This document shows, piece by piece, positions 1-64,000 of a stretch of DNA of 64,000 nucleotides. The notes under the pieces were generated by a model, which was given only the letters and a program-made list of their open reading frames with translations, did no database searches and had not been told where the DNA came from. The stretch covers positions 21,216-85,215 of the forward strand of contig CAWDOM010000003.1 of the NCBI GenBank assembly GCA_963803925.1. Direction: 5' to 3'. Numbering within the stretch: position 1 is the first letter of the stretch; every line of letters starts with the position of its first letter. Made by a program: the position numbers and the translations under genes. Origin of the DNA: an uncultured Actinomycetota bacterium. Its GTDB lineage: Bacteria > Actinomycetota > Thermoleophilia > RBG-16-64-13.

Positions 1-2275
1 GATCGAGCGTGTAGACCAAGGTTCCGCTCTGATCTCTGTCGTTCGTGTCGTAGATGCGCGCCTGCTCCAATTCTCTGAGGCTCAGTGAGCCGTCACACCG
101 GAAGCCGCTCGCATCGGTCACCGCGCCCGTGGTGGGGTCGGCGTCGAAATCGTAGTAGACGGTGGCCGCGCTATCGCCGTTGCCGACCGGGGTTACCCAC
201 ACCGGGTTGCCGTTCTCTAGTGGATTGGTGCCCGAGTCTGGGTCGCGGCCGATACCGAGTCCGACGAGGGCCTCTGTCGTCAGCATCGACTCGGGGATCA
301 TCGTGTAGCTCCAGTCCCACGCCTGGTTGTACGTGCCACCGTTGGTGCTGGCCGAGTCGGTGGTCGAGTAGGCGTAGAACACGGCGCCGTTCGCCGGCTT
401 GACCGGTACGGCGCTGATCGCCCACGGTAGGCTCGTGCCGGCGCGCCAGTCGATGTTCGTGTTGAAGCCGGTCGCGGTCTCGATGCTGCTCGCGCTCCGC
501 ATCCGGAGAACGGTGCCGCTGGCGGCGGCTCGAGCCAGAATATCGCCCCATATCTTGGTCTCCCCGCCGTCGACCGAGTACCCGCCAGGGTCGCTGTTGT
601 TGACCCGCGCGGTCGCGACTACGTTGTAGACCACCTGCCCGACATTCGTGCCCACATCGACCATCTGGTCGCGCGAGGTGTTCGCCGAATTCGAGGCGAA
701 TCGACCCAGGGCCGAAGAGAGGCCCCGCGATATGTCGGCGCCGGTGAAGGTGGTGGCTCCGGCCAGGAACGGGCGAGATCCGTTGAGCGTGACGACAACG
801 TTGGCGGTCGTGCTCGCCGACGGGTTCGCGAGAGCCCAGATCTCGGTCTGCGGGCGAGTATTGGGAGTCCCGCCCCCGCCCGTAGGAGCCATCACCCGGC
901 CCACGAGCTTCAGCGGCGTGCCTCCGAAGGTCACGCTGCCCACGTCACACTGGGTGTTCGCGTCGTTGCCCACGGCCACGCCGACGATCAGCAACCGGTT
1001 CGCCCCGGCCGGCGTGGTGTGCGAGAAGGTCAAGGTGCTCGCCGACGCGTCACCGGTCGTGCCGGTACTGTTCGCGGCGGCTGAGACCGTGGCGGGAGTC
1101 GAGAAGAAGCGCGATCCTACGCCCGCGGCGCCGTTTTCGAGAATCTGCTTGCCCGTCGAGCCGGCGGGCACCGAAAGATTGCTCGAGGTGAGTGTGCCGG
1201 TAGTGCTACGCCTCTGATACGTCACCGTAATGGCGCTCGAACCGGGGTTGTAGAGCCACACGGTCGTACGTTCGTCTCCGTCCTGGGAGCTGACGTTGTA
1301 AGTCGAAACCGGAGTGTAGTAACTGTCGTCCCACCAGGAGGTGGGCATGAGCGCCGAGTCACGGCTCTCGTAGTTCGACCCGATGTCGCCCGAGTAGATG
1401 TCGACCTGGACGGGCTTGTTGGAGACGACTCGCGCCCCCAACACGACCCCGGTCACGTACGTGCTCTGCCCTTCGGTCAGGACGACCGCCTGCTTGTCGT
1501 TCGCGTCGAGGTAGTCACCGTCGTTGTTCGCGTCGACCGAGATCGTGGCGCCGTCCTCTCCGGCCATGATCGAAAGAGCGGTGAGTTGGAACATGTCGTA
1601 GCTGTTGGCCACGTTCGTGCCGATGGGCGCCCGATAGTCGGTGCCCCAACTGTTGGTGTCGAAGACCTCGACGCAGCCGGCGAACAGGGTCCGGCTGGTG
1701 GCGGCCCAACTCGACCGGGTCATGGCGACGGTCTTGGTGGCGGCGATCTTGTCGCCGCCATCGAAGTCGTACTCGATCGACTGGCGAGTCGCGACATAGA
1801 TATCATTGGTGAGATGAATGACGGTGCCGGCGTTGATCACGTCACCGGGAATGCCGGGAGGCGCCCCGTTGGCCGGGTTGCCATCGCCCCAGATCTGGGT
1901 GCCGCCGGTGTTCGAGGCGGTGTAGATGTTGTACGTGTTGGCGATATCGATGTCGTAGCCGTTCTCCCACTGATCGTAGTAGATGATCGTGTGGTTGGCT
2001 ACGGCCGCGATGGTGATGTAGCTGGTTACGGGATCGGCCGCGGCGGTGTTGATGGTGTCCATCAAGGTGAGCAACTGGTCTTCGGGGAACGGCACGTAGA
2101 AGAACTGGACGGGCATCGCCACCGCGGCCGCGGGTAACGCGAGGAGGCAGATGATGGCGATGGCGACCAGCGCGAGTGTCAGCGCAGCCAGCCGCTTGCG
2201 TTTCACCGGACCCGGACTCGACCCACGAGCCGTCTGACCGGCGAAGCCGCCGTCTACCGTCCATTTTCGAAGCAT
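1..2275 (-). CDS. Large secreted surface/adhesin-like protein, 5' part (continues beyond left edge)
   Basis: Not in the ORF track because it has no stop in the window. Manual translation from ATG at 2275 (SD GGAGGG): MLRKW...KRKRLAALTLALVAIAIICLLALPAAAVA (signal peptide), then MPVQFFYVPFPED...IIYYDQWENGYDIDI...QIWGDGNPANG..., apparently open to position 1; Thr/Gly/Asp-rich extracellular composition. Confidence 0.8.
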   Translation of the reverse strand, partial: MLRKWTVDGGFAGQTARGSSPGPVKRKRLAALTLALVAIAIICLLALPAAAVAMPVQFFYVPFPEDQLLTLMDTINTAAADPVTSYITIAAVANHTIIYYDQWENGYDIDIANTYNIYTASNTGGTQIWGDGNPANGAPPGIPGDVINAGTVIHLTNDIYVATRQSIEYDFDGGDKIAATKTVAMTRSSWAATSRTLFAGCVEVFDTNSWGTDYRAPIGTNVANSYDMFQLTALSIMAGEDGATISVDANNDGDYLDANDKQAVVLTEGQSTYVTGVVLGARVVSNKPVQVDIYSGDIGSNYESRDSALMPTSWWDDSYYTPVSTYNVSSQDGDERTTVWLYNPGSSAITVTYQRRSTTGTLTSSNLSVPAGSTGKQILENGAAGVGSRFFSTPATVSAAANSTGTTGDASASTLTFSHTTPAGANRLLIVGVAVGNDANTQCDVGSVTFGGTPLKLVGRVMAPTGGGGTPNTRPQTEIWALANPSASTTANVVVTLNGSRPFLAGATTFTGADISRGLSSALGRFASNSANTSRDQMVDVGTNVGQVVYNVVATARVNNSDPGGYSVDGGETKIWGDILARAAASGTVLRMRSASSIETATGFNTNIDWRAGTSLPWAISAVPVKPANGAVFYAYSTTDSASTNGGTYNQAWDWSYTMIPESMLTTEALVGLGIGRDPDSGTNPLENGNPVWVTPVGNGDSAATVYYDFDADPTTGAVTDASGFRCDGSLSLRELEQARIYDTNDRDQSGTLVYTLD

Positions 2276-2362
2276 AGTCCCTCCCTCAGACGACATCATA
2301 GGCGCCCGCTCTGGCCGTGCCCAACCTCGTGCTATTCGGTAGAAGCGATACCTTGATGGTAA

Positions 2363-2390
2363 GTATCGGCATTCTCAGCCAAATCGCTTA
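2363..2390 (-). promoter_or_regulatory. Putative sigma-28 (FliA/WhiG/SigD)-type promoter
   Basis: Minus strand TAAG-N16-GCCGATAC about 90 nt upstream of the surface protein ATG; consensus is TAAA-N15/16-GCCGATAA. Confidence 0.5.
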
Positions 2391-2510
2391 CTTGCGCCCT
2401 TCCACACAATACGACTTTCGCCCCGACACTCCTTGCACTCCCGTGCACCGTACTGCCTGGCGTTGCACTCTGCGTCGAGGTAACCTTATGGAACCGGTAA
2501 GGAGGCCGCC

Positions 2511-3098
2511 ATGTCAAGCGACGGAGCCAAGGGAACGAGCATCGTCTCGCGAATCGCCTCGAGCAGGCCGCTACTCCTCGGGATCGGGGTGCTGATCGTG
2601 GTCATCGTCGCGGTGGTGGTAGTCGTGGCGGTCGTGGCTACCCGCGACAGCGATCCGGATGATGCCCGTCTCGCCGACGAGGGCGCATCCGCCGCCGTTA
2701 CATCGCCCTTCGACATGACCGAACTCCCGGCCGACACGTCGCTCGACCTGGTCTCGGAGGCATCATTCGTGAGCATACTCGTGCCGAACGAGAACGGTTC
2801 GCTCACCAGCTACGGCGTCAGCGCCGATCTACCGGCGGCTCGTGCGCTGGCTGTAGCTGTCGCCGATGCGGAGCAGGTCGACGAAGACATCGCCGCCTCG
2901 GTCACCGCCACCACGGTACCGCTCGCGAGCGGCTCCACGGGCGGCACCGCTACTATCACCTTCGTCCTTGCCTCACGTGAGACGCTCTCCTTCGCGCTTG
3001 CTCTCGACGAAGGGCTGATCGCCCGCGAGGGGAAGGCCTGGAGACCCGAGGGAGACCTCAGGGCGCTCGTCGAGGCCGCCATAAAATCCCCGCAATAG
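2511..3098 (+). CDS. Hypothetical membrane-anchored protein
   Basis: SD AAGGAGG before ATG; one N-terminal hydrophobic helix followed by an acidic soluble domain. Confidence 0.7.
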   Translation: MSSDGAKGTSIVSRIASSRPLLLGIGVLIVVIVAVVVVVAVVATRDSDPDDARLADEGASAAVTSPFDMTELPADTSLDLVSEASFVSILVPNENGSLTSYGVSADLPAARALAVAVADAEQVDEDIAASVTATTVPLASGSTGGTATITFVLASRETLSFALALDEGLIAREGKAWRPEGDLRALVEAAIKSPQ

Positions 3099-3204
3099 GT
3101 TAAAATCCCTCGAGACAACACCCGGCGCCTGGGGGGCTGCTGAGAAACGAAGCCGCGGTCACCGAGCCACGTGTGCCGGCCCAATCGAATGCGAGGGGTA
3201 CGAC

Positions 3205-4263
3205 ATGCCCGATAGGATCTACGGTCCGGTGGAGCAGGGTCCCGCGGTCGACGCCACTATCCTCGAACAAGCGGAGCCCGTGTCCCGAACCTCTCAGGCC
3301 GTGCTGCAGGACGACGAGATGCGCGAAGTGGCCCGTCGGGCCTCGCAGGTTGCCGCGAGCATCGGGTCGGTGATCATCGGCAAAGAGGAAGTCATCCGTG
3401 CGTGCGTCGTCGCGCTTCTTGCCGGCGGACACCTGATCGTCGAGGACTTCCCGGGGGTCGGCAAGACCCTCCTCGCCAAGTCTCTGGCCCGCTCCATCGA
3501 TTGTAGGTTCGCCCGGGTGCAGTTCACGCCCGACCTTCTGCCCAGCGACGTGACGGGCGTCAGCGTCTTCAACCAGAAGCGCGGCGAGTTCGAGTTCCGC
3601 CCAGGTCCCATCTTCGCCAACATCGTCCTTGCCGACGAGATCAATCGCGCCTCTCCCAAAACGCAGTCGAGCCTGCTTGAGTGCATGGAGGAGCGCCAGG
3701 CCACGGTCGATGGCGTGACCCACCTCATCGACCCGCCCTTCATGGTCATAGCGACGCAGAACCCCATCGAGTACGAAGGCACCTACCCGCTCCCCGAAGC
3801 GCAACTCGACCGCTTCATGATGCGTCTCAGCCTAGGCTACCCGTCGACCGAAGCCGAGGAGAGCATCATCCAGGAGCAAACATCTCGTAGTCCGCTGGCC
3901 GAGTTGACGCCGGTCATCGACGGCGCCGACGTGCTGATCATGACCGAGGCCGTCACCCGGGTGCGCGTAGCCCCGGCGCTCCGACGCTACATCGTCGAGA
4001 TCCTCACGGCGACACGCGAGCACCGCGACGTCTATCTGGGAGCCAGTCCGCGGGCGGGAGTCGCCCTCATGCGGGCCGCCAAGGCGCTCGCCCTGCTCCG
4101 CGGCCGCGATTTCGTGGTCCCCAAGGACGTCAAAGACCTGGCAGTACGGTGCCTCGCCCACCGCATCATGTTGTCTCCCGACGCCAAGGTGCACGGCGTC
4201 ACGGCTGAATCGGTGGTCGGCAAGCTTATCGAGACGGTGCCGGTGCCACAAAGCGGAGGCTGA
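3205..4263 (+). CDS. moxR: MoxR family AAA+ ATPase
   Basis: EDFPGVGKT Walker A, RVQFTPDLLPSDVTG, LADEINRASPKTQSSLLE, ATQNPIEYEGTYPLPEAQLDRF. Confidence 0.95.
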   Translation: MPDRIYGPVEQGPAVDATILEQAEPVSRTSQAVLQDDEMREVARRASQVAASIGSVIIGKEEVIRACVVALLAGGHLIVEDFPGVGKTLLAKSLARSIDCRFARVQFTPDLLPSDVTGVSVFNQKRGEFEFRPGPIFANIVLADEINRASPKTQSSLLECMEERQATVDGVTHLIDPPFMVIATQNPIEYEGTYPLPEAQLDRFMMRLSLGYPSTEAEESIIQEQTSRSPLAELTPVIDGADVLIMTEAVTRVRVAPALRRYIVEILTATREHRDVYLGASPRAGVALMRAAKALALLRGRDFVVPKDVKDLAVRCLAHRIMLSPDAKVHGVTAESVVGKLIETVPVPQSGG

Positions 4264-4266
4264 GAC

Positions 4267-5598
4267 GTGGCCTATCCGACCCTGCGCGGCTATGCGCTGC
4301 TCGCTCTTGCGGCCGCGACCTACTTCGCCGCGCGCGTCGTCGGAACCTGGGAGTTGTACCTCTTCGCCTTCGCGTTTCTGGGAGCCTTCGCCGTCGCCTG
4401 GCTCTCGGTGATCCTGACCGGCCGGCGGCTTCAGGCGACCCGGGCCTTCACTCCCGAGCGCCCGGTGGCTGGTGACGAACCCGAACTCATCGTCACGCTC
4501 AAGAATGCTTCTCTTCTGCCCGGTCCGGAGCTCGTGCTCCGGAATCAACTCGGGGGCATGAGCAAAGGCGACCTCGAGGTCGAGGTCGAGGGGATGGCCC
4601 CTCGCGGCTCCCAGGTGCTGAGGGGTCACACCGGCCGGGTGAACCGAGGCGTACACGTGCTGCCGAGCGCCGAAGCCGTAGCCGAGGACCACCTGGGGCT
4701 CAGCCGTTCTTCGCACAAGATCAGCGAGCCCCTCATCGTGACCGTTCTGCCCCGCACCGTCCGCCTCGACTCCTGCGTGCTCTATCCCGACATCGGCCTC
4801 AGGCACGACTGGAGCGGCCGCCAGGGTCTCAGGGCGTTTGGCGCGTCCGAGTTCCGGGGCATCCGTCCTCACCAGCCCGGTGAACCCCTCAGCCGCATCG
4901 ACTGGAAGAGCACGGCCAAAACCGGCAGTCTCATGCTCCGCGAGATGGACGAACCGGCCGGCGCTGATGTCACCCTTCTGCTCGACGGCACGGCCGACCG
5001 CCTCCGGGGAGAAGCTCCCGACACCAACTTCGAACTCGCCGTGCGCGCCGCCGGCAGTGTCGGCGACTACGTACTGCGCGCCAACCGGAGCGTCAGCCTC
5101 CTGTGTCACGAACGCGGCTGGCGTCAGGTCCGCCTCACCGCCGACGGCTCCGGCCGTCGCGGCCTACTTCAGACACTGGCCGAGACCAAACCCAACGCCG
5201 GCAGCCCCCTCGTCAACGCGCTCCGGCACCTCCGCACCGACGGTCCTCATCTGCTCCACTCCCAGAGTGTCACCGTGGTGTCGATCTCGCTCGACCGCCA
5301 TCTGGTCCGCGGCCTGCTCCAACTCCAGGAGGACGGGGCGAACCTTGCCTTCGTATACGTCGCGGGCGAAGGCTTCGCGGCCCACGCGGAGGAGGAGAAG
5401 TCGGCACTGCTCCCCTTCCTGCCGCCTACCGGACCCTCGACCGAATCTCGGCCGGGCAACTCTCTCTCGGCGGAGTCGCGCGCGCTGCTGTTGTCGCTTT
5501 CCACGGCGGGCATACCCTGCCTCACGCTCGAGCGTGGAGACGACCTTGTACGGCGGCTCTCGCTCATGCAAGCATCCCGCCGTAGCGGAGCCGTGTGA
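4267..5598 (+). CDS. DUF58 domain protein
   Basis: N-terminal TM helices; EFRGIRPHQPGEPLSRIDWKSTAK motif; canonical position after moxR. Confidence 0.9.
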   Translation: MAYPTLRGYALLALAAATYFAARVVGTWELYLFAFAFLGAFAVAWLSVILTGRRLQATRAFTPERPVAGDEPELIVTLKNASLLPGPELVLRNQLGGMSKGDLEVEVEGMAPRGSQVLRGHTGRVNRGVHVLPSAEAVAEDHLGLSRSSHKISEPLIVTVLPRTVRLDSCVLYPDIGLRHDWSGRQGLRAFGASEFRGIRPHQPGEPLSRIDWKSTAKTGSLMLREMDEPAGADVTLLLDGTADRLRGEAPDTNFELAVRAAGSVGDYVLRANRSVSLLCHERGWRQVRLTADGSGRRGLLQTLAETKPNAGSPLVNALRHLRTDGPHLLHSQSVTVVSISLDRHLVRGLLQLQEDGANLAFVYVAGEGFAAHAEEEKSALLPFLPPTGPSTESRPGNSLSAESRALLLSLSTAGIPCLTLERGDDLVRRLSLMQASRRSGAV

Positions 5599-5605
5599 GG
5601 CGCGC

Positions 5606-7852
5606 ATGAAGGTCGTCCCCCGTATTCTCTACCTGGCGGCCTTCTTGGGCCTGGCCGTGGTCGCCATGGTCGCGTTCGACACGATCGTGCGCCCATCGAT
5701 GAGCGAGGTTCTCACTCGCGGCGTATTCATCGCCACGCTGTGCGCGGCTCCCGGGCTCATCTACCGCAAGCTGTGGCCCCTCGCGATCATCCTGCTGCCG
5801 ATCGGCTGTTATGTCTTCGTACGCACGGTGATGCCTGTGCCGACCATCGTCGAAGGAGCCGGAGCGCAGTATCACTTCTACGTCGAACGGCTCTACCAGG
5901 GCTTGCTCGCCTACAAGAGCTCAACGTTTCCTCTGCTCGTGTGGGAGTCGACGGAGCTTCATCTCGTAGTAGCGTTCGTCATCTTCTGGCTGGTCGGCGC
6001 GGCCGCGCTTTCTGCGCTCTCGCTACGGCAACCCCTGCCGGCGATCGTTCTCGTCATGATCATGCTCGGCTTCACCATGACCGTCGATACTTCGACGCGC
6101 GCGCTCTGGCCGGCTGTGGTCTTCTTGATCCTGGCAGCGTGTCTCTTCGTGTTCTCCCGTAGTCTCGACCGTGTTCGCTGGCGACTGCGCGACGCCTTCG
6201 CCGGAGCGCTGGTGGGGGCGGTGGGGGCGGGGCTGAGCCTCCTCCTGCTGGTCGCCGCTCCCTCGACGGCGTCCGCGGCCTGGTACGACTGGCGCACCTG
6301 GGACCTCCAGGGCGGCTCGGTCTACACCTTCAACTGGTTGCAGAACTACCCGAGCCTGCTCGACCCGGCTAACAACACACCCGTCATGACCGTCTCGTCG
6401 CCATCCGCCTCGTACTGGCGGGCCAACGCTCTCGACAACTTCACAGGCAACGCCTGGGTGACATCGCAGGCTTTCACACGCAGGCTGCCCGCTGTCCTCC
6501 GAGACGGCACGTACCTCTACAGCATCCCCGACTATGAGCCCACACCATCCGGCCAGACCGTCATGGAGCGATTCTCTCTGAATGACTCGATCTCCACCAA
6601 CTACGTGTTCATCGGTGGCGATGCCGTATCGATCTCGATCGACCGCGACATCGCCCCGCGACTGAACGGCATGAGGTCGGTGCGGGTGAGCACGCCGCTC
6701 GCGTCGGGCGTCGACTACTCCGTGTCGGCCATCATTCCGCGAGTGAGTCCAAAGGATCTGGTCTCGCTTGGCCGCGCCTATCCGGGCGAGATGGCGGCGT
6801 ATCTGACCCTCCCGTTCACACGTCTCGCCGACCTCGATGGCCCCGACAAGGCAGCGGCCTGGCGCGCCGCTCTCTCCGAGGACTCACCGGTCGCTTCCGA
6901 GTGGGCCGGGCTCTTCTCCTTGAACGAGACCATCGTCCGCGAGGCCTCCGATCCCTACCAGATCGTCTTGCGGGTGGAGCAGTACCTCCGCAGGTTCTAC
7001 TCGTACTCACTCGCGCCTCCCGCGAGCACCTACTCCTCCCCCTATGCGGCCTTCTTGTTCGATACGCGTTCGGGCTACTGCCAGCATTTCGCCGGCGCCA
7101 TGGCCCTGCTGCTGCGCTATAACGGCATCCCCGCCCGGGTGGCGGTCGGCTTCACTTCCGGCGAGCAGACCTCCGGCGGGCTCTACAAGGTGACCACCAA
7201 CAACGCGCACGCTTGGGTGGAGGCCTTCTTCCCCACGGTCGGGTGGATGGTCTTCGACCCCACACCTGGGCGAAGTGTGCCCATCGCGGGGGCCTCCTCC
7301 ACTTCACCAGGGTTTGTGAACCCCTTCACCGAGCCGTCGCCGGACGGAGCGACCCCCACCACCATGCCGCCGCGCGACCCGGACGAGGGCCCGCGGACCA
7401 CCGACGCCCCGACCCAGGGCCAAGGTGCGGGTTGGCTGAGTCGAGCCGCTTGGCTGCCGTGGGTCGTGGGCGCGGTGGCACTCATCGGCGGCTGGCCTTT
7501 CGCCCGTGGCCTCTGGCGGCGTCGCGGCCTGCATCGCGGCACGCGCGAGAGGCGCGTCCAAGCTTCGCTCGAGCTCCTTCACCGCGACCTTCACGACTAC
7601 GGCGCTCCGGTCAGCGCCTCCCAGACGCTCGAAGAGGTCGTGGAGGGCATCAGAAGGCATGTGGGTCTGCAGGCCGACGCCGACCTCGTGGAGAGAGCGC
7701 AGGCCATCCTGTTCGGGGGAAGCCGGGCCCAGCATCAAGACCTACGCCGGGTCGAGGCGTTCAGAGACTCCGTCAGATTGCGTCTCCGTAGACGCCACGG
7801 CTGGCTGCGCACGCTCTTCGCGTGGTACGGCGTGCCGCGTTTGCACTCCTGA
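5606..7852 (+). CDS. Membrane transglutaminase-like protein (TgpA/DUF3488 type)
   Basis: Multiple N-terminal TM helices; YWRA; GYCQHFAGAMALLLR, GIPARVAVGF, HAWVE, FDPTP (Cys-His-Asp triad). ATG 5606 preferred over the track start 4838. Confidence 0.9.
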   Translation: MKVVPRILYLAAFLGLAVVAMVAFDTIVRPSMSEVLTRGVFIATLCAAPGLIYRKLWPLAIILLPIGCYVFVRTVMPVPTIVEGAGAQYHFYVERLYQGLLAYKSSTFPLLVWESTELHLVVAFVIFWLVGAAALSALSLRQPLPAIVLVMIMLGFTMTVDTSTRALWPAVVFLILAACLFVFSRSLDRVRWRLRDAFAGALVGAVGAGLSLLLLVAAPSTASAAWYDWRTWDLQGGSVYTFNWLQNYPSLLDPANNTPVMTVSSPSASYWRANALDNFTGNAWVTSQAFTRRLPAVLRDGTYLYSIPDYEPTPSGQTVMERFSLNDSISTNYVFIGGDAVSISIDRDIAPRLNGMRSVRVSTPLASGVDYSVSAIIPRVSPKDLVSLGRAYPGEMAAYLTLPFTRLADLDGPDKAAAWRAALSEDSPVASEWAGLFSLNETIVREASDPYQIVLRVEQYLRRFYSYSLAPPASTYSSPYAAFLFDTRSGYCQHFAGAMALLLRYNGIPARVAVGFTSGEQTSGGLYKVTTNNAHAWVEAFFPTVGWMVFDPTPGRSVPIAGASSTSPGFVNPFTEPSPDGATPTTMPPRDPDEGPRTTDAPTQGQGAGWLSRAAWLPWVVGAVALIGGWPFARGLWRRRGLHRGTRERRVQASLELLHRDLHDYGAPVSASQTLEEVVEGIRRHVGLQADADLVERAQAILFGGSRAQHQDLRRVEAFRDSVRLRLRRRHGWLRTLFAWYGVPRLHS

Positions 7853-7867
7853 GATACAATGCATGCC

Positions 7868-8122
7868 GTGAAAACAGAGGAGACAACAACCACCAAGGTC
7901 AGAAAGCTGCCTGTCTTCGACTTGAAGCGTTGCAAGCGCTGCGGCATCTGCACTCACTTCTGCCCCGAGGGCGCGCTGGTGGAACTCGAGAGCGGCATCC
8001 CCGTGCTCAAGTTCCCCGAGAAATGCACCTCGTGCGCCCTGTGCGAAGACATGTGCCCCGATTGGGCTGTGTGCTTGACCGCCCCCGAACAGGGGGGACC
8101 CACTACGGCGGAGACCTCCTAG
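7868..8122 (+). CDS. 2x[4Fe-4S] ferredoxin
   Basis: CKRCGICTHFCP and CTSCALCEDMCP motifs; GTG start 7 nt after TACAAT. Confidence 0.9.
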   Translation: MKTEETTTTKVRKLPVFDLKRCKRCGICTHFCPEGALVELESGIPVLKFPEKCTSCALCEDMCPDWAVCLTAPEQGGPTTAETS

Positions 8123-8301
8123 GAGCTCGTTTCCGAATGGAGTTCCGCCGCGAGGGACATGCTGGACGAGTGCGAGGCAAGGACACAGGGAGCGCCCGCA
8201 GCAGGTTGCGAACGCGCCCGGCGTCGGCCGATCGTGCCGCCGGCCGCACACAAGACGGCCGCGAGGTCATGTTGCGACGAGTTGCGTGAAGGCAGGTCAA
8301 A

Positions 8302-9510
8302 GTGGCTGAGGTGATCTATCTGGACCATGCCTCGACGACTCCGGCCGACCCGGAGGTCGTGGCAGCCATGCTGCCCTGGTGCGGCGAACAATTCGGCAAT
8401 CCTTCGACCGTCTACAGTCTGGGCCTCACCTCGGCGAGCGCCGTCGAGCGGGCTCGGCAGACCATCGCCGAGTGCCTCGGGGCCGAGACCGGCGAGATCT
8501 ACTTCACGAGCGGCGGCACCGAAGCCGACAACTGGGCCATTCTCGGGGCCGCGGAGGCCCAGCAGAAGAAGGGCCGGCACCTCATCACTTCCACCATCGA
8601 GCACCACGCGGTGCTCGAGACCATGGAGTATCTCGAGAAGCGGGGCTATGAGGTGACACGCGTGCCGGTCGGCCCGGCCGGTTTGGTCGATCCCGACGAT
8701 GTGCGCAAGGCCATTAGACCCGACACTATCCTGGTGTCGATAATGCACGCCAACAACGAGGTGGGCACGGTCCAACCCATCGCGGAGATAGGCAAGATCA
8801 CCCGCGAGGCCGGCGTGCTCCTCCACACCGACGCGGTGCAGACCGCCGGCAAGCTCCCACTCGACGTCAACCAGTTGGGCGTGGACATGCTCTCGATCAG
8901 CGCCCACAAGTTCTACGGCCCCAAGGGGGTCGGCCTGCTGTATCTGCGCAAGCGCACCCGAATCAGCCCGCTACTGCACGGTGGCGGCCAGGAGAGAGGC
9001 CGCCGGGCCGGCACCACCAACGTGCCGGGCGTCGTGGGCATGGCCAAAGCCCTCGAACTGGCGCGCGACCGTATGGCCGACGACGCCGCGCGGGAACGCG
9101 AACTGCGAGACCGTTTGTGGAAGGGTCTCAGCGAAGGCATCCAGGCGCTCTATCTCAACGGCGACATGGAGCGCCGGTTGCCGGGCAACCTCAACGTGAG
9201 GCTCGACGGCATCGAGGGTGAATCGATGATACTCATGCTCGATATGGAAGGCATCTGCGTGTCCTCAGGCTCGGCCTGTACTACGGGCTCGCTCGAGCCC
9301 AGCCACGTGCTGCTCGCTCTCGGAATCCCGGCGGAGCACGCCCATGGATCTCTGCGAGTCACCCTCGGCAGAAGCACCACTGTCGAGGACATCGACCGCT
9401 TCATCGAGGTCTTCCCGCCCATCGTGGCACGGCTGCGCGAGATGTCGCCCGTCTGGTGCGCCAACTGTATATGCAAGATGAACAAAGACGCTCTGTCAGC
9501 AAAGGACTAA
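8302..9510 (+). CDS. nifS: Cysteine desulfurase (NifS/IscS type)
   Basis: IYLDHASTTP, FTSGGTEADN, SAHKFYGPKG (PLP Lys), SSGSAC (catalytic Cys). Confidence 0.95.
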   Translation: MAEVIYLDHASTTPADPEVVAAMLPWCGEQFGNPSTVYSLGLTSASAVERARQTIAECLGAETGEIYFTSGGTEADNWAILGAAEAQQKKGRHLITSTIEHHAVLETMEYLEKRGYEVTRVPVGPAGLVDPDDVRKAIRPDTILVSIMHANNEVGTVQPIAEIGKITREAGVLLHTDAVQTAGKLPLDVNQLGVDMLSISAHKFYGPKGVGLLYLRKRTRISPLLHGGGQERGRRAGTTNVPGVVGMAKALELARDRMADDAARERELRDRLWKGLSEGIQALYLNGDMERRLPGNLNVRLDGIEGESMILMLDMEGICVSSGSACTTGSLEPSHVLLALGIPAEHAHGSLRVTLGRSTTVEDIDRFIEVFPPIVARLREMSPVWCANCICKMNKDALSAKD

Positions 9511-9512
9511 CC

Positions 9513-9887
9513 ATGTATTCAGAGCTTGTCATGGAGCACTTCCGCAATCCCCGCAACATGGGCGTCATCGACGATGCCGACGGCGTCGGCGAGGTCGGCA
9601 ACCCCCAGTGCGGCGACATGATGCGCATCACCATCAAGGTGAAAGAAGATGTGCTCGAAGACATCAAGTTCCAGACCCTTGGCTGCGGCGCCGCCGTCGC
9701 CACCTCGAGCATGGTCACCGAGATGGCCAAGGGCAAGAAGCTCGATGAAGCCCTGGAGATCACCAACAAGGCCGTTGCCGAGGCGCTGGGAGGCCTTCCG
9801 CCGGCCAAGATGCACTGCTCCAATCTGGCTGCCGATGGACTCCAAGCCGCCATCGAGGACTACCGGGCCAGGCACAAACCTGCCTAG
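9513..9887 (+). CDS. nifU: Fe-S cluster scaffold (IscU/NifU N-terminal type)
   Basis: MYSELVMEHFRNPRNMG, GNPQCGD, GCGAAVA, LPPAKMHCS; 2 nt after nifS stop. Confidence 0.95.
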   Translation: MYSELVMEHFRNPRNMGVIDDADGVGEVGNPQCGDMMRITIKVKEDVLEDIKFQTLGCGAAVATSSMVTEMAKGKKLDEALEITNKAVAEALGGLPPAKMHCSNLAADGLQAAIEDYRARHKPA

Positions 9888-9972
9888 CGAGTTGCGCGGA
9901 CACGGGATCGGGCCGCCGGGGCGCGGTCTCCGCGGGCGCGACGTTCTCCAGCGACTCTTTTGCTTCGCGTAC

Positions 9973-10581
9973 GTGCGCCGCGACGCCCAGCTTCGCCGCT
10001 CGATAGCCAGACCGCTCTTCGGATCACATCTCTCGTTCACCGTCCTTCTCGTCGCGCTGCTGGCGACCGGCTGCTCCGGCCCCGACAAGACCCCTGCAAT
10101 TCCCGCGACGGCCGGCGATAGTCTCCAACCTGGCGCCGTCTACGCGGCAGATCTCGACAACGACGGAGTCGTCGAGTCGATCCTGGTAGAAGGCTCGCGT
10201 CTCACCCTCACCGATGGCGACCTTGTCTATCAGAGCCGCGACAAGTGGCGTATCGTTAACACCAGCCTCGGTGACGTCGACCACGACGGCCACCTCGAGG
10301 TTGTTACCCTGGTCGACGACGAGGAGGGCCGCCACATCGCCCTGTTCGCATACTTCGGTGGTCAATACCGCGAGCGCATCGTCACGAGCGAGATCGTGCC
10401 CAGTCCGGCGGCGCTGGCGGTGGGCAACGCCGGCCGCCCCGGAGAATTCGCCGATCGGGTGCCTTCGGACCTAGACGGCGACGTCATCGTCCTCACCCAG
10501 GAGTCCACTGATGAGCAGGGCGGTTCGGCACCGCGCTTCTACCGCTGGAACGGCTTTGGCTTCACTGAGGTCTTACCGTGA
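9973..10581 (+). CDS. Lipoprotein with FG-GAP/VCBS-like repeats
   Basis: Lipobox-like LATGC; ADLDNDG and GDVDHDGHLEVV repeats; start codon uncertain. Confidence 0.65.
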   Translation: MRRDAQLRRSIARPLFGSHLSFTVLLVALLATGCSGPDKTPAIPATAGDSLQPGAVYAADLDNDGVVESILVEGSRLTLTDGDLVYQSRDKWRIVNTSLGDVDHDGHLEVVTLVDDEEGRHIALFAYFGGQYRERIVTSEIVPSPAALAVGNAGRPGEFADRVPSDLDGDVIVLTQESTDEQGGSAPRFYRWNGFGFTEVLP

Positions 10582-10597
10582 CACCCTGTCGAGACGC

Positions 10598-10657
10598 AAC
10601 CGTGACAGAATCGTTACCGGTCAACTGTTGACGCCCTGCCCGCCGGGGGCAAACATA
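10598..10657 (+). promoter_or_regulatory. Putative OmpR-family response regulator box (GTGAC-N6-GTTAC) plus downstream CAAACATA element
   Basis: AACCGTGACAGAATCGTTAC matches 17/20 with 22143-22162; both followed 31-32 nt later by CAAACATA. Confidence 0.55.
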
Positions 10658-10709
10658 GAGCAGGGCTCACAACGTCGCCCCGCCGGGGCGAGCCATAGGG
10701 AGGGGTATC

Positions 10710-12896
10710 ATGAAGCGCGGTCTATCGGTCTGGCTTCTCATCGTGGGGGTATTCCTGCTGTCCGCCGGCCTCGTCGTGGGCGGCTGCGGCTCTGAGAAGC
10801 CCGCCGCCTCGACTGCTGCCACCTCGGGCCAGGGCGCTGCCAGCAGCACGACGAGTGAGGGCGCCACCGTCTCGACCGGGGGCGGAGGCTCCGGGGACGG
10901 GCTTTCGGGGCCGTACGTCGAGCCTGCCTACCTCGATTCGCAGCCGGTCGACCTCGCGACGATCGTCAATCTCGGCGACGCACCTCTTTCCGACGCGCAG
11001 AAGCAGGTGCTGGCCCGTCAGAGCTTCGTGGCCGCCGTCCAGGATCCAATCAACGGGCCGTACAAGTTCTGGCACGTATACGAGACCGCCCGCTACCAGG
11101 GCCTGCCGGTGCTGGTGACGACCGACTCTCTCCTCAACGCCTACCACGGCCTCTTTGACACGCTGCTCCAGCGCATGGAGGAAGCCGCTCTGTTCGATCA
11201 GTGCGTCGTCATGACCGAGGCGCTCTACGCGGGTGCCGCCGACCAATGGAACACCGCCACTGATGCCGCGGTCAAGGAAGATGCGCGACTCAACGTCGCG
11301 TATTTCTCGGTGGCCGCGTCGTTGCTCCAGGGCGCTTCGACCGCTCCCGACGCCGTCGCAGACCTGGTCGATACCGAACTCGCGCTTGTCGATTCGGCCG
11401 CGGGACTGGACGCGTCACCGATCCTTGGCTATCGGGAAGACTACAGCCAGTACAAGCCCCGCGGACACTACACGCGCAGCGACAAGCTCGAGAAGTACTT
11501 CAAGACCATGATGTGGTACGGCCACACGGCCTTCTACATCAACCCGCGAGACGACATCTCCGACGAGTTAGCGGTCAGCCTCACCCGCCGGGCCGTTCTC
11601 GTCGCTTCGACGCTGACCGGAGCCGCGAAACAGGCGTGGGCCGCCATCTACGACCCGACCAGCTTCCTTGTCGGCCGGGCCGACGATCTCACGGTCGACG
11701 ACATGCAGAAAGTGCTGGCCGAGGTGTTCGGCTCCTCGCAGCCGGCGGCCGACGCCACGGCCGACGCCGGCAAGATCGCGGCCGTGCGCGAGGCCTTGAA
11801 CAAGCTGGCGCCGCCAAGAATCCAGACAGCAGCGAAGGTCGACTCCGATGGAAGCGACAGCCGCGAGGAGAACCAGCGCAGCTTCAGAGTCATGGGACAG
11901 CGCTACATACCCGATTCATACGCCTTCCAGCAGCTGGTCTGGGACTACGTGGGCGAGGCCCCCGACAACAAGCGCGAATTCCCAATGGGTCTCGATGTCA
12001 TGACCGTCCTCGGCTCCGATCAGGCCTACAGAATCGCCAAGGAGGATTTCGGCCAAGACCAGTTCAAGAATTGGGAGAGCCAGATCAAGAAGATCAACGA
12101 CGAGTTCACGTCGAAGGATGCCGGCGTCTGGCCGGCCAGCCTCTATACGGGCTGGTTGGAGTCACTCCAGCAGGCCATGGCCTTCCCGGCCGACACTGCC
12201 CCGGCGTTCATGAGGAGCCGCGCTTGGGCGCGCAAGAGCCTCAATACCGCTCTTGGCAGCTGGACCGAACTGCGTCACGACACCATTCTGTATGCCAAGC
12301 AGTCGGTGGTCGCCGAGGGCGACGGGGGCGAGGAGCCCGAATCCGCGGGATACGTGGAGCCGTACCCGGCCTTCTACGCGAAGATCGCCGAGCTCGCCAC
12401 CACCCTACGCCAGAGCATGGACGACTACCAGTTGACCGATCAGCAGGCGGCGGAGAAGCTCGACGACATGATCGTCCTTGCCCAAACCCTGGCGACCATC
12501 GCCCAGAAGGAACTCGACGGCGAGCAGCTCTCCGAGGAAGAGAGGGTGACCATCCTCTGGTATGGCGCGCGGCTCGAAGGTCTCGAGACCTGGAATACCT
12601 CCGAACCCGGGACCACGCTTTCCCCCGCGGCCGAAAAGAGCCCACTGGTGGCCGATGTGCATACCGGCTACCTGAGCAACGCGGCGCTCGAAGAGGCCAC
12701 CGGCTACCCGCTGGTGCTGTATGTGGCCTTCGAGCTCAACGGCAAGCTGCAACTCCTGGCCGGCGCGTCATACGCCTACTACGAGTTCACCGCTCCGCTG
12801 GACAAGCGCCTCACCGATGAAGAGTGGACGACCATGCTGGACGAGGGCAAGGCGCCACCGCGTCCGGCCTGGACCAACGAGTGGATTGTCGAGTAG
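10710..12896 (+). CDS. DUF3160 family lipoprotein
   Basis: SD GGAGGGG; lipobox VGGC; EDYSQYKPRGHYT, YFKTMMWYG, GQRYIPDS, SWTELRHDTILYAKQ, GYVEP, LTDEEW. Confidence 0.9.
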   Translation: MKRGLSVWLLIVGVFLLSAGLVVGGCGSEKPAASTAATSGQGAASSTTSEGATVSTGGGGSGDGLSGPYVEPAYLDSQPVDLATIVNLGDAPLSDAQKQVLARQSFVAAVQDPINGPYKFWHVYETARYQGLPVLVTTDSLLNAYHGLFDTLLQRMEEAALFDQCVVMTEALYAGAADQWNTATDAAVKEDARLNVAYFSVAASLLQGASTAPDAVADLVDTELALVDSAAGLDASPILGYREDYSQYKPRGHYTRSDKLEKYFKTMMWYGHTAFYINPRDDISDELAVSLTRRAVLVASTLTGAAKQAWAAIYDPTSFLVGRADDLTVDDMQKVLAEVFGSSQPAADATADAGKIAAVREALNKLAPPRIQTAAKVDSDGSDSREENQRSFRVMGQRYIPDSYAFQQLVWDYVGEAPDNKREFPMGLDVMTVLGSDQAYRIAKEDFGQDQFKNWESQIKKINDEFTSKDAGVWPASLYTGWLESLQQAMAFPADTAPAFMRSRAWARKSLNTALGSWTELRHDTILYAKQSVVAEGDGGEEPESAGYVEPYPAFYAKIAELATTLRQSMDDYQLTDQQAAEKLDDMIVLAQTLATIAQKELDGEQLSEEERVTILWYGARLEGLETWNTSEPGTTLSPAAEKSPLVADVHTGYLSNAALEEATGYPLVLYVAFELNGKLQLLAGASYAYYEFTAPLDKRLTDEEWTTMLDEGKAPPRPAWTNEWIVE

Positions 12897-12932
12897 CGGC
12901 AGCCGGCGCGCTGTCGCGCCGGGCCGCCCCGC

Positions 12933-13655
12933 CTACTTGAGGTACTCGTTCAGATCGACGGTGTCTTCGTCGGCGGGCGTCCACAGACCGCGCATCCAGG
13001 TGTAGCTGATCGCGTCGACGGAGCTGCCGGGTATGGTCTCGATGGTGGTCTGGAGCGGCCGGCCGGTCTTCTTGTCGACGATCACGGTCACGGCTCGCTG
13101 CGCTTCGAGGAACTCTGCATCGACAAACCGGGAAGCAACGTCCTTTCCGAGCAGTTGCGCCAGCGTCGCAGAGGCGGTCACCGTGCCGGTCACCACCCAG
13201 GCGTTCCCGTCGCTCGACTCAGCGACCTCCGGGGCCGCGTCCATGGTCTGCATTGCGAGCAGTGGCTGCACGAGACCCGCGGCCACCAAAGCCAGGGCGA
13301 CGTCTTTGCCCTTCTCCTGTACGTCTTTGTCGGTGAGGTCTTGGCGCGAGAAGCGGATCCACCGTGGTGACGCCGGCTCCTCACCGGCAGCTGCCACCAG
13401 CGTGGCGCGCACGAAGAACATGTCACCGTTGATCACGAGGCTGCCCGCGAGACCGGTCATGGCCCGGCCGCCTCTCTGGTAGAGCCACCACGTTTGGCTG
13501 TTGACTCCGCTGGGAATCGCTTGGCAGTCTGTATCCTCGATCCACTTAATGGCCGAATCGAGGACCTTCCCGGGTCCTGGAGTGCCGCACCCCGTCAGGG
13601 CCAGAACCCCCAGGCAGAGCATCAGCGCCAGAACGAGCATCTTGCGTGTCTTCAC
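12933..13655 (-). CDS. Hypothetical lipoprotein (LppX/LprAFG-like fold possible)
   Basis: GTG start overlapping the upstream stop (GTGA); lipobox LTGC; fold is a guess. Confidence 0.65.
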   Translation of the reverse strand: MKTRKMLVLALMLCLGVLALTGCGTPGPGKVLDSAIKWIEDTDCQAIPSGVNSQTWWLYQRGGRAMTGLAGSLVINGDMFFVRATLVAAAGEEPASPRWIRFSRQDLTDKDVQEKGKDVALALVAAGLVQPLLAMQTMDAAPEVAESSDGNAWVVTGTVTASATLAQLLGKDVASRFVDAEFLEAQRAVTVIVDKKTGRPLQTTIETIPGSSVDAISYTWMRGLWTPADEDTVDLNEYLK

Positions 13656-14632
13656 GCCGCCTCCCAGGGCCGTGACGCTGGTTCCATAACCCCCCTGACG
13701 GCCGCGACGATCTTGGTCTTGTCGGGAATCGCGAACCGCTCCATCGGCGGGCTGAACGGAATCGGCACATCGAGCCCGCACACGCGTGCCGGCGCCGCCC
13801 TGAGAGCGCCGAACACCTGCTTGTCACTGGTCGTGAGCGCGAGTATCTCCGCGGCGGCGCCGCAGGTTTGGCAGGCTTCGTCCACCACGACCAAGCGACC
13901 GGTCTTGGCCACCGAGTCGAGAATCGTCCGCGTATCGAGCGGAACCAACGTACGAGGGTCGATGACCTCCACAGATACGCCTTCTTCGGCCAGCTCGGCC
14001 GCCGCCTCAAGCGCATCGTGCACCATCTTGGCCAGCGCGACGACTGTCACGTCGGCGCCTTCGCGCCGCACGCAGGCCTGCCCGAACGGAATGAAGTACT
14101 CTTCCTCGGGCACCTCCCCCTTCATCCCGCCCAGAGCCACGTGCTCGAACGAGATGACCGGGTTGTTGTCGCGAAGCGCGGTCTTGAATAGCCCTTTCGC
14201 GTCGTACGGAGTCGCCGGTAGGATGATCTTCAGACCCGGCGCGTTCATATACATGGGATAGGGAGTCACCGAGTGCTCGGCCGCGGCCGAGATGCCCGCG
14301 CCCACTGTCATGCGATAGAGCACGGGGAAGGTGGCCTGCCCTCCGAACATGTAGGTGATCTTCGCCGCGTGGTTCATGAACTGGTCCATGGCCACGAAGC
14401 CGAAGGTGGCCATACGCACGTTGGCCACCGTGCGGAAGCCAGAGCCGGCAAGTCCGACTGCCGCTCCCACGAAGTTGTTCTCGGCTATAGGGGTGACCCG
14501 GATCCTCTCGGCGCCGAACTCCTCGGTAAGGTCGGCCGCCAAATCGGTCGACAGGTGCACGGTCTTGGGATTCCTGCGGAACTCCTCGAAAATCGCCTCG
14601 GTCGCCGCCTGCTCGTAGGTGATCTCTCTCAT
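13652..14632 (-). CDS. TPP-dependent 2-oxoacid/acetoin dehydrogenase E1 beta subunit
   Basis: TPIAENNFVGAAVG, AMDQFMNHAAK, TPYDAKGL, EVIDPRTLVPLD, KTGRLVVVDE. Confidence 0.93.
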   Translation of the reverse strand: MREITYEQAATEAIFEEFRRNPKTVHLSTDLAADLTEEFGAERIRVTPIAENNFVGAAVGLAGSGFRTVANVRMATFGFVAMDQFMNHAAKITYMFGGQATFPVLYRMTVGAGISAAAEHSVTPYPMYMNAPGLKIILPATPYDAKGLFKTALRDNNPVISFEHVALGGMKGEVPEEEYFIPFGQACVRREGADVTVVALAKMVHDALEAAAELAEEGVSVEVIDPRTLVPLDTRTILDSVAKTGRLVVVDEACQTCGAAAEILALTTSDKQVFGALRAAPARVCGLDVPIPFSPPMERFAIPDKTKIVAAVRGVMEPASRPWEAA

Positions 14633-15594
14633 AGCGAATACACGTCCTCGAGTGCGTCCTCGGGCTCGGGATAGGGACTGTCGATGCCGAACTGATAGGC
14701 CTCAGCGACCTTGGAGCAGACCTCCTCGTCGATGCGGTCGAAGTCCGCCTGAGCGAGCACTCCCTGGTGCAACAGACTAGCCCTGAAGCACGCGATGGGG
14801 CAACGTTTCGCCCAAGCCTCCAGCTCTTCGCGGGGCCGTAGATCCTCCAGTTCGTTGGAGAGGTAGTGCTTGTGCCAGCGATAGGTCTCGCATTCCAAGA
14901 AGAACGGGCCCTCTCCCCGCCTAAGCCTCTCGACCGCCTCGCCGGCGGCCTCGAGGACCGCCAGAACGTCATTGCCGTGAACCTGCTTGTTGGCGATGTG
15001 GTAAGCCTCGGGCATCCTCACGATCTCGCCCGCGGCAAGCGAGTAGGAGGCCGGCGTGTTGACGCCGTAGTGATTGTTCTCGCACACGAAGAGCAGAGGC
15101 AGCTTCCAGATGGCCGCCAGGTTGAGCGCCTCGTGAAATTCCCCTTCCTGGCAGGCGCCGTCGCCGAAGAACACCGCGGCGATATGCCCGTCGCCCTCGA
15201 GTTGAGCAGCCAGGGCGGCACCGGTAGCGATGGGCAGACCCGCGCCCACGATGCCATCGGCCCCCAGCATGCCGATACTGAAATCGGCGATGTGCATCGA
15301 GCCGCCCTTACCCTTGCAGTAGCCGGTCTTCTTGCCGTGTATCTCAGCCATCATCTTGTGCATGTCGGCGCCCTTGGCGATGCAGTGCCCGTGGCCGCGA
15401 TGGTGGCTGACGATGCGGTCATCGACGCCCAGATGCTTGCACACCCCGGTGGCGATAGCCTCCTGGCCGATATACGAATGGATGAAACCGAAGATGTTGC
15501 CCGCGTAGAACTCCGTGACCACCCGCTCCTCGAAGCGGCGGATGGTGAGCATCGTCGTGTATAGATCGATCAGGGTCTGACTATCCAAGCCCAC
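14629..15594 (-). CDS. TPP-dependent 2-oxoacid/acetoin dehydrogenase E1 alpha subunit
   Basis: HSYIGQEA, HRGHGH, GKGGSMH, FFGDGA...ENN TPP motif; GTG start with SD GGAGG. Confidence 0.93.
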   Translation of the reverse strand: MGLDSQTLIDLYTTMLTIRRFEERVVTEFYAGNIFGFIHSYIGQEAIATGVCKHLGVDDRIVSHHRGHGHCIAKGADMHKMMAEIHGKKTGYCKGKGGSMHIADFSIGMLGADGIVGAGLPIATGAALAAQLEGDGHIAAVFFGDGACQEGEFHEALNLAAIWKLPLLFVCENNHYGVNTPASYSLAAGEIVRMPEAYHIANKQVHGNDVLAVLEAAGEAVERLRRGEGPFFLECETYRWHKHYLSNELEDLRPREELEAWAKRCPIACFRASLLHQGVLAQADFDRIDEEVCSKVAEAYQFGIDSPYPEPEDALEDVYSL

Positions 15595-15671
15595 CGGGCA
15601 CCTCCGGCACCTAGTAGCAACGAATCCCGGGCAGTGCTGCACCTGGTGAGCAGGGTAGCATCGAATGGGGT

Positions 15672-16388
15672 TCAGTTCGCATGTGTCTTTGCCGACCGAA
15701 GCCGCTCGTCCCACCTCGTCGCCAAGGCGCGGTGGATCAGGTACAAGTACGGCAGGCCCATGTTGGTCTCGATCAGCGAGTTCACCACGAGCGTTTCCCA
15801 GCTCAAATTGCGGATGCCCGAGACGGCCAAGACCGCCTCCCAGCTGAACTGGACAAGTATGCCGATCGCCAGTATCCACAAGATCGGCACTCGCTTGGCG
15901 TTGTCGCGCTGCCGGATGTTGTAGACGCAGAGACCGCCGTAGCCGGCAAAGAGCAGCAGCGCGAAGATGCCGTGATAGTCGGAGGTGCCCCGCATGATCG
16001 ATATGGGATCGCTGTCGTACCCGAGTACCTGGCTCATCAAGGCCACCCATACCCAGCCGGCGATGATGAACACCGACCACTCGACGGCCCGCTTGTCGCG
16101 GTCGAGCCACAGCCAGATCCAGGCGAAATTGGTGACTCCGTAGCTGAACGAAAGCCACAGCAGGAACCAGAAGGGATCGGCGCCATGAATGACCCTGGTG
16201 CCGAGCACCCGATAGTAGATGCCGTAGTCGACGGCGAAGTAGATGGCCCCGCCGGCGAGGCCCGCAATCAAAGCCTGGTAGCGTTTGCTCCAGATAAGAA
16301 CGGCCACGAAAGCCACGAGAAACGCAAGGTCGAGCCAGATGTAGAGAGATTGCATGGTGCGAGCCGCGATGAGCTGTGTAGGATCCAC
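15672..16388 (-). CDS. Hypothetical multi-pass membrane protein
   Basis: About 7 hydrophobic segments; GC3-rich frame; GTG start after GGAG. Confidence 0.75.
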   Translation of the reverse strand: MDPTQLIAARTMQSLYIWLDLAFLVAFVAVLIWSKRYQALIAGLAGGAIYFAVDYGIYYRVLGTRVIHGADPFWFLLWLSFSYGVTNFAWIWLWLDRDKRAVEWSVFIIAGWVWVALMSQVLGYDSDPISIMRGTSDYHGIFALLLFAGYGGLCVYNIRQRDNAKRVPILWILAIGILVQFSWEAVLAVSGIRNLSWETLVVNSLIETNMGLPYLYLIHRALATRWDERLRSAKTHAN

Positions 16389-16420
16389 GGGCGCTCCCTA
16401 TGTCCTGTTCGTTGCGAGCC

Positions 16421-16705
16421 CTACCGCTGCCCGCCCGGGGTGCCCCGGGCGATCACCGTGGCGCCATCTACGCCCAGCCGCAGCTGGAACGAGACGGGAA
16501 CTGTCTCGGCGGCCAACGACTCGAGCAGCGCGTTGCGGGCAGCGCTGATCACGGCGCGCTCGTCACGATCGAGCAGAGCGGCCATCTGGGCGTCGACCCA
16601 AACCAGCGAGCGACACCAGGTCTCTCCCGCGTAGATCGCGTCGAATACCACTGCGAAGGCGTCGGGGAACTCGGCCTCATCGATGGCGACGAACTCCATA
16701 TCCAT
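16421..16705 (-). CDS. Small hypothetical protein
   Basis: Acidic ~94 aa ORF with normal codon usage; start uncertain (16705 or 16729). Confidence 0.55.
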   Translation of the reverse strand: MDMEFVAIDEAEFPDAFAVVFDAIYAGETWCRSLVWVDAQMAALLDRDERAVISAARNALLESLAAETVPVSFQLRLGVDGATVIARGTPGGQR

Positions 16706-16751
16706 GAAGATAGCCACGCGACTCACCATCAACGATCGGCTTGTGAGCGGC

Positions 16752-19103
16752 CTAAGAGCATTTCGAGTACCCACACGAGCGGCATACCATGCACCCGCCC
16801 TCGTGCTCGATGGCCCCACCGCAGTCGGGGCAGGCCCCCTGCGCGTACGCGATGGGCATCTCCAACTGTCCCACCGCCTTGCCTCCATCACCGTTGCTCA
16901 AGTAGTACTTATCGGCCAGGGCTTTGCCGATAGCGTCGGGGCACGAAAGGATCTGGTGAGGCCCGAACCCCAGCGGCACGTGGCAGCGTATGCCCCGGAG
17001 TTGCTTGACGATCTTGTCGGGCGGCACGCCGTATCGGAAGGCCAGCGAGACCAGACGGCCGATCGCCTCGGTCGACGCAGAGGCGCACCCGCCCGCCTTG
17101 CCCATGTTGGCGAAGACCTCGCGCGGACCGTAGTCGTCTTCGTTGACGGTGACGTACAGGCTGCCACAACCGGTGACCTTCTCACGAGTCTCGCCTCTCA
17201 ACACCGGCGAGCGGCTGGGCCTCACGGGCATCACCGCTGTGCCGTGCGGACCAAGTTCCATCTGGACGACACCACCGGCGTCGCCGTTCTTACGCTTGAC
17301 CTCGCCGATGTTAAGCACCTGGTCTTGACGCGACCCATCGCGATAGATCGTCACTCCCTTGACTCCCAACTCGTACGCGAGCAGGTAGACCCGCTCTACA
17401 TCCTCGGGCCGCGCATGGTTGGGGAAGTTCACGGTCTTGGAGACGGCGTTGTCGGTATGGTCTTGGAAGGCGGCCTGCATGCGAATATGCCATTCGGGGC
17501 TCACGTCGTGTGCCGTCACGAAGACATGTTTCAGGTCATCGGGGACGTCGATATCGTGAAGTCCACCGACAGCCGCGATGCCCTTCATGAGCCCTTCGGA
17601 GTACAGACCTCGTTCTTTGAGCGCCGCCTCGAGGGCAGGATGGGCCTCGGGCAGTTCAGTGTTGTCCATGACGTTTCGGATGAAGGCGAGAGCAAACACC
17701 GGCTCGACGCCGCTCGACACGCCGGCGATGATCGAGATGGTGCCTGTCGGAGCGATGGTAGTGAGGGTGGCGTTGCGCACCCTGCGGCCGCGGTCTTTCC
17801 AGATGCTCTGCTCCCAGTTGGGAAACACGCCGCGTTGCTCCGCCAGCTCTTCTGAAGCCTTGATCGACTCCTCTTCGATGAAGCCCATCACATCGTGCGC
17901 CAGCGCGATGGCCTCGTCGGAGTCGTAGGCGATGCCTAACTCCACCAGCATGTCGGCCCAGCCCATGACACCCAGGCCGATCTTGCGGCTGCCGCGCGTC
18001 ATGACGCCGATGGCCTCGAGCGGGTAGCGATTCATATCGATGACGTTGTCGAGGAAGTGGACCGCTGTGCGGGTCACGCGGCGCAGCCGCTCCCAATCGA
18101 CCTCGCCGTCATGGACCATGATGGCCAGGTTGATGGAGCCAAGATTGCAGCTCTCGTACGGCAGAAGAGGCTGCTCGCCACAGGGATTCGTCGATTCGAT
18201 CTCTCCCATGCCAGGAGTGGGGTTGTCACGGTTGAGGCGGTCGAGAAACACGATGCCTGGTTCCCCGTTCTTCCAGGCCAGTTTGACGATGAGGTCGAAA
18301 ATCTCCCTAGCGCTCAGCCTGCCCACCTCCCGGCGGTCGCGCGGGTTGCGCAGGGCATAGTCGCTGCCCGTGAGCACTGCCTCCATGAACTCTTCGGTGA
18401 CGCCCACGGAGATGTTGAAGTTGTTGAGAATGTGCTCGTCTTCTTTGGCCCGGATGAACTCCACGATATCTGGGTGGTCGACCCGAAGGATGCCCATGTT
18501 GGCGCCCCGCCTGGTGCCGCCTTGCTTGATGGTCTCTGTGGCCATGTCGAAGACCCGCATGAACGAGACCGGACCGCTGGCCACCCCCATGGTGGAACGC
18601 ACCAGATCGTTCTTGGGCCGCAGGCGGCTGAAACTGAAGCCGGTGCCGCCGCCCGACTGGTGCACGAGAGCCGCGTCGCGGATGGCGCCGAAGATGGATT
18701 CCATGCTGTCGTCGACCGGAAGCACGAAGCACGCTGAGAGCTGTTGCAGCTCACGACCGGCGTTCATGAGGGTAGGCGTGTTTGGCAGGAACTCCAGCCG
18801 CGACATCACGGCGAAGAACTCGGCGATCGTCTCGTCGATCGGCTTGGCGGCGTCGTAGGACTTATCGGCCTGGGCTATGTTCTCGGCTACCCGCGCGAGC
18901 ATGTCGGCGGGCGCTTCGAGGGGCTCGCCTTCGGGAGTGCGTTTCAGGTAGCGCTTCTCGAGGACCTTGACCGCGCTGGGCGAGAGCCTCTGCTCCAGGT
19001 CGGCCGAAAGCGCGCGTAGCTCAGCGACGGTCATTTCGTCCCCTCTCTTGCCGGTGGGCTGCCGATTGACGACGCCCCGCCGCACGGAGGCATCAGCCGC
19101 CAT
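16752..19103 (-). CDS. nrdJ: Class II (B12-dependent) ribonucleotide reductase with C-terminal TSCPD/Zn-ribbon
   Basis: FLPNTPTLMNAG, LSACFV, GGTRRGANM, ESTNPCGEQPL, TIAPTGT, KGVTIYRDGSR, SCPDAIG, CPDC...CRSCGYSKC; start 19103 or 19034. Confidence 0.95.
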   Translation of the reverse strand: MAADASVRRGVVNRQPTGKRGDEMTVAELRALSADLEQRLSPSAVKVLEKRYLKRTPEGEPLEAPADMLARVAENIAQADKSYDAAKPIDETIAEFFAVMSRLEFLPNTPTLMNAGRELQQLSACFVLPVDDSMESIFGAIRDAALVHQSGGGTGFSFSRLRPKNDLVRSTMGVASGPVSFMRVFDMATETIKQGGTRRGANMGILRVDHPDIVEFIRAKEDEHILNNFNISVGVTEEFMEAVLTGSDYALRNPRDRREVGRLSAREIFDLIVKLAWKNGEPGIVFLDRLNRDNPTPGMGEIESTNPCGEQPLLPYESCNLGSINLAIMVHDGEVDWERLRRVTRTAVHFLDNVIDMNRYPLEAIGVMTRGSRKIGLGVMGWADMLVELGIAYDSDEAIALAHDVMGFIEEESIKASEELAEQRGVFPNWEQSIWKDRGRRVRNATLTTIAPTGTISIIAGVSSGVEPVFALAFIRNVMDNTELPEAHPALEAALKERGLYSEGLMKGIAAVGGLHDIDVPDDLKHVFVTAHDVSPEWHIRMQAAFQDHTDNAVSKTVNFPNHARPEDVERVYLLAYELGVKGVTIYRDGSRQDQVLNIGEVKRKNGDAGGVVQMELGPHGTAVMPVRPSRSPVLRGETREKVTGCGSLYVTVNEDDYGPREVFANMGKAGGCASASTEAIGRLVSLAFRYGVPPDKIVKQLRGIRCHVPLGFGPHQILSCPDAIGKALADKYYLSNGDGGKAVGQLEMPIAYAQGACPDCGGAIEHEGGCMVCRSCGYSKCS

Positions 19104-19110
19104 GTCTTCT

Positions 19111-19569
19111 TCATCTGCAGCCTCCTTCCAGTCGCTCCAACTCTTGCTTGAACTCCTCGACGCTCTCGAACTGCCGGTACACCGACGCGAACCGCACATA
19201 CGCGACGAGGTCGATACCCTGCAGGCGCTCGAGAGCCATCTTACCCACCCGTTCGGACGGCACGTCGAACGCCGCCTCTTCGCGCAACTCTCGCTCTATG
19301 TCGTTGACGGCCGCCTGAAGACTCTCCACCGGCACGTGCCGCTTTGCGCACGCCTGCATGAGCCCCCGCACCAGCTTCTCAGGATGGAACAGCTCCGTGG
19401 AGCCGTCGCGTTTGACGATTGTGATGGGGATCTCTTCGATCTTCTCGTATGTGGTGAAACGTTGGCCGCAAGCTGTGCATTCGCGCCTCCGCCGGATGGC
19501 TTCCTTGCTCTCGGTCTCCCGGGAGTCGACCACCCTGCTGTCGGGTGAGTTGCAGTAGGGGCAGTTCAT
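19111..19569 (-). CDS. nrdR: Transcriptional repressor NrdR
   Basis: MNCPYC...SRVVDSR...IRRRREC..C..RFTTYE, ATP-cone, VAYVRFASVY. Confidence 0.97.
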   Translation of the reverse strand: MNCPYCNSPDSRVVDSRETESKEAIRRRRECTACGQRFTTYEKIEEIPITIVKRDGSTELFHPEKLVRGLMQACAKRHVPVESLQAAVNDIERELREEAAFDVPSERVGKMALERLQGIDLVAYVRFASVYRQFESVEEFKQELERLEGGCR

Positions 19570-19691
19570 CCGCCCTCCCCTTGCCGGCAGACCGCGCCGG
19601 CGACCGTTCGTCCTACTACCACCAGCGTACACATGCTCGGATCCCCCGCGGGGCCAAAGGTCAGGCATCCCAGTCTCCGCGAGCCGCTGGG

Positions 19692-19743
19692 ATACCACAT
19701 ATTGTGTCTAACGGATGCTAACACCCCATATATCGGCTGTCAA
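19692..19743 (-). promoter_or_regulatory. SigA-type promoter of nrdR-nrdJ with two NrdR boxes
   Basis: Minus strand TTGACA-N17-TAGCAT (19743-19715); NrdR box ACACAATATGTGGT (19694-19707) and a second box ACCCCATATATCGG (19723-19736) about 30 bp apart. Confidence 0.85.
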
Positions 19744-19864
19744 AACGCTAAAGGCCGCTCTTTGCAGTAAAATGATTGCCAACTGCACACCGAACAGCGT
19801 ACGCTATCAGCGACCGGCGACATCTCGGTGGAAGCGGAAGGCCCAGGGAGGGATAATTCCCAGC

Positions 19865-20650
19865 ATGAGCACACTGCTCCTCGTGGTTGAAGACGATCCT
19901 TCGCTCAGGGAGGTCATCCGCCTCGGCTTGGAGGGCGAGGGGTTTGAGGTAGCCGTGGCTGAGAACGGTCCCTCAGCTCTTCTCGCGTTTGCGTCTCAGA
20001 AACCCGACCTCGTGCTTCTCGACGTCATGCTCCCCGAGCTCGATGGTTTTGCCGTGTGCCGTGAAATCCGCAAGATCTCTTTGGTCCCCATCATCATGCT
20101 CACCGCGCGCACGTCGACTCTCGACATCGTCGCGGGTCTCGAATCGGGGGCCGACGACTACCTGACGAAGCCTTTCGAGTTCCCAGAATTGATCGCCCGA
20201 GTCCGATCGGCGCTGCGGAGGGCGACCGCCCTGGCGGTGCGCGAGGAGGCTCATCGCGACGAGCCTGTCATTGACGGCGCCGTGGCCCCAGCCCCGAGCG
20301 ACCAGGCGGGCGGGCAGCCAGTGCTCGCCCCGGGGGCCGCGCCTCTGGGCCTGGGTCCCCTGACGATCGACCCCGCGGCCTATCTGGTACGTCGCGGAGC
20401 CGCCGAACTCGCGCTGACCGCGACGGAGTTCAGGTTGCTCTACGAGTTCGCCCGCCACCCGGGCCAGGTGCTCACGCGCGACCAGTTGCTGGAGCTGGTT
20501 TGGGGGTATACCTACCTCGGCGACAGCCGCTTGGTCGATGTCCACGTGCAGCGCCTAAGGGCCAAGATAGAAGACGACCCCACCCATCCGCTGCTCATCC
20601 TAACCGTCCGTGGCGTAGGCTACCGGGCCGGCCGGACAGAGCTGGGCTGA
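19865..20650 (+). CDS. OmpR-family response regulator (MtrA-like)
   Basis: VVEDD, LLDVMLP, GADDYLTKPF, LELVWGYTYLGDSRLVDVHVQRLRAKIE, LTVRGVGY; about 30 aa Ala/Pro linker. Confidence 0.93.
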   Translation: MSTLLLVVEDDPSLREVIRLGLEGEGFEVAVAENGPSALLAFASQKPDLVLLDVMLPELDGFAVCREIRKISLVPIIMLTARTSTLDIVAGLESGADDYLTKPFEFPELIARVRSALRRATALAVREEAHRDEPVIDGAVAPAPSDQAGGQPVLAPGAAPLGLGPLTIDPAAYLVRRGAAELALTATEFRLLYEFARHPGQVLTRDQLLELVWGYTYLGDSRLVDVHVQRLRAKIEDDPTHPLLILTVRGVGYRAGRTELG

Positions 20651-20658
20651 GGCCATTC

Positions 20659-22125
20659 ATGCCGAGACCGCCGCGACACGCCTCGCCCCTGCGCCACTCC
20701 CTCCTGAGGCGCGTGGCTTTGAGCTTCGCCGTCGCGGTGGTGTTCACCGCGCTCGCGCTGACTCTGTCTGCATACTTCATCACCAAGACCGCCCAAGAAG
20801 ACGATGCGCTCGACCGGGCACTGCGCCAGTCTCGCTTCAACCTCGTGCTGGCCGACGCCATTCTGCCCGCGCTACCCCAGGACGAAGACTACAAACGTCT
20901 GGTGGGCGCCTTCCAGATACGGGGCGACTTTGCCACGCTCATCAAGACCGGTCAGCAACCATATCGCTCAGGCTTCGACGTTTCAGTCGACCTGATCACG
21001 CCGGAGTTGGCCGCCAAGGTCGCCGAAGGCCACGTCGGATATCAATTGATCGACGTCGCCGGGCAGCCCACATTGATCGTAGGGGGTCCGGCCCACTCGG
21101 GGGATATCTCGCTCTACTTCTTCTACCCGCAAGGCGATCGACTCGACCAACTCGCGCAGCTTCGCGACGTGCTCATCATCGGCGGGGTCGTGCTGGCGGT
21201 CCTGGGGGCGTTCGCGGGCTACCTCCTTGCGCGTGGGTTGGTAAGGCCACTGAGAAGGGCCAGCAAGGCTGCCGTGCAGATGTCGCGTGGCGATCTTGGC
21301 ATCCGCCTGCCGACCGGATCTGACGAGTCCGGTGTGCTCGCCGCCTCGTTCAACCGCATGGCGGAGAACCTCGAGGCCAAGATGCTCGATCTCGAGGCCG
21401 GTCAGGCACGAGAGCGACGCTTCGTCGCCGACGTCACCCACGAACTGCGCACTCCTGTCGCGGCTCTCGTAGGCGAGGCTTCGCTCCTCAAAGCGCGGGT
21501 GGCTGCCGAGCCGGACGCCTACTCTCCAGAGTTCACGCGCCTCATCGAGATGGTGGGCGCCGATATCACCCGTCTGAGGCAGTTGGTCGACGATCTGCTC
21601 GAGATCAGCCGCTTGGAAGCACAGGCCGCCGAAACGGTCATCGAACCGATAGCCCTGAGTTCCTTCTTGGAGCAATTGGTACGCGCGCACGGATGGTCGG
21701 AGCAGGTCGCCGTGCATGTTCCGGCAACTGCGAGCACCATCGAAACAGCCCTCGGCGACGGACCTATCGTTGCGGCAGATCGGCGGCGATTGGAGCGGAT
21801 CGTGGTGAACCTCATCGAGAACGCGCTCCACCACGGAGGGGCGCCCGTACTACTCCAGCCCCGTAGCGACTGGAGTGCGGACGGCGAGCGCCTCGTCGCC
21901 CTAGCGGTAACCGACAGCGGTGACGGTGTCCCGCCCGAGCACTTGCCCCACATCTTCGATCGCTTCTACAAGGCCGATCCCAGCCGCTCCTCGAGCCGAG
22001 GAAGCGGTCTCGGACTGGCCATCGCCCGAGAGAACGCCCGTCTTCTGGGCGGAGAACTGACGGTTGCGAATGTGCCCGGGGGCGGCGCTCGTTTCGTCCT
22101 CACCCTGCAGGCGTTCAGAGACTGA
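20659..22125 (+). CDS. HAMP sensor histidine kinase (MtrB-like)
   Basis: Two TM helices, HAMP, RRFVADVTHELRTP (H-box), NLIENALHHG, DSGDG, IFDRFYKAD, GSGLGLAI. Confidence 0.93.
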   Translation: MPRPPRHASPLRHSLLRRVALSFAVAVVFTALALTLSAYFITKTAQEDDALDRALRQSRFNLVLADAILPALPQDEDYKRLVGAFQIRGDFATLIKTGQQPYRSGFDVSVDLITPELAAKVAEGHVGYQLIDVAGQPTLIVGGPAHSGDISLYFFYPQGDRLDQLAQLRDVLIIGGVVLAVLGAFAGYLLARGLVRPLRRASKAAVQMSRGDLGIRLPTGSDESGVLAASFNRMAENLEAKMLDLEAGQARERRFVADVTHELRTPVAALVGEASLLKARVAAEPDAYSPEFTRLIEMVGADITRLRQLVDDLLEISRLEAQAAETVIEPIALSSFLEQLVRAHGWSEQVAVHVPATASTIETALGDGPIVAADRRRLERIVVNLIENALHHGGAPVLLQPRSDWSADGERLVALAVTDSGDGVPPEHLPHIFDRFYKADPSRSSSRGSGLGLAIARENARLLGGELTVANVPGGGARFVLTLQAFRD

Positions 22126-22142
22126 CGAGACCACCGGCCGAT

Positions 22143-22201
22143 AACCGTAACACTATCGTTACGTGATCGCGGCAGGCCTGTGAAGTCGGTGGTCAAACAT
22201 A
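22143..22201 (+). promoter_or_regulatory. Putative response regulator box (GTAAC-N6-GTTAC) plus CAAACATA element
   Basis: AACCGTAACACTATCGTTAC directly after the kinase gene; near-identical to 10598-10617. Confidence 0.55.
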
Positions 22202-22239
22202 CTCGTATGTGTGAGGCACGGTTCAAAGGAGGGAGTACG

Positions 22240-23190
22240 ATGAGAAGCTCGTTCGGCGGTCCGCCCAAGGCGATCTGGATTGCCGGCCTGTTTGTCGTGT
22301 TGATCGGCGCCATGGCCTTTTGGGCGGTCGGCTGCGGCATCGGCGACGATGTCGGAGATGGGGGCGCAGTCAGCACCACGACAACAGTGCCGGAAGAAAC
22401 CACAACGACGGTGACCGAGAGCACGACGACCACCGCGCCGTCGCCCACCACCAGCACGACCATCGCTGGCGACACTACGACCATCAATGTCTACTTCTCG
22501 AGGAACGAGAAGATCTGTGCCGCTACTCGCGTCATCCCCAAGACTCTGGAGGTCGGATCGGCGGCCATGAAAGCTCTCATCGCTGGTCCCACGGCCGATG
22601 AGCACCAGTCTGGGATGACGACCAACCTTCCGGACGGTACGACGTTCCTGGGCCTCGACATCGCAAACGGCGTTGCCACGGTAGACCTCTCCAAGGAGTA
22701 CGCGTCCGGCGGCGGCAGCCTCTCCATGTTCATGCGGCTGGCTGAGGTCGTCTTCACGCTCACGCAGTTTCCCACCGTGGAAGGTGTCAATTTCAAGCTC
22801 GACGGCGAGGCGATCGACGTACTCGGCGGCGAGGGCATCATCATCGATCATCCTATGGGCCGGGCGGATTTCGAGAGCCAGTCGCCGGCCATCCTGGTTG
22901 AGTCACCCACCGTTCTCAACGTGGTGCACAGCCCCCTGCGTGTCACCGGGACGGCCAACGTGTTCGAGGCCGTATTCCGCATCCGGCTCGTCGACGCGGG
23001 CGGGATCCGTCTCCTCGACCAAATGGTGAATGCGACTTCTGGTACCGGAACGCGGGGCACCTTCGACGTGACTCTAAGGTACGGACTCGATTTCGAGGCC
23101 GGGGTCGGCTCGCTCGTCGTCTACTTCGATTCGCCGAAGGACGGCTCCGAAGTGATCGTGGACGAGATCCCAGTCAACCTCCAGAAGTAA
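22240..23190 (+). CDS. GerMN + Gmad2 Ig-like domain lipoprotein
   Basis: SD AAAGGAGG; lipobox AVGC; Thr-rich linker; ALIAGPT, ATVDLS, VVFTLTQFPTV (GerMN); GTANVFEA, GTGTRGTF (Gmad2). Confidence 0.88.
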   Translation: MRSSFGGPPKAIWIAGLFVVLIGAMAFWAVGCGIGDDVGDGGAVSTTTTVPEETTTTVTESTTTTAPSPTTSTTIAGDTTTINVYFSRNEKICAATRVIPKTLEVGSAAMKALIAGPTADEHQSGMTTNLPDGTTFLGLDIANGVATVDLSKEYASGGGSLSMFMRLAEVVFTLTQFPTVEGVNFKLDGEAIDVLGGEGIIIDHPMGRADFESQSPAILVESPTVLNVVHSPLRVTGTANVFEAVFRIRLVDAGGIRLLDQMVNATSGTGTRGTFDVTLRYGLDFEAGVGSLVVYFDSPKDGSEVIVDEIPVNLQK

Positions 23191-23234
23191 GGGCTGTTCT
23201 GCGACGGCGGCCCGCCGGGCGGCTGGGAGGCAGG

Positions 23235-26162
23235 CTACTCCACCTGCGCTGACCCTCGCCGCCTGGCGGGCTTTTTCGTGGCCGTTCTCTGGTGATTTTG
23301 GTACACGAGCGTCGCCTGGAGACGGCTCGATACCCCGATCTTGTGAAACACGTGGTTGGCATGTGTCTTGACGGTCTTCTCGGAGATGAAGAGGCGCGAG
23401 CCGATCATCTTGTTCGACATGCCCAGCGCGATCATCTCGAGAATCTCCCTCTCCCGATCGGTGAGGGCCTCGATGCCCTCAGCAGTCGGCCCGCACGACG
23501 GCGTGTGAGGACTTGGCGCGTCGGGTGACCGCAGCGGTCGGCGCCTCTTGGCTCCCAGTTCTACGTCGGTTGGATAAACTGACCCTTCAGCGAGATCGAG
23601 GTAGTACTCTCGTATCCGCTCGGGCAAGACCGGCACGACCCTCTCGCGCAAGAACGGGCGCGCCCCGAAGCGCTCGCACAGCGCCAGCACGGGAGCCGCC
23701 ACCTTGCTCTCTTGCGCGAGGAAGTGTATGTGACCGTACTCCTCAGCCGCCCGGATGGCCTCAGCCAAACACCGAGCCGCGTCGGCCTCGTGCCCACGCC
23801 GGGCGTGTACCCAGCCGAGATAGAAGAGCGATCGTATCAACGAGTCGCTCAGGTTCCAGCGCCGTGCGTCGCGTACGATCTGCTCGAGTTGATGCCGTGC
23901 CTGATCTTCCTGGCCCACGAAGACGAGGTCCATCGCCACGCCGGCGCTCGCGTGCAGACGCTCGAGTACCGCCAGCCGGTTCTCGTGCACGATCTCGAGC
24001 GCGATACGGTGGTGCTCGAGGGCCCGCTGGGCATTGGAGTTGCGCCGGCAGAGATCGCCAAGCATGTTCTCGGCCCAGAATGCCACCTGAGCGTCGCCGG
24101 TATCGAGGGCCAACGACTGTGCCTTCTTTATCTTGACGACGGCGGCGCGATAATCCCAGCGTCCGAGAGCAATATCGGCCTGGGTCAGCAGCGATGATCC
24201 GTGAAGGAACACGTATCCCCGGCTTTCGATAATGCGGTCGCACTCGGTAGCCGCCTGTTCAGCCCTATCGTAATCACCCGTCTGACAGGCTGCCGCGGCG
24301 AGATTCCGCAGCACGGTCGCCTTGATCGGGGTTCTGGCCGAATCGCTTTCGACCAACGCCTTCTGCCCCCAGCGTAGGGCAAGCCCATGCTGGCCGAGGC
24401 AGGTGAAGAGCCGGCTGCGCTCAGCGTAGACCCTTTGAACGAGTGCGTTCCTGCCTTCTTGAGGCGCAAGCGCCAAAGCCCGTTCCCAGTTCTCGACCGC
24501 CTCGTCCCAGCGGCAGAGGCTTACCAGCGCCGTGCCTTCGGTCACCATCACGTCGATCTTCTGATGTGCGGTTCGCGCCAGCGCGCGACAGCGTTTGAGA
24601 ACGTCGAGACTGTTGTCCCAAAGCCCTTGGCTGTAGAGACAGAACGCGGTGCTCATGAGCACGGGAAGAAGTCCCTCCTTGTCGCCGCCGGCCGACAGGC
24701 TGCGCGCTGCCTGCTCATAGAGTTCGACCGCCTGGACATACTTGGCATGTTGCTGCAGGATGCGGGCTCGCGTCACGAGCACCCAGGGATTGGTCGCACG
24801 GCTTGCCGCCGATCCGGACAAGATGGAGTCGGCCCACTCGTCTCGAGTCAGGCTCACGGTGGCGGATAGGGACGAGAGCATGAGCGGGCGGAGGGGTCGG
24901 CCGGCCTGCTCGAGCCGGCCGGACCTGATGTACAGCGAGGCTGCGTGATGGTACTCGCCGTTGCGCTCGAGATGAGCGGCGGCTCGGTCGAGAAGACCTG
25001 CCCGATCGTCCGCGCGGGCGAGACGCTCCGCGTATGCTCGTAGCAGCGGATGCAGCGTGTACGTACGCAGCCCCGTGCTGGCGACCAGATAGCCCTGCGA
25101 CACGAATTGGTCGAGCAGCTTTTCGGCCTCGCCAACCTGTCCGGGCAGAAATGAGTCGTCACGCGGGAACATGACCCGCGGGAGCATCGCAGCGGCCAGG
25201 ATGATGTGCGCCTCGGCCGGTTCCAGGCCCGAAAGGATGTCGCGCTCCAGGTAGGCTCGCAGGTCACGTCCCTTTGCAAGGATCGCGGTGATATTCTGCC
25301 GATGGACCTCGGAACCCTCGGCCAGCAGGCGCCGGCCCAATAGCACTAGTGCGGCCGGCCATCCGTGGGTCATGCGCCAGAGAGCTCTCGCCTCGGCGGA
25401 AGTGAGGCGGATGCTCCAGGTCTGCCAGGCCCACGCGCCGACCTCGCTCGGTGTCAAACGGAGCTCTCGTCCCTGCAGATTGACCAGCCTGCCTCCAAGA
25501 TCGACTCCGGCCAGTCGTAGGGGCAACGGCCTTCGGGAGGACAGCACCAGCGTCCAATTGGGCGGTAGCCCTCGGACGAGTAGATTGAGCACTGTCGCGA
25601 CGCCGGGCGAGGAGTCGGCAAGGTGGAGGTCGTCGATGGCGATGACCGTGGTCTGCCCTGCCAGGCCCGAGATATGATCGACAAGAGCCGCCGTGAGGTC
25701 GAGCAGCGGGCCGTCGCTCTCGGACATCGCCGTCCACGCGAGATCGGCCGGCTGGCTCACGTGGGGCATGCCCATGCCAAGACCTGCCATCAGATAAGCG
25801 AGGAATCTCTGAGGATCTCTGTCGCTCTCGTCGACCGAGAAGTAGAGGGTGCGGCCGGATACGGAGCCGAGTAGGTCGACGACGAAGGCCGTCTTGCCGT
25901 ATCCGGGGCCGGCGACCAGAGATATCACCCCTCCGCCCCGTACCGCGTCGAGAAGCCCGCGGAGCCGAGGCCGTGACAGCACGAACCCCATGTGGGGAAG
26001 ACTGAGCTTTGCAGCCACAGTCCTCACCCGTTGCTCTGCTATGTCGCATGGCCCGACCACCGGCATCTCCCCCCGCCGATCTCGGTGACAAAGCACATCC
26101 GCCTCGTAGTCGACGGCGGTAGCCATGGTATCAACGTGAACCACTGTGTCAACGCTGCTCAT
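23235..26162 (-). CDS. MalT-like STAND ATPase/TPR/LuxR transcriptional regulator
   Basis: KLSLP...SRPRL, AGPGYGKT, IDDLH, THGWPAAL, TPR-like helices, LTDREREIL...GMSNKMIG..LFISEKTVKTH. Confidence 0.9.
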   Translation of the reverse strand: MSSVDTVVHVDTMATAVDYEADVLCHRDRRGEMPVVGPCDIAEQRVRTVAAKLSLPHMGFVLSRPRLRGLLDAVRGGGVISLVAGPGYGKTAFVVDLLGSVSGRTLYFSVDESDRDPQRFLAYLMAGLGMGMPHVSQPADLAWTAMSESDGPLLDLTAALVDHISGLAGQTTVIAIDDLHLADSSPGVATVLNLLVRGLPPNWTLVLSSRRPLPLRLAGVDLGGRLVNLQGRELRLTPSEVGAWAWQTWSIRLTSAEARALWRMTHGWPAALVLLGRRLLAEGSEVHRQNITAILAKGRDLRAYLERDILSGLEPAEAHIILAAAMLPRVMFPRDDSFLPGQVGEAEKLLDQFVSQGYLVASTGLRTYTLHPLLRAYAERLARADDRAGLLDRAAAHLERNGEYHHAASLYIRSGRLEQAGRPLRPLMLSSLSATVSLTRDEWADSILSGSAASRATNPWVLVTRARILQQHAKYVQAVELYEQAARSLSAGGDKEGLLPVLMSTAFCLYSQGLWDNSLDVLKRCRALARTAHQKIDVMVTEGTALVSLCRWDEAVENWERALALAPQEGRNALVQRVYAERSRLFTCLGQHGLALRWGQKALVESDSARTPIKATVLRNLAAAACQTGDYDRAEQAATECDRIIESRGYVFLHGSSLLTQADIALGRWDYRAAVVKIKKAQSLALDTGDAQVAFWAENMLGDLCRRNSNAQRALEHHRIALEIVHENRLAVLERLHASAGVAMDLVFVGQEDQARHQLEQIVRDARRWNLSDSLIRSLFYLGWVHARRGHEADAARCLAEAIRAAEEYGHIHFLAQESKVAAPVLALCERFGARPFLRERVVPVLPERIREYYLDLAEGSVYPTDVELGAKRRRPLRSPDAPSPHTPSCGPTAEGIEALTDREREILEMIALGMSNKMIGSRLFISEKTVKTHANHVFHKIGVSSRLQATLVYQNHQRTATKKPARRRGSAQVE

Positions 26163-26205
26163 CGTTCTTCTCGCCTATCTAGAAGGTAGTGGTGGCAACG
26201 GGTGC

Positions 26206-26233
26206 GATCCGGCGCCCGCTGGGGCGCCGGATC
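26206..26233 (-). terminator. GC-rich hairpin downstream of ssb
   Basis: GATCCGGCGCCC-GCTG-GGGCGCCGGATC, 12-bp perfect stem, 16 nt after the ssb stop; no U tract. Confidence 0.6.
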
Positions 26234-26249
26234 TGGCCGGCAGGCAGGC

Positions 26250-26537
26250 TCAGAGATACTCGAGACGCTTGGCGACCACCGAGACCGCCTTGCGCTCCTC
26301 GCCATCCTTCTCGTAGACGTCCTGGCGCAGACTACCTTCCACAGCGATGCGCCTGCCTTTGCCGAGATGGTCGCCGGCCGCCTCGGCCTGTGAGTTCCAA
26401 GCCTTGATCCTGAAGAAGTCGGCCTCTTCCGCGTTCCGGTCGACCGCCAGGATGAAGCTCGAGACCTTTGACCCGCCGTTCACCTCCTTGACGTCCACGT
26501 CGGTGGCCAGACGGCCGATCAGGTGCACGCTGTTCAT
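26250..26537 (-). CDS. ssb: Minimal single-stranded DNA-binding protein (OB fold only, 95 aa)
   Basis: MNSVHLIGRLATD...FILAVDR...ADFFRIKAW...AE....LGKGRRIAVEGSL; SD AAGGAGG; no acidic C-terminal tail. Confidence 0.92.
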   Translation of the reverse strand: MNSVHLIGRLATDVDVKEVNGGSKVSSFILAVDRNAEEADFFRIKAWNSQAEAAGDHLGKGRRIAVEGSLRQDVYEKDGEERKAVSVVAKRLEYL

Positions 26538-26581
26538 GGTGTCCTCCTTCGTTTGCGTGGTCGCCCCCTTCGGGGAATCGC

Positions 26582-26627
26582 AGCGTACCGGGACGCGCCG
26601 CGTGGCTGAATACAACCAAAGATGGAA
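26582..26627 (-). promoter_or_regulatory. ssb promoter module copy 1
   Basis: Minus strand TTCCATCTTTGGTTGTATTC-N20-TACGCT; conserved with identical spacing in copies 2 and 3. Confidence 0.7.
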
Positions 26628-26656
26628 TTGAGAGCGAATCGGCCCACTGTCTTGCG

Positions 26657-26680
26657 GGGTGAGCGCTCACCCAATACAAT
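26657..26680 (+). promoter_or_regulatory. Perfect 16-bp palindrome (probable TetR operator) next to TACAAT -10 box
   Basis: GGGTGAGCGCTCACCC (26657-26672), then TACAAT (26675-26680), upstream of the ABC-TetR operon. Confidence 0.7.
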
Positions 26681-26728
26681 ATGCCCCCAGAGGGTGGGCG
26701 CTTGCCCTGAACAGCACTGGAGGTCGAG

Positions 26729-27672
26729 GTGTCCGTAATACGAACCGACAAGCTCAGTCGGCACTTTGGTGACGTGATCGCACTCCGCGAGCTTGACCTG
26801 GAGATCGCTGGTCCTGGGGTGATCGGTCTGGTGGGCCCCAATGGCTCGGGCAAATCGACCTTGATCAGATTGTTTGCTGGGACTGATCAAGCCGACGAGC
26901 GGCAACGCCGCCGTCTTTGATTCGCCCATCTCCCGTCCTGGAGAGTACGCGCACCGGGTCGGAGCACTGATGAGAGTCCCGCCTTCGTTCCCTCGCTCTC
27001 GGCACGGGCCAACCTGCGCTCGCTGGCCCGTCTGCGCGGCATCTCCGACACCCGGGTCGATGAGGTGCTTGCGACCGTCGGCCTGCTCGATCGGAGCAAG
27101 GAGCCGGTGAAGAGGTTCTCGCTAGGCATGAAGCAGCGCTTGGGGATCGCCGCTGCCTTGCTCCCCGATGCCGAACTCCTTGTGCTGATGAACCGACCAA
27201 CGGCCTTGACCCTGCCGGCATCGTGGAGATGAGGCAACTGCTGCGCTCTCTGGGAGACCAGGGACGAACGGTGATCGTATCCTCCCATCTCTTGAGCGAG
27301 ATCGAGGCGGCCTGCGACAGCCTGGCCATCGTCCGTTTCGGGCAACTCCTCTTCTCGGGTCCCCTCGCTGACCTGGTCTCCCGGGCGGGGGAGAGCATCG
27401 AGATCGCGCCGGAACATCCGGCCGACGTCGAGAGCCTCGCGGAGGCGTTGCGGGCCGGCGGCTGGAAGGCATCGGTGGTACTGGACGAGGTCCATGTTTC
27501 GGCACCCGTCTCCCGGTCGGCCGACGTCAACCGGGCCGCGGCCGAAGCCGGGATCGTCCTGCGCGTACTCCGGCCGCGCGAAGCCAGCCTGGAGGAAGTA
27601 TTCCTGCGAATGACCGGCACGGAGTCGGGTGATAACGGCCGCCTGGCGCCTGAATGGGAAGGGGTGGCGTGA
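26729..27672 (+). CDS. ABC transporter ATP-binding protein (three frameshifts at about 26875, 26970, 27188)
   Basis: GPNGSGKST; [16 protein letters not shown]; (D)[10 protein letters not shown]; VSSHLLSE, spread over different frames. Confidence 0.85.
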
Positions 27673-28463
27673 AGATGCGCGAGTTCCGTAGCGAATGGAC
27701 CCGACTGATGAGCCGCAACTATATCCTCGGGGGCATCGGACTGATGGCCGCGTTGGGGCTCATCGTGACATTCATCGTCTTCTTCACGGCGACCGCGGAC
27801 TCGGGGGTGACGATGCCGGGCGGCCCGAGCGTGTCGGTGTCGACGCTGGAGGCCCCCGATGGCATGTTCGCGGGACTGAAGCTGGCGTCCAACATGTGGG
27901 GACTCGTAGCCCTCGTGGTGTGGGCCATCTTCGCTTCCTCCGACTACTCGAACGGCCTGGTACGGCTGCTCGTCCAAGCCCAGCCCAACCGTCTCAGACT
28001 GCTCGGTGGCAAAGTGGTCGCCCTCGCGCTGTTCACGTGCATCGCGACCCTCGCGACAACCCTCCTCGTGTTGATCGCCTCCCCCGCTGTAGCGGGAGCA
28101 ACAGGGATATCGGCGGAGGCGTGGCGCACGGATATGGTCCAGACCCTCCTCAATGGCTATCTGCATCTGACTCTCGCGGCCCTCATGTGGGGGTTCGTCG
28201 GGCTCTTCGTCGGAGTCATGACGCGAAGCACGGGACTCTCCATCGCCGTGGGGATTGGCTACCTACTGGTGTTCGAGATGGTGCTGACTCTATTGCTGGA
28301 CAGTGGGGCCAAATGGCTTCCCGGATCTTCCTTCGGCACCGTGGCGGCGGGAGGGACAGATGATATGTCATTCGCCACAGGCCTGATGGTGGCCGTCGGA
28401 TATGTGATCGTCACGCTCGTGATAGCGACGGTCACGTTCCGGCGGCGCGACATCACAGCGTGA
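27669..28463 (+). CDS. ABC-2 type exporter permease
   Basis: RSEWTRL N-terminus, 6 TM, DYSNG..R.LLV.QPNR..LLGGK, C-terminal FRRRDI. Confidence 0.88.
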   Translation: MKMREFRSEWTRLMSRNYILGGIGLMAALGLIVTFIVFFTATADSGVTMPGGPSVSVSTLEAPDGMFAGLKLASNMWGLVALVVWAIFASSDYSNGLVRLLVQAQPNRLRLLGGKVVALALFTCIATLATTLLVLIASPAVAGATGISAEAWRTDMVQTLLNGYLHLTLAALMWGFVGLFVGVMTRSTGLSIAVGIGYLLVFEMVLTLLLDSGAKWLPGSSFGTVAAGGTDDMSFATGLMVAVGYVIVTLVIATVTFRRRDITA

Positions 28464-28502
28464 GCCGCGCCAGACGAGCCGAGACGGCCTGAAGGAGGTC
28501 CC

Positions 28503-29141
28503 GTGAATCCGAAGCCAGATACCCGTCCGACCCGCCAGGCTCTGATGGACGCAGCTCTCGCGGTGTTCGCGGAGCGCGGTTTTGCCCGGGCGACCACCCG
28601 TGAGATCGCCCGCAGAGCCGGGCTGTCCGAAGGCACGATGTACCGGCACTTTACCGACAAGTACGAGCTGTTCCATCAGGTGTTCCTGTCTCTCGTCCTA
28701 GATATAGGGAAGGAGCTCAAGCGACTCCCGGAGCGTGCCGGTCAGAACACGGTGCGCGACAACTTGGAGTACCTGTTCTTGTTGGTGGGGCAGATGCAGG
28801 GAGACTTGTCGTCGCTAATGGCCTCCACGTGGGCCGATCCCGACCTTAGCAGAAGCTTCGACTCCTACGTGCGGGAGAAGTCCCCCGGGGGTTTCATGCG
28901 ACCGGAACCGGTTGCGATCGTGGCTGAGTACATCCGGGCGGAGCAGGAACTCGGCAGGATCAGGCTCGACGTGGACGCTATGGAGGCGGCCGCTGTGGTT
29001 GCGTCCGTGCCCTTTGCTGCCGGGATGGAGCGAGCCCTGTGGGCCAACTTCGCGCCCGGCGGAGGGCCGAGCGCACATGGGGACTTCCCCGTACCGGCGG
29101 CGGGTGCTTTGGATATCCTGGCTCGAGGTCTGGCCCCGTAG
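28503..29141 (+). CDS. TetR family regulator
   Basis: ALAVFAERGFARATTREIARRAGLSEGTMYRHF..K HTH; SD AAGGAGG. Confidence 0.93.
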   Translation: MNPKPDTRPTRQALMDAALAVFAERGFARATTREIARRAGLSEGTMYRHFTDKYELFHQVFLSLVLDIGKELKRLPERAGQNTVRDNLEYLFLLVGQMQGDLSSLMASTWADPDLSRSFDSYVREKSPGGFMRPEPVAIVAEYIRAEQELGRIRLDVDAMEAAAVVASVPFAAGMERALWANFAPGGGPSAHGDFPVPAAGALDILARGLAP

Positions 29142-29242
29142 TCGCTTCGAGACGGGGTTTTTCGACCCGTCCCGACCTAGCGCGCTGACTTCTTGGCCAC
29201 CAACTGGCGCGGCCGGAAACGTGCCTGCTCACCGTGACTTCT

Positions 29243-29270
29243 GTCGCAGAAGTGCAAAGCCCGCCTCTTC
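29243..29270. repeat. 28-bp junction repeat copy A
   Basis: GTCGCAGAAGTGCAAAGCCCGCCTCTTC, 26/28 identical to 31995-32022. Confidence 0.85.
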
Positions 29271-29300
29271 GACGAGATCGTGGTGGACCGGGCCAAGCGG

Positions 29301-29525
29301 TCACGGATGCCTGCACGTGAGCGTGTGCGGATTCGGTGGCGGTAAGAGACTTCTATTTGCTTTTGACGCCTCTGCCTGCGAATTCCAGGCTTTGATTCGG
29401 AAAAAGTCCGCCTCTTCGGCGTTGCGGTCCACGGCCAGGATGAAGCTGCTGACCTTGGATCCGCCGTTCACCTCCTTGACCTCCACGTCGGTGGCCAGCC
29501 GGCCGATCAGGTGCACACTGTTCAT
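29301..29525 (-). pseudogene. ssb: ssb copy 2, 3'-truncated after ...WNSQAEA
   Basis: First 53 aa identical to the intact ssb except one D>E, then an unrelated tail. Confidence 0.9.
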
Positions 29526-29605
29526 GGTCGCCTCCTCCTCGTCGCTTTGTTCCTGCTGCTCCCAGTCCTAGTGGCTCGTGGCTTCTCAGCGGGCCGGGCA
29601 GTTGC

Positions 29606-29651
29606 AGCGTAGCGGGAGTAGCGGCCCGAGCGAATACAACCAAAGGTGGAA
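29606..29651 (-). promoter_or_regulatory. ssb promoter module copy 2
   Basis: Minus strand TTCCACCTTTGGTTGTATTC-N20-TACGCT. Confidence 0.7.
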
Positions 29652-29755
29652 CTGCGAGGGTGAGCGGCGACCAAGGCCGCCTGAGGTCACTCCACATCTT
29701 GATATCCTATTCTAAGAAATGTGGTAGCAGTCGCTATGACCGTGAGGGATGAGCT

Positions 29756-31981
29756 GTGGGCGAATGGCGTAAGACGATGTGCGATCTCTGTCCCACAGGC
29801 TGCGGACTCGAGGTCCTCGTCGATGACAACCGCATCGTCAAGACCAGGGCGGATAAGGAGAACGGGCGAAGCCGAGGCTATACCTGCCGCAAGGGGCTGA
29901 GCATCCAGTATCACCAGCATGCGCAACGTCTGTCCCACCCGCTCAAGAGAGTGGCTGATGGCTACGAGCGCATCCCCTGGGATCAGGCCTTTGAAGAGAT
30001 CGGGGCAAAGATACGGACGATCGCCGAGAAGAACGGCCCCCACTCAGTCGCCTACGCCGGAGAGCCGAGAGCGTGGGGCGGCCTCTTGATGGGAGCATTG
30101 GGTTCCCACCACTACTACTCGTCTCTGGCCCAAGAGCTCGGCGGCGACATGTTCATGGGCACGCGCATGCTGGGCAACCCGGGGCTAGGGCTGGCCGCGT
30201 CACCCGACTACGACGAGACGGACATGCTGCTGGCTATCGGCTGGAACGGCGTGGAGAGCAACATGGCGCCACAGGCCGGTCGCTGGCTACGCGCCTTTTC
30301 GCGGGACCCCGAGAAGATCCTGGTAGTGGTCGACCCCCGGCGTTCGGAGACGGCCCGTTTGGCGGATATCCATCTGCCTATCCGGCCGGGCAGCGACGCG
30401 CTCCTCACCAAGTCCATGATCGCCATCATCCTGCAGGAAGGCTGGCAGGATCAGGAGTACATCGGGCGGCACACGAACGGCTTCGAAGCGATCCTGCCCT
30501 GGTTCGCAGAATTCGACGCTGAAGCGGCCGTTGAGGTCTGCGGGTTGGACTATGGCCAGGTGCGTGAGGTCTGCCGGCTGTTCGCCACCCGTCGGTCCTC
30601 CCTCAGATCAGGCCTGGGCATCGAGATGAACCGGCACAGCACAGTCACCTCCTACCTGGAGGGGATCCTCAAGACGATCTGCGGGCGCATCGGAGTGCGA
30701 GGTGGCAACGTGATCCACGGAGGTCTGCTGCACGCGGGTGCCCGCGCTCCCGAGCCGGGAGCCCCGGTATGGCTTACACCTGCCACGGGCTACTTTCCCA
30801 TCATGGGCATGCTTCCCCCGAACATCCTCCCCCAGGAGATCCTGAGCGACCGTCCCGACCGGATCCGCGCGCTGATCGTCTGCGCAGCCAATCCGTTGCG
30901 TTCCTGGGCCGACACCAAAGCCTACGAAGACGCTTTTGGGCAGCTCGAATTGCTGGTCACGATCGACATGGCAGCGACAGAGACGGCCGCGGTCTCCGAC
31001 TATGTCCTGCCGGCACTATCGTGCTACGAGTCCTGGGGCGGCATCTTGCCCACGATCAACGCCACCTTCCCGGATATCTACTACCAACTCCGGCAACCAG
31101 TGGTGCAACCCGACGGTGACGCACGCGATACGTTGGAGGTGCTTGTCGATCTCGCCGACGAGCTGGGACTCATACCGCCGATTCCCGAGGACCTGGTTAG
31201 CGCGGCCGAGGGCGACCGCGCCGCCTTCGCGGGCGAGTTGCTGGCCTTCCTCGAAGCGGATCCGCGACTCGAGGGGGCTCTGCCCTTCATCCTCGCGAAG
31301 ACTCTGGGTAAGGCGATGGGCTCAGTGCAACTAGCTGAGATCTGGTTCAACCTCTTCACAGCTCCAGATTTCGCCGTCGGGGAGATGGCGCAGGTCGGAT
31401 TCCATCCCGGGCCCGGGCTGGCCGACGAAGTGCTCGCTGCTCTGATCGATCATCCTGAAGGGATGTGGACCGGGCGCAGCTTCCCGGAACACAACCTGGC
31501 CGCCCTCGGTACCCCCGACAAGCGCATCGACCTGCTCATACCCGAGGTGGCTGAATGGGTCCAGAGCATCGATGCCGACTCGGAGACCGCGGCGCTGTCA
31601 TCCGACACCATATATCCCTTGATCCTCATGGCCGGGAGTCATGTGAACATCACGGCGAACACACAGCTGCGCGATCCTGCCTGGAACAAAGGCCGCCGCG
31701 TCTCGACTCTATCTGTGAATCCCAGGGACGCAGAGTCGCTGGGACTCCTCGACGGGCAGAAGGCTAGGGTGACCACCGAAGCCGGAAGCGTCGATATCGA
31801 GGTAGAGGTGACGGAGGCTGCTCGGGCGGGTCAGGTGATCATCCCCCACGGATTCGGACTGATCTTCGAAGGAGATACCTACGGCGTCAACGTCAACCTT
31901 CTCACCAAGAACACTCACCGGGACAGGATTGCCGGCACGCCTTTCCACCGTTACGTACCGTGCAGAGTGGAGGCGCTCTAG
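29756..31981 (+). CDS. Molybdopterin (bis-MGD) oxidoreductase, DMSO reductase superfamily, cytoplasmic
   Basis: CDLCPTGC...C.KG 4Fe-4S motif, RLSHPLKR, WDQAF, VVVDPRRSETA, IRPGSD, ANP, C-terminal VNPRDAESLGL..G, PHGFG; no Tat signal. Confidence 0.9.
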   Translation: MGEWRKTMCDLCPTGCGLEVLVDDNRIVKTRADKENGRSRGYTCRKGLSIQYHQHAQRLSHPLKRVADGYERIPWDQAFEEIGAKIRTIAEKNGPHSVAYAGEPRAWGGLLMGALGSHHYYSSLAQELGGDMFMGTRMLGNPGLGLAASPDYDETDMLLAIGWNGVESNMAPQAGRWLRAFSRDPEKILVVVDPRRSETARLADIHLPIRPGSDALLTKSMIAIILQEGWQDQEYIGRHTNGFEAILPWFAEFDAEAAVEVCGLDYGQVREVCRLFATRRSSLRSGLGIEMNRHSTVTSYLEGILKTICGRIGVRGGNVIHGGLLHAGARAPEPGAPVWLTPATGYFPIMGMLPPNILPQEILSDRPDRIRALIVCAANPLRSWADTKAYEDAFGQLELLVTIDMAATETAAVSDYVLPALSCYESWGGILPTINATFPDIYYQLRQPVVQPDGDARDTLEVLVDLADELGLIPPIPEDLVSAAEGDRAAFAGELLAFLEADPRLEGALPFILAKTLGKAMGSVQLAEIWFNLFTAPDFAVGEMAQVGFHPGPGLADEVLAALIDHPEGMWTGRSFPEHNLAALGTPDKRIDLLIPEVAEWVQSIDADSETAALSSDTIYPLILMAGSHVNITANTQLRDPAWNKGRRVSTLSVNPRDAESLGLLDGQKARVTTEAGSVDIEVEVTEAARAGQVIIPHGFGLIFEGDTYGVNVNLLTKNTHRDRIAGTPFHRYVPCRVEAL

Positions 31982-32130
31982 GCTTTTCCCAGCCGTCGCA
32001 GAAGTGCAACCCCCGCCTCTTCCGCGTTCCGGTCCACTGCCAGGATGAAGCTGCTGACCTTGGACCCGCCGTTCACCTCCTTGACGTCCACGTCGGTGGC
32101 CAGACGGCCGATCAGGTGCACGCTGTTCAT
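31978..32130 (-). pseudogene. ssb: ssb copy 3, 3'-truncated after ...DRNAEEA
   Basis: First 39 aa identical to the intact ssb, fused directly to the 28-bp junction repeat. Confidence 0.9.
31995..32022. repeat. 28-bp junction repeat copy B
   Basis: GTCGCAGAAGTGCAACCCCCGCCTCTTC; 13 nt after the oxidoreductase stop. Confidence 0.85.
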
Positions 32131-32184
32131 GATCTCCTCCTGCGCTGCGGCGTTTGCTACCCCATCCCACTGGACGGGAATTGC

Positions 32185-32230
32185 AGGGTAGCGGCGGCGC
32201 GGGCAGGTCGGAATATAACCAAGGATGGAA
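32185..32230 (-). promoter_or_regulatory. ssb promoter module copy 3
   Basis: Minus strand TTCCATCCTTGGTTATATTC-N20-TACCCT. Confidence 0.65.
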
Positions 32231-32315
32231 CCATGTCTCATGTCCCATGCTCTTCCGAGGTCACGCTCGGCGTCATGAGCTTGCGTCCAACCGGCAGCAG
32301 GGTGGGTTACTGCTC

Positions 32316-33131
32316 CTACTGGTACCGCTCTTCGGAGAGGTCGGTGGAGGTGAAGTCCCCGTCGGTGGGCAACTCCGCCGTCCATTCGCCGGTCTCGTCG
32401 AGCGCGATGCTTACCTCGCCGGAATGGCAGTCGAGCACGTGCCCGCCGCCGTCGCGCTCCGCGGTGAGGAAGTGCAGGTGATAGCCGCCCGCGTTCGGGC
32501 CGTTCATGTACGCCGGCAGCCAGAACCCCGTGACCGTGCCCGCCACGTTAGCGAACTCGAATTCAGACTGCTCCTTGAGAACGTCGGGTAGCGGCCGGTA
32601 GGGTCTCGATTGCGCGGGCACGCTCCGGGTCTTCACCCAGACGAACGTGCCCTCGATGCGAATGGCATAGGGGAGGTTGGCGGATGGGCGCAGGCGGTCG
32701 ATAGCCGCCTTCAGCTCGTCGAATGCCAACGGACCGGCAGACGTGAGCGTGATATCGGGTTCAAAATCGGTGACCACGGCGAAGGGCGTCTGCACCTCGC
32801 CACCGAGCACGTGCACGCTTCCGTCGTAGGCCACCTGGTAAGCCGTGCCGTCGAGTACCACCAACTCGCCGTCTAGGTTATCAATCGTACCGAGCCCCTG
32901 GTCTCCGTGCTCGACCAGTTCGGCGATAGTGAGATCGCCGTCGTAGACACCCGCCATGAGCGCGTCCAGAGTAGCGTACTGGTAGAGCACCTCGCCGCCG
33001 CCGGCAGCGGTGGCCGTCGCCGTCGTAGACGACGTCGCCTGGCCCGGACCCTCCGTGGCGCCACAACCCGACAGGAGAAACGCCAGCGTCGCCAGGAGTG
33101 CAGTTGCGGCGACCCATCTCGTGCGGCTCAT
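32316..33131 (-). CDS. budA: Alpha-acetolactate decarboxylase with lipoprotein signal peptide
   Basis: LYQYATLDALMAGVYDG, HGDQGLGT...LDGE, TPFA, RSVP.Q..PY, GYHLHF, GGHVLD; lipobox LSGC; SD GGAGG. Confidence 0.92.
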   Translation of the reverse strand: MSRTRWVAATALLATLAFLLSGCGATEGPGQATSSTTATATAAGGGEVLYQYATLDALMAGVYDGDLTIAELVEHGDQGLGTIDNLDGELVVLDGTAYQVAYDGSVHVLGGEVQTPFAVVTDFEPDITLTSAGPLAFDELKAAIDRLRPSANLPYAIRIEGTFVWVKTRSVPAQSRPYRPLPDVLKEQSEFEFANVAGTVTGFWLPAYMNGPNAGGYHLHFLTAERDGGGHVLDCHSGEVSIALDETGEWTAELPTDGDFTSTDLSEERYQ

Positions 33132-33192
33132 GCGACCTCCCTGTTCGACCGGCGTGAGGCTCTGCAGGGGCGGATCCCCGAGACCCGCCCGC

Positions 33193-33585
33193 TCACTTGC
33201 CGCGCTGGTACCGCCTGTTAGCCCGGCAGAGACCGCAGCCGTAGCAGGCCGTGCCCGGCACCATGAAATCCATGCCGTAGTGAAGACGCAGGCGCCGCTC
33301 AGCGGCTCTGACCAGTTCCTCGTCGCGTTCGAGCGCGGGCCCACCCTCGACGTACGTCTTGGGATACGGAAGCGACAAGCGGTCGCCGGTGGACTTGATC
33401 TGATCGGCAGGCACAAGCACCTCTTTGCCGGAGGTGGTCGCGACGAGCAGCCAGGCCGCGCCGAACCGCCTGCGGGGATAGCCGAGGCCTGCTATCGAGC
33501 CGATCAACGCGGAATCTGTATCGAAGAGCTCCCGCCCGATCCAGGAGGCAACATCGTCAGGTTGCAGAGCCATAGCCTTCCTCAT
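33193..33585 (-). CDS. PRC-barrel-like protein with Cys-rich tail
   Basis: WIGRELFD...IGSI, WLLV, EVLVP, EERRLRLHYG-like helix; C-terminal CYGCGLC. Confidence 0.65.
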   Translation of the reverse strand: MRKAMALQPDDVASWIGRELFDTDSALIGSIAGLGYPRRRFGAAWLLVATTSGKEVLVPADQIKSTGDRLSLPYPKTYVEGGPALERDEELVRAAERRLRLHYGMDFMVPGTACYGCGLCRANRRYQRGK

Positions 33586-33739
33586 GGGATGCCGGTCAGA
33601 GGTCTACTGTGAGGGGATGCTACCACGTCACGGCGACTACGGAGACTGCCGCGAGCGCCGCTCAGCCAACGGTCCGCCGCCGTATCCCGGGCCGCGGGCT
33701 GGGGCGGCGGCCAGGCGTGCGGCGACGGAGCGGGGGCCT

Positions 33740-34243
33740 CTACTTGAAGTCGAGCGTGACGACGTTCTTCACCCAGGCCTTGCCGGCCTGTCCGGGCATG
33801 ACCGCGCTCAGCGCGCCGTCGGCGGCGATAGCGATCATACATTCGGGATCGAGATCCGAGAGGATGACTTCGCCCATGTAGCCGTCCGAGGCCCCTATAT
33901 CGAGAATCGTGGCGCCGGGCTGGGCCCCGACCGCGGCCATGATGTCGCCGATGAGCACGCCCGTGTATTCCCCGGCGCCCGTCTTGGGATGCTCCGCGGT
34001 GATGGTCGTCTGGGTCATGGCTCTGAGATCGTCGAGGCTGAGGCTCTTGGGATCGTCCACCGCACCCTTGATTGCGAGGATCCCTCCTGCATCCGTGTCG
34101 GCCACAGACGTAGCGGTGGCCGCGGGGGGGACGGCTGTGGTGGCTGTCGTGGAGTCCCCGCCGCATCCGGCGCCGAATGCGGCTAGGCCGGCCACCCCGA
34201 GGCAGACCACGAGGCCCAGGGACCTACGAACGCTCATCTTCAT
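33740..34243 (-). CDS. Lipoprotein with molybdopterin-oxidoreductase-like binding domain
   Basis: Lipobox GAGC, Thr-rich linker, IKGAVDDPKSLSLDDL, YTGVLI, GASDGY, WVKNV. Confidence 0.75.
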   Translation of the reverse strand: MKMSVRRSLGLVVCLGVAGLAAFGAGCGGDSTTATTAVPPAATATSVADTDAGGILAIKGAVDDPKSLSLDDLRAMTQTTITAEHPKTGAGEYTGVLIGDIMAAVGAQPGATILDIGASDGYMGEVILSDLDPECMIAIAADGALSAVMPGQAGKAWVKNVVTLDFK

Positions 34244-34343
34244 GACCTACTCTCCTTCGTGCCTTCTATTTCACGGCATCGGGGCGGTCTGCCCGGTGAC
34301 GATGCCTGTTGACCCTGTCTTCTGGAGCCACAACCCCGTCCCA

Positions 34344-34381
34344 CGACAAGCGTTGTACTGCACGCAGTATAATACTTGTCG
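34344..34381. promoter_or_regulatory. 38-bp imperfect palindrome containing TATAAT between divergent genes
   Basis: CGACAAGCGTTGTACTGC-AC-GCAGTATAATACTTGTCG; arms match 15/18. Confidence 0.6.
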
Positions 34382-34486
34382 GAGTATACCGCCGCTGTTC
34401 ACCCGACTTCAAGCCCAGATGCGCACGTCGTTTGCAGCGCACGGCCGCCTCCGCTACCCTGGTCGCAGCCACCCAAAGGAGGGGAT

Positions 34487-35839
34487 ATGCGCGCACTCGA
34501 CCGGACCCGGCTTGGACAAGCCCTTCAGCGAGAGCGAGAGGCGTTCATCGCCGCTCGTCCCCGGTCGGCGGCCCTCAGCGCGTCGGCCCGCAAGAACCTG
34601 CTCACCGGCGTGCCGATGGCCTGGATGACCCGCTGGCCCGGCTCGTTTCCCATCTTCTTCTCGGAGGCCGATGGCGCGCGGATCGTCGACGTCGACGGCA
34701 TCGAGTACGTCGACTTCGCCCTCGGCGATACCGGAGCCATGACCGGCCACGCCAGGCCGTTCGTCACCGAGGCCATCCGGCGACAGGCAAGCAGGGGGAT
34801 CACGACCATGCTGCCCTCGGAGGACTCCATCTGGGTGGCGGGGGAGATGGAGCGCCGCTTCAAACTGCCGCTCTGGCAGTTCGCGCTCACGGCCACCGAC
34901 GCCAACCGCTTCGCGCTGCGCATAGCGAGATACGTCACGGGCCGTCCGAAGATCCTCGTCTTCGACTGGTGCTATCACGGCACGGTCGATGAGACGCTCG
35001 CCACGATGGGGGCCGACGGCAGCACCCAGTTGCGCCCCTCGAATATCGGCGCCCAAGTGCACCCAGCGCTGACGACCAAGGTCGTGGAGTTCAACGACCT
35101 CCCCGCGCTCGAGGCCGCGCTCGCTCCCGGCGATGTGGCCTGCGTCCTGGCCGAGCCGGCCCTGACCAATATCGGCATCGTGCTGCCCGACCCGGGGTAC
35201 CACGACGAGTTGCGGCGCATCACCCGCGAGACCGGTACGCTTCTCATCATCGACGAGACGCACACCATCTGCGCCGGCCCAGGCGGGGCGACCACGGCGT
35301 GGGGGCTGCAGCCCGACATGCTCACCATCGGCAAACCTATCGGGGGAGGGGTACCCAGCGCGGCGTACGGCCTGTCAGCGGAACTGGGCGCCCGCATCGA
35401 GGAGTTCTTCAAGAGCGAAGGCGTCGACGTGAGCGGCATCGGCGGCACCCTTGCCGGCAATGCTCTCGCGGCGGCGGCCATGCGCGCCGCCCTCGGCAAC
35501 GCACTCCGTGAGGAGGACTTTGCGACAGCCATTCCTCTAGCCGAGCGGTGGACGGCCGGGGTCGCCGGAGTCATAGCCGAGAACAGCCTGCCGTGGACCG
35601 TACAGCGCTTGGGCTGCCGCGCCGAGTACTGGTTCTGCCAGCCGCCGCGCAACGGCGCCCAGGCGGCCGCCGCGGTCGATGCCGAACTCGAAGCCTGGTT
35701 CCACCTCTACATGCTCAACCGGGGCGTACTCCTCACCCCCTTCCACAACATGGTCCTGCTTTCTTCGAGCCATGCGGCGTCCGATGTCGATCTCCACACA
35801 CGCCTCTTCGCCGCGGCCGCGGACGAGATCCTCGCCTAG
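34487..35839 (+). CDS. Class III PLP aminotransferase (glutamate-1-semialdehyde aminomutase-like family)
   Basis: DVDGIEYVDF.LG, YHG, LAEP, LIIDETHT, TIGKPIGGG, GGTLAGN; SD AAAGGAGG. Confidence 0.9.
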   Translation: MRALDRTRLGQALQREREAFIAARPRSAALSASARKNLLTGVPMAWMTRWPGSFPIFFSEADGARIVDVDGIEYVDFALGDTGAMTGHARPFVTEAIRRQASRGITTMLPSEDSIWVAGEMERRFKLPLWQFALTATDANRFALRIARYVTGRPKILVFDWCYHGTVDETLATMGADGSTQLRPSNIGAQVHPALTTKVVEFNDLPALEAALAPGDVACVLAEPALTNIGIVLPDPGYHDELRRITRETGTLLIIDETHTICAGPGGATTAWGLQPDMLTIGKPIGGGVPSAAYGLSAELGARIEEFFKSEGVDVSGIGGTLAGNALAAAAMRAALGNALREEDFATAIPLAERWTAGVAGVIAENSLPWTVQRLGCRAEYWFCQPPRNGAQAAAAVDAELEAWFHLYMLNRGVLLTPFHNMVLLSSSHAASDVDLHTRLFAAAADEILA

Positions 35840-35866
35840 GCGCGGGGAAAGGGAACGGGGATCCGC

Positions 35867-36640
35867 ATGGATCTGACTGGGCATACGGCGGTCGTCACCG
35901 GCGCGGGCAGCGACCGAGGTATCGGCTTCTGCGCCGCGCGGCTTCTCGGGCGGAGGGGCGCCGCGGTGGCAATCGTCTCAACCACGCAGCGCATCGAGGA
36001 GCGGGCCGCCGAACTGCGAGCCGAGGGCATCGACTCGCTCGGCCTCATCGCCGACCTCACCGACGAGCGCCAAGTCGCCACGATGGCCGCCCGTGTGGCC
36101 GAGTGGAGGCCCACCGCGGACATCCTCGTCAACAACGCGGGCATGGTGTCACTCGCGTCCGGGTGGGATGCCGAGAAGCCGTTCGTCGACCTCAGCCTGG
36201 CCGAATGGGACGCCGCCCTCGCCCGCAATCTGCGCACCGCGTTTCTCGCGACACGAGCGTTCTTGCCCGGCATGCAGCGCACGGCATACGGCCGCGTGGT
36301 CAACGTGTCCTCTACGACCGGACCGGTGGTCGCCATGCCGAACCAGACCACCTACGCGACCGCGAAGGCGGCCATGCTCGGCCTTACCCGCTCGCTCGCC
36401 TTGGAGGTCGTGACGCAGGCGATAACCGTCAACGCCGTGGCCCCTGGCTGGATCGCCACCGCGTCGGCGACACCCGCTGAGGCCCGGGCGGCGACGGCCT
36501 CGCCGATCGGGCGGGCGGGCACTCCCGAGGAAGTGGCCGCGCTCGTCGCCTTTCTCGCTTCTCCGGAAGCGTCGTTCATCACCGGGCAATTGATCGTCGT
36601 CGACGGCGGGAATTGCCTCATGGAGGACAAGTCGGCCTGA
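35867..36640 (+). CDS. Short-chain dehydrogenase/reductase (FabG-like)
   Basis: VVTGAG...GIG, LVNNAG, VNVSS, YATAK, VNAVAPGWI, FITGQ.IVVDGG. Confidence 0.93.
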   Translation: MDLTGHTAVVTGAGSDRGIGFCAARLLGRRGAAVAIVSTTQRIEERAAELRAEGIDSLGLIADLTDERQVATMAARVAEWRPTADILVNNAGMVSLASGWDAEKPFVDLSLAEWDAALARNLRTAFLATRAFLPGMQRTAYGRVVNVSSTTGPVVAMPNQTTYATAKAAMLGLTRSLALEVVTQAITVNAVAPGWIATASATPAEARAATASPIGRAGTPEEVAALVAFLASPEASFITGQLIVVDGGNCLMEDKSA

Positions 36641-36738
36641 TTCGTGCCGCCCGGGGGCCGGCCCCCGTCTTCTCGCTCAGCGCCCCACCGGGTGATATCT
36701 TCGTGTAGATGTAGCCCATCGGCAGCCAAGAATAGGGA

Positions 36739-37539
36739 GTGGCGATGAGTACTCAGGAGCCTCGTTCCAAGAGCCCGGCGAATCGAGACGCCGAGGCCCG
36801 CTTCCGTAACCTTCGTTGGTGGAATACCTGTGTCGGCCTGGTCCTCGCGGCGGAGGCGATCGTGATCGCCGTACTCGCCAACGATTTCAAGTTGTCGGTC
36901 ACTGCGACGTACATGCAGGGACCCCCCGGATCGGAGACCAGCCTCACCCGCATCGGCAGCTTTCCACTCGCCTGGGGCGTCTTCGCCTTCATGGCTCTGT
37001 CGGCCGCGGCTCTTCTGATCATGGCTTCGCCCGGGGTGTTCAGTTGGTACAAACGCAATCTGAGCCGCGACCGCAACTACGGACGCTGGATCGAGTACTC
37101 TGTGACGTCGTCGCTGATGATCGTGCTGATCGCCCTGATCTGCGGCATCGGCGACATCGCCGCGATACTCGCGATCTTCGGCGTCAACGCGTCGATGATC
37201 TTCTTCGGACTGCTCATGGAGAAGTACGAGAACCCGGGCAAGCCGAACTGGCTGGCGTTCGTGTTCGGCAGCTTCGCGGGCCTAGTCCCATGGATCGCGG
37301 TCTTCGTCTACCTGGTCAATCCCGGGCTTGACGGCGTACAGCCTCCCGGCTTCGTCTACGCCATCCTCGTGACCTACTTCGTGCTCTTCAACTGCTTTGC
37401 CCTGAACATGGTGCTCCAGTACAAGAAGGTCGGCCGCTGGCGCGACTACCTGGTCGGCGAGAAGACCTACATCGTCCTCAGCCTCACCGCCAAGTCACTG
37501 CTCTCCTGGTTGGTCTTCGCGAACACCCTCATCGACTGA
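36739..37539 (+). CDS. heR: Heliorhodopsin (HeR), atypical
   Basis: LANDF...TY..GPPG loop, RWIEYSVTSSLM (counterion Glu), GVNASMI.FG, PGFVY, YIVLSLTAKS (SxxxK retinal Lys); 7 TM. Confidence 0.93.
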   Translation: MAMSTQEPRSKSPANRDAEARFRNLRWWNTCVGLVLAAEAIVIAVLANDFKLSVTATYMQGPPGSETSLTRIGSFPLAWGVFAFMALSAAALLIMASPGVFSWYKRNLSRDRNYGRWIEYSVTSSLMIVLIALICGIGDIAAILAIFGVNASMIFFGLLMEKYENPGKPNWLAFVFGSFAGLVPWIAVFVYLVNPGLDGVQPPGFVYAILVTYFVLFNCFALNMVLQYKKVGRWRDYLVGEKTYIVLSLTAKSLLSWLVFANTLID

Positions 37540-37698
37540 CGTGCGGCGACAGGGCGGGGCCGGCGCGCGTGCGGCTCCGCTCCCGGTAGCGCTTGCTGAA
37601 CGGCCCGGCCGTGCCTGGAGTCAATCCTCCGGCGTAGCCGGGCCGAAGTCTTGCCGCGACCTCTCAGACCATTTCCGCGCACGCGCCTGCCGCAACGC

Positions 37699-37726
37699 TA
37701 AACCTCAGCGCGCCCGCGGTCGATAT
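37699..37726 (+). promoter_or_regulatory. Putative sigma-28-type promoter
   Basis: TAAA-N16-GTCGATAT ending 7 nt before the GTG at 37734. Confidence 0.6.
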
Positions 37727-37733
37727 TGGTCAT

Positions 37734-38060
37734 GTGAGAAACGAACCAGACAACACGATGCCCAATGTCGCGCCGAACGTCTTCTGCCGCGCCTGTGCCT
37801 CGCCGCTCGTGCAGGCGCGAGACTGGGAGCCCGAGGACGAGGGCATGTGGGGCGTCCGCTTGTGGTGCCCCGACTGTGATTTCGAGCAGGCGGCGGTGCT
37901 CGACAAGACCCAGTTGCTCTACCTCACGCTGGCTGTGGAAGAAGGCTTCGCCTGGGTGCTCGACGCGCTGACGCAGATCAACGCGTCGACCCTCACGCCG
38001 GGCGAGTTCGATCTCGTCAAGCTGGCCCAGACCGACAGAATCAGTCCCGCCACGCGCTGA
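37734..38060 (+). CDS. Small CxxC...CxxC (Zn-ribbon-like) hypothetical protein
   Basis: CRAC.S.LVQ..DW......W.V.L.CPDC. Confidence 0.75.
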   Translation: MRNEPDNTMPNVAPNVFCRACASPLVQARDWEPEDEGMWGVRLWCPDCDFEQAAVLDKTQLLYLTLAVEEGFAWVLDALTQINASTLTPGEFDLVKLAQTDRISPATR

Positions 38061-38111
38061 GCGTGCGTGAGCGGCGCGCCCTGGCGCGAGGAGCCGCCTG
38101 TCGGCAGCCTA

Positions 38112-38714
38112 TTAGGTGGGCCTCCAGCCCAGGATCCCGGCCTCGGCGTCCTTGCGCTTCTCCAGTTGGATCAACGCGTCCTTGTACTTGCCATGACGCA
38201 GTCCGATGACCTCGGCGGCCACTTGCAGGAAGCGCCAGATATCGGTGTCGACCGTGTCGGCCGACGAATCGAGGTAGACGACACTGCCCTTCAGACCGGC
38301 TCCTTCTTGCTGCCTCACAGCGTGGAACACCGTCTTGCTCATGATCATGTCGACCTCGAGCTCCATGCCTTGCAGAGCCAGGGTCTTCACCAGCAGCCCG
38401 CCATCGTCGATTCGAATCGCGCCGGGGGGCGGGGGCTCAGGGGGCGCGGGCGTGGCCCTTGCTACCAGCCCGGGCGCCTCGTCGAATTCAGTCTCGAGGG
38501 TCATCTCAGCCGGGTCAAGCTCCGGCGCCGCGTCGAGATCCACGGGTGGGCGAGGACCCAGGTAGAGCATCACGGGCCCCACGCGCGCGGGGTACACGAA
38601 GGGACTCTCGATCTGCATCCGCTCCCCGGAGGCGAGCCGGCCCTTGAGGTACGGATCTCCCCACAGCAGTGCGAGGAACTGTTCTCTGTTGAGTCGAGTA
38701 ACGTCGTCGGCCAC
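38112..38714 (-). CDS. Hypothetical protein (DUF1828-like possible)
   Basis: IESPFVYP, IRIDDGG; Pro-rich insert; GC3-rich frame. Confidence 0.65.
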   Translation of the reverse strand: MADDVTRLNREQFLALLWGDPYLKGRLASGERMQIESPFVYPARVGPVMLYLGPRPPVDLDAAPELDPAEMTLETEFDEAPGLVARATPAPPEPPPPGAIRIDDGGLLVKTLALQGMELEVDMIMSKTVFHAVRQQEGAGLKGSVVYLDSSADTVDTDIWRFLQVAAEVIGLRHGKYKDALIQLEKRKDAEAGILGWRPT

Positions 38715-38723
38715 GCTGTAGTC

Positions 38724-39122
38724 CTAGCCGGCCGTCGGAGGGACGTCGCTACCCGGCGCCGCCGGCTCGCCGGCGGGCGCCGCTCCAGCCCCTTGGCCGG
38801 GTGGGTTCTCGCCGCCTGCCGCCTGGTCTCTGCCGGCCTTCGCCGCGGCGTCGGCCTCTTTCTTCGCCGCCGCGGCCGCTCTCGACTCCGTGAGTTGGTC
38901 TTCGAGATGAGCCATGTCGTCGAGGTACTTCTGGCGAACAGCCTGGTCGACCTCTCGTCCCCGGTAGAAATCGAAGACCAGATAGCCGAGCTTCTTGGCC
39001 AGCCCGTCCATCTGCATCTCGATCTGAAGCTCTCCGACCTTGGCTTTGCCCTTTTCGAAAGCCCTGTCCGCCTCCTGGGCGGCGCGCTCGATGCCGGCGG
39101 AGAACTTGTCCTTAAGTCCCAT
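38724..39122 (-). CDS. Hypothetical coiled-coil protein
   Basis: MGLKDKF...KAKVGELQ...KKLG..V; SD AAGG. Confidence 0.7.
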   Translation of the reverse strand: MGLKDKFSAGIERAAQEADRAFEKGKAKVGELQIEMQMDGLAKKLGYLVFDFYRGREVDQAVRQKYLDDMAHLEDQLTESRAAAAAKKEADAAAKAGRDQAAGGENPPGQGAGAAPAGEPAAPGSDVPPTAG

Positions 39123-39225
39123 GAGTGCACCTTCCCTTCGTCGGGTTCATACCTAATCTAACCTCTAGCCCGCACATAAGCAACGTGGACCCCGGTGCTA
39201 TGATTCGGATGGCCCCAGAAAGGAC

Positions 39226-40596
39226 GTGGCTTTGCCGAATCAGACGCACTTTCAGACCGAGGAGCACCGCGTGCGGAACGTGGTCCCGTTTCGGGCATGG
39301 CGTTACTCCCCGGCCGCCGGCGAGCTCTCGCGGCTGGTGGCGCCCCCGTACGATGTGATCGACGCCCGCTTGCAGTCGCTCCTCTACTCCAGGAGCCCGC
39401 ACAACGTTGTGAGGGTCGACTTGGGCATGACCACTCCCAGCGACGGTGAATGCGATAACCAGTACACGCGCGCGGCCGCCCAGTTGGCCGACTGGAAGAA
39501 GAACGGCATTCTCGTTCGCGACGCCCAGCCGTCGCTGACCTTCGTCGAGGAGACCTTCACCGGTCCGGACGGCAGGAAGCGGGAGCGGCGCGGACTTCTG
39601 GCGGCTCTCAGACTGCACCAACTCGACGGGGGTGTGGTCTTCGCCCACGAGCACACCTTGTCGGGCCCGAAGGAAGACCGCTACCAGCTGATGAAGTCGA
39701 CGGCCATGAGCCTGAGCCCCGTTTTTCTCTTGTATGACCTGCCGGGTGACCAGGTGACAGCGGCCTGGCTGGCCGCGACCGGAGGTCAGGAACCGTCGAC
39801 GAGCATCACCGACGACGACGGCAACACCGCGAAATTGTGGCCCACCTCCGATCGCGAGTTGCTCGATATCGTGGGGCAAAATCTGGCCGGTTGCCGTTTT
39901 ATCATCGCCGACGGCCATCACCGTTACGAGACAGCCCTTCGCTACCAGAACGACCACCGGGCGCCCGCTGCCGGCTACGCGCTTGCCTACCTCAGCAACA
40001 TGTCCGACGCCGGGCTGGCCATCTACGGCACCCACCGTCTGATCGCCGGCCTCGATCCGGCGCGGCTGGCGGCCCTGCCACAGTCGCTGTCGGGCACCTT
40101 CGTGGTCGATAGGCTGGACGCGGCGACCGGTGGCGACGGCACGGCCCGCGCCGCCGTGGCACAGGCGGCCATCGACCGCTTCTTGCGCGACCATCCGCGT
40201 TGGGCATTCGGCCTATGGGGCCCGGGCCTCGACGCGGCGTACGGCCTGCGCCTGGCCGATGCGGCGACCGCTCGGGCGGCGGCGCCCGGTCACAGCGCGG
40301 CCTACCAAGAACTCGATGTCTCGATTCTGCAGTATCTCGTTCTCGAGCGTGCGCTCGGTATCACGGCGGCCGACATCACCGCGGGAAGACACGTGACCTT
40401 CTTCAAAGATCCGAACGATGCTTTTTCCCGGCTGGAGAACGGCGAGTTCCAACTGGGCTTCTTCATGAACGCCACAGGTCTCGACCAGATCCGCGAGGTG
40501 GCCTTTGGCGGCGAGCGCATGCCCCAGAAGGCTACATTCTTCTATCCGAAGCTGCCGACGGGACTCGTGTTCCACGACCTCGCCGGAGAGTTGTGA
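39226..40596 (+). CDS. DUF1015 family protein
   Basis: PFRAWRY, APPYDVI, HEHT, IADGHHRYETA, MPQKATFFYPKLPTGLV; start may be GTG 39271. Confidence 0.92.
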   Translation: MALPNQTHFQTEEHRVRNVVPFRAWRYSPAAGELSRLVAPPYDVIDARLQSLLYSRSPHNVVRVDLGMTTPSDGECDNQYTRAAAQLADWKKNGILVRDAQPSLTFVEETFTGPDGRKRERRGLLAALRLHQLDGGVVFAHEHTLSGPKEDRYQLMKSTAMSLSPVFLLYDLPGDQVTAAWLAATGGQEPSTSITDDDGNTAKLWPTSDRELLDIVGQNLAGCRFIIADGHHRYETALRYQNDHRAPAAGYALAYLSNMSDAGLAIYGTHRLIAGLDPARLAALPQSLSGTFVVDRLDAATGGDGTARAAVAQAAIDRFLRDHPRWAFGLWGPGLDAAYGLRLADAATARAAAPGHSAAYQELDVSILQYLVLERALGITAADITAGRHVTFFKDPNDAFSRLENGEFQLGFFMNATGLDQIREVAFGGERMPQKATFFYPKLPTGLVFHDLAGEL

Positions 40597-40704
40597 CCTC
40601 ACCGCTAGGAGGCTGCTGGTGACCGTGAGGGCGTGAGGGCCTCCCTTCCCGCCTACTCGCGGGTCTCGCCTCGCCTCGGCCGCGCCGGCTAGTAGAATGG
40701 GACC

Positions 40705-41853
40705 ATGATCCCCGAACCACAGTTTGATTTCGACACGCCCGTCGACCGTCGTCTCAGCGCCAGCTTCAAGTGGGACCAGTACGAGGGGCGCGACATCATC
40801 CCGCTGTGGGTGGCCGACATGGACTTCCGGTCTGCGCCTGCCATTGCCGAGGCGCTTCGCGAGCGGGTCGACCACGGGGTATACGGCTACAGCCACGAGT
40901 CGGCCGCCCTCGGGAGTGCGCTGCGGGCTCACCTCCTCGAGGAGTACTCCTGGCGCGTGCCGGTCGAGTGGATCGTCTGGCTACCGGGTCTCGTGTCGGG
41001 GCTGAACGTGCTGTGCAGAGCCGTCGGCCGGCCCGGGGACGACGTCGCCACGTTCACTCCCATCTACCCGCCCTTCTTGACGGCGCCGGTGCTCGCCGGG
41101 CGACGCTTGGTAAAGGTGCCGCTCGCCGAAGAGGGTGGCCGCTGGGTCATGGATCTCGACGTGCTCGAGGACTCGCTCACGCCGCGAACGCGCCTCCTTC
41201 TCCTGTGCTCACCGCACAACCCCGTGGGGAGAGTGTGGTCGCGCGAAGAACTCGAGTCGCTCGCCGCCGTCGCTCGCCGCCACGATCTGGTCGTGGGATC
41301 GGACGACATCCACGCCGGGCTGGTGCTCGACGAGGACAAGCGGCACCTACCTCTCGCCACTCTGGATTCCGACCTCGCCACTCGCACCGTCACCCTCATG
41401 GCGCCCAGCAAGACCTTCAACACCCCGGGCCTCGGGTGCGGCTTCGCCGTCATCAGCGACGCGGTCCTTCGCGGGGCGTTCTGCGCAGCCATGGACGGCA
41501 TCGTGCCCCACGTCAACCTCTTCGGCTACGTGGCCGCCCAGGCCGCATACGAGAAGGGAGGAGCCTGGCGGCGTTCGCTACTCGACTACCTGCGCGGCAA
41601 CCGCGACCTGGTCGAGCGTGAGGTCTCGGCTATGCCGGGGCTGCGCGTCTCGCATGTGGAGGCGACCTACCTTGCCTGGATCGACGCCCGGGCTCTCGGC
41701 GCGGCCGACCCGGCGCTCCTCTTCGAGACGGCGGGGGTGGGACTCTCCGACGGGGCCGGCTTCGACGCTCCGGGTTTCGTGCGGCTCAATTTCGGCTGCA
41801 GCCGTTCACTACTCGTGGAAGCGCTGGCACGCATGCACGCGGCCTTGGTCTAG
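40705..41853 (+). CDS. MalY/PatB family PLP-dependent C-S lyase
   Basis: PLWVADMDF, GVYGY, LCSPHNPVG, SDDIH, APSKTFN, EATYLAWID, RLNFGC. Confidence 0.93.
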   Translation: MIPEPQFDFDTPVDRRLSASFKWDQYEGRDIIPLWVADMDFRSAPAIAEALRERVDHGVYGYSHESAALGSALRAHLLEEYSWRVPVEWIVWLPGLVSGLNVLCRAVGRPGDDVATFTPIYPPFLTAPVLAGRRLVKVPLAEEGGRWVMDLDVLEDSLTPRTRLLLLCSPHNPVGRVWSREELESLAAVARRHDLVVGSDDIHAGLVLDEDKRHLPLATLDSDLATRTVTLMAPSKTFNTPGLGCGFAVISDAVLRGAFCAAMDGIVPHVNLFGYVAAQAAYEKGGAWRRSLLDYLRGNRDLVEREVSAMPGLRVSHVEATYLAWIDARALGAADPALLFETAGVGLSDGAGFDAPGFVRLNFGCSRSLLVEALARMHAALV

Positions 41854-41933
41854 ACGCCGCGGCCGGCCGGTAACCGGCGCCGGCCACCCTACGATAGCCG
41901 AGGCGACGTCGCCGGTAGTAGCGCGCCGACTGC

Positions 41934-42710
41934 CTACGAGCCGGCGCCCACCTCGAACGGTGTGATGCTCCGCGCCCGCCCGTCGACACCGACATCAACC
42001 GCCGCGCCCTCGAGCCAGACGTCGCCGTCGGCCACTTCGAAGCGCACGGGCAGCCCGGTCAGCAGCCGCTCGAGCACAAGTTCCTTCTTGACGCCGATGA
42101 CCGAGTCGCGCGGACCGCACATACCCACATCGGTCATGTAGGCGGTGCCGCCGGGCAGCACGCGGGCGTCGCCCGTGCGCACGTGGGTGTGGGTGCCAAG
42201 GACGGCGCTCACCTTGCCGTCCAGGTGCCAGCCCATGGCCACCTTCTCACTGGTCGCCTCCGCGTGGAGGTCGACGAAGACGGCCCGCACACCGTGCAGT
42301 TGCTCGAGCGCTTGGTCGACCACCTCGAACGGCGATCTGGCCGGATACAGATACAGGTCGCCCGAAAGGTTGACCACACCCAAACGGCCACCCGGAGTGT
42401 CGACCACGGTCACGCCGCGGCCCGGGTTGGAGTCGAGAAAGTTGAACGGACGTACGATGCGGGGCTGCTCGTCCAGATAGCGGTAGACGTCGCGCTGCTT
42501 CCACACGTGGTTGCCAGTGGTGATGACATCCACCCCGGCGGCGAGCAGAGCCTCGGCGTGCGCGGGCTTGATGCCCTTGCCGTCGGTGGCGTTCTCGCCG
42601 TTGACTATTACGGCGTCGGCGGCGTAGCGCTTGCGCAATTCGGGGAGTTTCGCGATCAGTAGATCGCGGCCCGGCTTGCCGATGACGTCACCGAAGAAGA
42701 GTACGATCAA
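41934..42710 (-). CDS. ymdB: YmdB/TIGR00282 metallophosphoesterase
   Basis: FFGDVIG.PGR, NGEN, TTGNH, VDLHAEATSEK, GTHTHV, TDVGMCG; TTG start with SD GGAGG. Confidence 0.93.
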   Translation of the reverse strand: MIVLFFGDVIGKPGRDLLIAKLPELRKRYAADAVIVNGENATDGKGIKPAHAEALLAAGVDVITTGNHVWKQRDVYRYLDEQPRIVRPFNFLDSNPGRGVTVVDTPGGRLGVVNLSGDLYLYPARSPFEVVDQALEQLHGVRAVFVDLHAEATSEKVAMGWHLDGKVSAVLGTHTHVRTGDARVLPGGTAYMTDVGMCGPRDSVIGVKKELVLERLLTGLPVRFEVADGDVWLEGAAVDVGVDGRARSITPFEVGAGS

Positions 42711-42842
42711 GAATGCCTCCTGCCTGGTGGGAGGCGTCCGGCAACGTCTCCTGCAACACAATTCCAGACGGACAGTTTACCCTACGCGTCGCCGGGGCCC
42801 GCGTATCGGCGACGGGAGCCAAGACCCGGTATCATTCCGATC

Positions 42843-43662
42843 ATGCGCGAGCATCCGGGGAAGCCCGACTACGTCCATGGATACACCCAGAGAGAAGGCG
42901 AACGCCTGATCGATCAGGCGACTGCGCTCACGGAGTTCCTGCATTCCGGCACGGTCTTTCCCGCGGGTGGACGGGTGCTGGAGGCAGGTTGTGGCGTGGG
43001 CGCTCAGACGGTGACCCTGGCGCGCAACAGCCCGCGGGCGCGAATCACCTCGATCGACATCTCGGTCGATTCGCTCGCCGTCGCCAGACAGCGGGTCCAC
43101 GCCAGCGGCCTCACCAACGTGGCGTTCGAGCAGGCCGACATCTTCGCTCTGCCGTACGAGCCGGGCTCGTTCGATCACGTGTTCGTCTGCTTCGTGCTCG
43201 AGCATCTCAGCGATCCGGTGGGGGCGCTCGCGCGCTTTGCGCGGCGTGACCCGGCCGGGCGGCACTCTCACTGTCATCGAAGGCGATCATGGCTCCGTGT
43301 ACTTCCATCCGGAGGACAGCTCCGCTCGCGATACCATCCGCTGCCTAGTCGAGTTGCAGGCCCAAGCCGGCGGCGATTCTCTGATAGGAAGGCGCCTGTA
43401 CCCGCTGCTGGTCGAGGCCGGTCTGAGCGAGGTCAAGGTGGAACCCAAACAGGTGTACGTCGACGCCTCACGCCCCGAACTCGTCGAGGGCTTCACTCGC
43501 AACACCTTCTCGGCGATGGTGGAGGGTGTGCGCGACAGGGCTCTGGAAGCGGGGCTCATCGACTCCGACACCTGGGAGCGCGGCATCGCCGGGCTTCACC
43601 GCACGGCCGCGCCCGACGGCGTCTTCTGCTACACGTTCTTCAAGGCGACCGGCCGCACCTAG
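42843..43662 (+). CDS. Class I SAM-dependent methyltransferase (one frameshift at about 43240)
   Basis: YVHGY, VLEAGCGVG, FDHVFVCFVLEHL in one frame; RPGG.LTVIEGDHGS...FCYTFFKA in another. Confidence 0.88.
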
Positions 43663-43831
43663 GCAGAGGCCCGGCGGCGGGCGCGTGGCTTCAGCGCCGC
43701 GCCGTAGAACGCACGCTGCGCTGGCGGCGGCACGCCCGGCGCGCCAATCCCCATCTTTGGTCTGATAGCCGTCCGTTGGCGGCCCTCCTTAGCCTCGAAG
43801 CCTCTGGTTCAACGAGGCAAAGGAGGCAGTC

Positions 43832-45220
43832 ATGATCAGATCGCGACCACCGTCGGTCACTACAGGCCAGGCGCCGCCCGCCGCCCGCGGCGCGGCGGCA
43901 CGCCGCAGTCACAGGTCTTCGCGCAGGCGCCGGTGGCGCGGCAGGCTCGCCGGCCTGTTCGGGCTCACCGGCGCCCTCGCGCTGTGCGCTCTCGCGGCGT
44001 GCGCCCTCTTCATCCCGGTGACGGTGTTCGGAGCCCAACAGGGGTCACCCGACCCCGGCCCAGAAATCATCGTCGAGAGCACTGTCTCGCTACCCGTTCC
44101 GGAGCGGACCACGCCGCCGACCACCGTGGCCACGGCCGGCTCAGCCGACGAAACCGATTCCGCGCGGAGCGCGACTCCTCCGCCAACGGCCGTTTCGGCC
44201 CTCGCGAGCGCCGACGATCTCAACGTCTCTTCGGGCACCTTGCTCGTCATGCTCCCTTGGGGCAGCGAGCAGGGACGCGTGGGCCTCGCATTGCCCGACG
44301 AGGGCCTCGCGCGGGGTCCCGAGGCGCTCGCCGTCGCACCCGACGGCCGTTTGGCCGTACTCGACTCCGTCAACCGGCGAGTGCTCTTCCTCGACAGCAG
44401 CGGCGTCTTGACCGGCAGTGCCGCCCTAGATATGGCAGAACCCCGCTTCATAGCGGTGACCGGCACGCGAGTCTACGTGCTCGATTGTGATTGTGACGGC
44501 ATGCTGGTCGCACTGGATTGGACCGGCACGCCCCGCGGCTCGGTAGCCCTTCCGGTCTTGCCCAGCCCCGTGACCGCGCTGTTCGCCACCAGTACCGGCC
44601 CGTGCGTGGAGCTGTCCCACGACAGAGTCTACCGGCTCGGCGGCACGGCCTTGACGAGGTCCGCCACCGAGTTCGACGCCGGCAGCAGTTCCGTGATCGA
44701 TCCGGGCCTGGTTTCGCTGCCCAGTATCGCGGGACGCCCCGTCGACAGCGACTGCACTCGACAGGTTCGTGTGTCGTACGCACCGGGAGAATCCCCGCAG
44801 GCGGTCTGTTTCTCTGCGCTCACCGGCGCCACTTCGGTAAGCATCCTCGACGTTCTTCCGTCTGCCGGTATGAGCATCGACCACCTCTCGTCGGTCGATG
44901 GAGCGCCGGGCGACGGTCTCGTGGTGGGAGCGCGTCTCAATGACGTAGACCCGCCGGCCCAGAGCCTTTTCGCTCTGCGCTGCTTCAGGTTCGCCGCCGA
45001 CGGCACGCTCATGCCTGCTCCGATCGTCACCGGTCAACGAGACCGCCTGCTCCTGACCGACTGGTCCATGGCCTACGTCGGCCAGCCCTATGTGGTCTCG
45101 CCCGATGGACGGGTCTTTCAGCCGGTGGCCACGCCTGACGGCTACGCCATCTACGTGCACACCTTCGCAGACGGTGTGACCAACTTCGGCGCCGCGGGCG
45201 CCAACGCGGGGGAGATGTGA
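43832..45220 (+). CDS. Secreted/membrane-anchored hypothetical protein (beta-propeller-like)
   Basis: SD AAAGGAGG; Arg-rich N-terminus plus hydrophobic helix; LPWGS...G, GPEALAV..DG...VLDSVN.RV. Confidence 0.7.
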   Translation: MIRSRPPSVTTGQAPPAARGAAARRSHRSSRRRRWRGRLAGLFGLTGALALCALAACALFIPVTVFGAQQGSPDPGPEIIVESTVSLPVPERTTPPTTVATAGSADETDSARSATPPPTAVSALASADDLNVSSGTLLVMLPWGSEQGRVGLALPDEGLARGPEALAVAPDGRLAVLDSVNRRVLFLDSSGVLTGSAALDMAEPRFIAVTGTRVYVLDCDCDGMLVALDWTGTPRGSVALPVLPSPVTALFATSTGPCVELSHDRVYRLGGTALTRSATEFDAGSSSVIDPGLVSLPSIAGRPVDSDCTRQVRVSYAPGESPQAVCFSALTGATSVSILDVLPSAGMSIDHLSSVDGAPGDGLVVGARLNDVDPPAQSLFALRCFRFAADGTLMPAPIVTGQRDRLLLTDWSMAYVGQPYVVSPDGRVFQPVATPDGYAIYVHTFADGVTNFGAAGANAGEM

Positions 45221-45221
45221 A

Positions 45222-46208
45222 ATGAAACGTTCATTCGGCGTCCGGGCCCTCACGGGCGCGGGCGTATGCTGTGTTGCGCTTCTGGCCCTTGCCGTCTTTG
45301 GCCCGACGGCCCGAGCCGCGGCCGCTATCCCACCCATGACTCGCTCCGAGATCGTGTCGCGGGCCGAATCGGCTCTCGGCCTTCTCTACACGTGGGGCAA
45401 GGAGAGTTGGGTGCCGGACTCGAGGTCGGGCCAAGGCACCGATTGTTCCGGGCTGGTTCTCAAGTGCTGGGAAGTGCCGCGGACGATGCTGTACCAAGAA
45501 GAGGATTCGAGCGGAGCTGTCATCAATCCGCGTTACACCTCGTACGAGTTCTACAAGTGCCTGGGGCCCTGGACCGCTCTCAATTCGCGGTCGCTGTTGA
45601 AGGCCGGCGACATCCTTGCGTACAACAGCGGCAGCTCGGGACATGTGGTCATCTACGCCGGTGGCGACAACTGGAACTCGCCCATCATCTATGAGGCGCC
45701 GGGAACCGGTCAGACCATCCGGCGCGCGAGCCGCTACCTCTCAGGCAGCTTCCTGCCGCGGCGACGCGCCGGCCTGGTCGAGGGGAGCACCATCATCCTC
45801 GACAATCCCACGGCGAAGAGCGTGGGCGGCTCTGACCTGGGTGGCAACTGGACTCGGTCGACATCGGTGGCCGGCTTCTACGGCACCGACTTCCAGGTGA
45901 CCCCCGCGACCACGTCCGCTTCCTCGGCGAGGTGGACCCCGTACTTCGCCACGTCGGGCAGCTACGACGTCTACATGCGCTGGACCAGCGCAACCAACCG
46001 AGCCAGCGCCGCTCGGGTGACCGTCTGCACCCCCAGCGGTGCGCTATCGCGTACAGTCAACCAGCGAACCGGTGGTGGGTCGTGGAATCTCCTCGGGCGA
46101 TACTACTTCTCGGCCGGCTACAACTTCACGGCGGGTAGCGTGATCCTCTCCGCCACGGGCGCCAATGGCTACGTGGTAGCCGATGCTCTCAAGTTCGTTC
46201 CGCGGTGA
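45222..46208 (+). CDS. Secreted NlpC/P60-like cysteine hydrolase with golvesin-like C-terminal domain
   Basis: Signal peptide; YTWG, DCSG, GHV..Y, YEA; C-terminal ARWTP....G.YDVY.RW....NRA, VNQ...GG.W..LG, VVADA.KF. Confidence 0.82.
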   Translation: MKRSFGVRALTGAGVCCVALLALAVFGPTARAAAAIPPMTRSEIVSRAESALGLLYTWGKESWVPDSRSGQGTDCSGLVLKCWEVPRTMLYQEEDSSGAVINPRYTSYEFYKCLGPWTALNSRSLLKAGDILAYNSGSSGHVVIYAGGDNWNSPIIYEAPGTGQTIRRASRYLSGSFLPRRRAGLVEGSTIILDNPTAKSVGGSDLGGNWTRSTSVAGFYGTDFQVTPATTSASSARWTPYFATSGSYDVYMRWTSATNRASAARVTVCTPSGALSRTVNQRTGGGSWNLLGRYYFSAGYNFTAGSVILSATGANGYVVADALKFVPR

Positions 46209-46230
46209 TGATCTGACGCACGAGACTGCT

Positions 46231-46260
46231 GGCCGGGTCCGCTCCCGAGTGGGCCCGGCC
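46231..46260. terminator. Hairpin between convergent genes
   Basis: GGCCGGGTCCGCTC-CC-GAGTGGGCCCGGCC (includes G-U pairs). Confidence 0.5.
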
Positions 46261-46311
46261 CTCGTGCGCTGGGCGCCGAACGGTTCCCGCCGCTCCGGTG
46301 ATACGACGGCC

Positions 46312-47433
46312 TCAGAGGAGTGCCGCTAGGAGCAGGCAGACTTCTCCGCGGGTGGCCGGGGCCCAGAAGTCGAAGTTCGGGCCCATGTCTTGGAAGCCGT
46401 CGAGCCAGCCGGCATAGGCCGCCCTGGATGCCCACTGATAGTGCTCGTCGCTGAAGTTGCCGAAGCACGGCTTGTATCCGGCCGGTGGGGCGCCCAGTCC
46501 GGCGGCACGACCGACCATGGTGATCAGTTGTGCGCGGGTGATGTTCTCGTATGGACCGAAGATGTAGGGCGTCTTGCCTACCGTTATGCCCTGCGCCGCG
46601 CATGCGGCTACGTAGCCTCCCGGATAGAGCGGATCCGAGCCGCTCGGAGTACTCGATACATCCATGAACGAACAGGCCGAGATCGGGGAGGGGGTGCGAC
46701 CCAGAGCCAGGATGACCATCTTTGCGAACTGCTGGCGGGTCACCCTGTCGTAGGGGCCGAACGCACCGTTTCCGTAGCCGCTGACTATGTTGCGGCCGGC
46801 GAGCAACCCGATCTCGTCGGCGTACGGCGTATTGGAGCCCACGTCGCTGAAGCCCGAAGAGCTCGGTGTGCTCGTCGACGAAAGCGAATGCGCCGTCGGG
46901 TCGACGAACCCGCCGAAATCAGTCGTCCAGTAGTACTTGTAGATCGAATCGCTCGCGTACACCAGAGAGACCCCGATGACTTTGTACTTGGAATCAACCA
47001 GGTGCTCGTCGTGCGAGGGCGAGTTCTTCCAGGCGCTGAAGACTTCGGCTGCGGTGATCTGTCCGGCCGCGATGTTTTCGCCCTTGTACGTGTTGTAGTC
47101 GTAGCCTGAGACTGCCATGCGATCCCACGGAGTCGCGCCGGCCGCGAACCAGTCCGAGCGCTGAGTGTAGTGGCTGAAGAAGCCATACTTGGCCATGTCG
47201 AGACCGTGTCGATCACTGGCCTCCGATACGCGGTCGGAGACCTTGAGCGCGTTGAGGCCCAATCCGGTGCGGTACTCGTTGATAAGTCTTACGAGAGCGG
47301 TCTCCTCGGCGGTGTAGGTCACAGCCTGAGCCGGAGCGGCGAAGGCCGCGCCTACCAGAACCACCATCGCGACGACGATGGCCAAGGCGAAGGAGACTCG
47401 AGCGATCATTCTCGCCGGTCTATTCATCTTCAT
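46312..47433 (-). CDS. CAP (SCP) domain + SLH domain secreted protein
   Basis: Signal peptide; LINEYR...GL, H..DMA...FFSH, GENIAAG, WKNSPSH, YWTTDFG; SLH FSDV...IVSGYGNGAFGP...VTRQQFAKM. Confidence 0.9.
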   Translation of the reverse strand: MKMNRPARMIARVSFALAIVVAMVVLVGAAFAAPAQAVTYTAEETALVRLINEYRTGLGLNALKVSDRVSEASDRHGLDMAKYGFFSHYTQRSDWFAAGATPWDRMAVSGYDYNTYKGENIAAGQITAAEVFSAWKNSPSHDEHLVDSKYKVIGVSLVYASDSIYKYYWTTDFGGFVDPTAHSLSSTSTPSSSGFSDVGSNTPYADEIGLLAGRNIVSGYGNGAFGPYDRVTRQQFAKMVILALGRTPSPISACSFMDVSSTPSGSDPLYPGGYVAACAAQGITVGKTPYIFGPYENITRAQLITMVGRAAGLGAPPAGYKPCFGNFSDEHYQWASRAAYAGWLDGFQDMGPNFDFWAPATRGEVCLLLAALL

Positions 47434-47473
47434 AGGCCCTTTTCTACCGGACTTGCTACTACTCCTAGGCCTT

Positions 47474-47501
47474 GTATCGACAGTCGGACATGCTGACTTG
47501 A
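47474..47501 (-). promoter_or_regulatory. Putative sigma-28-type promoter
   Basis: Minus strand TCAAG-N15-GTCGATAC, 40 nt upstream of the CAP-SLH ATG. Confidence 0.55.
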
Positions 47502-47573
47502 GCAAATACGACAATGGTTTTGCGCGAGAGTGCAGTCCGGTCGTCGGCTGCTCGCTGCAGCACGGGAGTTGGC

Positions 47574-47605
47574 CCGTGGCGCCCGGCGGAAGCCGGGCGC
47601 CACGG
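47574..47605 (-). terminator. 14-bp perfect hairpin after the protease gene
   Basis: CCGTGGCGCCCGGC-GGAA-GCCGGGCGCCACGG. Confidence 0.65.
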
Positions 47606-47643
47606 TGATCGTGGAATCATGTGCCCTCGCGGCATAGAGGCCG

Positions 47644-50600
47644 CTAGGGCGCGATCAACGTCCCCGTGATGTCGAGGGCGTCAAGGTTGACGTTGTTGCC
47701 GTAGCTCAATACGTTGCGGGTACCGGTGTACTCGATGACCAGTGTATGGACTCCGGAACCCAACCCCGTTCTCGTATACACCGCCTTCTGATACAACGTT
47801 CGCGCTGAGTAGAGGTCCACGTAGGTCACTACACCATCGAGCGTGACCTTCGCGCGGCCCCACGTGTTGCCGACGCTCGCGATGTAGCTCACATCCGACC
47901 CGGTGAAGCGAGCGGTGACCTTGCTGCCCGAGTACTTCGCGTACTTGTACATCAGACCGGAAAGTGACGAACCACTGGAAGTAGTCCATGTTCCGGCATA
48001 CGTGAGGTAAGCGTGGTTCTCCTCATAGCGGACGGTTCCGCCGCTCTCAGCCGCGAATGTCGCGGTGACGCTCTTGTTCGCGTTCATTGTGATAGTAAGC
48101 GGGTTCACAGTGCCGCTCGCACTGCCGCCCCAGCCCATGAAGACGTAGCCGTCGGCCGGCACGGCGGTCAGAAGCACCGTCGCTCCAGACGTGTAGCTCG
48201 GCAGGTCAGGGTTCACGGTGATAGATCCGGTGGAGGCGCCCGAAGTGACCGAAGTGCTGAGCGTGTACGTGGTCGGACTCGTTGATGTGAAAGTCGCTGT
48301 GATGCTCTTATTCGCGTTCATCGTAACGGTGAGCGGGTTGGTCGTGCCGGTGGCGCTGCCGCTCCAGCCCGAGAAGACGTAGCCGACACCAGGAGTCGCT
48401 GTGAGCACGACCGTGGCCCCGGATTCGTAGGCCGGCAAGTTGGGCTCGCGACTCACCGACCCGCTGCCCGACACGTTCGTGGTCAGCGTGAAGGTGGTGA
48501 CCGGCGACGTGAGCGTGCCCACGATGTCGAGAGCGTCGAGGTTGACCGTGTTGCCCCGGCTCAGGCCGCTCCTCGTACCGGTGTGCTCGATGATCAAGGT
48601 ATGCGGACCGTCGGTGAGACCTGAGGCGCTCCAGACCGTCTGCTTGTACTTCGTAACCGAGCTATACAGGTCTACGTACGAAACCGCGCCGTCGAGAGTC
48701 ACTTTGGCGATGCCATAGCTGGTGGTGGTTCTCGCGATGTAGCTCACCGAGGTGCCGGTGAACCTCGCGGTGACCGACGAGCCCAGCGTGTTGGTATACG
48801 CGAAACTATTCCCCGAGTAGCTCGAACTGGTGCTCGTCCGCCACGATCCCGTGTAGGCGAGACTCGAGTTGTTCTGTTCGTATCGGGTCGCGCTGGCACT
48901 GCTCTGCGAGAAGGTGGCCGTGATGGTCTTGTTTGCGTCCATGGTCACGACCAGCGGGTTGGTCGTGCCGGTCGCGCTTCCGCTCCAGCCCGCGAAGCTG
49001 TAGCCGCTGGCCGGAGTGGCCGTGAGAGTCACGGTGCTCCCTGACGCATAGGTACTCTGGTCGGGGTTGCGGGTGACGGTGCCACTCCCGGAGGTCAGCG
49101 TGGTCAGAGTGTAGTTCGTGGGTGTCGAGCCGCCGGAGCCCGTGTAGGCCTTGAGACAGACGTTGACTCCAGTGATGCCATCGCTGGCGAAGGCATTGCT
49201 TATGTCGGTCCACGTGGAGCCGTTCGAACTGATGTAGCTTTGGCCAGTCGTTCCGCCGGCCTGCGGCGAGTAGCTGGCGTCGGGGTACTCGATGGCGATG
49301 GGACTGGTCGTGCCCGTCGTGTAGGTCAGCTTGACGGCAACGACGAACTGCTGCCCACTCGTAATGCTCACGGGAGTGGGCAGGGCCACCGTGTGATAGC
49401 CCATGTAGGGCATGCTGCCGCTCGTGCGCAGAGTCTTGCCGACGAGCGACGAGCCAGTGAAGTATGAACCCGTGTAGACCTCATACGAGACATTGGGGCT
49501 CAGCGTGTAGAAGCCGACCGCTGCCACTGAAGAAGTCGACTGGGCCGTGAAGACGTTGGCGAACCAACCCGTAGGGTTGTTGTACCAGGTGTAGCCGACC
49601 ATGCCCAACGGATCGTATTGGTATATTCCCGAGTAATTGGTCACCGGCTCGGTATCGCTGAATATGGCCATCTCGTCGGTCCGGCCGAACCGGGTGTCGT
49701 AGTACGAGACCCAGAAGTAGCCCGCGTTGCCCCACGATGTTCCCCAGCTGTTCTTGACGAGAAAGGCCCCGTCGGCAGCCGGAACGGTCGCGAAGTTGGT
49801 CCTCGAATAGTCGTCATCCCAGCCGACGATCAGGACCGCGTGGTTGGTGCCCGCCGAGCCGTTGTAGTAGAAGCTGGCGTTCGCGGAGTTGAAATACGAG
49901 GCTGTCGAATCCGGCCAGTGCATGGCCACATAGACGCCGCCGTACTGCATCACGGCATTCTTGACGTTCTCGTTGTCGGTCGCTGAGCCGCGGGCCGGCA
50001 GCCAATTGACTTCTTGGACGTGCTTGTCGGCGCTCAGGCCGGATGGGGTGATCGCGTCTCCGTAGGCGTCGTCGCTTTCGTCTACGGGGCCGGCCCACCG
50101 GGCCAGATACGCCGTGGACATATAGAAGTTGCCGCCTGTGTTGTAGCGGGTGCTCGTGCTCGCGGAGGCCGCCCAGAACCCGCTCTGAAGCGCGAGGTTG
50201 TCCTCGGAGTAGTTCTGGGTCTCGCCGGGCAGCAGGCACGACTCCAGAGAGCCGTACGTGGCGAACGCCCAGCAGGTGCCCAGACTCCCCTGGTTGCGCA
50301 CTGCCGTGACCCGGCCGTAGTCGCGCAGGTCGTAGCTCGCCGGCGCCGCGGTAGTCAAGCCCTTGGGCTCAACCCGCATCCCCCGGGTAAACGAAAGGTC
50401 GACCAGCGACGGCGCGTAACCCAGCCATCGGCCTTCGCTCGTGCGCATGGAGGCCGTGCCCCGGGTGAGCGCCTGCAGAAAGTCGAGGTACGCACTCGAG
50501 GCGGGGGCGAGGGTCGCCGTGGCCTGAGAGGTCGAGGTCGCCGCATTCGCCTGGCCGGCGAGGCCAAGCAAGAGAGCCACAAGCAGCAGCGCTACAAGCG

Positions 50601-50649
50601 CCAGCGCGACCGCCGCCCTCCCCGCATGACGTCTGACTGAGATCTCCAT
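47644..50649 (-). CDS. Secreted papain-like (C1A) cysteine protease with lectin-like domain, 3 InlB B-repeat-like units and 2 CBM-like domains
   Basis: VRNQGSLGTCWAF, NHAVLIVGWDD, VKNSWG, YFWVSYYD, YQYDPLG; 3x G.TV.LTA.P..GY.F.GW.GSA.GT.NPL..TM.ANK..TATF; 2x RYE.N...L.Y.G.W...NLDALDI. Confidence 0.92.
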   Translation of the reverse strand: MEISVRRHAGRAAVALALVALLLVALLLGLAGQANAATSTSQATATLAPASSAYLDFLQALTRGTASMRTSEGRWLGYAPSLVDLSFTRGMRVEPKGLTTAAPASYDLRDYGRVTAVRNQGSLGTCWAFATYGSLESCLLPGETQNYSEDNLALQSGFWAASASTSTRYNTGGNFYMSTAYLARWAGPVDESDDAYGDAITPSGLSADKHVQEVNWLPARGSATDNENVKNAVMQYGGVYVAMHWPDSTASYFNSANASFYYNGSAGTNHAVLIVGWDDDYSRTNFATVPAADGAFLVKNSWGTSWGNAGYFWVSYYDTRFGRTDEMAIFSDTEPVTNYSGIYQYDPLGMVGYTWYNNPTGWFANVFTAQSTSSVAAVGFYTLSPNVSYEVYTGSYFTGSSLVGKTLRTSGSMPYMGYHTVALPTPVSITSGQQFVVAVKLTYTTGTTSPIAIEYPDASYSPQAGGTTGQSYISSNGSTWTDISNAFASDGITGVNVCLKAYTGSGGSTPTNYTLTTLTSGSGTVTRNPDQSTYASGSTVTLTATPASGYSFAGWSGSATGTTNPLVVTMDANKTITATFSQSSASATRYEQNNSSLAYTGSWRTSTSSSYSGNSFAYTNTLGSSVTARFTGTSVSYIARTTTSYGIAKVTLDGAVSYVDLYSSVTKYKQTVWSASGLTDGPHTLIIEHTGTRSGLSRGNTVNLDALDIVGTLTSPVTTFTLTTNVSGSGSVSREPNLPAYESGATVVLTATPGVGYVFSGWSGSATGTTNPLTVTMNANKSITATFTSTSPTTYTLSTSVTSGASTGSITVNPDLPSYTSGATVLLTAVPADGYVFMGWGGSASGTVNPLTITMNANKSVTATFAAESGGTVRYEENHAYLTYAGTWTTSSGSSLSGLMYKYAKYSGSKVTARFTGSDVSYIASVGNTWGRAKVTLDGVVTYVDLYSARTLYQKAVYTRTGLGSGVHTLVIEYTGTRNVLSYGNNVNLDALDITGTLIAP

Positions 50650-50724
50650 GGGCTCTCCTTCTGGTGCTGCGGCTGAAGAGCAGCCACTGTTGTCTTCTTG
50701 GGGCGTCAAGACGCCTCAAGAGTG

Positions 50725-50752
50725 TTATCGGCAAAGATTTACGTTACCTTGC
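50725..50752 (-). promoter_or_regulatory. Putative sigma-28-type promoter
   Basis: Minus strand GCAAG-N15-GCCGATAA upstream of the protease gene. Confidence 0.55.
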
Positions 50753-52265
50753 GCAAAATATTGCACAGAGCGTAGACCATCTTGGCCGCCTGGCCACGGG
50801 TCGCGGTGCTGTAGGGGTCGAACAAGTGTGCCGCCTTGCCCGAGATGATGCCGTTGAAGTATGCGGTCGCCACGGCCGTGCGGCCGTAGGCAGGCACGTC
50901 GGTGAACGGGGCCGAGTAGCCGCTGGGAGGCGCGGGCAGATCGTCACCGCCGGCCCTGACCAGCATCATGGCCAGCTGCAACCGCGTGATCTTCTTCGTC
51001 GGGGCGAACGTGCGATCGCTATAGCCGTTGATGATGCCTAGAGCACAGGCTTCTTCGATGAAGTCGAACGGATACGGATCGCCGTAGTAGCGAACATCGA
51101 CGAACGACGGCGCTGCCGCGTTGTCGACGACTTGGGTATGCTTGTCGAGAGCGAGGACGACCACCTTGGTGAACTGAGCCCTGGTGAGAGCCGAGCCAGG
51201 CCTGAAGAGACCGTCGTCGTAGCCCGAGAGGATTCCTGCGCCGCTCAGCGCCGTGACCGCCTCGTAGAACGGCGAACCGGCCGGAACGTCACGGAACCGC
51301 GTGGCAGGCACCGTCGTGTTCGTGGTGCTCGTGGTGTTCGTCGTGGTTGTCGTGCTGATCGAGGTCGTCGTCGTTGTAGCGGCAGTAGTAGTCGTCGTCG
51401 TCGCACTCGTGGACGTCGTGGTGGTCACCGAAGAGCCAGTCACAAAGACCAGGCACGTGGCCGTGCCCATGTTGCCGGAAGTGTCGTAGGCCCTCACCTC
51501 GAGAGCGCACTCACCGTTAGGCGATGTCGCGCTGTTCCAGACGATCGCATACGGACTCGCCGCGTCGGACGCGACGAAGCCTCCGTTCGCATACAACTCC
51601 ACCCGGTTCATCCCCCGGTTGTCGTTCGCCGACACCGACACCGTCACCGAGCCTCGCGCCTCGGAGCCTGGCGTTGGCTGCAAGATGATGACGTTGGGAG
51701 GAGTCGTGTCGGGTGGCAACGTACTGCCGTTCTCATGGGCAGTCCCGTCGAGGTAGCTGCCGAAATCGGTCGTCCAGTAGGTGCCCATGGACGTTCCGGA
51801 CATATCAACCAGTCCGACGCCGATCACCTTCCACTTGCTGTCGAGCATGTTGAGGTTGTGCGCGTACGAATCCTTCCAGGCCTTGAGCACTGTGGCCGGC
51901 GTGTCGTACCCGGCCGCGATGTTCTCGCCCGTCCACGTGCCCGACGGGTAGCCGCACGCGACCATGCGCTCGCTGGGTTTCGATTGAGCGAGGAACCAGT
52001 CGGATGCCACGGTGTAGTGGGAGAAGAACTCGTACGTGGCCATGTCGTGGCTGTGCTTCTCGGCGGAATCGGACAACACATCCGACACCAGCAGACGATC
52101 GAGTCCGTAAGAGGCGCGATACTCGTTGATGAGGCGCACGATCTCGATCTCGCGGGCGTCGTACGAGACGGCGCTGGCCCGCCCTGGGAAGGCGAAGCAT
52201 GGTCAGCGCGAGCAGCAGGACCAGCCCGAAAAAGGCTGCCCCCCGGCGTACGTTCTTACAAGTCA
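50739..52265 (-). CDS. CAP + Ig-like + Thr-rich linker + SLH secreted protein (frameshift at about 52197 in the signal peptide; start approximate)
   Basis: LINEYR, HSHDMA..FFSH, GENIAAG, YWTTDFG; DTTPP...AYDTSGN; poly-Thr; SLH LTRAQFTK, ITRLQLA, ATRGQAAKM; hydrophobic leader in the adjacent frame. Confidence 0.85.
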
Positions 52266-52285
52266 GCTCAGGTACCTCGGTTCGT

Positions 52286-54715
52286 CTACTCAGCCACCAC
52301 GTTGAACGTAGCGCTCTTGGTCACGTTGTAGCGTGAGTTGGTGTCGGTCACAACGATCCATATACGGTAGGCGCCCCACGTGAGGGTGTCGCCGGCGCTG
52401 TCCTTCGTGAGAGAGGCGTTGCCAGTCCACGAGGTGGCGCTGTTGCCGAGAAGCTCTACAGCATCGTGCAGCGCGAACTCGAGGAAAGTCACGTCGTGCG
52501 GCAGGATGTAGACCTCCTGCTTGACGATATCGGGCGAAGTGGAAAGCACCCAGATGGCGCCGAAGTCGTAGCCGTTGACGCCGGCGTGCGCCTCGTCGGA
52601 GTCGGCAGCGACGAGCGAAGTCACGGGCGGCGGCAGCTCGTAGGCGACATCGTCGATGGTGAACTGCCCCGATTCCGCATAGGCGGTGTGGCCTAGCTCA
52701 TCGCCCACGAGCGGGCCTGCCTGGTCACGCGCCGTGATGCGAATGTGCACGTGCGTCTTGTCGAGGGTGACCTCCGGAGTGGTCCAGTCGAACCGCCCGT
52801 CGTTGGGCGTGCCATCGGCCCCGGGAATACTGACCCACACCGGCGAGACGATCGACCCGTCGAGCGTGTACTCGATCTTCACAGTGGCCGGCGGCGTCAC
52901 GTCGCTGAGAGTCCACGTGATGGCGACCAGCTGGTTCTCCTGCAGCACCTGGCCCGCGGTCGGGGTCAAGATGGTCACTACCGGCGCGCTCCAGTCGACG
53001 ACGATCTCCTGCGTCACCCCCGCCGCGTATGAGCCGCCGTTCATGAGCTCGGTCGCGTTCCCCATGAGATCGGTGGCCTTCGCGGCGAGAATGTAGCGAC
53101 CCTCCGGCAGAGTGAGGGTGCCCCAGCTCGCGGCGTAGTCGGCTGTGGCGTCGGTCGAGATCAGGGTGAAACCGGCCCAGGTGGTCGGCTTGGTCTGCGA
53201 CCACGGCGCGTAGTAGAACTGCACCGAGGCGACACCGCTCGCCTGCCCTGTCGTCGACGGATCGACGGCGGTGGCCGTGAACGTCGGCGTGGGGTCTTCG
53301 GTGTAGAAGATGCCGGTGGCGACGGGTGACGTAATGGCCACCGCCGGACCGGTGGTGTCGACCGTGGCCTCGACAACGGCGGAGATGCGCTGATTGCCCG
53401 CATTGTCGGTGGCGGTCACCCTGAACTGATACTGGCCGTCTGTCAGGCCCGAAGAAAGGGTGCCGCTGGTAGGCCAGACCGCCGCGTAGGTGTTGGTGCC
53501 GGTATCGGGCGCCGTATCGATGGAGACGGTCTGCCAGGTGGGTGTCGTCTGCTTCAGCGCCACCTGGAACTCCACCTGCTTCACACCCGTACGCTCGTCG
53601 ATGGCGGTCGCTGTGAAGTCGGGCTTGGTGCCGATGGCTCCGGTCGCCGGCTTCGTCACGGTCGCGATCGGGCCCACGGTGTCGAGGATGAACGTCACCG
53701 GAGCCGAGGCCGCCGAGACGAGTCCGTTCTCATTCTTCACCTTGGCCGTGAGAGTGTGCGTGCCGTCGGTCAGAGCCGTAGTGAGGTCAGTGTAGAACTT
53801 GCCGGCAGCGTTGCTGGTGTCCTCTATCAGCTTCACACCCGCGTCGTAGATGGCGATCGGACGACCGGCCAGCGTATCGCCCGTGACCTGAGGCGTGGAA
53901 TCGTTGCCGATGTACTGCTTTGACGTGCTGTTGTAGATGACCGTCTTGCTCTCGCCCGGAGTCGCCGCGACCGCCAGGTTGGTCGGCGCGCCTGGCGGAG
54001 TCTTGATGGCATCGGCTTCCGCTTTCACGCGCAGAATCATCGCCGCCGCCTGTGCGCGGATGAGCGTGGAAGCCGGATTGATCTTGCTGTTGGAGCCTTG
54101 AACGATCTTTCGGTAGATAAGGTAGGCGGTGGCCGGCTTGTGGGTGGCGGCCACCTTACCGGCGTCACTGAACGCGTTCAGGTAGAAGGTGCCCTCGGCC
54201 GCGTACCACAGGTCTAACGTACCGTAGTCGCTGACGTCGCCATGGATGGAACTGGTGACATCGATCTCCAGTTTCGACAGGTAGCGGCCCAGGATACTGT
54301 TAGCCTGCTGCCGCGTGATGTTCTGGGTGGGTTTGAAGTAGAGACCGCTGCTCGAGGGGATACCCCCGATCAATTCGGCCGCGTATGCGCCCTCCACGTA
54401 GTCGTAGACCGCATTGCTCGGTATGACATCTTTGAACGTGGCTTGGGCCGGATGGAGCGTGGCGATGTCCAATCCGCTTACCGACATCTTGGCGAACTGA
54501 CCACGGGTCACCGCCAATGTCGGACGAAACGTGCCGTCGGGAAAGCCGTCGGCCACGGTGGCCACGTCGGCCTCGCTGACTCCATAATTCGTGACCCACC
54601 AGGAAGCGGAGGCGTCGGACCATGGGGGCGAGGCGGCTGCGATGCCCGCGAGCGCTACCACAAGGAGGCCGGACACCACAACAAGGGCCAGAAACATCTT
54701 GGCGCTGTGCTTCAT
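52286..54715 (-). CDS. SLH-domain surface protein with tandem Ig-like domains
   Basis: Signal peptide; GFPDGTFRP...VTRGQFAKM, ITRQQA, LIRAQAAAMILR; repeated DT.GP...IT.P / ATD.AGN units. Confidence 0.88.
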   Translation of the reverse strand: MKHSAKMFLALVVVSGLLVVALAGIAAASPPWSDASASWWVTNYGVSEADVATVADGFPDGTFRPTLAVTRGQFAKMSVSGLDIATLHPAQATFKDVIPSNAVYDYVEGAYAAELIGGIPSSSGLYFKPTQNITRQQANSILGRYLSKLEIDVTSSIHGDVSDYGTLDLWYAAEGTFYLNAFSDAGKVAATHKPATAYLIYRKIVQGSNSKINPASTLIRAQAAAMILRVKAEADAIKTPPGAPTNLAVAATPGESKTVIYNSTSKQYIGNDSTPQVTGDTLAGRPIAIYDAGVKLIEDTSNAAGKFYTDLTTALTDGTHTLTAKVKNENGLVSAASAPVTFILDTVGPIATVTKPATGAIGTKPDFTATAIDERTGVKQVEFQVALKQTTPTWQTVSIDTAPDTGTNTYAAVWPTSGTLSSGLTDGQYQFRVTATDNAGNQRISAVVEATVDTTGPAVAITSPVATGIFYTEDPTPTFTATAVDPSTTGQASGVASVQFYYAPWSQTKPTTWAGFTLISTDATADYAASWGTLTLPEGRYILAAKATDLMGNATELMNGGSYAAGVTQEIVVDWSAPVVTILTPTAGQVLQENQLVAITWTLSDVTPPATVKIEYTLDGSIVSPVWVSIPGADGTPNDGRFDWTTPEVTLDKTHVHIRITARDQAGPLVGDELGHTAYAESGQFTIDDVAYELPPPVTSLVAADSDEAHAGVNGYDFGAIWVLSTSPDIVKQEVYILPHDVTFLEFALHDAVELLGNSATSWTGNASLTKDSAGDTLTWGAYRIWIVVTDTNSRYNVTKSATFNVVAE

Positions 54716-54771
54716 GGGGACCAATACTACCAGGACTCTGCGAAATCCTTCAATCTGAGGCCTCCAAACCC

Positions 54772-54805
54772 AAAGAAAAAGGAGGCCCGCCGAAGCGGGC
54801 CTCCT
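54772..54805 (-). terminator. Intrinsic terminator of the S-layer gene
   Basis: Minus strand AGGAGGCCCGC-TTCG-GCGGGCCTCCT followed by TTTTCTTT. Confidence 0.88.
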
Positions 54806-54853
54806 CGCAGATTCAGCTGGCGCCGAACCTTACTTGCGGTCTGAGGTCATCGA

Positions 54854-57800
54854 CTAGAAGACCTCGACCATGTCCCAAACCCAGTTCGGGACCTCGTCGG
54901 TGTTGCTGCTGTTGCTGGCGTTGACGAAGAAGTACTCGCCATCGATCCAGGTGTGCAGGTTGGTGCTGATGCTCATGTCGTTCGGAGCCACGAAGACACC
55001 GCTACCAAGAGCGCCCGCAACGTTGCCACCCGGGTTGAGGTACGGCTTCAGGGTCTTGCCATCCCATCCAGCGTCGTCAGCGTCGGTGCCGAAGACGTAG
55101 ACCTTCTGCTCGCCGTTGTAGGCGGCAACGAGATCCCAGTCGCCGGCTTCGTCGACGTAGATCCACTGGATGTACGCGTAGTTAGACATCTTGCCTTCGG
55201 CGGAAGCGAAGATCTTCTCAACGCCCCAATCGCCTTCGACCAGATCGTCATAGTACACGGCGAACGATACCTGGCCATTGCCGTCGGTGGTCTGGGGAGC
55301 CAGATCCTCGAACAGCATGGTCAGGGTGCCCTCCATCTGGGCGCCGAAGACACCGTACTTGTCGACGTCAGTCAGGCTGACCTCGACGTTGGGCATCGGA
55401 CGACCGAACTGGTCTTTGACCGTGGCTACGAGAGTCTGGTCTTCAACACCAGCGATCGCGTAGTCGGTGGCCGGAGCCAGTGTGATGGTGGAAACAACAG
55501 GCACCTGCCAGATCTTGTGGACCTGGGTGCTCCAGAGGTACGCACCTTCCTGCACCAGTCCGTCGGCCGGCGCGTAGACCATCACGCGGAGGATCGACTT
55601 GTAGTGAGTAGCCGGGAGGTACGGAGCCCTCAGCGAGCTGGATGTCGATGTTGCTACCGGTGAGCAGGTTCGGAATGATTTCGAGGGCAATGGGCTCCTG
55701 CCTGCCACTCGCGATGTAGCCATCGAGCGTCCAAGCCTTAGCACCATCGGTGGCGAGACCAACGAGACCCGGCTCAGCGGTGGGATCACCGAAGAAGCCG
55801 TCGACGTAGCCGTCGAAGCCGTCGAACATCAGATCGAAGCTGGGCCACGGCGACGGCCACGTGTAGCCGTACCAGGCCTGATCAGCCGGAGCGTAGTAGC
55901 CACCGAAGCCCATGCCGGCAACGCGGGTCCACCAAGTCGGGACACCGGGCTGGCCAGCGTCGGTGTCTTTCTCGCTACCGAGCCACTGGTTGAAGAAGAA
56001 CGCCTCGGTCCGGTTGTCGCCCACGATGTAGGCGTACGGGTCGGACAGCGGATGAGGCTCATCGGCGTCCGGACGCGCCGTTCTGATCGTAGTAGCCGGC
56101 AAGCGGGCTGAAGTTCTCAGCGAACGGATTGTCGGAACTATTCGCGGGCAGCCAGTTCTCGTCGTCGAGGTCAACAAGATACGCGAACGGGATGCGGGTA
56201 TTGAGGGCGTTCTGGCTTCCGGCCAGCCACTCGTCGATGTTCTCGAGCAAGTAGACGACCTCATAGTCGGGCAGGTCGTTGCCGTAGGCATCTTTCACAT
56301 GAACTTCGACATGAGCGGAGTTCAGCTCGAGATCCCAACCGCCGTCACCGTCGGACACGATGTCCCAACCCGGGTTGGTGGCGTCGGCAAGCTTGCCGGC
56401 CTTGTTGGTGGCGACCTTGATACCGTCGATCCAGATCTCAATAGTGACGTCGGTGGCGGCACCAACAGCACCGGCGATCCAGTTCTTCTTCGCGTAAGCG
56501 GTGAGAAGCTCAGGACCGTCGTGCGGGTTACCAGCCCAGTCGACGACTGCCTTGATGGTCTCCGGGCCCTTGACGGTGGAGGTGACGGTGACACTGGCTT
56601 TACCAGCGGCATCGGTCACGGCCGTGGCGGGCGAGAAGGAACCAACAGAGGCGGTGTCAGTACCGGCGAAGTTGTTGAGAACCGAGAGGGTCCACGGCAT
56701 GTCGAGGCCCCACGCGTTCAGGTTACTGAAGTTAGCACCGAACTCGTTAGCCTTGCTGAAGGCGATCGTCTTGCCTTCGAGAGGCAGATAGATGCCGGGC
56801 AGGTTATCGGCGGTGGCGAGACCCGGGATTGGGCCCCAGTCGAACAGTTCTTTGAACGCGTTGTCGTTGTAGTCGTACATGGTGTACGCACCCTCATAAG
56901 AGAGAGTGAGCCACTGGCCGGCTACCTTGACCTTCGCGGTACCGCGCTCATCGTAGCCATTGTAGTTGTTGGCTTCGATGATGCCGTTGAGGTCTTCGTC
57001 GAACGGCAGATCGCCGGGCATCCACTCGTACCACAGCTTGATCTTGTTATCCCAGTACCAGTTGAAGCCATCGCCCGACGGGTACATGAGGATACCGCCG
57101 AAGTATGCGGCGTCTTTCCAGTTGATGATGCCGTCATACGACGAACCGGTGTAGTCGGAGTCGATGAACGAAGTCTGTCCATCGGGCTCGTCGGTGGTCG
57201 GGTCGTACTCGAGCTTCAGGCCGTAGACATACAGGTTGAACGTATGCGAGGTGTTGACGTCGTTCTCAGCAACAGCCTCGTTGTTCTCGACCCAGAAGTA
57301 GTCCTCAAAGTCGTAGTCCCAGACCCACTCGCCGACGGTGGTGATGTCGTCGAACGTAGCGATGTCGACGTCGAACCACTGGACTTCAGCCGTGTAAGTC
57401 AGGAAGGTGCCTTCCGCGCCGCCGGTGCCCTTGTCGCGCACCTTGGCATGGATGATCTGCTCGCCCGCGTCATAGGACTTGACGAACAGGGTGGCCTTAC
57501 CGTGCGAGTTGGTTACATCGAAGTCCTTGTTGTTGGCGGCAACGTCCTTGTCGGAGGTGTCGCCAGCGTCATCGGTCTGGAAGAAGCCGACGCCCTGCAT
57601 GAACCACTCGACGTACTTGCCGGCAACCGGGTTGCCGTACACGTCGGTGAGGGTGACAGTGAGGATAAGTTCTTCACCGATGTTCGGATCGGAGTAGGCC
57701 GGGGTGATCGGGCCTGCCGCGCCACCGATGGTGTGCGAGATCCAGGTCTTAACGAAGAGCGCGGCGAGAGCCGGCTGATCGTCCCAGTCGTAGTCGTGCC

Positions 57801-59317
57801 ACCACTCGTCATACTCGAAGGTGTCATGGTTGAAGAGCTGCTCGGGATACGGGTTCTGCGCATAGTCGGCAACTGCTTCGACCAAGGTCTTACCGACGAC
57901 CTCGGAGTACGACCTTGATGGTGCTGAGACCATTGGCGTCGGTCTTGCCCACAGCGGTCTTGGCGGGCGTGATAGCCGTGCCGTCGACAGCGATGATGTT
58001 ACCGACCGAGGTGATGGCCTCATTGGTCAGGAGGGTCTTCGGGTTGTCGAGGACATTGTAGATAGCCCACTCGACATCGATGCCGGCCATGGTGCGCGGC
58101 TTATAACCCTGAGCCAGCATAGCAAGCTCGTCGCCATACGTCATCGGGTCGTCGTACATGTCGCGACCGTCGTTGACATTGATGTTGGTCGGGTCGAACG
58201 GAGCGGTGCTAATCGCGTTGTACCAGTCGCTGAGGCTGGTGGAACGCGGGCCCGGGCCGAAGACGACCACGCGGACACCCCACAGGTGCTCCACACCGGC
58301 GTTGTTCTGGGCGCTGTTGCCGAGAGTGCTATAGATCTCGTCGAGAGCAAGCCAGTAACGGGTGGTGTAGACGGTGCCCACGCCGGCAACGGTGGCGCTG
58401 AGGCGCTGCGTGCCGGGCTCGAGCGAGAGCATATTGACGGTGACCTGGCCGTAGCTGTTGGTGACAGCCGCCTGCGGCGAGATGTTACCGACGTAGAAGC
58501 TCGTGGCCATCATCGTGTCGATGTCGACCAGAACGCCCTTGGCCGGATGGCCGGCGGCGTCGGTGACTTCGAGCGTGACCGAGTAGGTCTGGCCAATCAG
58601 GCCTTCAGTCTTGTCAGCGCTGACGAGCTCGAGCTTCGCCGGGATGTACAGCTGCGGCGGAACGAGAGCCTGGGCGCGGATCAAGAACGCGGCGGCCTGA
58701 ATACGGGTCAGGTTGGCGAGCGGATTGAAGTTGCCATAATCGTCGCCGGCCGTCAGACCCATGTCGAACGCGAAAGCGACTTCGGCCTTGAGGTCAGCGG
58801 AGATGCTGGCTGCATCGCCAAAGTGCTGCAGCATGGCGGTGAGCTCATCGGCGGTGTACATGGTGGCGAGGTCATAGCCCTGCGCCTTGGCCACGTAACG
58901 AGCGACGATGGCGACAGCCTGCTGACGCGTGATGTTCGCTTTCGGGGTGAAGGTGGTAGCCGTTGTGCCGTTTACAGCACCAGCGGCTTTAGCGCCTTCG
59001 ATGTAAGGATAGTAGAAGCTACCCTTGGGAACGTCCGTGAAGGACGCGGTGGCCGGATCCGCCAACGGGATATTGAAGGCCGCGACAGCCATCTTGGTGA
59101 ACTGCTCGCGAGTGATGGACTGGTACGGTTTCCAGAGTCCACCCTGGTAGCCTTCGGAAATCCCAGCGACCTGGTTGTCGGTGATGCCGTACTTGGCGGT
59201 CACCGTGTCGGGGAGGTCGGTCCACGTCTGGTCCGCGAGGGCCACAGTGGAGATTCCCAACACCAGGACGATGGCGAGGACGGCCAGAATCGCGACCTTA
59301 AGGGTGCGTTTCTGCAT
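54854..59317 (-). CDS. Probable major S-layer protein (about 1490 aa; N-terminal SLH triad), split by three frameshifts (about 57910, 56075, 55612)
   Basis: MQKRTLKVAILAVLAIVLVLGISTVALA signal; ITREQFTKM, ITRQQAV, LTRIQAAAFLIR; Ig/Big-like units; four overlapping ORFs join seamlessly; frequent GGT/GCT/GTT codons as in highly expressed genes; long leader and strong terminator. Confidence 0.8.
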
Positions 59318-59350
59318 TAGACCACTCCTCTTCTTGTTTTCATTCATAGC

Positions 59351-59420
59351 AAATGGTTCTTGCCATTTCCTACTTGTGCTGCGGTAGTAAGTAGGAAGTA
59401 AGAACTTGTCACCTCCTTTC
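59351..59420 (-). promoter_or_regulatory. Structured 5' leader with orphan strong SD (STAB-SD-like)
   Basis: GAAAGGAGGTGA at 59420-59409 with no start codon at normal spacing; stem TTCCTACTT/AAGTAGGAA with outer GTTCTT/AAGAAC. Confidence 0.55.
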
Positions 59421-59589
59421 GTCTTTGGGCTCACAGCCGCGCCTACCAACGCGGAGTGGCAAACTCTGAGGTCTGGGGCGGCAAGAGAGCCCGTCGACCG
59501 TTTCAGACACATTGAAAAGCGCAGACCGGCTGCGCGGATAATCGAAGCCATAGTCATATCGTCTGACCTGAACGTCATTGTTTCCTCCG

Positions 59590-60660
59590 TCACGAAGCGG
59601 CGCTGATGGCCGTTATCGTGGCGCCCTGGTCGGTTACGTGGACGGTGACGAAAAAGCGAGGCGAATCGTTGGTGTCGACGAACTCGAGCGTGAACCTCAC
59701 GGTAGTGCCATCGATGGCCCTGGCGCTGCCCGGAACCACCTGGCCGCTGGTCGGATCGTCGAGAGCGCCGATCATCTGCGTGAACGACGCCTTCGCTGAA
59801 GGAGCCACACGCCGCGACACCTCGGAGATGCTGCCGCCGTTCAGGAAGTAGTTGATGACGGCGGTGGCCAGATCGGCGGCCATCATCTGAGCGTCTCTCT
59901 GAATATCGGCGGAGACTACCACCGTGTTGTTGGTGGTAGTCGTGGAAGCCGGCTTGGTAGTCGGGGTGGTGGTGCCCCCGGTCGTCGGCGTCGTGCCCCC
60001 ACCCGAGGTGAGCGTCGTGCTGCCCGGAGTGTGCTGGGTGGTGGACGTGCCGTTGGTGACCGGCGTGGTGTCGGTGGTGCCGGGCACCTCGGTCGTGACC
60101 GTCGGCTCGGTGCCGCCGGTGCCCTCGGAAGTCGGGGTGACAACAGAGGTGACGGTGGTAGTCTCGACAGCGACTATGTCGGTGGAGGTGACCGCTACCG
60201 GCCCGGTGCCCCCGGCGCCGAACAGGCCGGCCCCGTAGACGCCGAGAACCGCGGCCAAGATGACCACGGCCGCGCCCGCCGAGCCAAGAGCGACCCGCCA
60301 GCCGCGGGCATGGCCCGCCGAAACAGGAACGGGAAGCAGACTGCCCGGGCGAGCGGAGGCCTTCGCCCCCGTACCCTTGAGCAGCACCGGAGCCGTCGGC
60401 CGGACAGGGTGACGCTCGAGTTCGCGACGAAGGGTGGCCCAGCCCCGCTCCTTGGCGGCCTGGGCGACCTCGATGTGCGACATGCTCGAAAGCCGGACAT
60501 CGAGAGCGCGCATCGCGTCGTCGATGGGGATATCAAGATGGAATGTCTGATCTTCGCGAGCGGCGGTCTTCTTGGCGCTCGACGGCACAACGATGGAGTG
60601 CCCACCGGGCCGGCTCTTGCCGTGCTTCGTCGCTTCGCGCTTGTTGAGAAGTCTGAACAT
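59590..60660 (-). CDS. Putative membrane anti-sigma factor
   Basis: Directly downstream of the ECF sigma gene; cytoplasmic N-terminus, single TM (AAVVILAAVLGVYGA), long Thr-rich linker, small C-terminal domain. Confidence 0.65.
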   Translation of the reverse strand: MFRLLNKREATKHGKSRPGGHSIVVPSSAKKTAAREDQTFHLDIPIDDAMRALDVRLSSMSHIEVAQAAKERGWATLRRELERHPVRPTAPVLLKGTGAKASARPGSLLPVPVSAGHARGWRVALGSAGAAVVILAAVLGVYGAGLFGAGGTGPVAVTSTDIVAVETTTVTSVVTPTSEGTGGTEPTVTTEVPGTTDTTPVTNGTSTTQHTPGSTTLTSGGGTTPTTGGTTTPTTKPASTTTTNNTVVVSADIQRDAQMMAADLATAVINYFLNGGSISEVSRRVAPSAKASFTQMIGALDDPTSGQVVPGSARAIDGTTVRFTLEFVDTNDSPRFFVTVHVTDQGATITAISAAS

Positions 60661-60712
60661 TCTGACCGTATATTGCCGGCGGCCCGGAAAAGTTACGGTC
60701 GAATGCCGATGT

Positions 60713-61459
60713 TCATCTCAGCGGGGGTCCCTCTCGACCGAGAACGCCCTTCAGAGTGGCCAGTCCGCGGAGTTGGAGCTGTTTGACAGCGCCCTCGGTC
60801 CGCCCGACCGCCGCGGCGGTGTCGGCGAGCGACATCGACATGACGTAACGCAGCAGGATGACCTCGCGCTGGCCCTCGGGCACTTGCGCGAGAGCGTGAG
60901 CGATGGCTACGCGCAATTCCTGCTCTTCGGCGGTGGCGTGAGGCCCGGCGGTCTGGGCCACAAGCTCCTCGGCCGCCTCGAGGTCGACCGAGCTTGGCGC
61001 CCGGCTCTGTCCGCGCTGGTAGAAGGCGATCTGCTTGCGCGCCATGGCGTAGAGCCAGGCGACGAACGGCTTGCCTTCGTCGCGGTAGCGTCCGAGACCG
61101 CGGACCATGCCCAGGAATACCTGGCTCGTCACGTCTTCGGCGGCCGACGGGGAGCCGAGCCGCAACAGGACGTACCTGTAGATGGTGTCGTAGTGCGTGC
61201 GGTAGAGGGCCTCGATGGCCGATTCCTCGCCGCGGCAGGCCGCCTCGACCAACCGTTGCTCGCGCCGCTGCTCGCGCTCGTGCGTCACCGGATCGCGGAG
61301 GATACCGTCGTCGCCGGCGCCATTGCCGCCCACCGCCCCAGGCATGGCGACCGGCGGACGGGCAGCGCGTGACGTCTCGAGGCCGGCCTCGAGGGCGGAG
61401 CTCTGCCCCGGCGCCGCTAGGGCTGCGTCTTCTGCTTGTGAACGACGGAATAAGGCCAT
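60713..61459 (-). CDS. ECF RNA polymerase sigma factor
   Basis: LYRTHYDTIYRYV, AEDVTSQVF, FVAWLYAMAR (region 2); QREVILLRY...S..DTA..VGRTEGAVKQLQLRGL (region 4). Confidence 0.93.
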   Translation of the reverse strand: MALFRRSQAEDAALAAPGQSSALEAGLETSRAARPPVAMPGAVGGNGAGDDGILRDPVTHEREQRREQRLVEAACRGEESAIEALYRTHYDTIYRYVLLRLGSPSAAEDVTSQVFLGMVRGLGRYRDEGKPFVAWLYAMARKQIAFYQRGQSRAPSSVDLEAAEELVAQTAGPHATAEEQELRVAIAHALAQVPEGQREVILLRYVMSMSLADTAAAVGRTEGAVKQLQLRGLATLKGVLGREGPPLR

Positions 61460-61653
61460 AACGGTCCATCAAAGACGATGAGCACTAGCCGGACCCCCCG
61501 GAGCCGACCGACTTCCCAGCATGCCGCGATGTTACGCCGGCCACCCCACTCTGCGCGAGCTGGGACCCACAGGCAGACCGCGGAAGGATATAGAACGTGC
61601 GCTCCATTAGCAAGTGGAGAGTGATTTCAGCAACCCCTCGTTTCTGACCGCGG

Positions 61654-63648
61654 CTACGGTATCGCCAGATACGCGAGCAGATTGGCCGTCATCTTGGCGA
61701 CGTGGTTGCGACTGGCCGGCGTGTACGGGTAGAAGTAGAGCTTGCCGTTCGCGCCGGAGCTGCCGCTCATGATGCCGATCGAGTACGCCGCCATGATCTC
61801 CCGGTAGTACGCATGCGACGGGGGCACGTCGGCAAAGACCCTCTCGTCGCCCCAGTACTCGGGCAGAGGCTTGCCGGCCGCGGCGGCCCCCCGCAGGATC
61901 ATGAGCACAAGTTGGCTGCGCTTGATCGGGTCGTACGGACCGAAACGGCCCCCGTTGTATCCGGTGACGATGCCAAGGGAGGCGGCTTCTTCGACGTAGT
62001 CGTAGGGATAGCCGATGGCGTTCCAGACCGGGGGCACGTCTTTGAAGGTCGGGTTGCCGACGTTGTCGACTCCGTCGGTGTGCAACTCGGTCGCTTCCAT
62101 GATCATCTTGGCGAACTGAGCCCTGAGGACGTTCTCTTTGCCGCCGAAGAACCACAGCCCAGACCCCGCCGGCACCTCGCGACCGTTTATGACGCTGCGG
62201 TCGAGCAGTATGGCGATGTAGTCGTAGAACGGGTCATCGCCGCCTACATCGAGAAACTGGATGCCCCCAGGAGGATTGGAGGTGGCGCTGTAGGTGAACC
62301 GGTACGAGGCGACCATGCCGGCCGGGCCGCGCGACCATACGGCCAGGGTATGCCGGTCGTAGCCAAGCGGACCACTGACGGTTCCACCGCAGGTCTGTCC
62401 GTAGAGATCGAACGCGTCGACAGAGGGTGCGAGCTTCCCCTGGGAGTCCCACGAGATCAGAGCGGCACGCAGCGGAGCCCAGTCTTCTCCGTCGAAGACG
62501 ACCTGGAAGGGTTTGGAGGGCGATGCGGCCGGAAACTCCACATAGACCGCACCATAGTTCTCTACCGCCGTCGTGCGCAGAAAGGGAGCCGTGCCCGACA
62601 GCGACTGCTTGGGCACGAACACATGCAGATTCGAGAAGAGGTACGGCGGCAATTCGGGAGCATAGGAGTCGAGAAGCAGACTCAGCACCCAGTCATCGAA
62701 GAGCGAGGCGAAGGTCGACGGCGCGCCCGCGGACGCGAGTGCCGCGTCGATGCCGAAGGGACCGTCGAGCGGCTGTTGGGCCAGTGCCCGGATGAAGCCG
62801 GGACCTTGGCGCTCGGCCAGGTAGCTCATGAAGGCGTAAGAAGCGCCATAGCTCGCGCGATCGCCCTGCCATCTCGTCAGGTTGAAATCGGGACGGTACA
62901 GGTAGGCGAGCAGCCAGTTGTTGACCCTCTGATCGTATCCACAGAGGTGCTCCCCATACGTGGAGAAGCCCTCGCTGAGCCACGTGGATTCGGGCCCGCC
63001 CTGGCCCGATGGATCGAGCATCGCGTCCTGGTAGTAGATCAGCAAGTGTGAGAACTCGTGTGCGGCGAGAGCGGGTCCACTGCTCGTGTTCGCATGCAGC
63101 GCGTTCATGTTCAGGTAGAACATCTCCCTACGGTTCGAGTATGGGGTCCCGTCGGGATTCATATCGCGGAGATCGAACGATCCGTCGATGTCGTTCATCG
63201 GGTCGTTGAAGTCGTAGATCAGGATGGCGATGCGGGGGTCGCCGTCGAGGCCCGGATCGGGCGGGGGTCCGTAGGCGGCGGTCAGCGTCGGGTAGATGAC
63301 CGTATCGAATGCGACGCCCAGTTCGTTGATGAGATAGGTGGAGAGCTCAGCTTGGTTCTCACGGTAGATGACCGCGTGCTCGCCCGAGTACTCCACCGTC
63401 GCCAACCGCGGGTAGTAGACACCGCTCGCCCAATCGAGGGTCCAGAACGTGTCTTTGTCGCCCAGAACAGGGCCCATGACTCCCGCCAGCGGAGTCTCGT
63501 CGGCGGAGGGCGCGATGACGACGGCGCCCGCCGGAGGGGGAAAGGCGGCCGCGAACGCGGCGACGACCGTCACCACGGCGATCACACTGAGAGCAGTCCC
63601 CCAAAGCCTGGTCCGGGGATGCCGGGAACGTATCCATGCGGTTGGCAT
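61654..63648 (-). CDS. Secreted zinc metallopeptidase (HExxH, M30/M6-like) with C-terminal SLH domains
   Basis: Signal peptide; DGDPRI.IL, SNRREMFY, LAAHEFSHLL, WLSEGFS, YGASY.F; SLH VLRAQFAKM, IKRSQLV, ASRNHVAKM. Confidence 0.88.
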   Translation of the reverse strand: MPTAWIRSRHPRTRLWGTALSVIAVVTVVAAFAAAFPPPAGAVVIAPSADETPLAGVMGPVLGDKDTFWTLDWASGVYYPRLATVEYSGEHAVIYRENQAELSTYLINELGVAFDTVIYPTLTAAYGPPPDPGLDGDPRIAILIYDFNDPMNDIDGSFDLRDMNPDGTPYSNRREMFYLNMNALHANTSSGPALAAHEFSHLLIYYQDAMLDPSGQGGPESTWLSEGFSTYGEHLCGYDQRVNNWLLAYLYRPDFNLTRWQGDRASYGASYAFMSYLAERQGPGFIRALAQQPLDGPFGIDAALASAGAPSTFASLFDDWVLSLLLDSYAPELPPYLFSNLHVFVPKQSLSGTAPFLRTTAVENYGAVYVEFPAASPSKPFQVVFDGEDWAPLRAALISWDSQGKLAPSVDAFDLYGQTCGGTVSGPLGYDRHTLAVWSRGPAGMVASYRFTYSATSNPPGGIQFLDVGGDDPFYDYIAILLDRSVINGREVPAGSGLWFFGGKENVLRAQFAKMIMEATELHTDGVDNVGNPTFKDVPPVWNAIGYPYDYVEEAASLGIVTGYNGGRFGPYDPIKRSQLVLMILRGAAAAGKPLPEYWGDERVFADVPPSHAYYREIMAAYSIGIMSGSSGANGKLYFYPYTPASRNHVAKMTANLLAYLAIP

Positions 63649-64000
63649 GGAATTCATTATATCGGTTCTGGCCGAGCCGCTCGCAAGGCGACCCCTTTAC
63701 GAACGCCTTACACGAGACCGCCTACACTCCCGCCAGGATCCGCAGACGCGTCACGCTGCGGACGGAGTGAACCCTCTCGAGACGGCCGGCCCCCTCTCCG
63801 CGCCGTCTTGATTCCCTCATGCGGGTCGGGGCTCCGGTGCGGCGGCTGAGTTGAAGTCCGCCGAGCCGGAGCCTCGGCGCTTCTTGATGAGATAGCCGGG
63901 CGACAAGGACCTGCTATCGCGCCGGCCAGCGTGGCGCTGTCGACCGGGGGTCGGCGCTTGGCGGCCCGGCGGGCCGCGCTGACGGGCCGCCGGGCGACGA

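Follow-up and report, generated by a model that had tools for sequence, protein, structure and literature searches.

The heliorhodopsin gene in this window, the 64,000-nucleotide stretch of DNA that was analysed, raises the question of what a heliorhodopsin becomes when both of its conserved histidines are lost. In the early literature, His23 and His80 (numbering of HeR 48C12) appeared near-universal: Kovalev et al. (PMC7049168) described them as highly conserved across 479 heliorhodopsins and as 'almost completely conserved' in the subfamily, and held both to be important for proton transfer. The window protein departs from this subfamily feature, with Leu36 and Leu92 at the two positions. 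An original prediction, made from the sequence, proposed a variant with a rewired photocycle, possibly with transport activity or with a glutamate of TM1 as proton acceptor, or else a light-independent role. From the comparisons described here, we consider it likely that the protein is an intact, retinal-binding, 48C12-like heliorhodopsin of a Leu/Leu type, with a slow, non-pumping photocycle and with Glu39 acting as a stand-in for glutamine.

The open reading frame at 36739..37539 on the forward strand was confirmed as the sole one in this place with strong coding bias (GC3 = 0.86), and its 266-aa translation holds no histidine anywhere, as had been reported. The start had been placed at GTG 36739. 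Because a GGGAG box stands 5 nt before ATG 36745, and because a database protein that is 100% identical to the window heliorhodopsin (P0002) is 264 aa long, this ATG, two codons further on, is probably the true start. Residue numbers throughout refer to the 266-aa version from GTG 36739, and a start at ATG 36745 shifts all of them by −2. The Pfam family PF18761 (Heliorhodopsin) matched residues 25-264 over profile positions 1-242 of 242 with an E-value of 1.4e-91 (306.6 bits; cutoff 26.7), the NCBIfam heliorhodopsin equivalog NF038020 scored 302.5 bits (cutoff 100), and the 48C12 structures (6su3) were matched by phmmer at E 2e-67. Bit scores from phmmer of 230.5 against 48C12 and 172.7 against TaHeR put the protein nearer to 48C12 and, on this sequence measure, in group A (subfamily 1, the 48C12 group). 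An AF2 model, with a mean pLDDT of only 66.8, contains seven helices and an AB-loop hairpin (strands 51-57 and 69-76); heliorhodopsin structures fill the first ten places among its Foldseek matches (TM 0.61-0.67, E down to 9e-15), with type-1 rhodopsins at E 0.02 or worse. The first 28 residues before TM1 hold six Arg/Lys and three Asp/Glu, a charge balance that is consistent with the cytoplasmic N-terminus of the inverted heliorhodopsin topology and is an indirect sign of it.

Table 1 Features of the heliorhodopsin locus, in window coordinates and with residue numbers of the 266-aa version
Feature	Position	Strand	Evidence and remarks
FabG-like short-chain dehydrogenase, 99 bp upstream	35867..36640	+	Pfam adh_short_C2, 4.5e-58; best NCBIfam FabG subfamily 203 bits, below the cutoff of 222
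GGGAG ribosome-binding box	36735..36739	+	Direct sequence reading; 5 nt 5′ of ATG 36745; overlaps GTG 36739
Heliorhodopsin CDS	36745..37539	+	Likely start ATG 36745 (264 aa); PF18761, NF038020, 48C12 match, P0002
Leu36 (CTC), TM1, equivalent to His23 of 48C12	36844..36846	+	6su3 alignment, codon check; Leu in 121/121 close homologues and 66/81 species-level rows
Glu39 (GAG), TM1, equivalent to Gln26 of 48C12	36853..36855	+	6su3 alignment, codon check; minority state in the clade
Leu92 (CTT), TM2, equivalent to His80 of 48C12	37012..37014	+	6su3 alignment, codon check; Leu in 121/121 close homologues and 66/81 species-level rows
R116-W-I-E119-Y-S121 motif, TM3, with Schiff-base counterion Glu119 (37093-37095)	37084..37101	+	R116 and E119 invariant in 81/81 rows
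TM7 segment: S248, Lys252 (37492-37494), S253, W257, L258 (equivalent to Gln247 of 48C12)	37480..37512	+	S248, K252 and W257 invariant in 81/81 rows

Alignment of the window protein to 6su3 by phmmer paired His23 with Leu36, Gln26 with Glu39, His80 with Leu92 and Trp246-Gln247 with Trp257-Leu258, in agreement with the manual alignment behind the original prediction, and it also paired K241 with K252 and E107 with E119. The RWxEYS counterion motif and the SxxxK retinal lysine were correctly recognized as well, and read R116-W117-I118-E119-Y120-S121 and S248-L-T-A-K252. Relatives were compared in two sets. The close homologues were the 120 best 90%-identity clusters of 6273 scored matches, 65-100% identical to the query, and make 121 rows with the query; for the closest of them, P0003-P0009, the identity is 77-89%. 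The species-level scan took one genome per GTDB species and found at least 579 confirmed relatives, of which the best 80 loci were analysed, making 81 rows with the window. In all 81 of these rows N29, S88, Y104, N113, R116, E119, E161, E241, S248, K252 and W257 are invariant, and since these include the residues that line the cavity and hold the retinal, the protein appears to be under selection as a retinal pigment. That histidine is missing altogether is no more informative than the loss of the conserved pair, because 12 of 48 full-length His/His representatives contain exactly two histidines and 74 of the 121 close homologues (query included) contain none. Histidine counts from the locus-derived proteins were set aside, since many of their N-termini are over-extended by a start placed at the earliest possible codon behind the preceding stop.

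Leucine was present at both histidine positions in every one of the 120 best clusters (121/121 with the query), and the best 80 species-level loci comprised 65 Leu/Leu, 15 His/His and no mixed cases, so that Leu92 was always coupled with Leu36 in both sets. Within the best 80, identity to the window protein is lowest, 53-60%, for the His/His loci. Hosts of the Leu/Leu loci among these 80 are Thermoleophilia, Gaiellales and other Actinomycetota together with Dehalococcoidia and other Chloroflexota; the nearest species-level relative among the matches listed is the heliorhodopsin of a Gaiellales MAG at 78% identity, so that, judged by its heliorhodopsin relatives, the source is probably a Thermoleophilia/Gaiellales-like actinobacterium. 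Clade members from Dehalococcoidia share no more than ~60-65% identity with the window protein. A broader sample was taken from 50%-identity representatives, using the best 150 of 3029 clusters plus the query (151 rows). Here, 104 rows cover both positions, with 72 His/His and nine Leu/Leu, the latter being the query and mostly fragments, and 14 rows of this set retain His80 with Tyr, Leu or Phe at the His23 position.

Two trees were built from these proteins. For a FastTree analysis of 144 rows, the 81 species-level rows (window included) were joined by 63 of the 150 representatives, 87 having been dropped as fragments or for want of the lysine. For an IQ-TREE analysis of 130 rows, the same 81 rows were combined with 49 of 119 close homologues (all Glu39 rows and every fourth of the remainder), and five trait columns were removed. 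The Leu/Leu proteins formed one side of a single branch in the first tree (support 100) and again in the second (SH-aLRT 100), with one change in each. Because the same division, at a support of 100, was recovered in both trees, the double His-to-Leu replacement looks like a single event that was inherited by a large clade standing beside His/His relatives.

One protein with this feature has been studied in the laboratory. Chazan et al. (bioRxiv 10.1101/2021.02.16.431466) described HeR HULAa30F3, a group A heliorhodopsin from a Dehalococcoidia fosmid of Lake Hula in which Leu stands in place of H25 and H81. Its absorption maximum of 562 nm was then the most red-shifted known for a natural heliorhodopsin, and the protein shows no proton pumping, little accumulation of M and an O of long lifetime; in the authors' view the two replaced histidines account for the low M and long O, and they make a comparison with the H23F/H82F mutant of TaHeR, for which they cite a decreased M from Shihoya et al. 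(2019). The same Leu/Leu feature is cited in a later preprint (10.1101/2024.05.16.594530). In our data, the same two residue numbers, 25 and 81, carry the Leu pair in 27 of the Leu/Leu proteins, all 250-258 aa long, and many clade members are from Dehalococcoidia. A DegV gene adjoins HULAa30F3 (Chazan et al., bioRxiv 10.1101/2021.02.16.431466), and in our set a DegV-like gene was present no further than 5 kb from the heliorhodopsin at 9 of 66 Leu/Leu loci and at none of the 15 His/His loci; at the Dehalococcoidales loci L020 and L047 it directly follows the heliorhodopsin (~32 bp). Indirect support for placing HULAa30F3 in the Leu/Leu clade thus comes from its residue numbers, host, group and neighbouring gene, and not from an alignment. 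Given the size of this clade and the measurements on HULAa30F3, heliorhodopsins that lack these histidines are neither rare nor unstudied, which goes against the original prediction, and the window protein is, by its sequence, a further member of a known Leu/Leu variant. The rewired photocycle is a more mixed case: an altered photocycle is plausible in view of the low M and long O of HULAa30F3, but it would be that of a variant already characterized.

By analogy with HULAa30F3, the window protein is expected to bind all-trans retinal, to absorb green-yellow light and to transport no protons, with a slow photocycle in which M barely accumulates and a long-lived O dominates. With His80 and His23 gone, the Schiff-base proton would be left only Glu119 and cavity waters. 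For 48C12, a relay His80-His23-water-Gln26-Trp246 was proposed by Tsujimura et al. (PMC9726877) as central to activation. A relay of this type would be inoperable in the window protein, so that any output would have to pass by way of the conserved network on the cytoplasmic side (N29, Y104, E241, R116 and E161) or by the conformation of the O state. The commonest form within the clade, Q39/A253/Q258, which accounts for 49 of the 66 Leu/Leu species rows, would have the relay dismantled further, since its Ser242 position is Ala. Glu39 of the window protein is pictured as protonated and bonded to Ser253 and Trp257, a contact taken from the description of 48C12 by Kovalev et al. (PMC7049168). The most likely output would be a light-dependent switch acting on a putative partner protein.

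The genes around the heliorhodopsin offer little that is conserved. Upstream on the same strand are genes for a class-III aminotransferase and a FabG-like short-chain dehydrogenase (SDR), and downstream is a gene for a 108-aa protein with two Cys pairs, followed further on by DUF1015, another aminotransferase and YmdB. When 46 window ORFs were compared to Pfam, no carotenoid or blh family was matched, in line with the original statement that the window holds no genes for retinal synthesis. Since blh seldom occurs close to heliorhodopsin genes or in genomes that have one (Chazan et al., bioRxiv 10.1101/2021.02.16.431466), its absence from the window is uninformative. When the 1572 ORFs that lie up to 5 kb from the heliorhodopsin at the 81 loci were clustered, no conserved partner emerged among the window's neighbours, a loose SDR similarity aside, and the commonest neighbour overall, a NUDIX hydrolase, was present at only 12 of 66 Leu/Leu loci. 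A tblastn search with nine window neighbours against the 80 loci matched the aminotransferase once (L006, 33% identity, 147 bp upstream), the SDR six times at non-adjacent sites and an acetolactate decarboxylase once; three small neighbour proteins that belong to no family gave no match at E 0.01. A promoter and terminator scan of 36400-38200 returned no promoter-like sites and two terminator-like sites, both within coding sequence, and is for this reason uninformative. Published partners of heliorhodopsins include glutamine synthetase (PMC9529153), photolyase (PMC9769723) and an ABC transporter (PMC11109279), and none of the three is encoded near the window heliorhodopsin.

This neighbourhood bears on a hypothesis of Chazan et al. 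that prokaryotic heliorhodopsins serve, under the control of light, in the handling of membrane lipids or fatty acids and not in signalling, a task which the window protein might perform with the reductase encoded upstream. The adh_short_C2 family, to which this same-strand SDR belongs, was reported near heliorhodopsins of several groups, and DegV, a fatty-acid-binding protein, was singled out as a characteristic heliorhodopsin neighbour (bioRxiv 10.1101/2021.02.16.431466), in agreement with the DegV-like genes counted above at Leu/Leu and not at His/His loci. However, DegV is absent from the 46 window ORFs scanned, and the SDR is not a constant neighbour, similar genes being found at 6 of 80 loci at distances of 0.7-3.9 kb and mostly on the opposite strand. 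SDRs are also very common genes, adh_short_C2 was found near proton-pump rhodopsins too (bioRxiv 10.1101/2021.02.16.431466), and the literature searched describes no heliorhodopsin with enzymatic activity. We therefore regard a lipid-related role as unlikely for this protein.

Glu39 was the residue on which the idea of a new proton acceptor was built, and its distribution was followed through the same sets. It is present in 27 of 121 close homologues and in 6 of 81 species-level rows, all of them among the 66 that are Leu/Leu. S253 and L258 accompany it in 25 of the 27 close homologues, so that the E39/S253/L258 combination accounts for 25/121; three of the 66 Leu/Leu species rows have this combination and three more have other E39 variants. 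In the IQ-TREE analysis the window protein belongs to a 30-row subclade (support 96), and 25 of these rows are E39/S253/L258. A natural Glu at the Gln26 position is not mentioned in the literature searched, and the E39/S253/L258 subtype, undescribed there, is the remaining point of novelty in the window protein.

Glu39 occurred only together with Leu36, in 6 of 68 rows compared to 0 of 76 rows with other residues at this position (Fisher p = 0.0098, a test that ignores kinship), and all five other Glu-bearing 50%-identity representatives among the best 150 clusters also have Leu36. The residue changed about nine times on the IQ-TREE tree, and at least four of these changes are forced by well-supported branches. 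This tie to a Leu36 background may point to a role of Glu39 that is linked to the loss of the histidine. An independent-pairs test of the association of E39 with S253 or with a residue other than Gln at 258 gave median p values of 0.5 and 1, with few informative pairs. Because Gln and Glu alternate at position 39 between near-identical rows (L008 and P0027, L023 and L037), Glu39 is most likely a protonated mimic of Gln.

It is conceivable, but improbable, that the E39/S253/L258 subtype, about one fifth of the close relatives, is a functionally distinct photoreceptor in which Glu39 has taken over the accepting or relaying of protons after the loss of His23. If this were so, Glu39, one helical turn further along TM1 and held by Ser253, could restore an M state, or a new path could link the deprotonation of the Schiff base with the extracellular surface, and the repeated origin of Glu39 on a Leu36 background would represent compensation and not drift. 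Lower still do we rate a rewired proton path, in which Glu39 becomes the Schiff-base acceptor or part of a conducting path and gives rise to a distinct photocycle or to proton transport. The restriction of Glu39 to Leu36 proteins, its repeated appearance, the company of Ser253, which directly follows the retinal Lys, and the silence of the searched literature on such a Glu would all fit this path. Set against it are the minority standing of Glu39 and its exchange with Gln in near-identical proteins, as expected of a neutral, protonated side chain, which together also count against the TM1 glutamate as proton acceptor. In addition, the Gln26 cluster of 48C12 was located by Kovalev et al. (PMC7049168) at the lipid-facing surface of the protein in its extracellular half, and not in the Schiff-base cavity.

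Transport, the further activity suggested for this protein, is likewise unlikely. Chazan et al. tested ten prokaryotic heliorhodopsins, a Leu/Leu one included, and none pumped protons (bioRxiv 10.1101/2021.02.16.431466). The hallmark of proton transport in V2HeR3 is given by Hososhima et al. 2022 (PMC9448325) as E191 and W195. These positions correspond to I199 and F203 of TaHeR (with an offset of 6 in the PDB chain numbering, checked on E108) and, through the TaHeR alignment, to Y213 and F217 of the window protein, which thus does not carry the hallmark. That the window protein is a degenerate or light-independent scaffold with its photoreceptor function lost can be largely dismissed: two highly conserved proton-transfer residues (Kovalev et al., PMC7049168) are indeed missing and no retinal biosynthesis gene was found in the window, but the retinal Lys252, the counterion Glu119, Ser248 and other cavity residues are invariant in all 81 rows across two phyla, the reading frame is intact and strongly biased in its codons, the natural Leu/Leu protein HULAa30F3 binds retinal and photocycles, and blh is usually absent from the vicinity and the genomes of heliorhodopsins in any case (bioRxiv 10.1101/2021.02.16.431466).

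The significance of the window heliorhodopsin is modest and lies mainly in the clade to which it belongs. In at least 65 species-level genomes of two phyla, the other functional residues have been kept while both histidines, and usually Ser242 too, have been dropped. The clade is therefore a natural control, indicating that heliorhodopsin function there needs no histidine relay or that its output differs. This point was made before for one protein by Chazan et al. (bioRxiv 10.1101/2021.02.16.431466), and what is added here is the size of the clade, its apparent single origin, its taxonomic spread and the Q/E subtypes at the Gln26 position.

Among characterized heliorhodopsins, 48C12 (PDB 6su3, 6su4 and 6uh3) shares 47-48% identity with the window protein over the aligned length and has the same fold, and the counterion Glu, the retinal Lys and the equivalents of S76, Y92, N101, R104, E149, E230 and S237 are all kept. 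The window protein differs from it by H23L, H80L, Q26E, Q247L, Q213M and S111T, by which the relay proposed for 48C12 is largely replaced. The TaHeR H23F/H82F mutant is similar in that both cavity histidines have given way to hydrophobic residues, but it is an engineered archaeal group-B protein with Phe in place of Leu, and TaHeR is ~37% identical to the window protein. V2HeR3 has in common with the window protein the heliorhodopsin family, the counterion Glu and the equivalent of E215 (E241), whereas its E205 position is Gln227 in the window protein, as in the non-transporting 48C12. The closest parallel is HULAa30F3, here set beside the window protein by its published description. Both are group A proteins with Leu at the two histidine positions and the same 56-residue spacing (25/81 and 36/92), and many Dehalococcoidia proteins with L25/L81, and with nearby DegV-like genes, occur in the clade of the window protein. 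They differ in that HULAa30F3 has a Dehalococcoidia host, whereas the window protein is probably actinomycetotal and has no DegV neighbour; a further difference may lie in the minority E39/S253/L258 combination of the window protein. By analogy, the measured properties of HULAa30F3 provide the best available prediction for the window protein.

In the 81 nearest rows, made up of the window heliorhodopsin and the best 80 of at least 579 related loci (L001-L080), the residues at the positions of His23 (TM1) and His80 (TM2) of the structurally solved heliorhodopsin 48C12 were strictly coupled. Position 253, corresponding to Ser242 of 48C12, which forms a water bridge to His23, was Ala in 50 of the 66 rows with Leu at both positions (Leu/Leu), while Ser was kept in all 15 of the His/His neighbour rows. 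The entire polar chain seems to have been lost jointly in the predominant form of this Leu/Leu clade. Across 50%-identity cluster representatives (P0122-P0271, the best 150 of 3029), the TM1 His varied alone far more often than the TM2 His; with the query included, Tyr/His, Leu/His, and Phe/His pairs accounted for 14 of the 104 rows covering both positions, and only 4 rows combined His23 with a non-His residue at position 80.

One Leu/Leu sequence, L013 (contig CAWAUC010000026.1), is titled 'uncultured delta proteobacterium' and nested among Actinomycetota sequences in the tree. Since heliorhodopsins have been reported as limited to monoderms (PMC8612252), L013 may represent a mislabelled bin or a transfer.

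The 108-aa open-reading frame downstream of the window heliorhodopsin contains two zinc-ribbon-like Cys-x-x-Cys pairs, with no family match in Pfam or NCBIfam and no tblastn match in the best 80 of at least 579 related heliorhodopsin loci. Some archaeal heliorhodopsins are fused to zinc-ribbon domains (Bulzu et al., PMC8612252). Elsewhere in the window lies a series of large secreted or cell-surface proteins carrying S-layer homology (SLH) domains and bacterial Ig-like repeats, two of them CAP-domain/SLH proteins and one a papain-family peptidase. Consecutive genes for a MoxR-type AAA ATPase, a DUF58 protein, and a transglutaminase-like TgpA protein, a common three-gene set, were also present.

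Locations of window features
Feature	Position	Strand	Remarks
MoxR-type AAA ATPase, DUF58, and TgpA genes	3205-7849	+	
Aminotransferase	34376-35839		
108-aa open-reading frame	37734-38060	+	195 bp 3′ of heliorhodopsin, same strand
Secreted/cell-surface series	46312-63657	-	
Papain-family peptidase	47644-50709	-	1021 aa; lectin-like and InlB-type repeats

A class-III aminotransferase gene was found by tblastn ~147 bp upstream of the L006 heliorhodopsin, the sole such case among the best 80 of at least 579 related loci; its product shares 33% identity with the window aminotransferase, and this single adjacency is probably coincidence. Neighbourhood clustering of the 81 loci placed a NUDIX-domain gene 3′ of heliorhodopsin, at a median distance of 128 bp and on the same strand, in 12 of the 66 Leu/Leu loci (L015, L017, L018, L026, L027, L031, L033, L034, L038, L041, L055, and L059); none of the 15 His/His loci showed this arrangement. 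All 12 are from Actinomycetota, and six have a MarR regulator directly upstream. The NUDIX adjacency could reflect lineage synteny or a local operon.

A DegV-like gene, assigned by a Pfam scan of the cluster representative, was located within 5 kb of heliorhodopsin in nine of 66 Leu/Leu loci (L002, L014, L020, L022, L024, L037, L047, L057, and L061), one of the nine being a Dak2-DegV fusion; in L020 and L047, both Dehalococcoidales, the gene is directly 3′ of heliorhodopsin. These observations agree with the DegV neighbour reported for the characterised Leu/Leu heliorhodopsin HULAa30F3 (Chazan et al., bioRxiv 10.1101/2021.02.16.431466).
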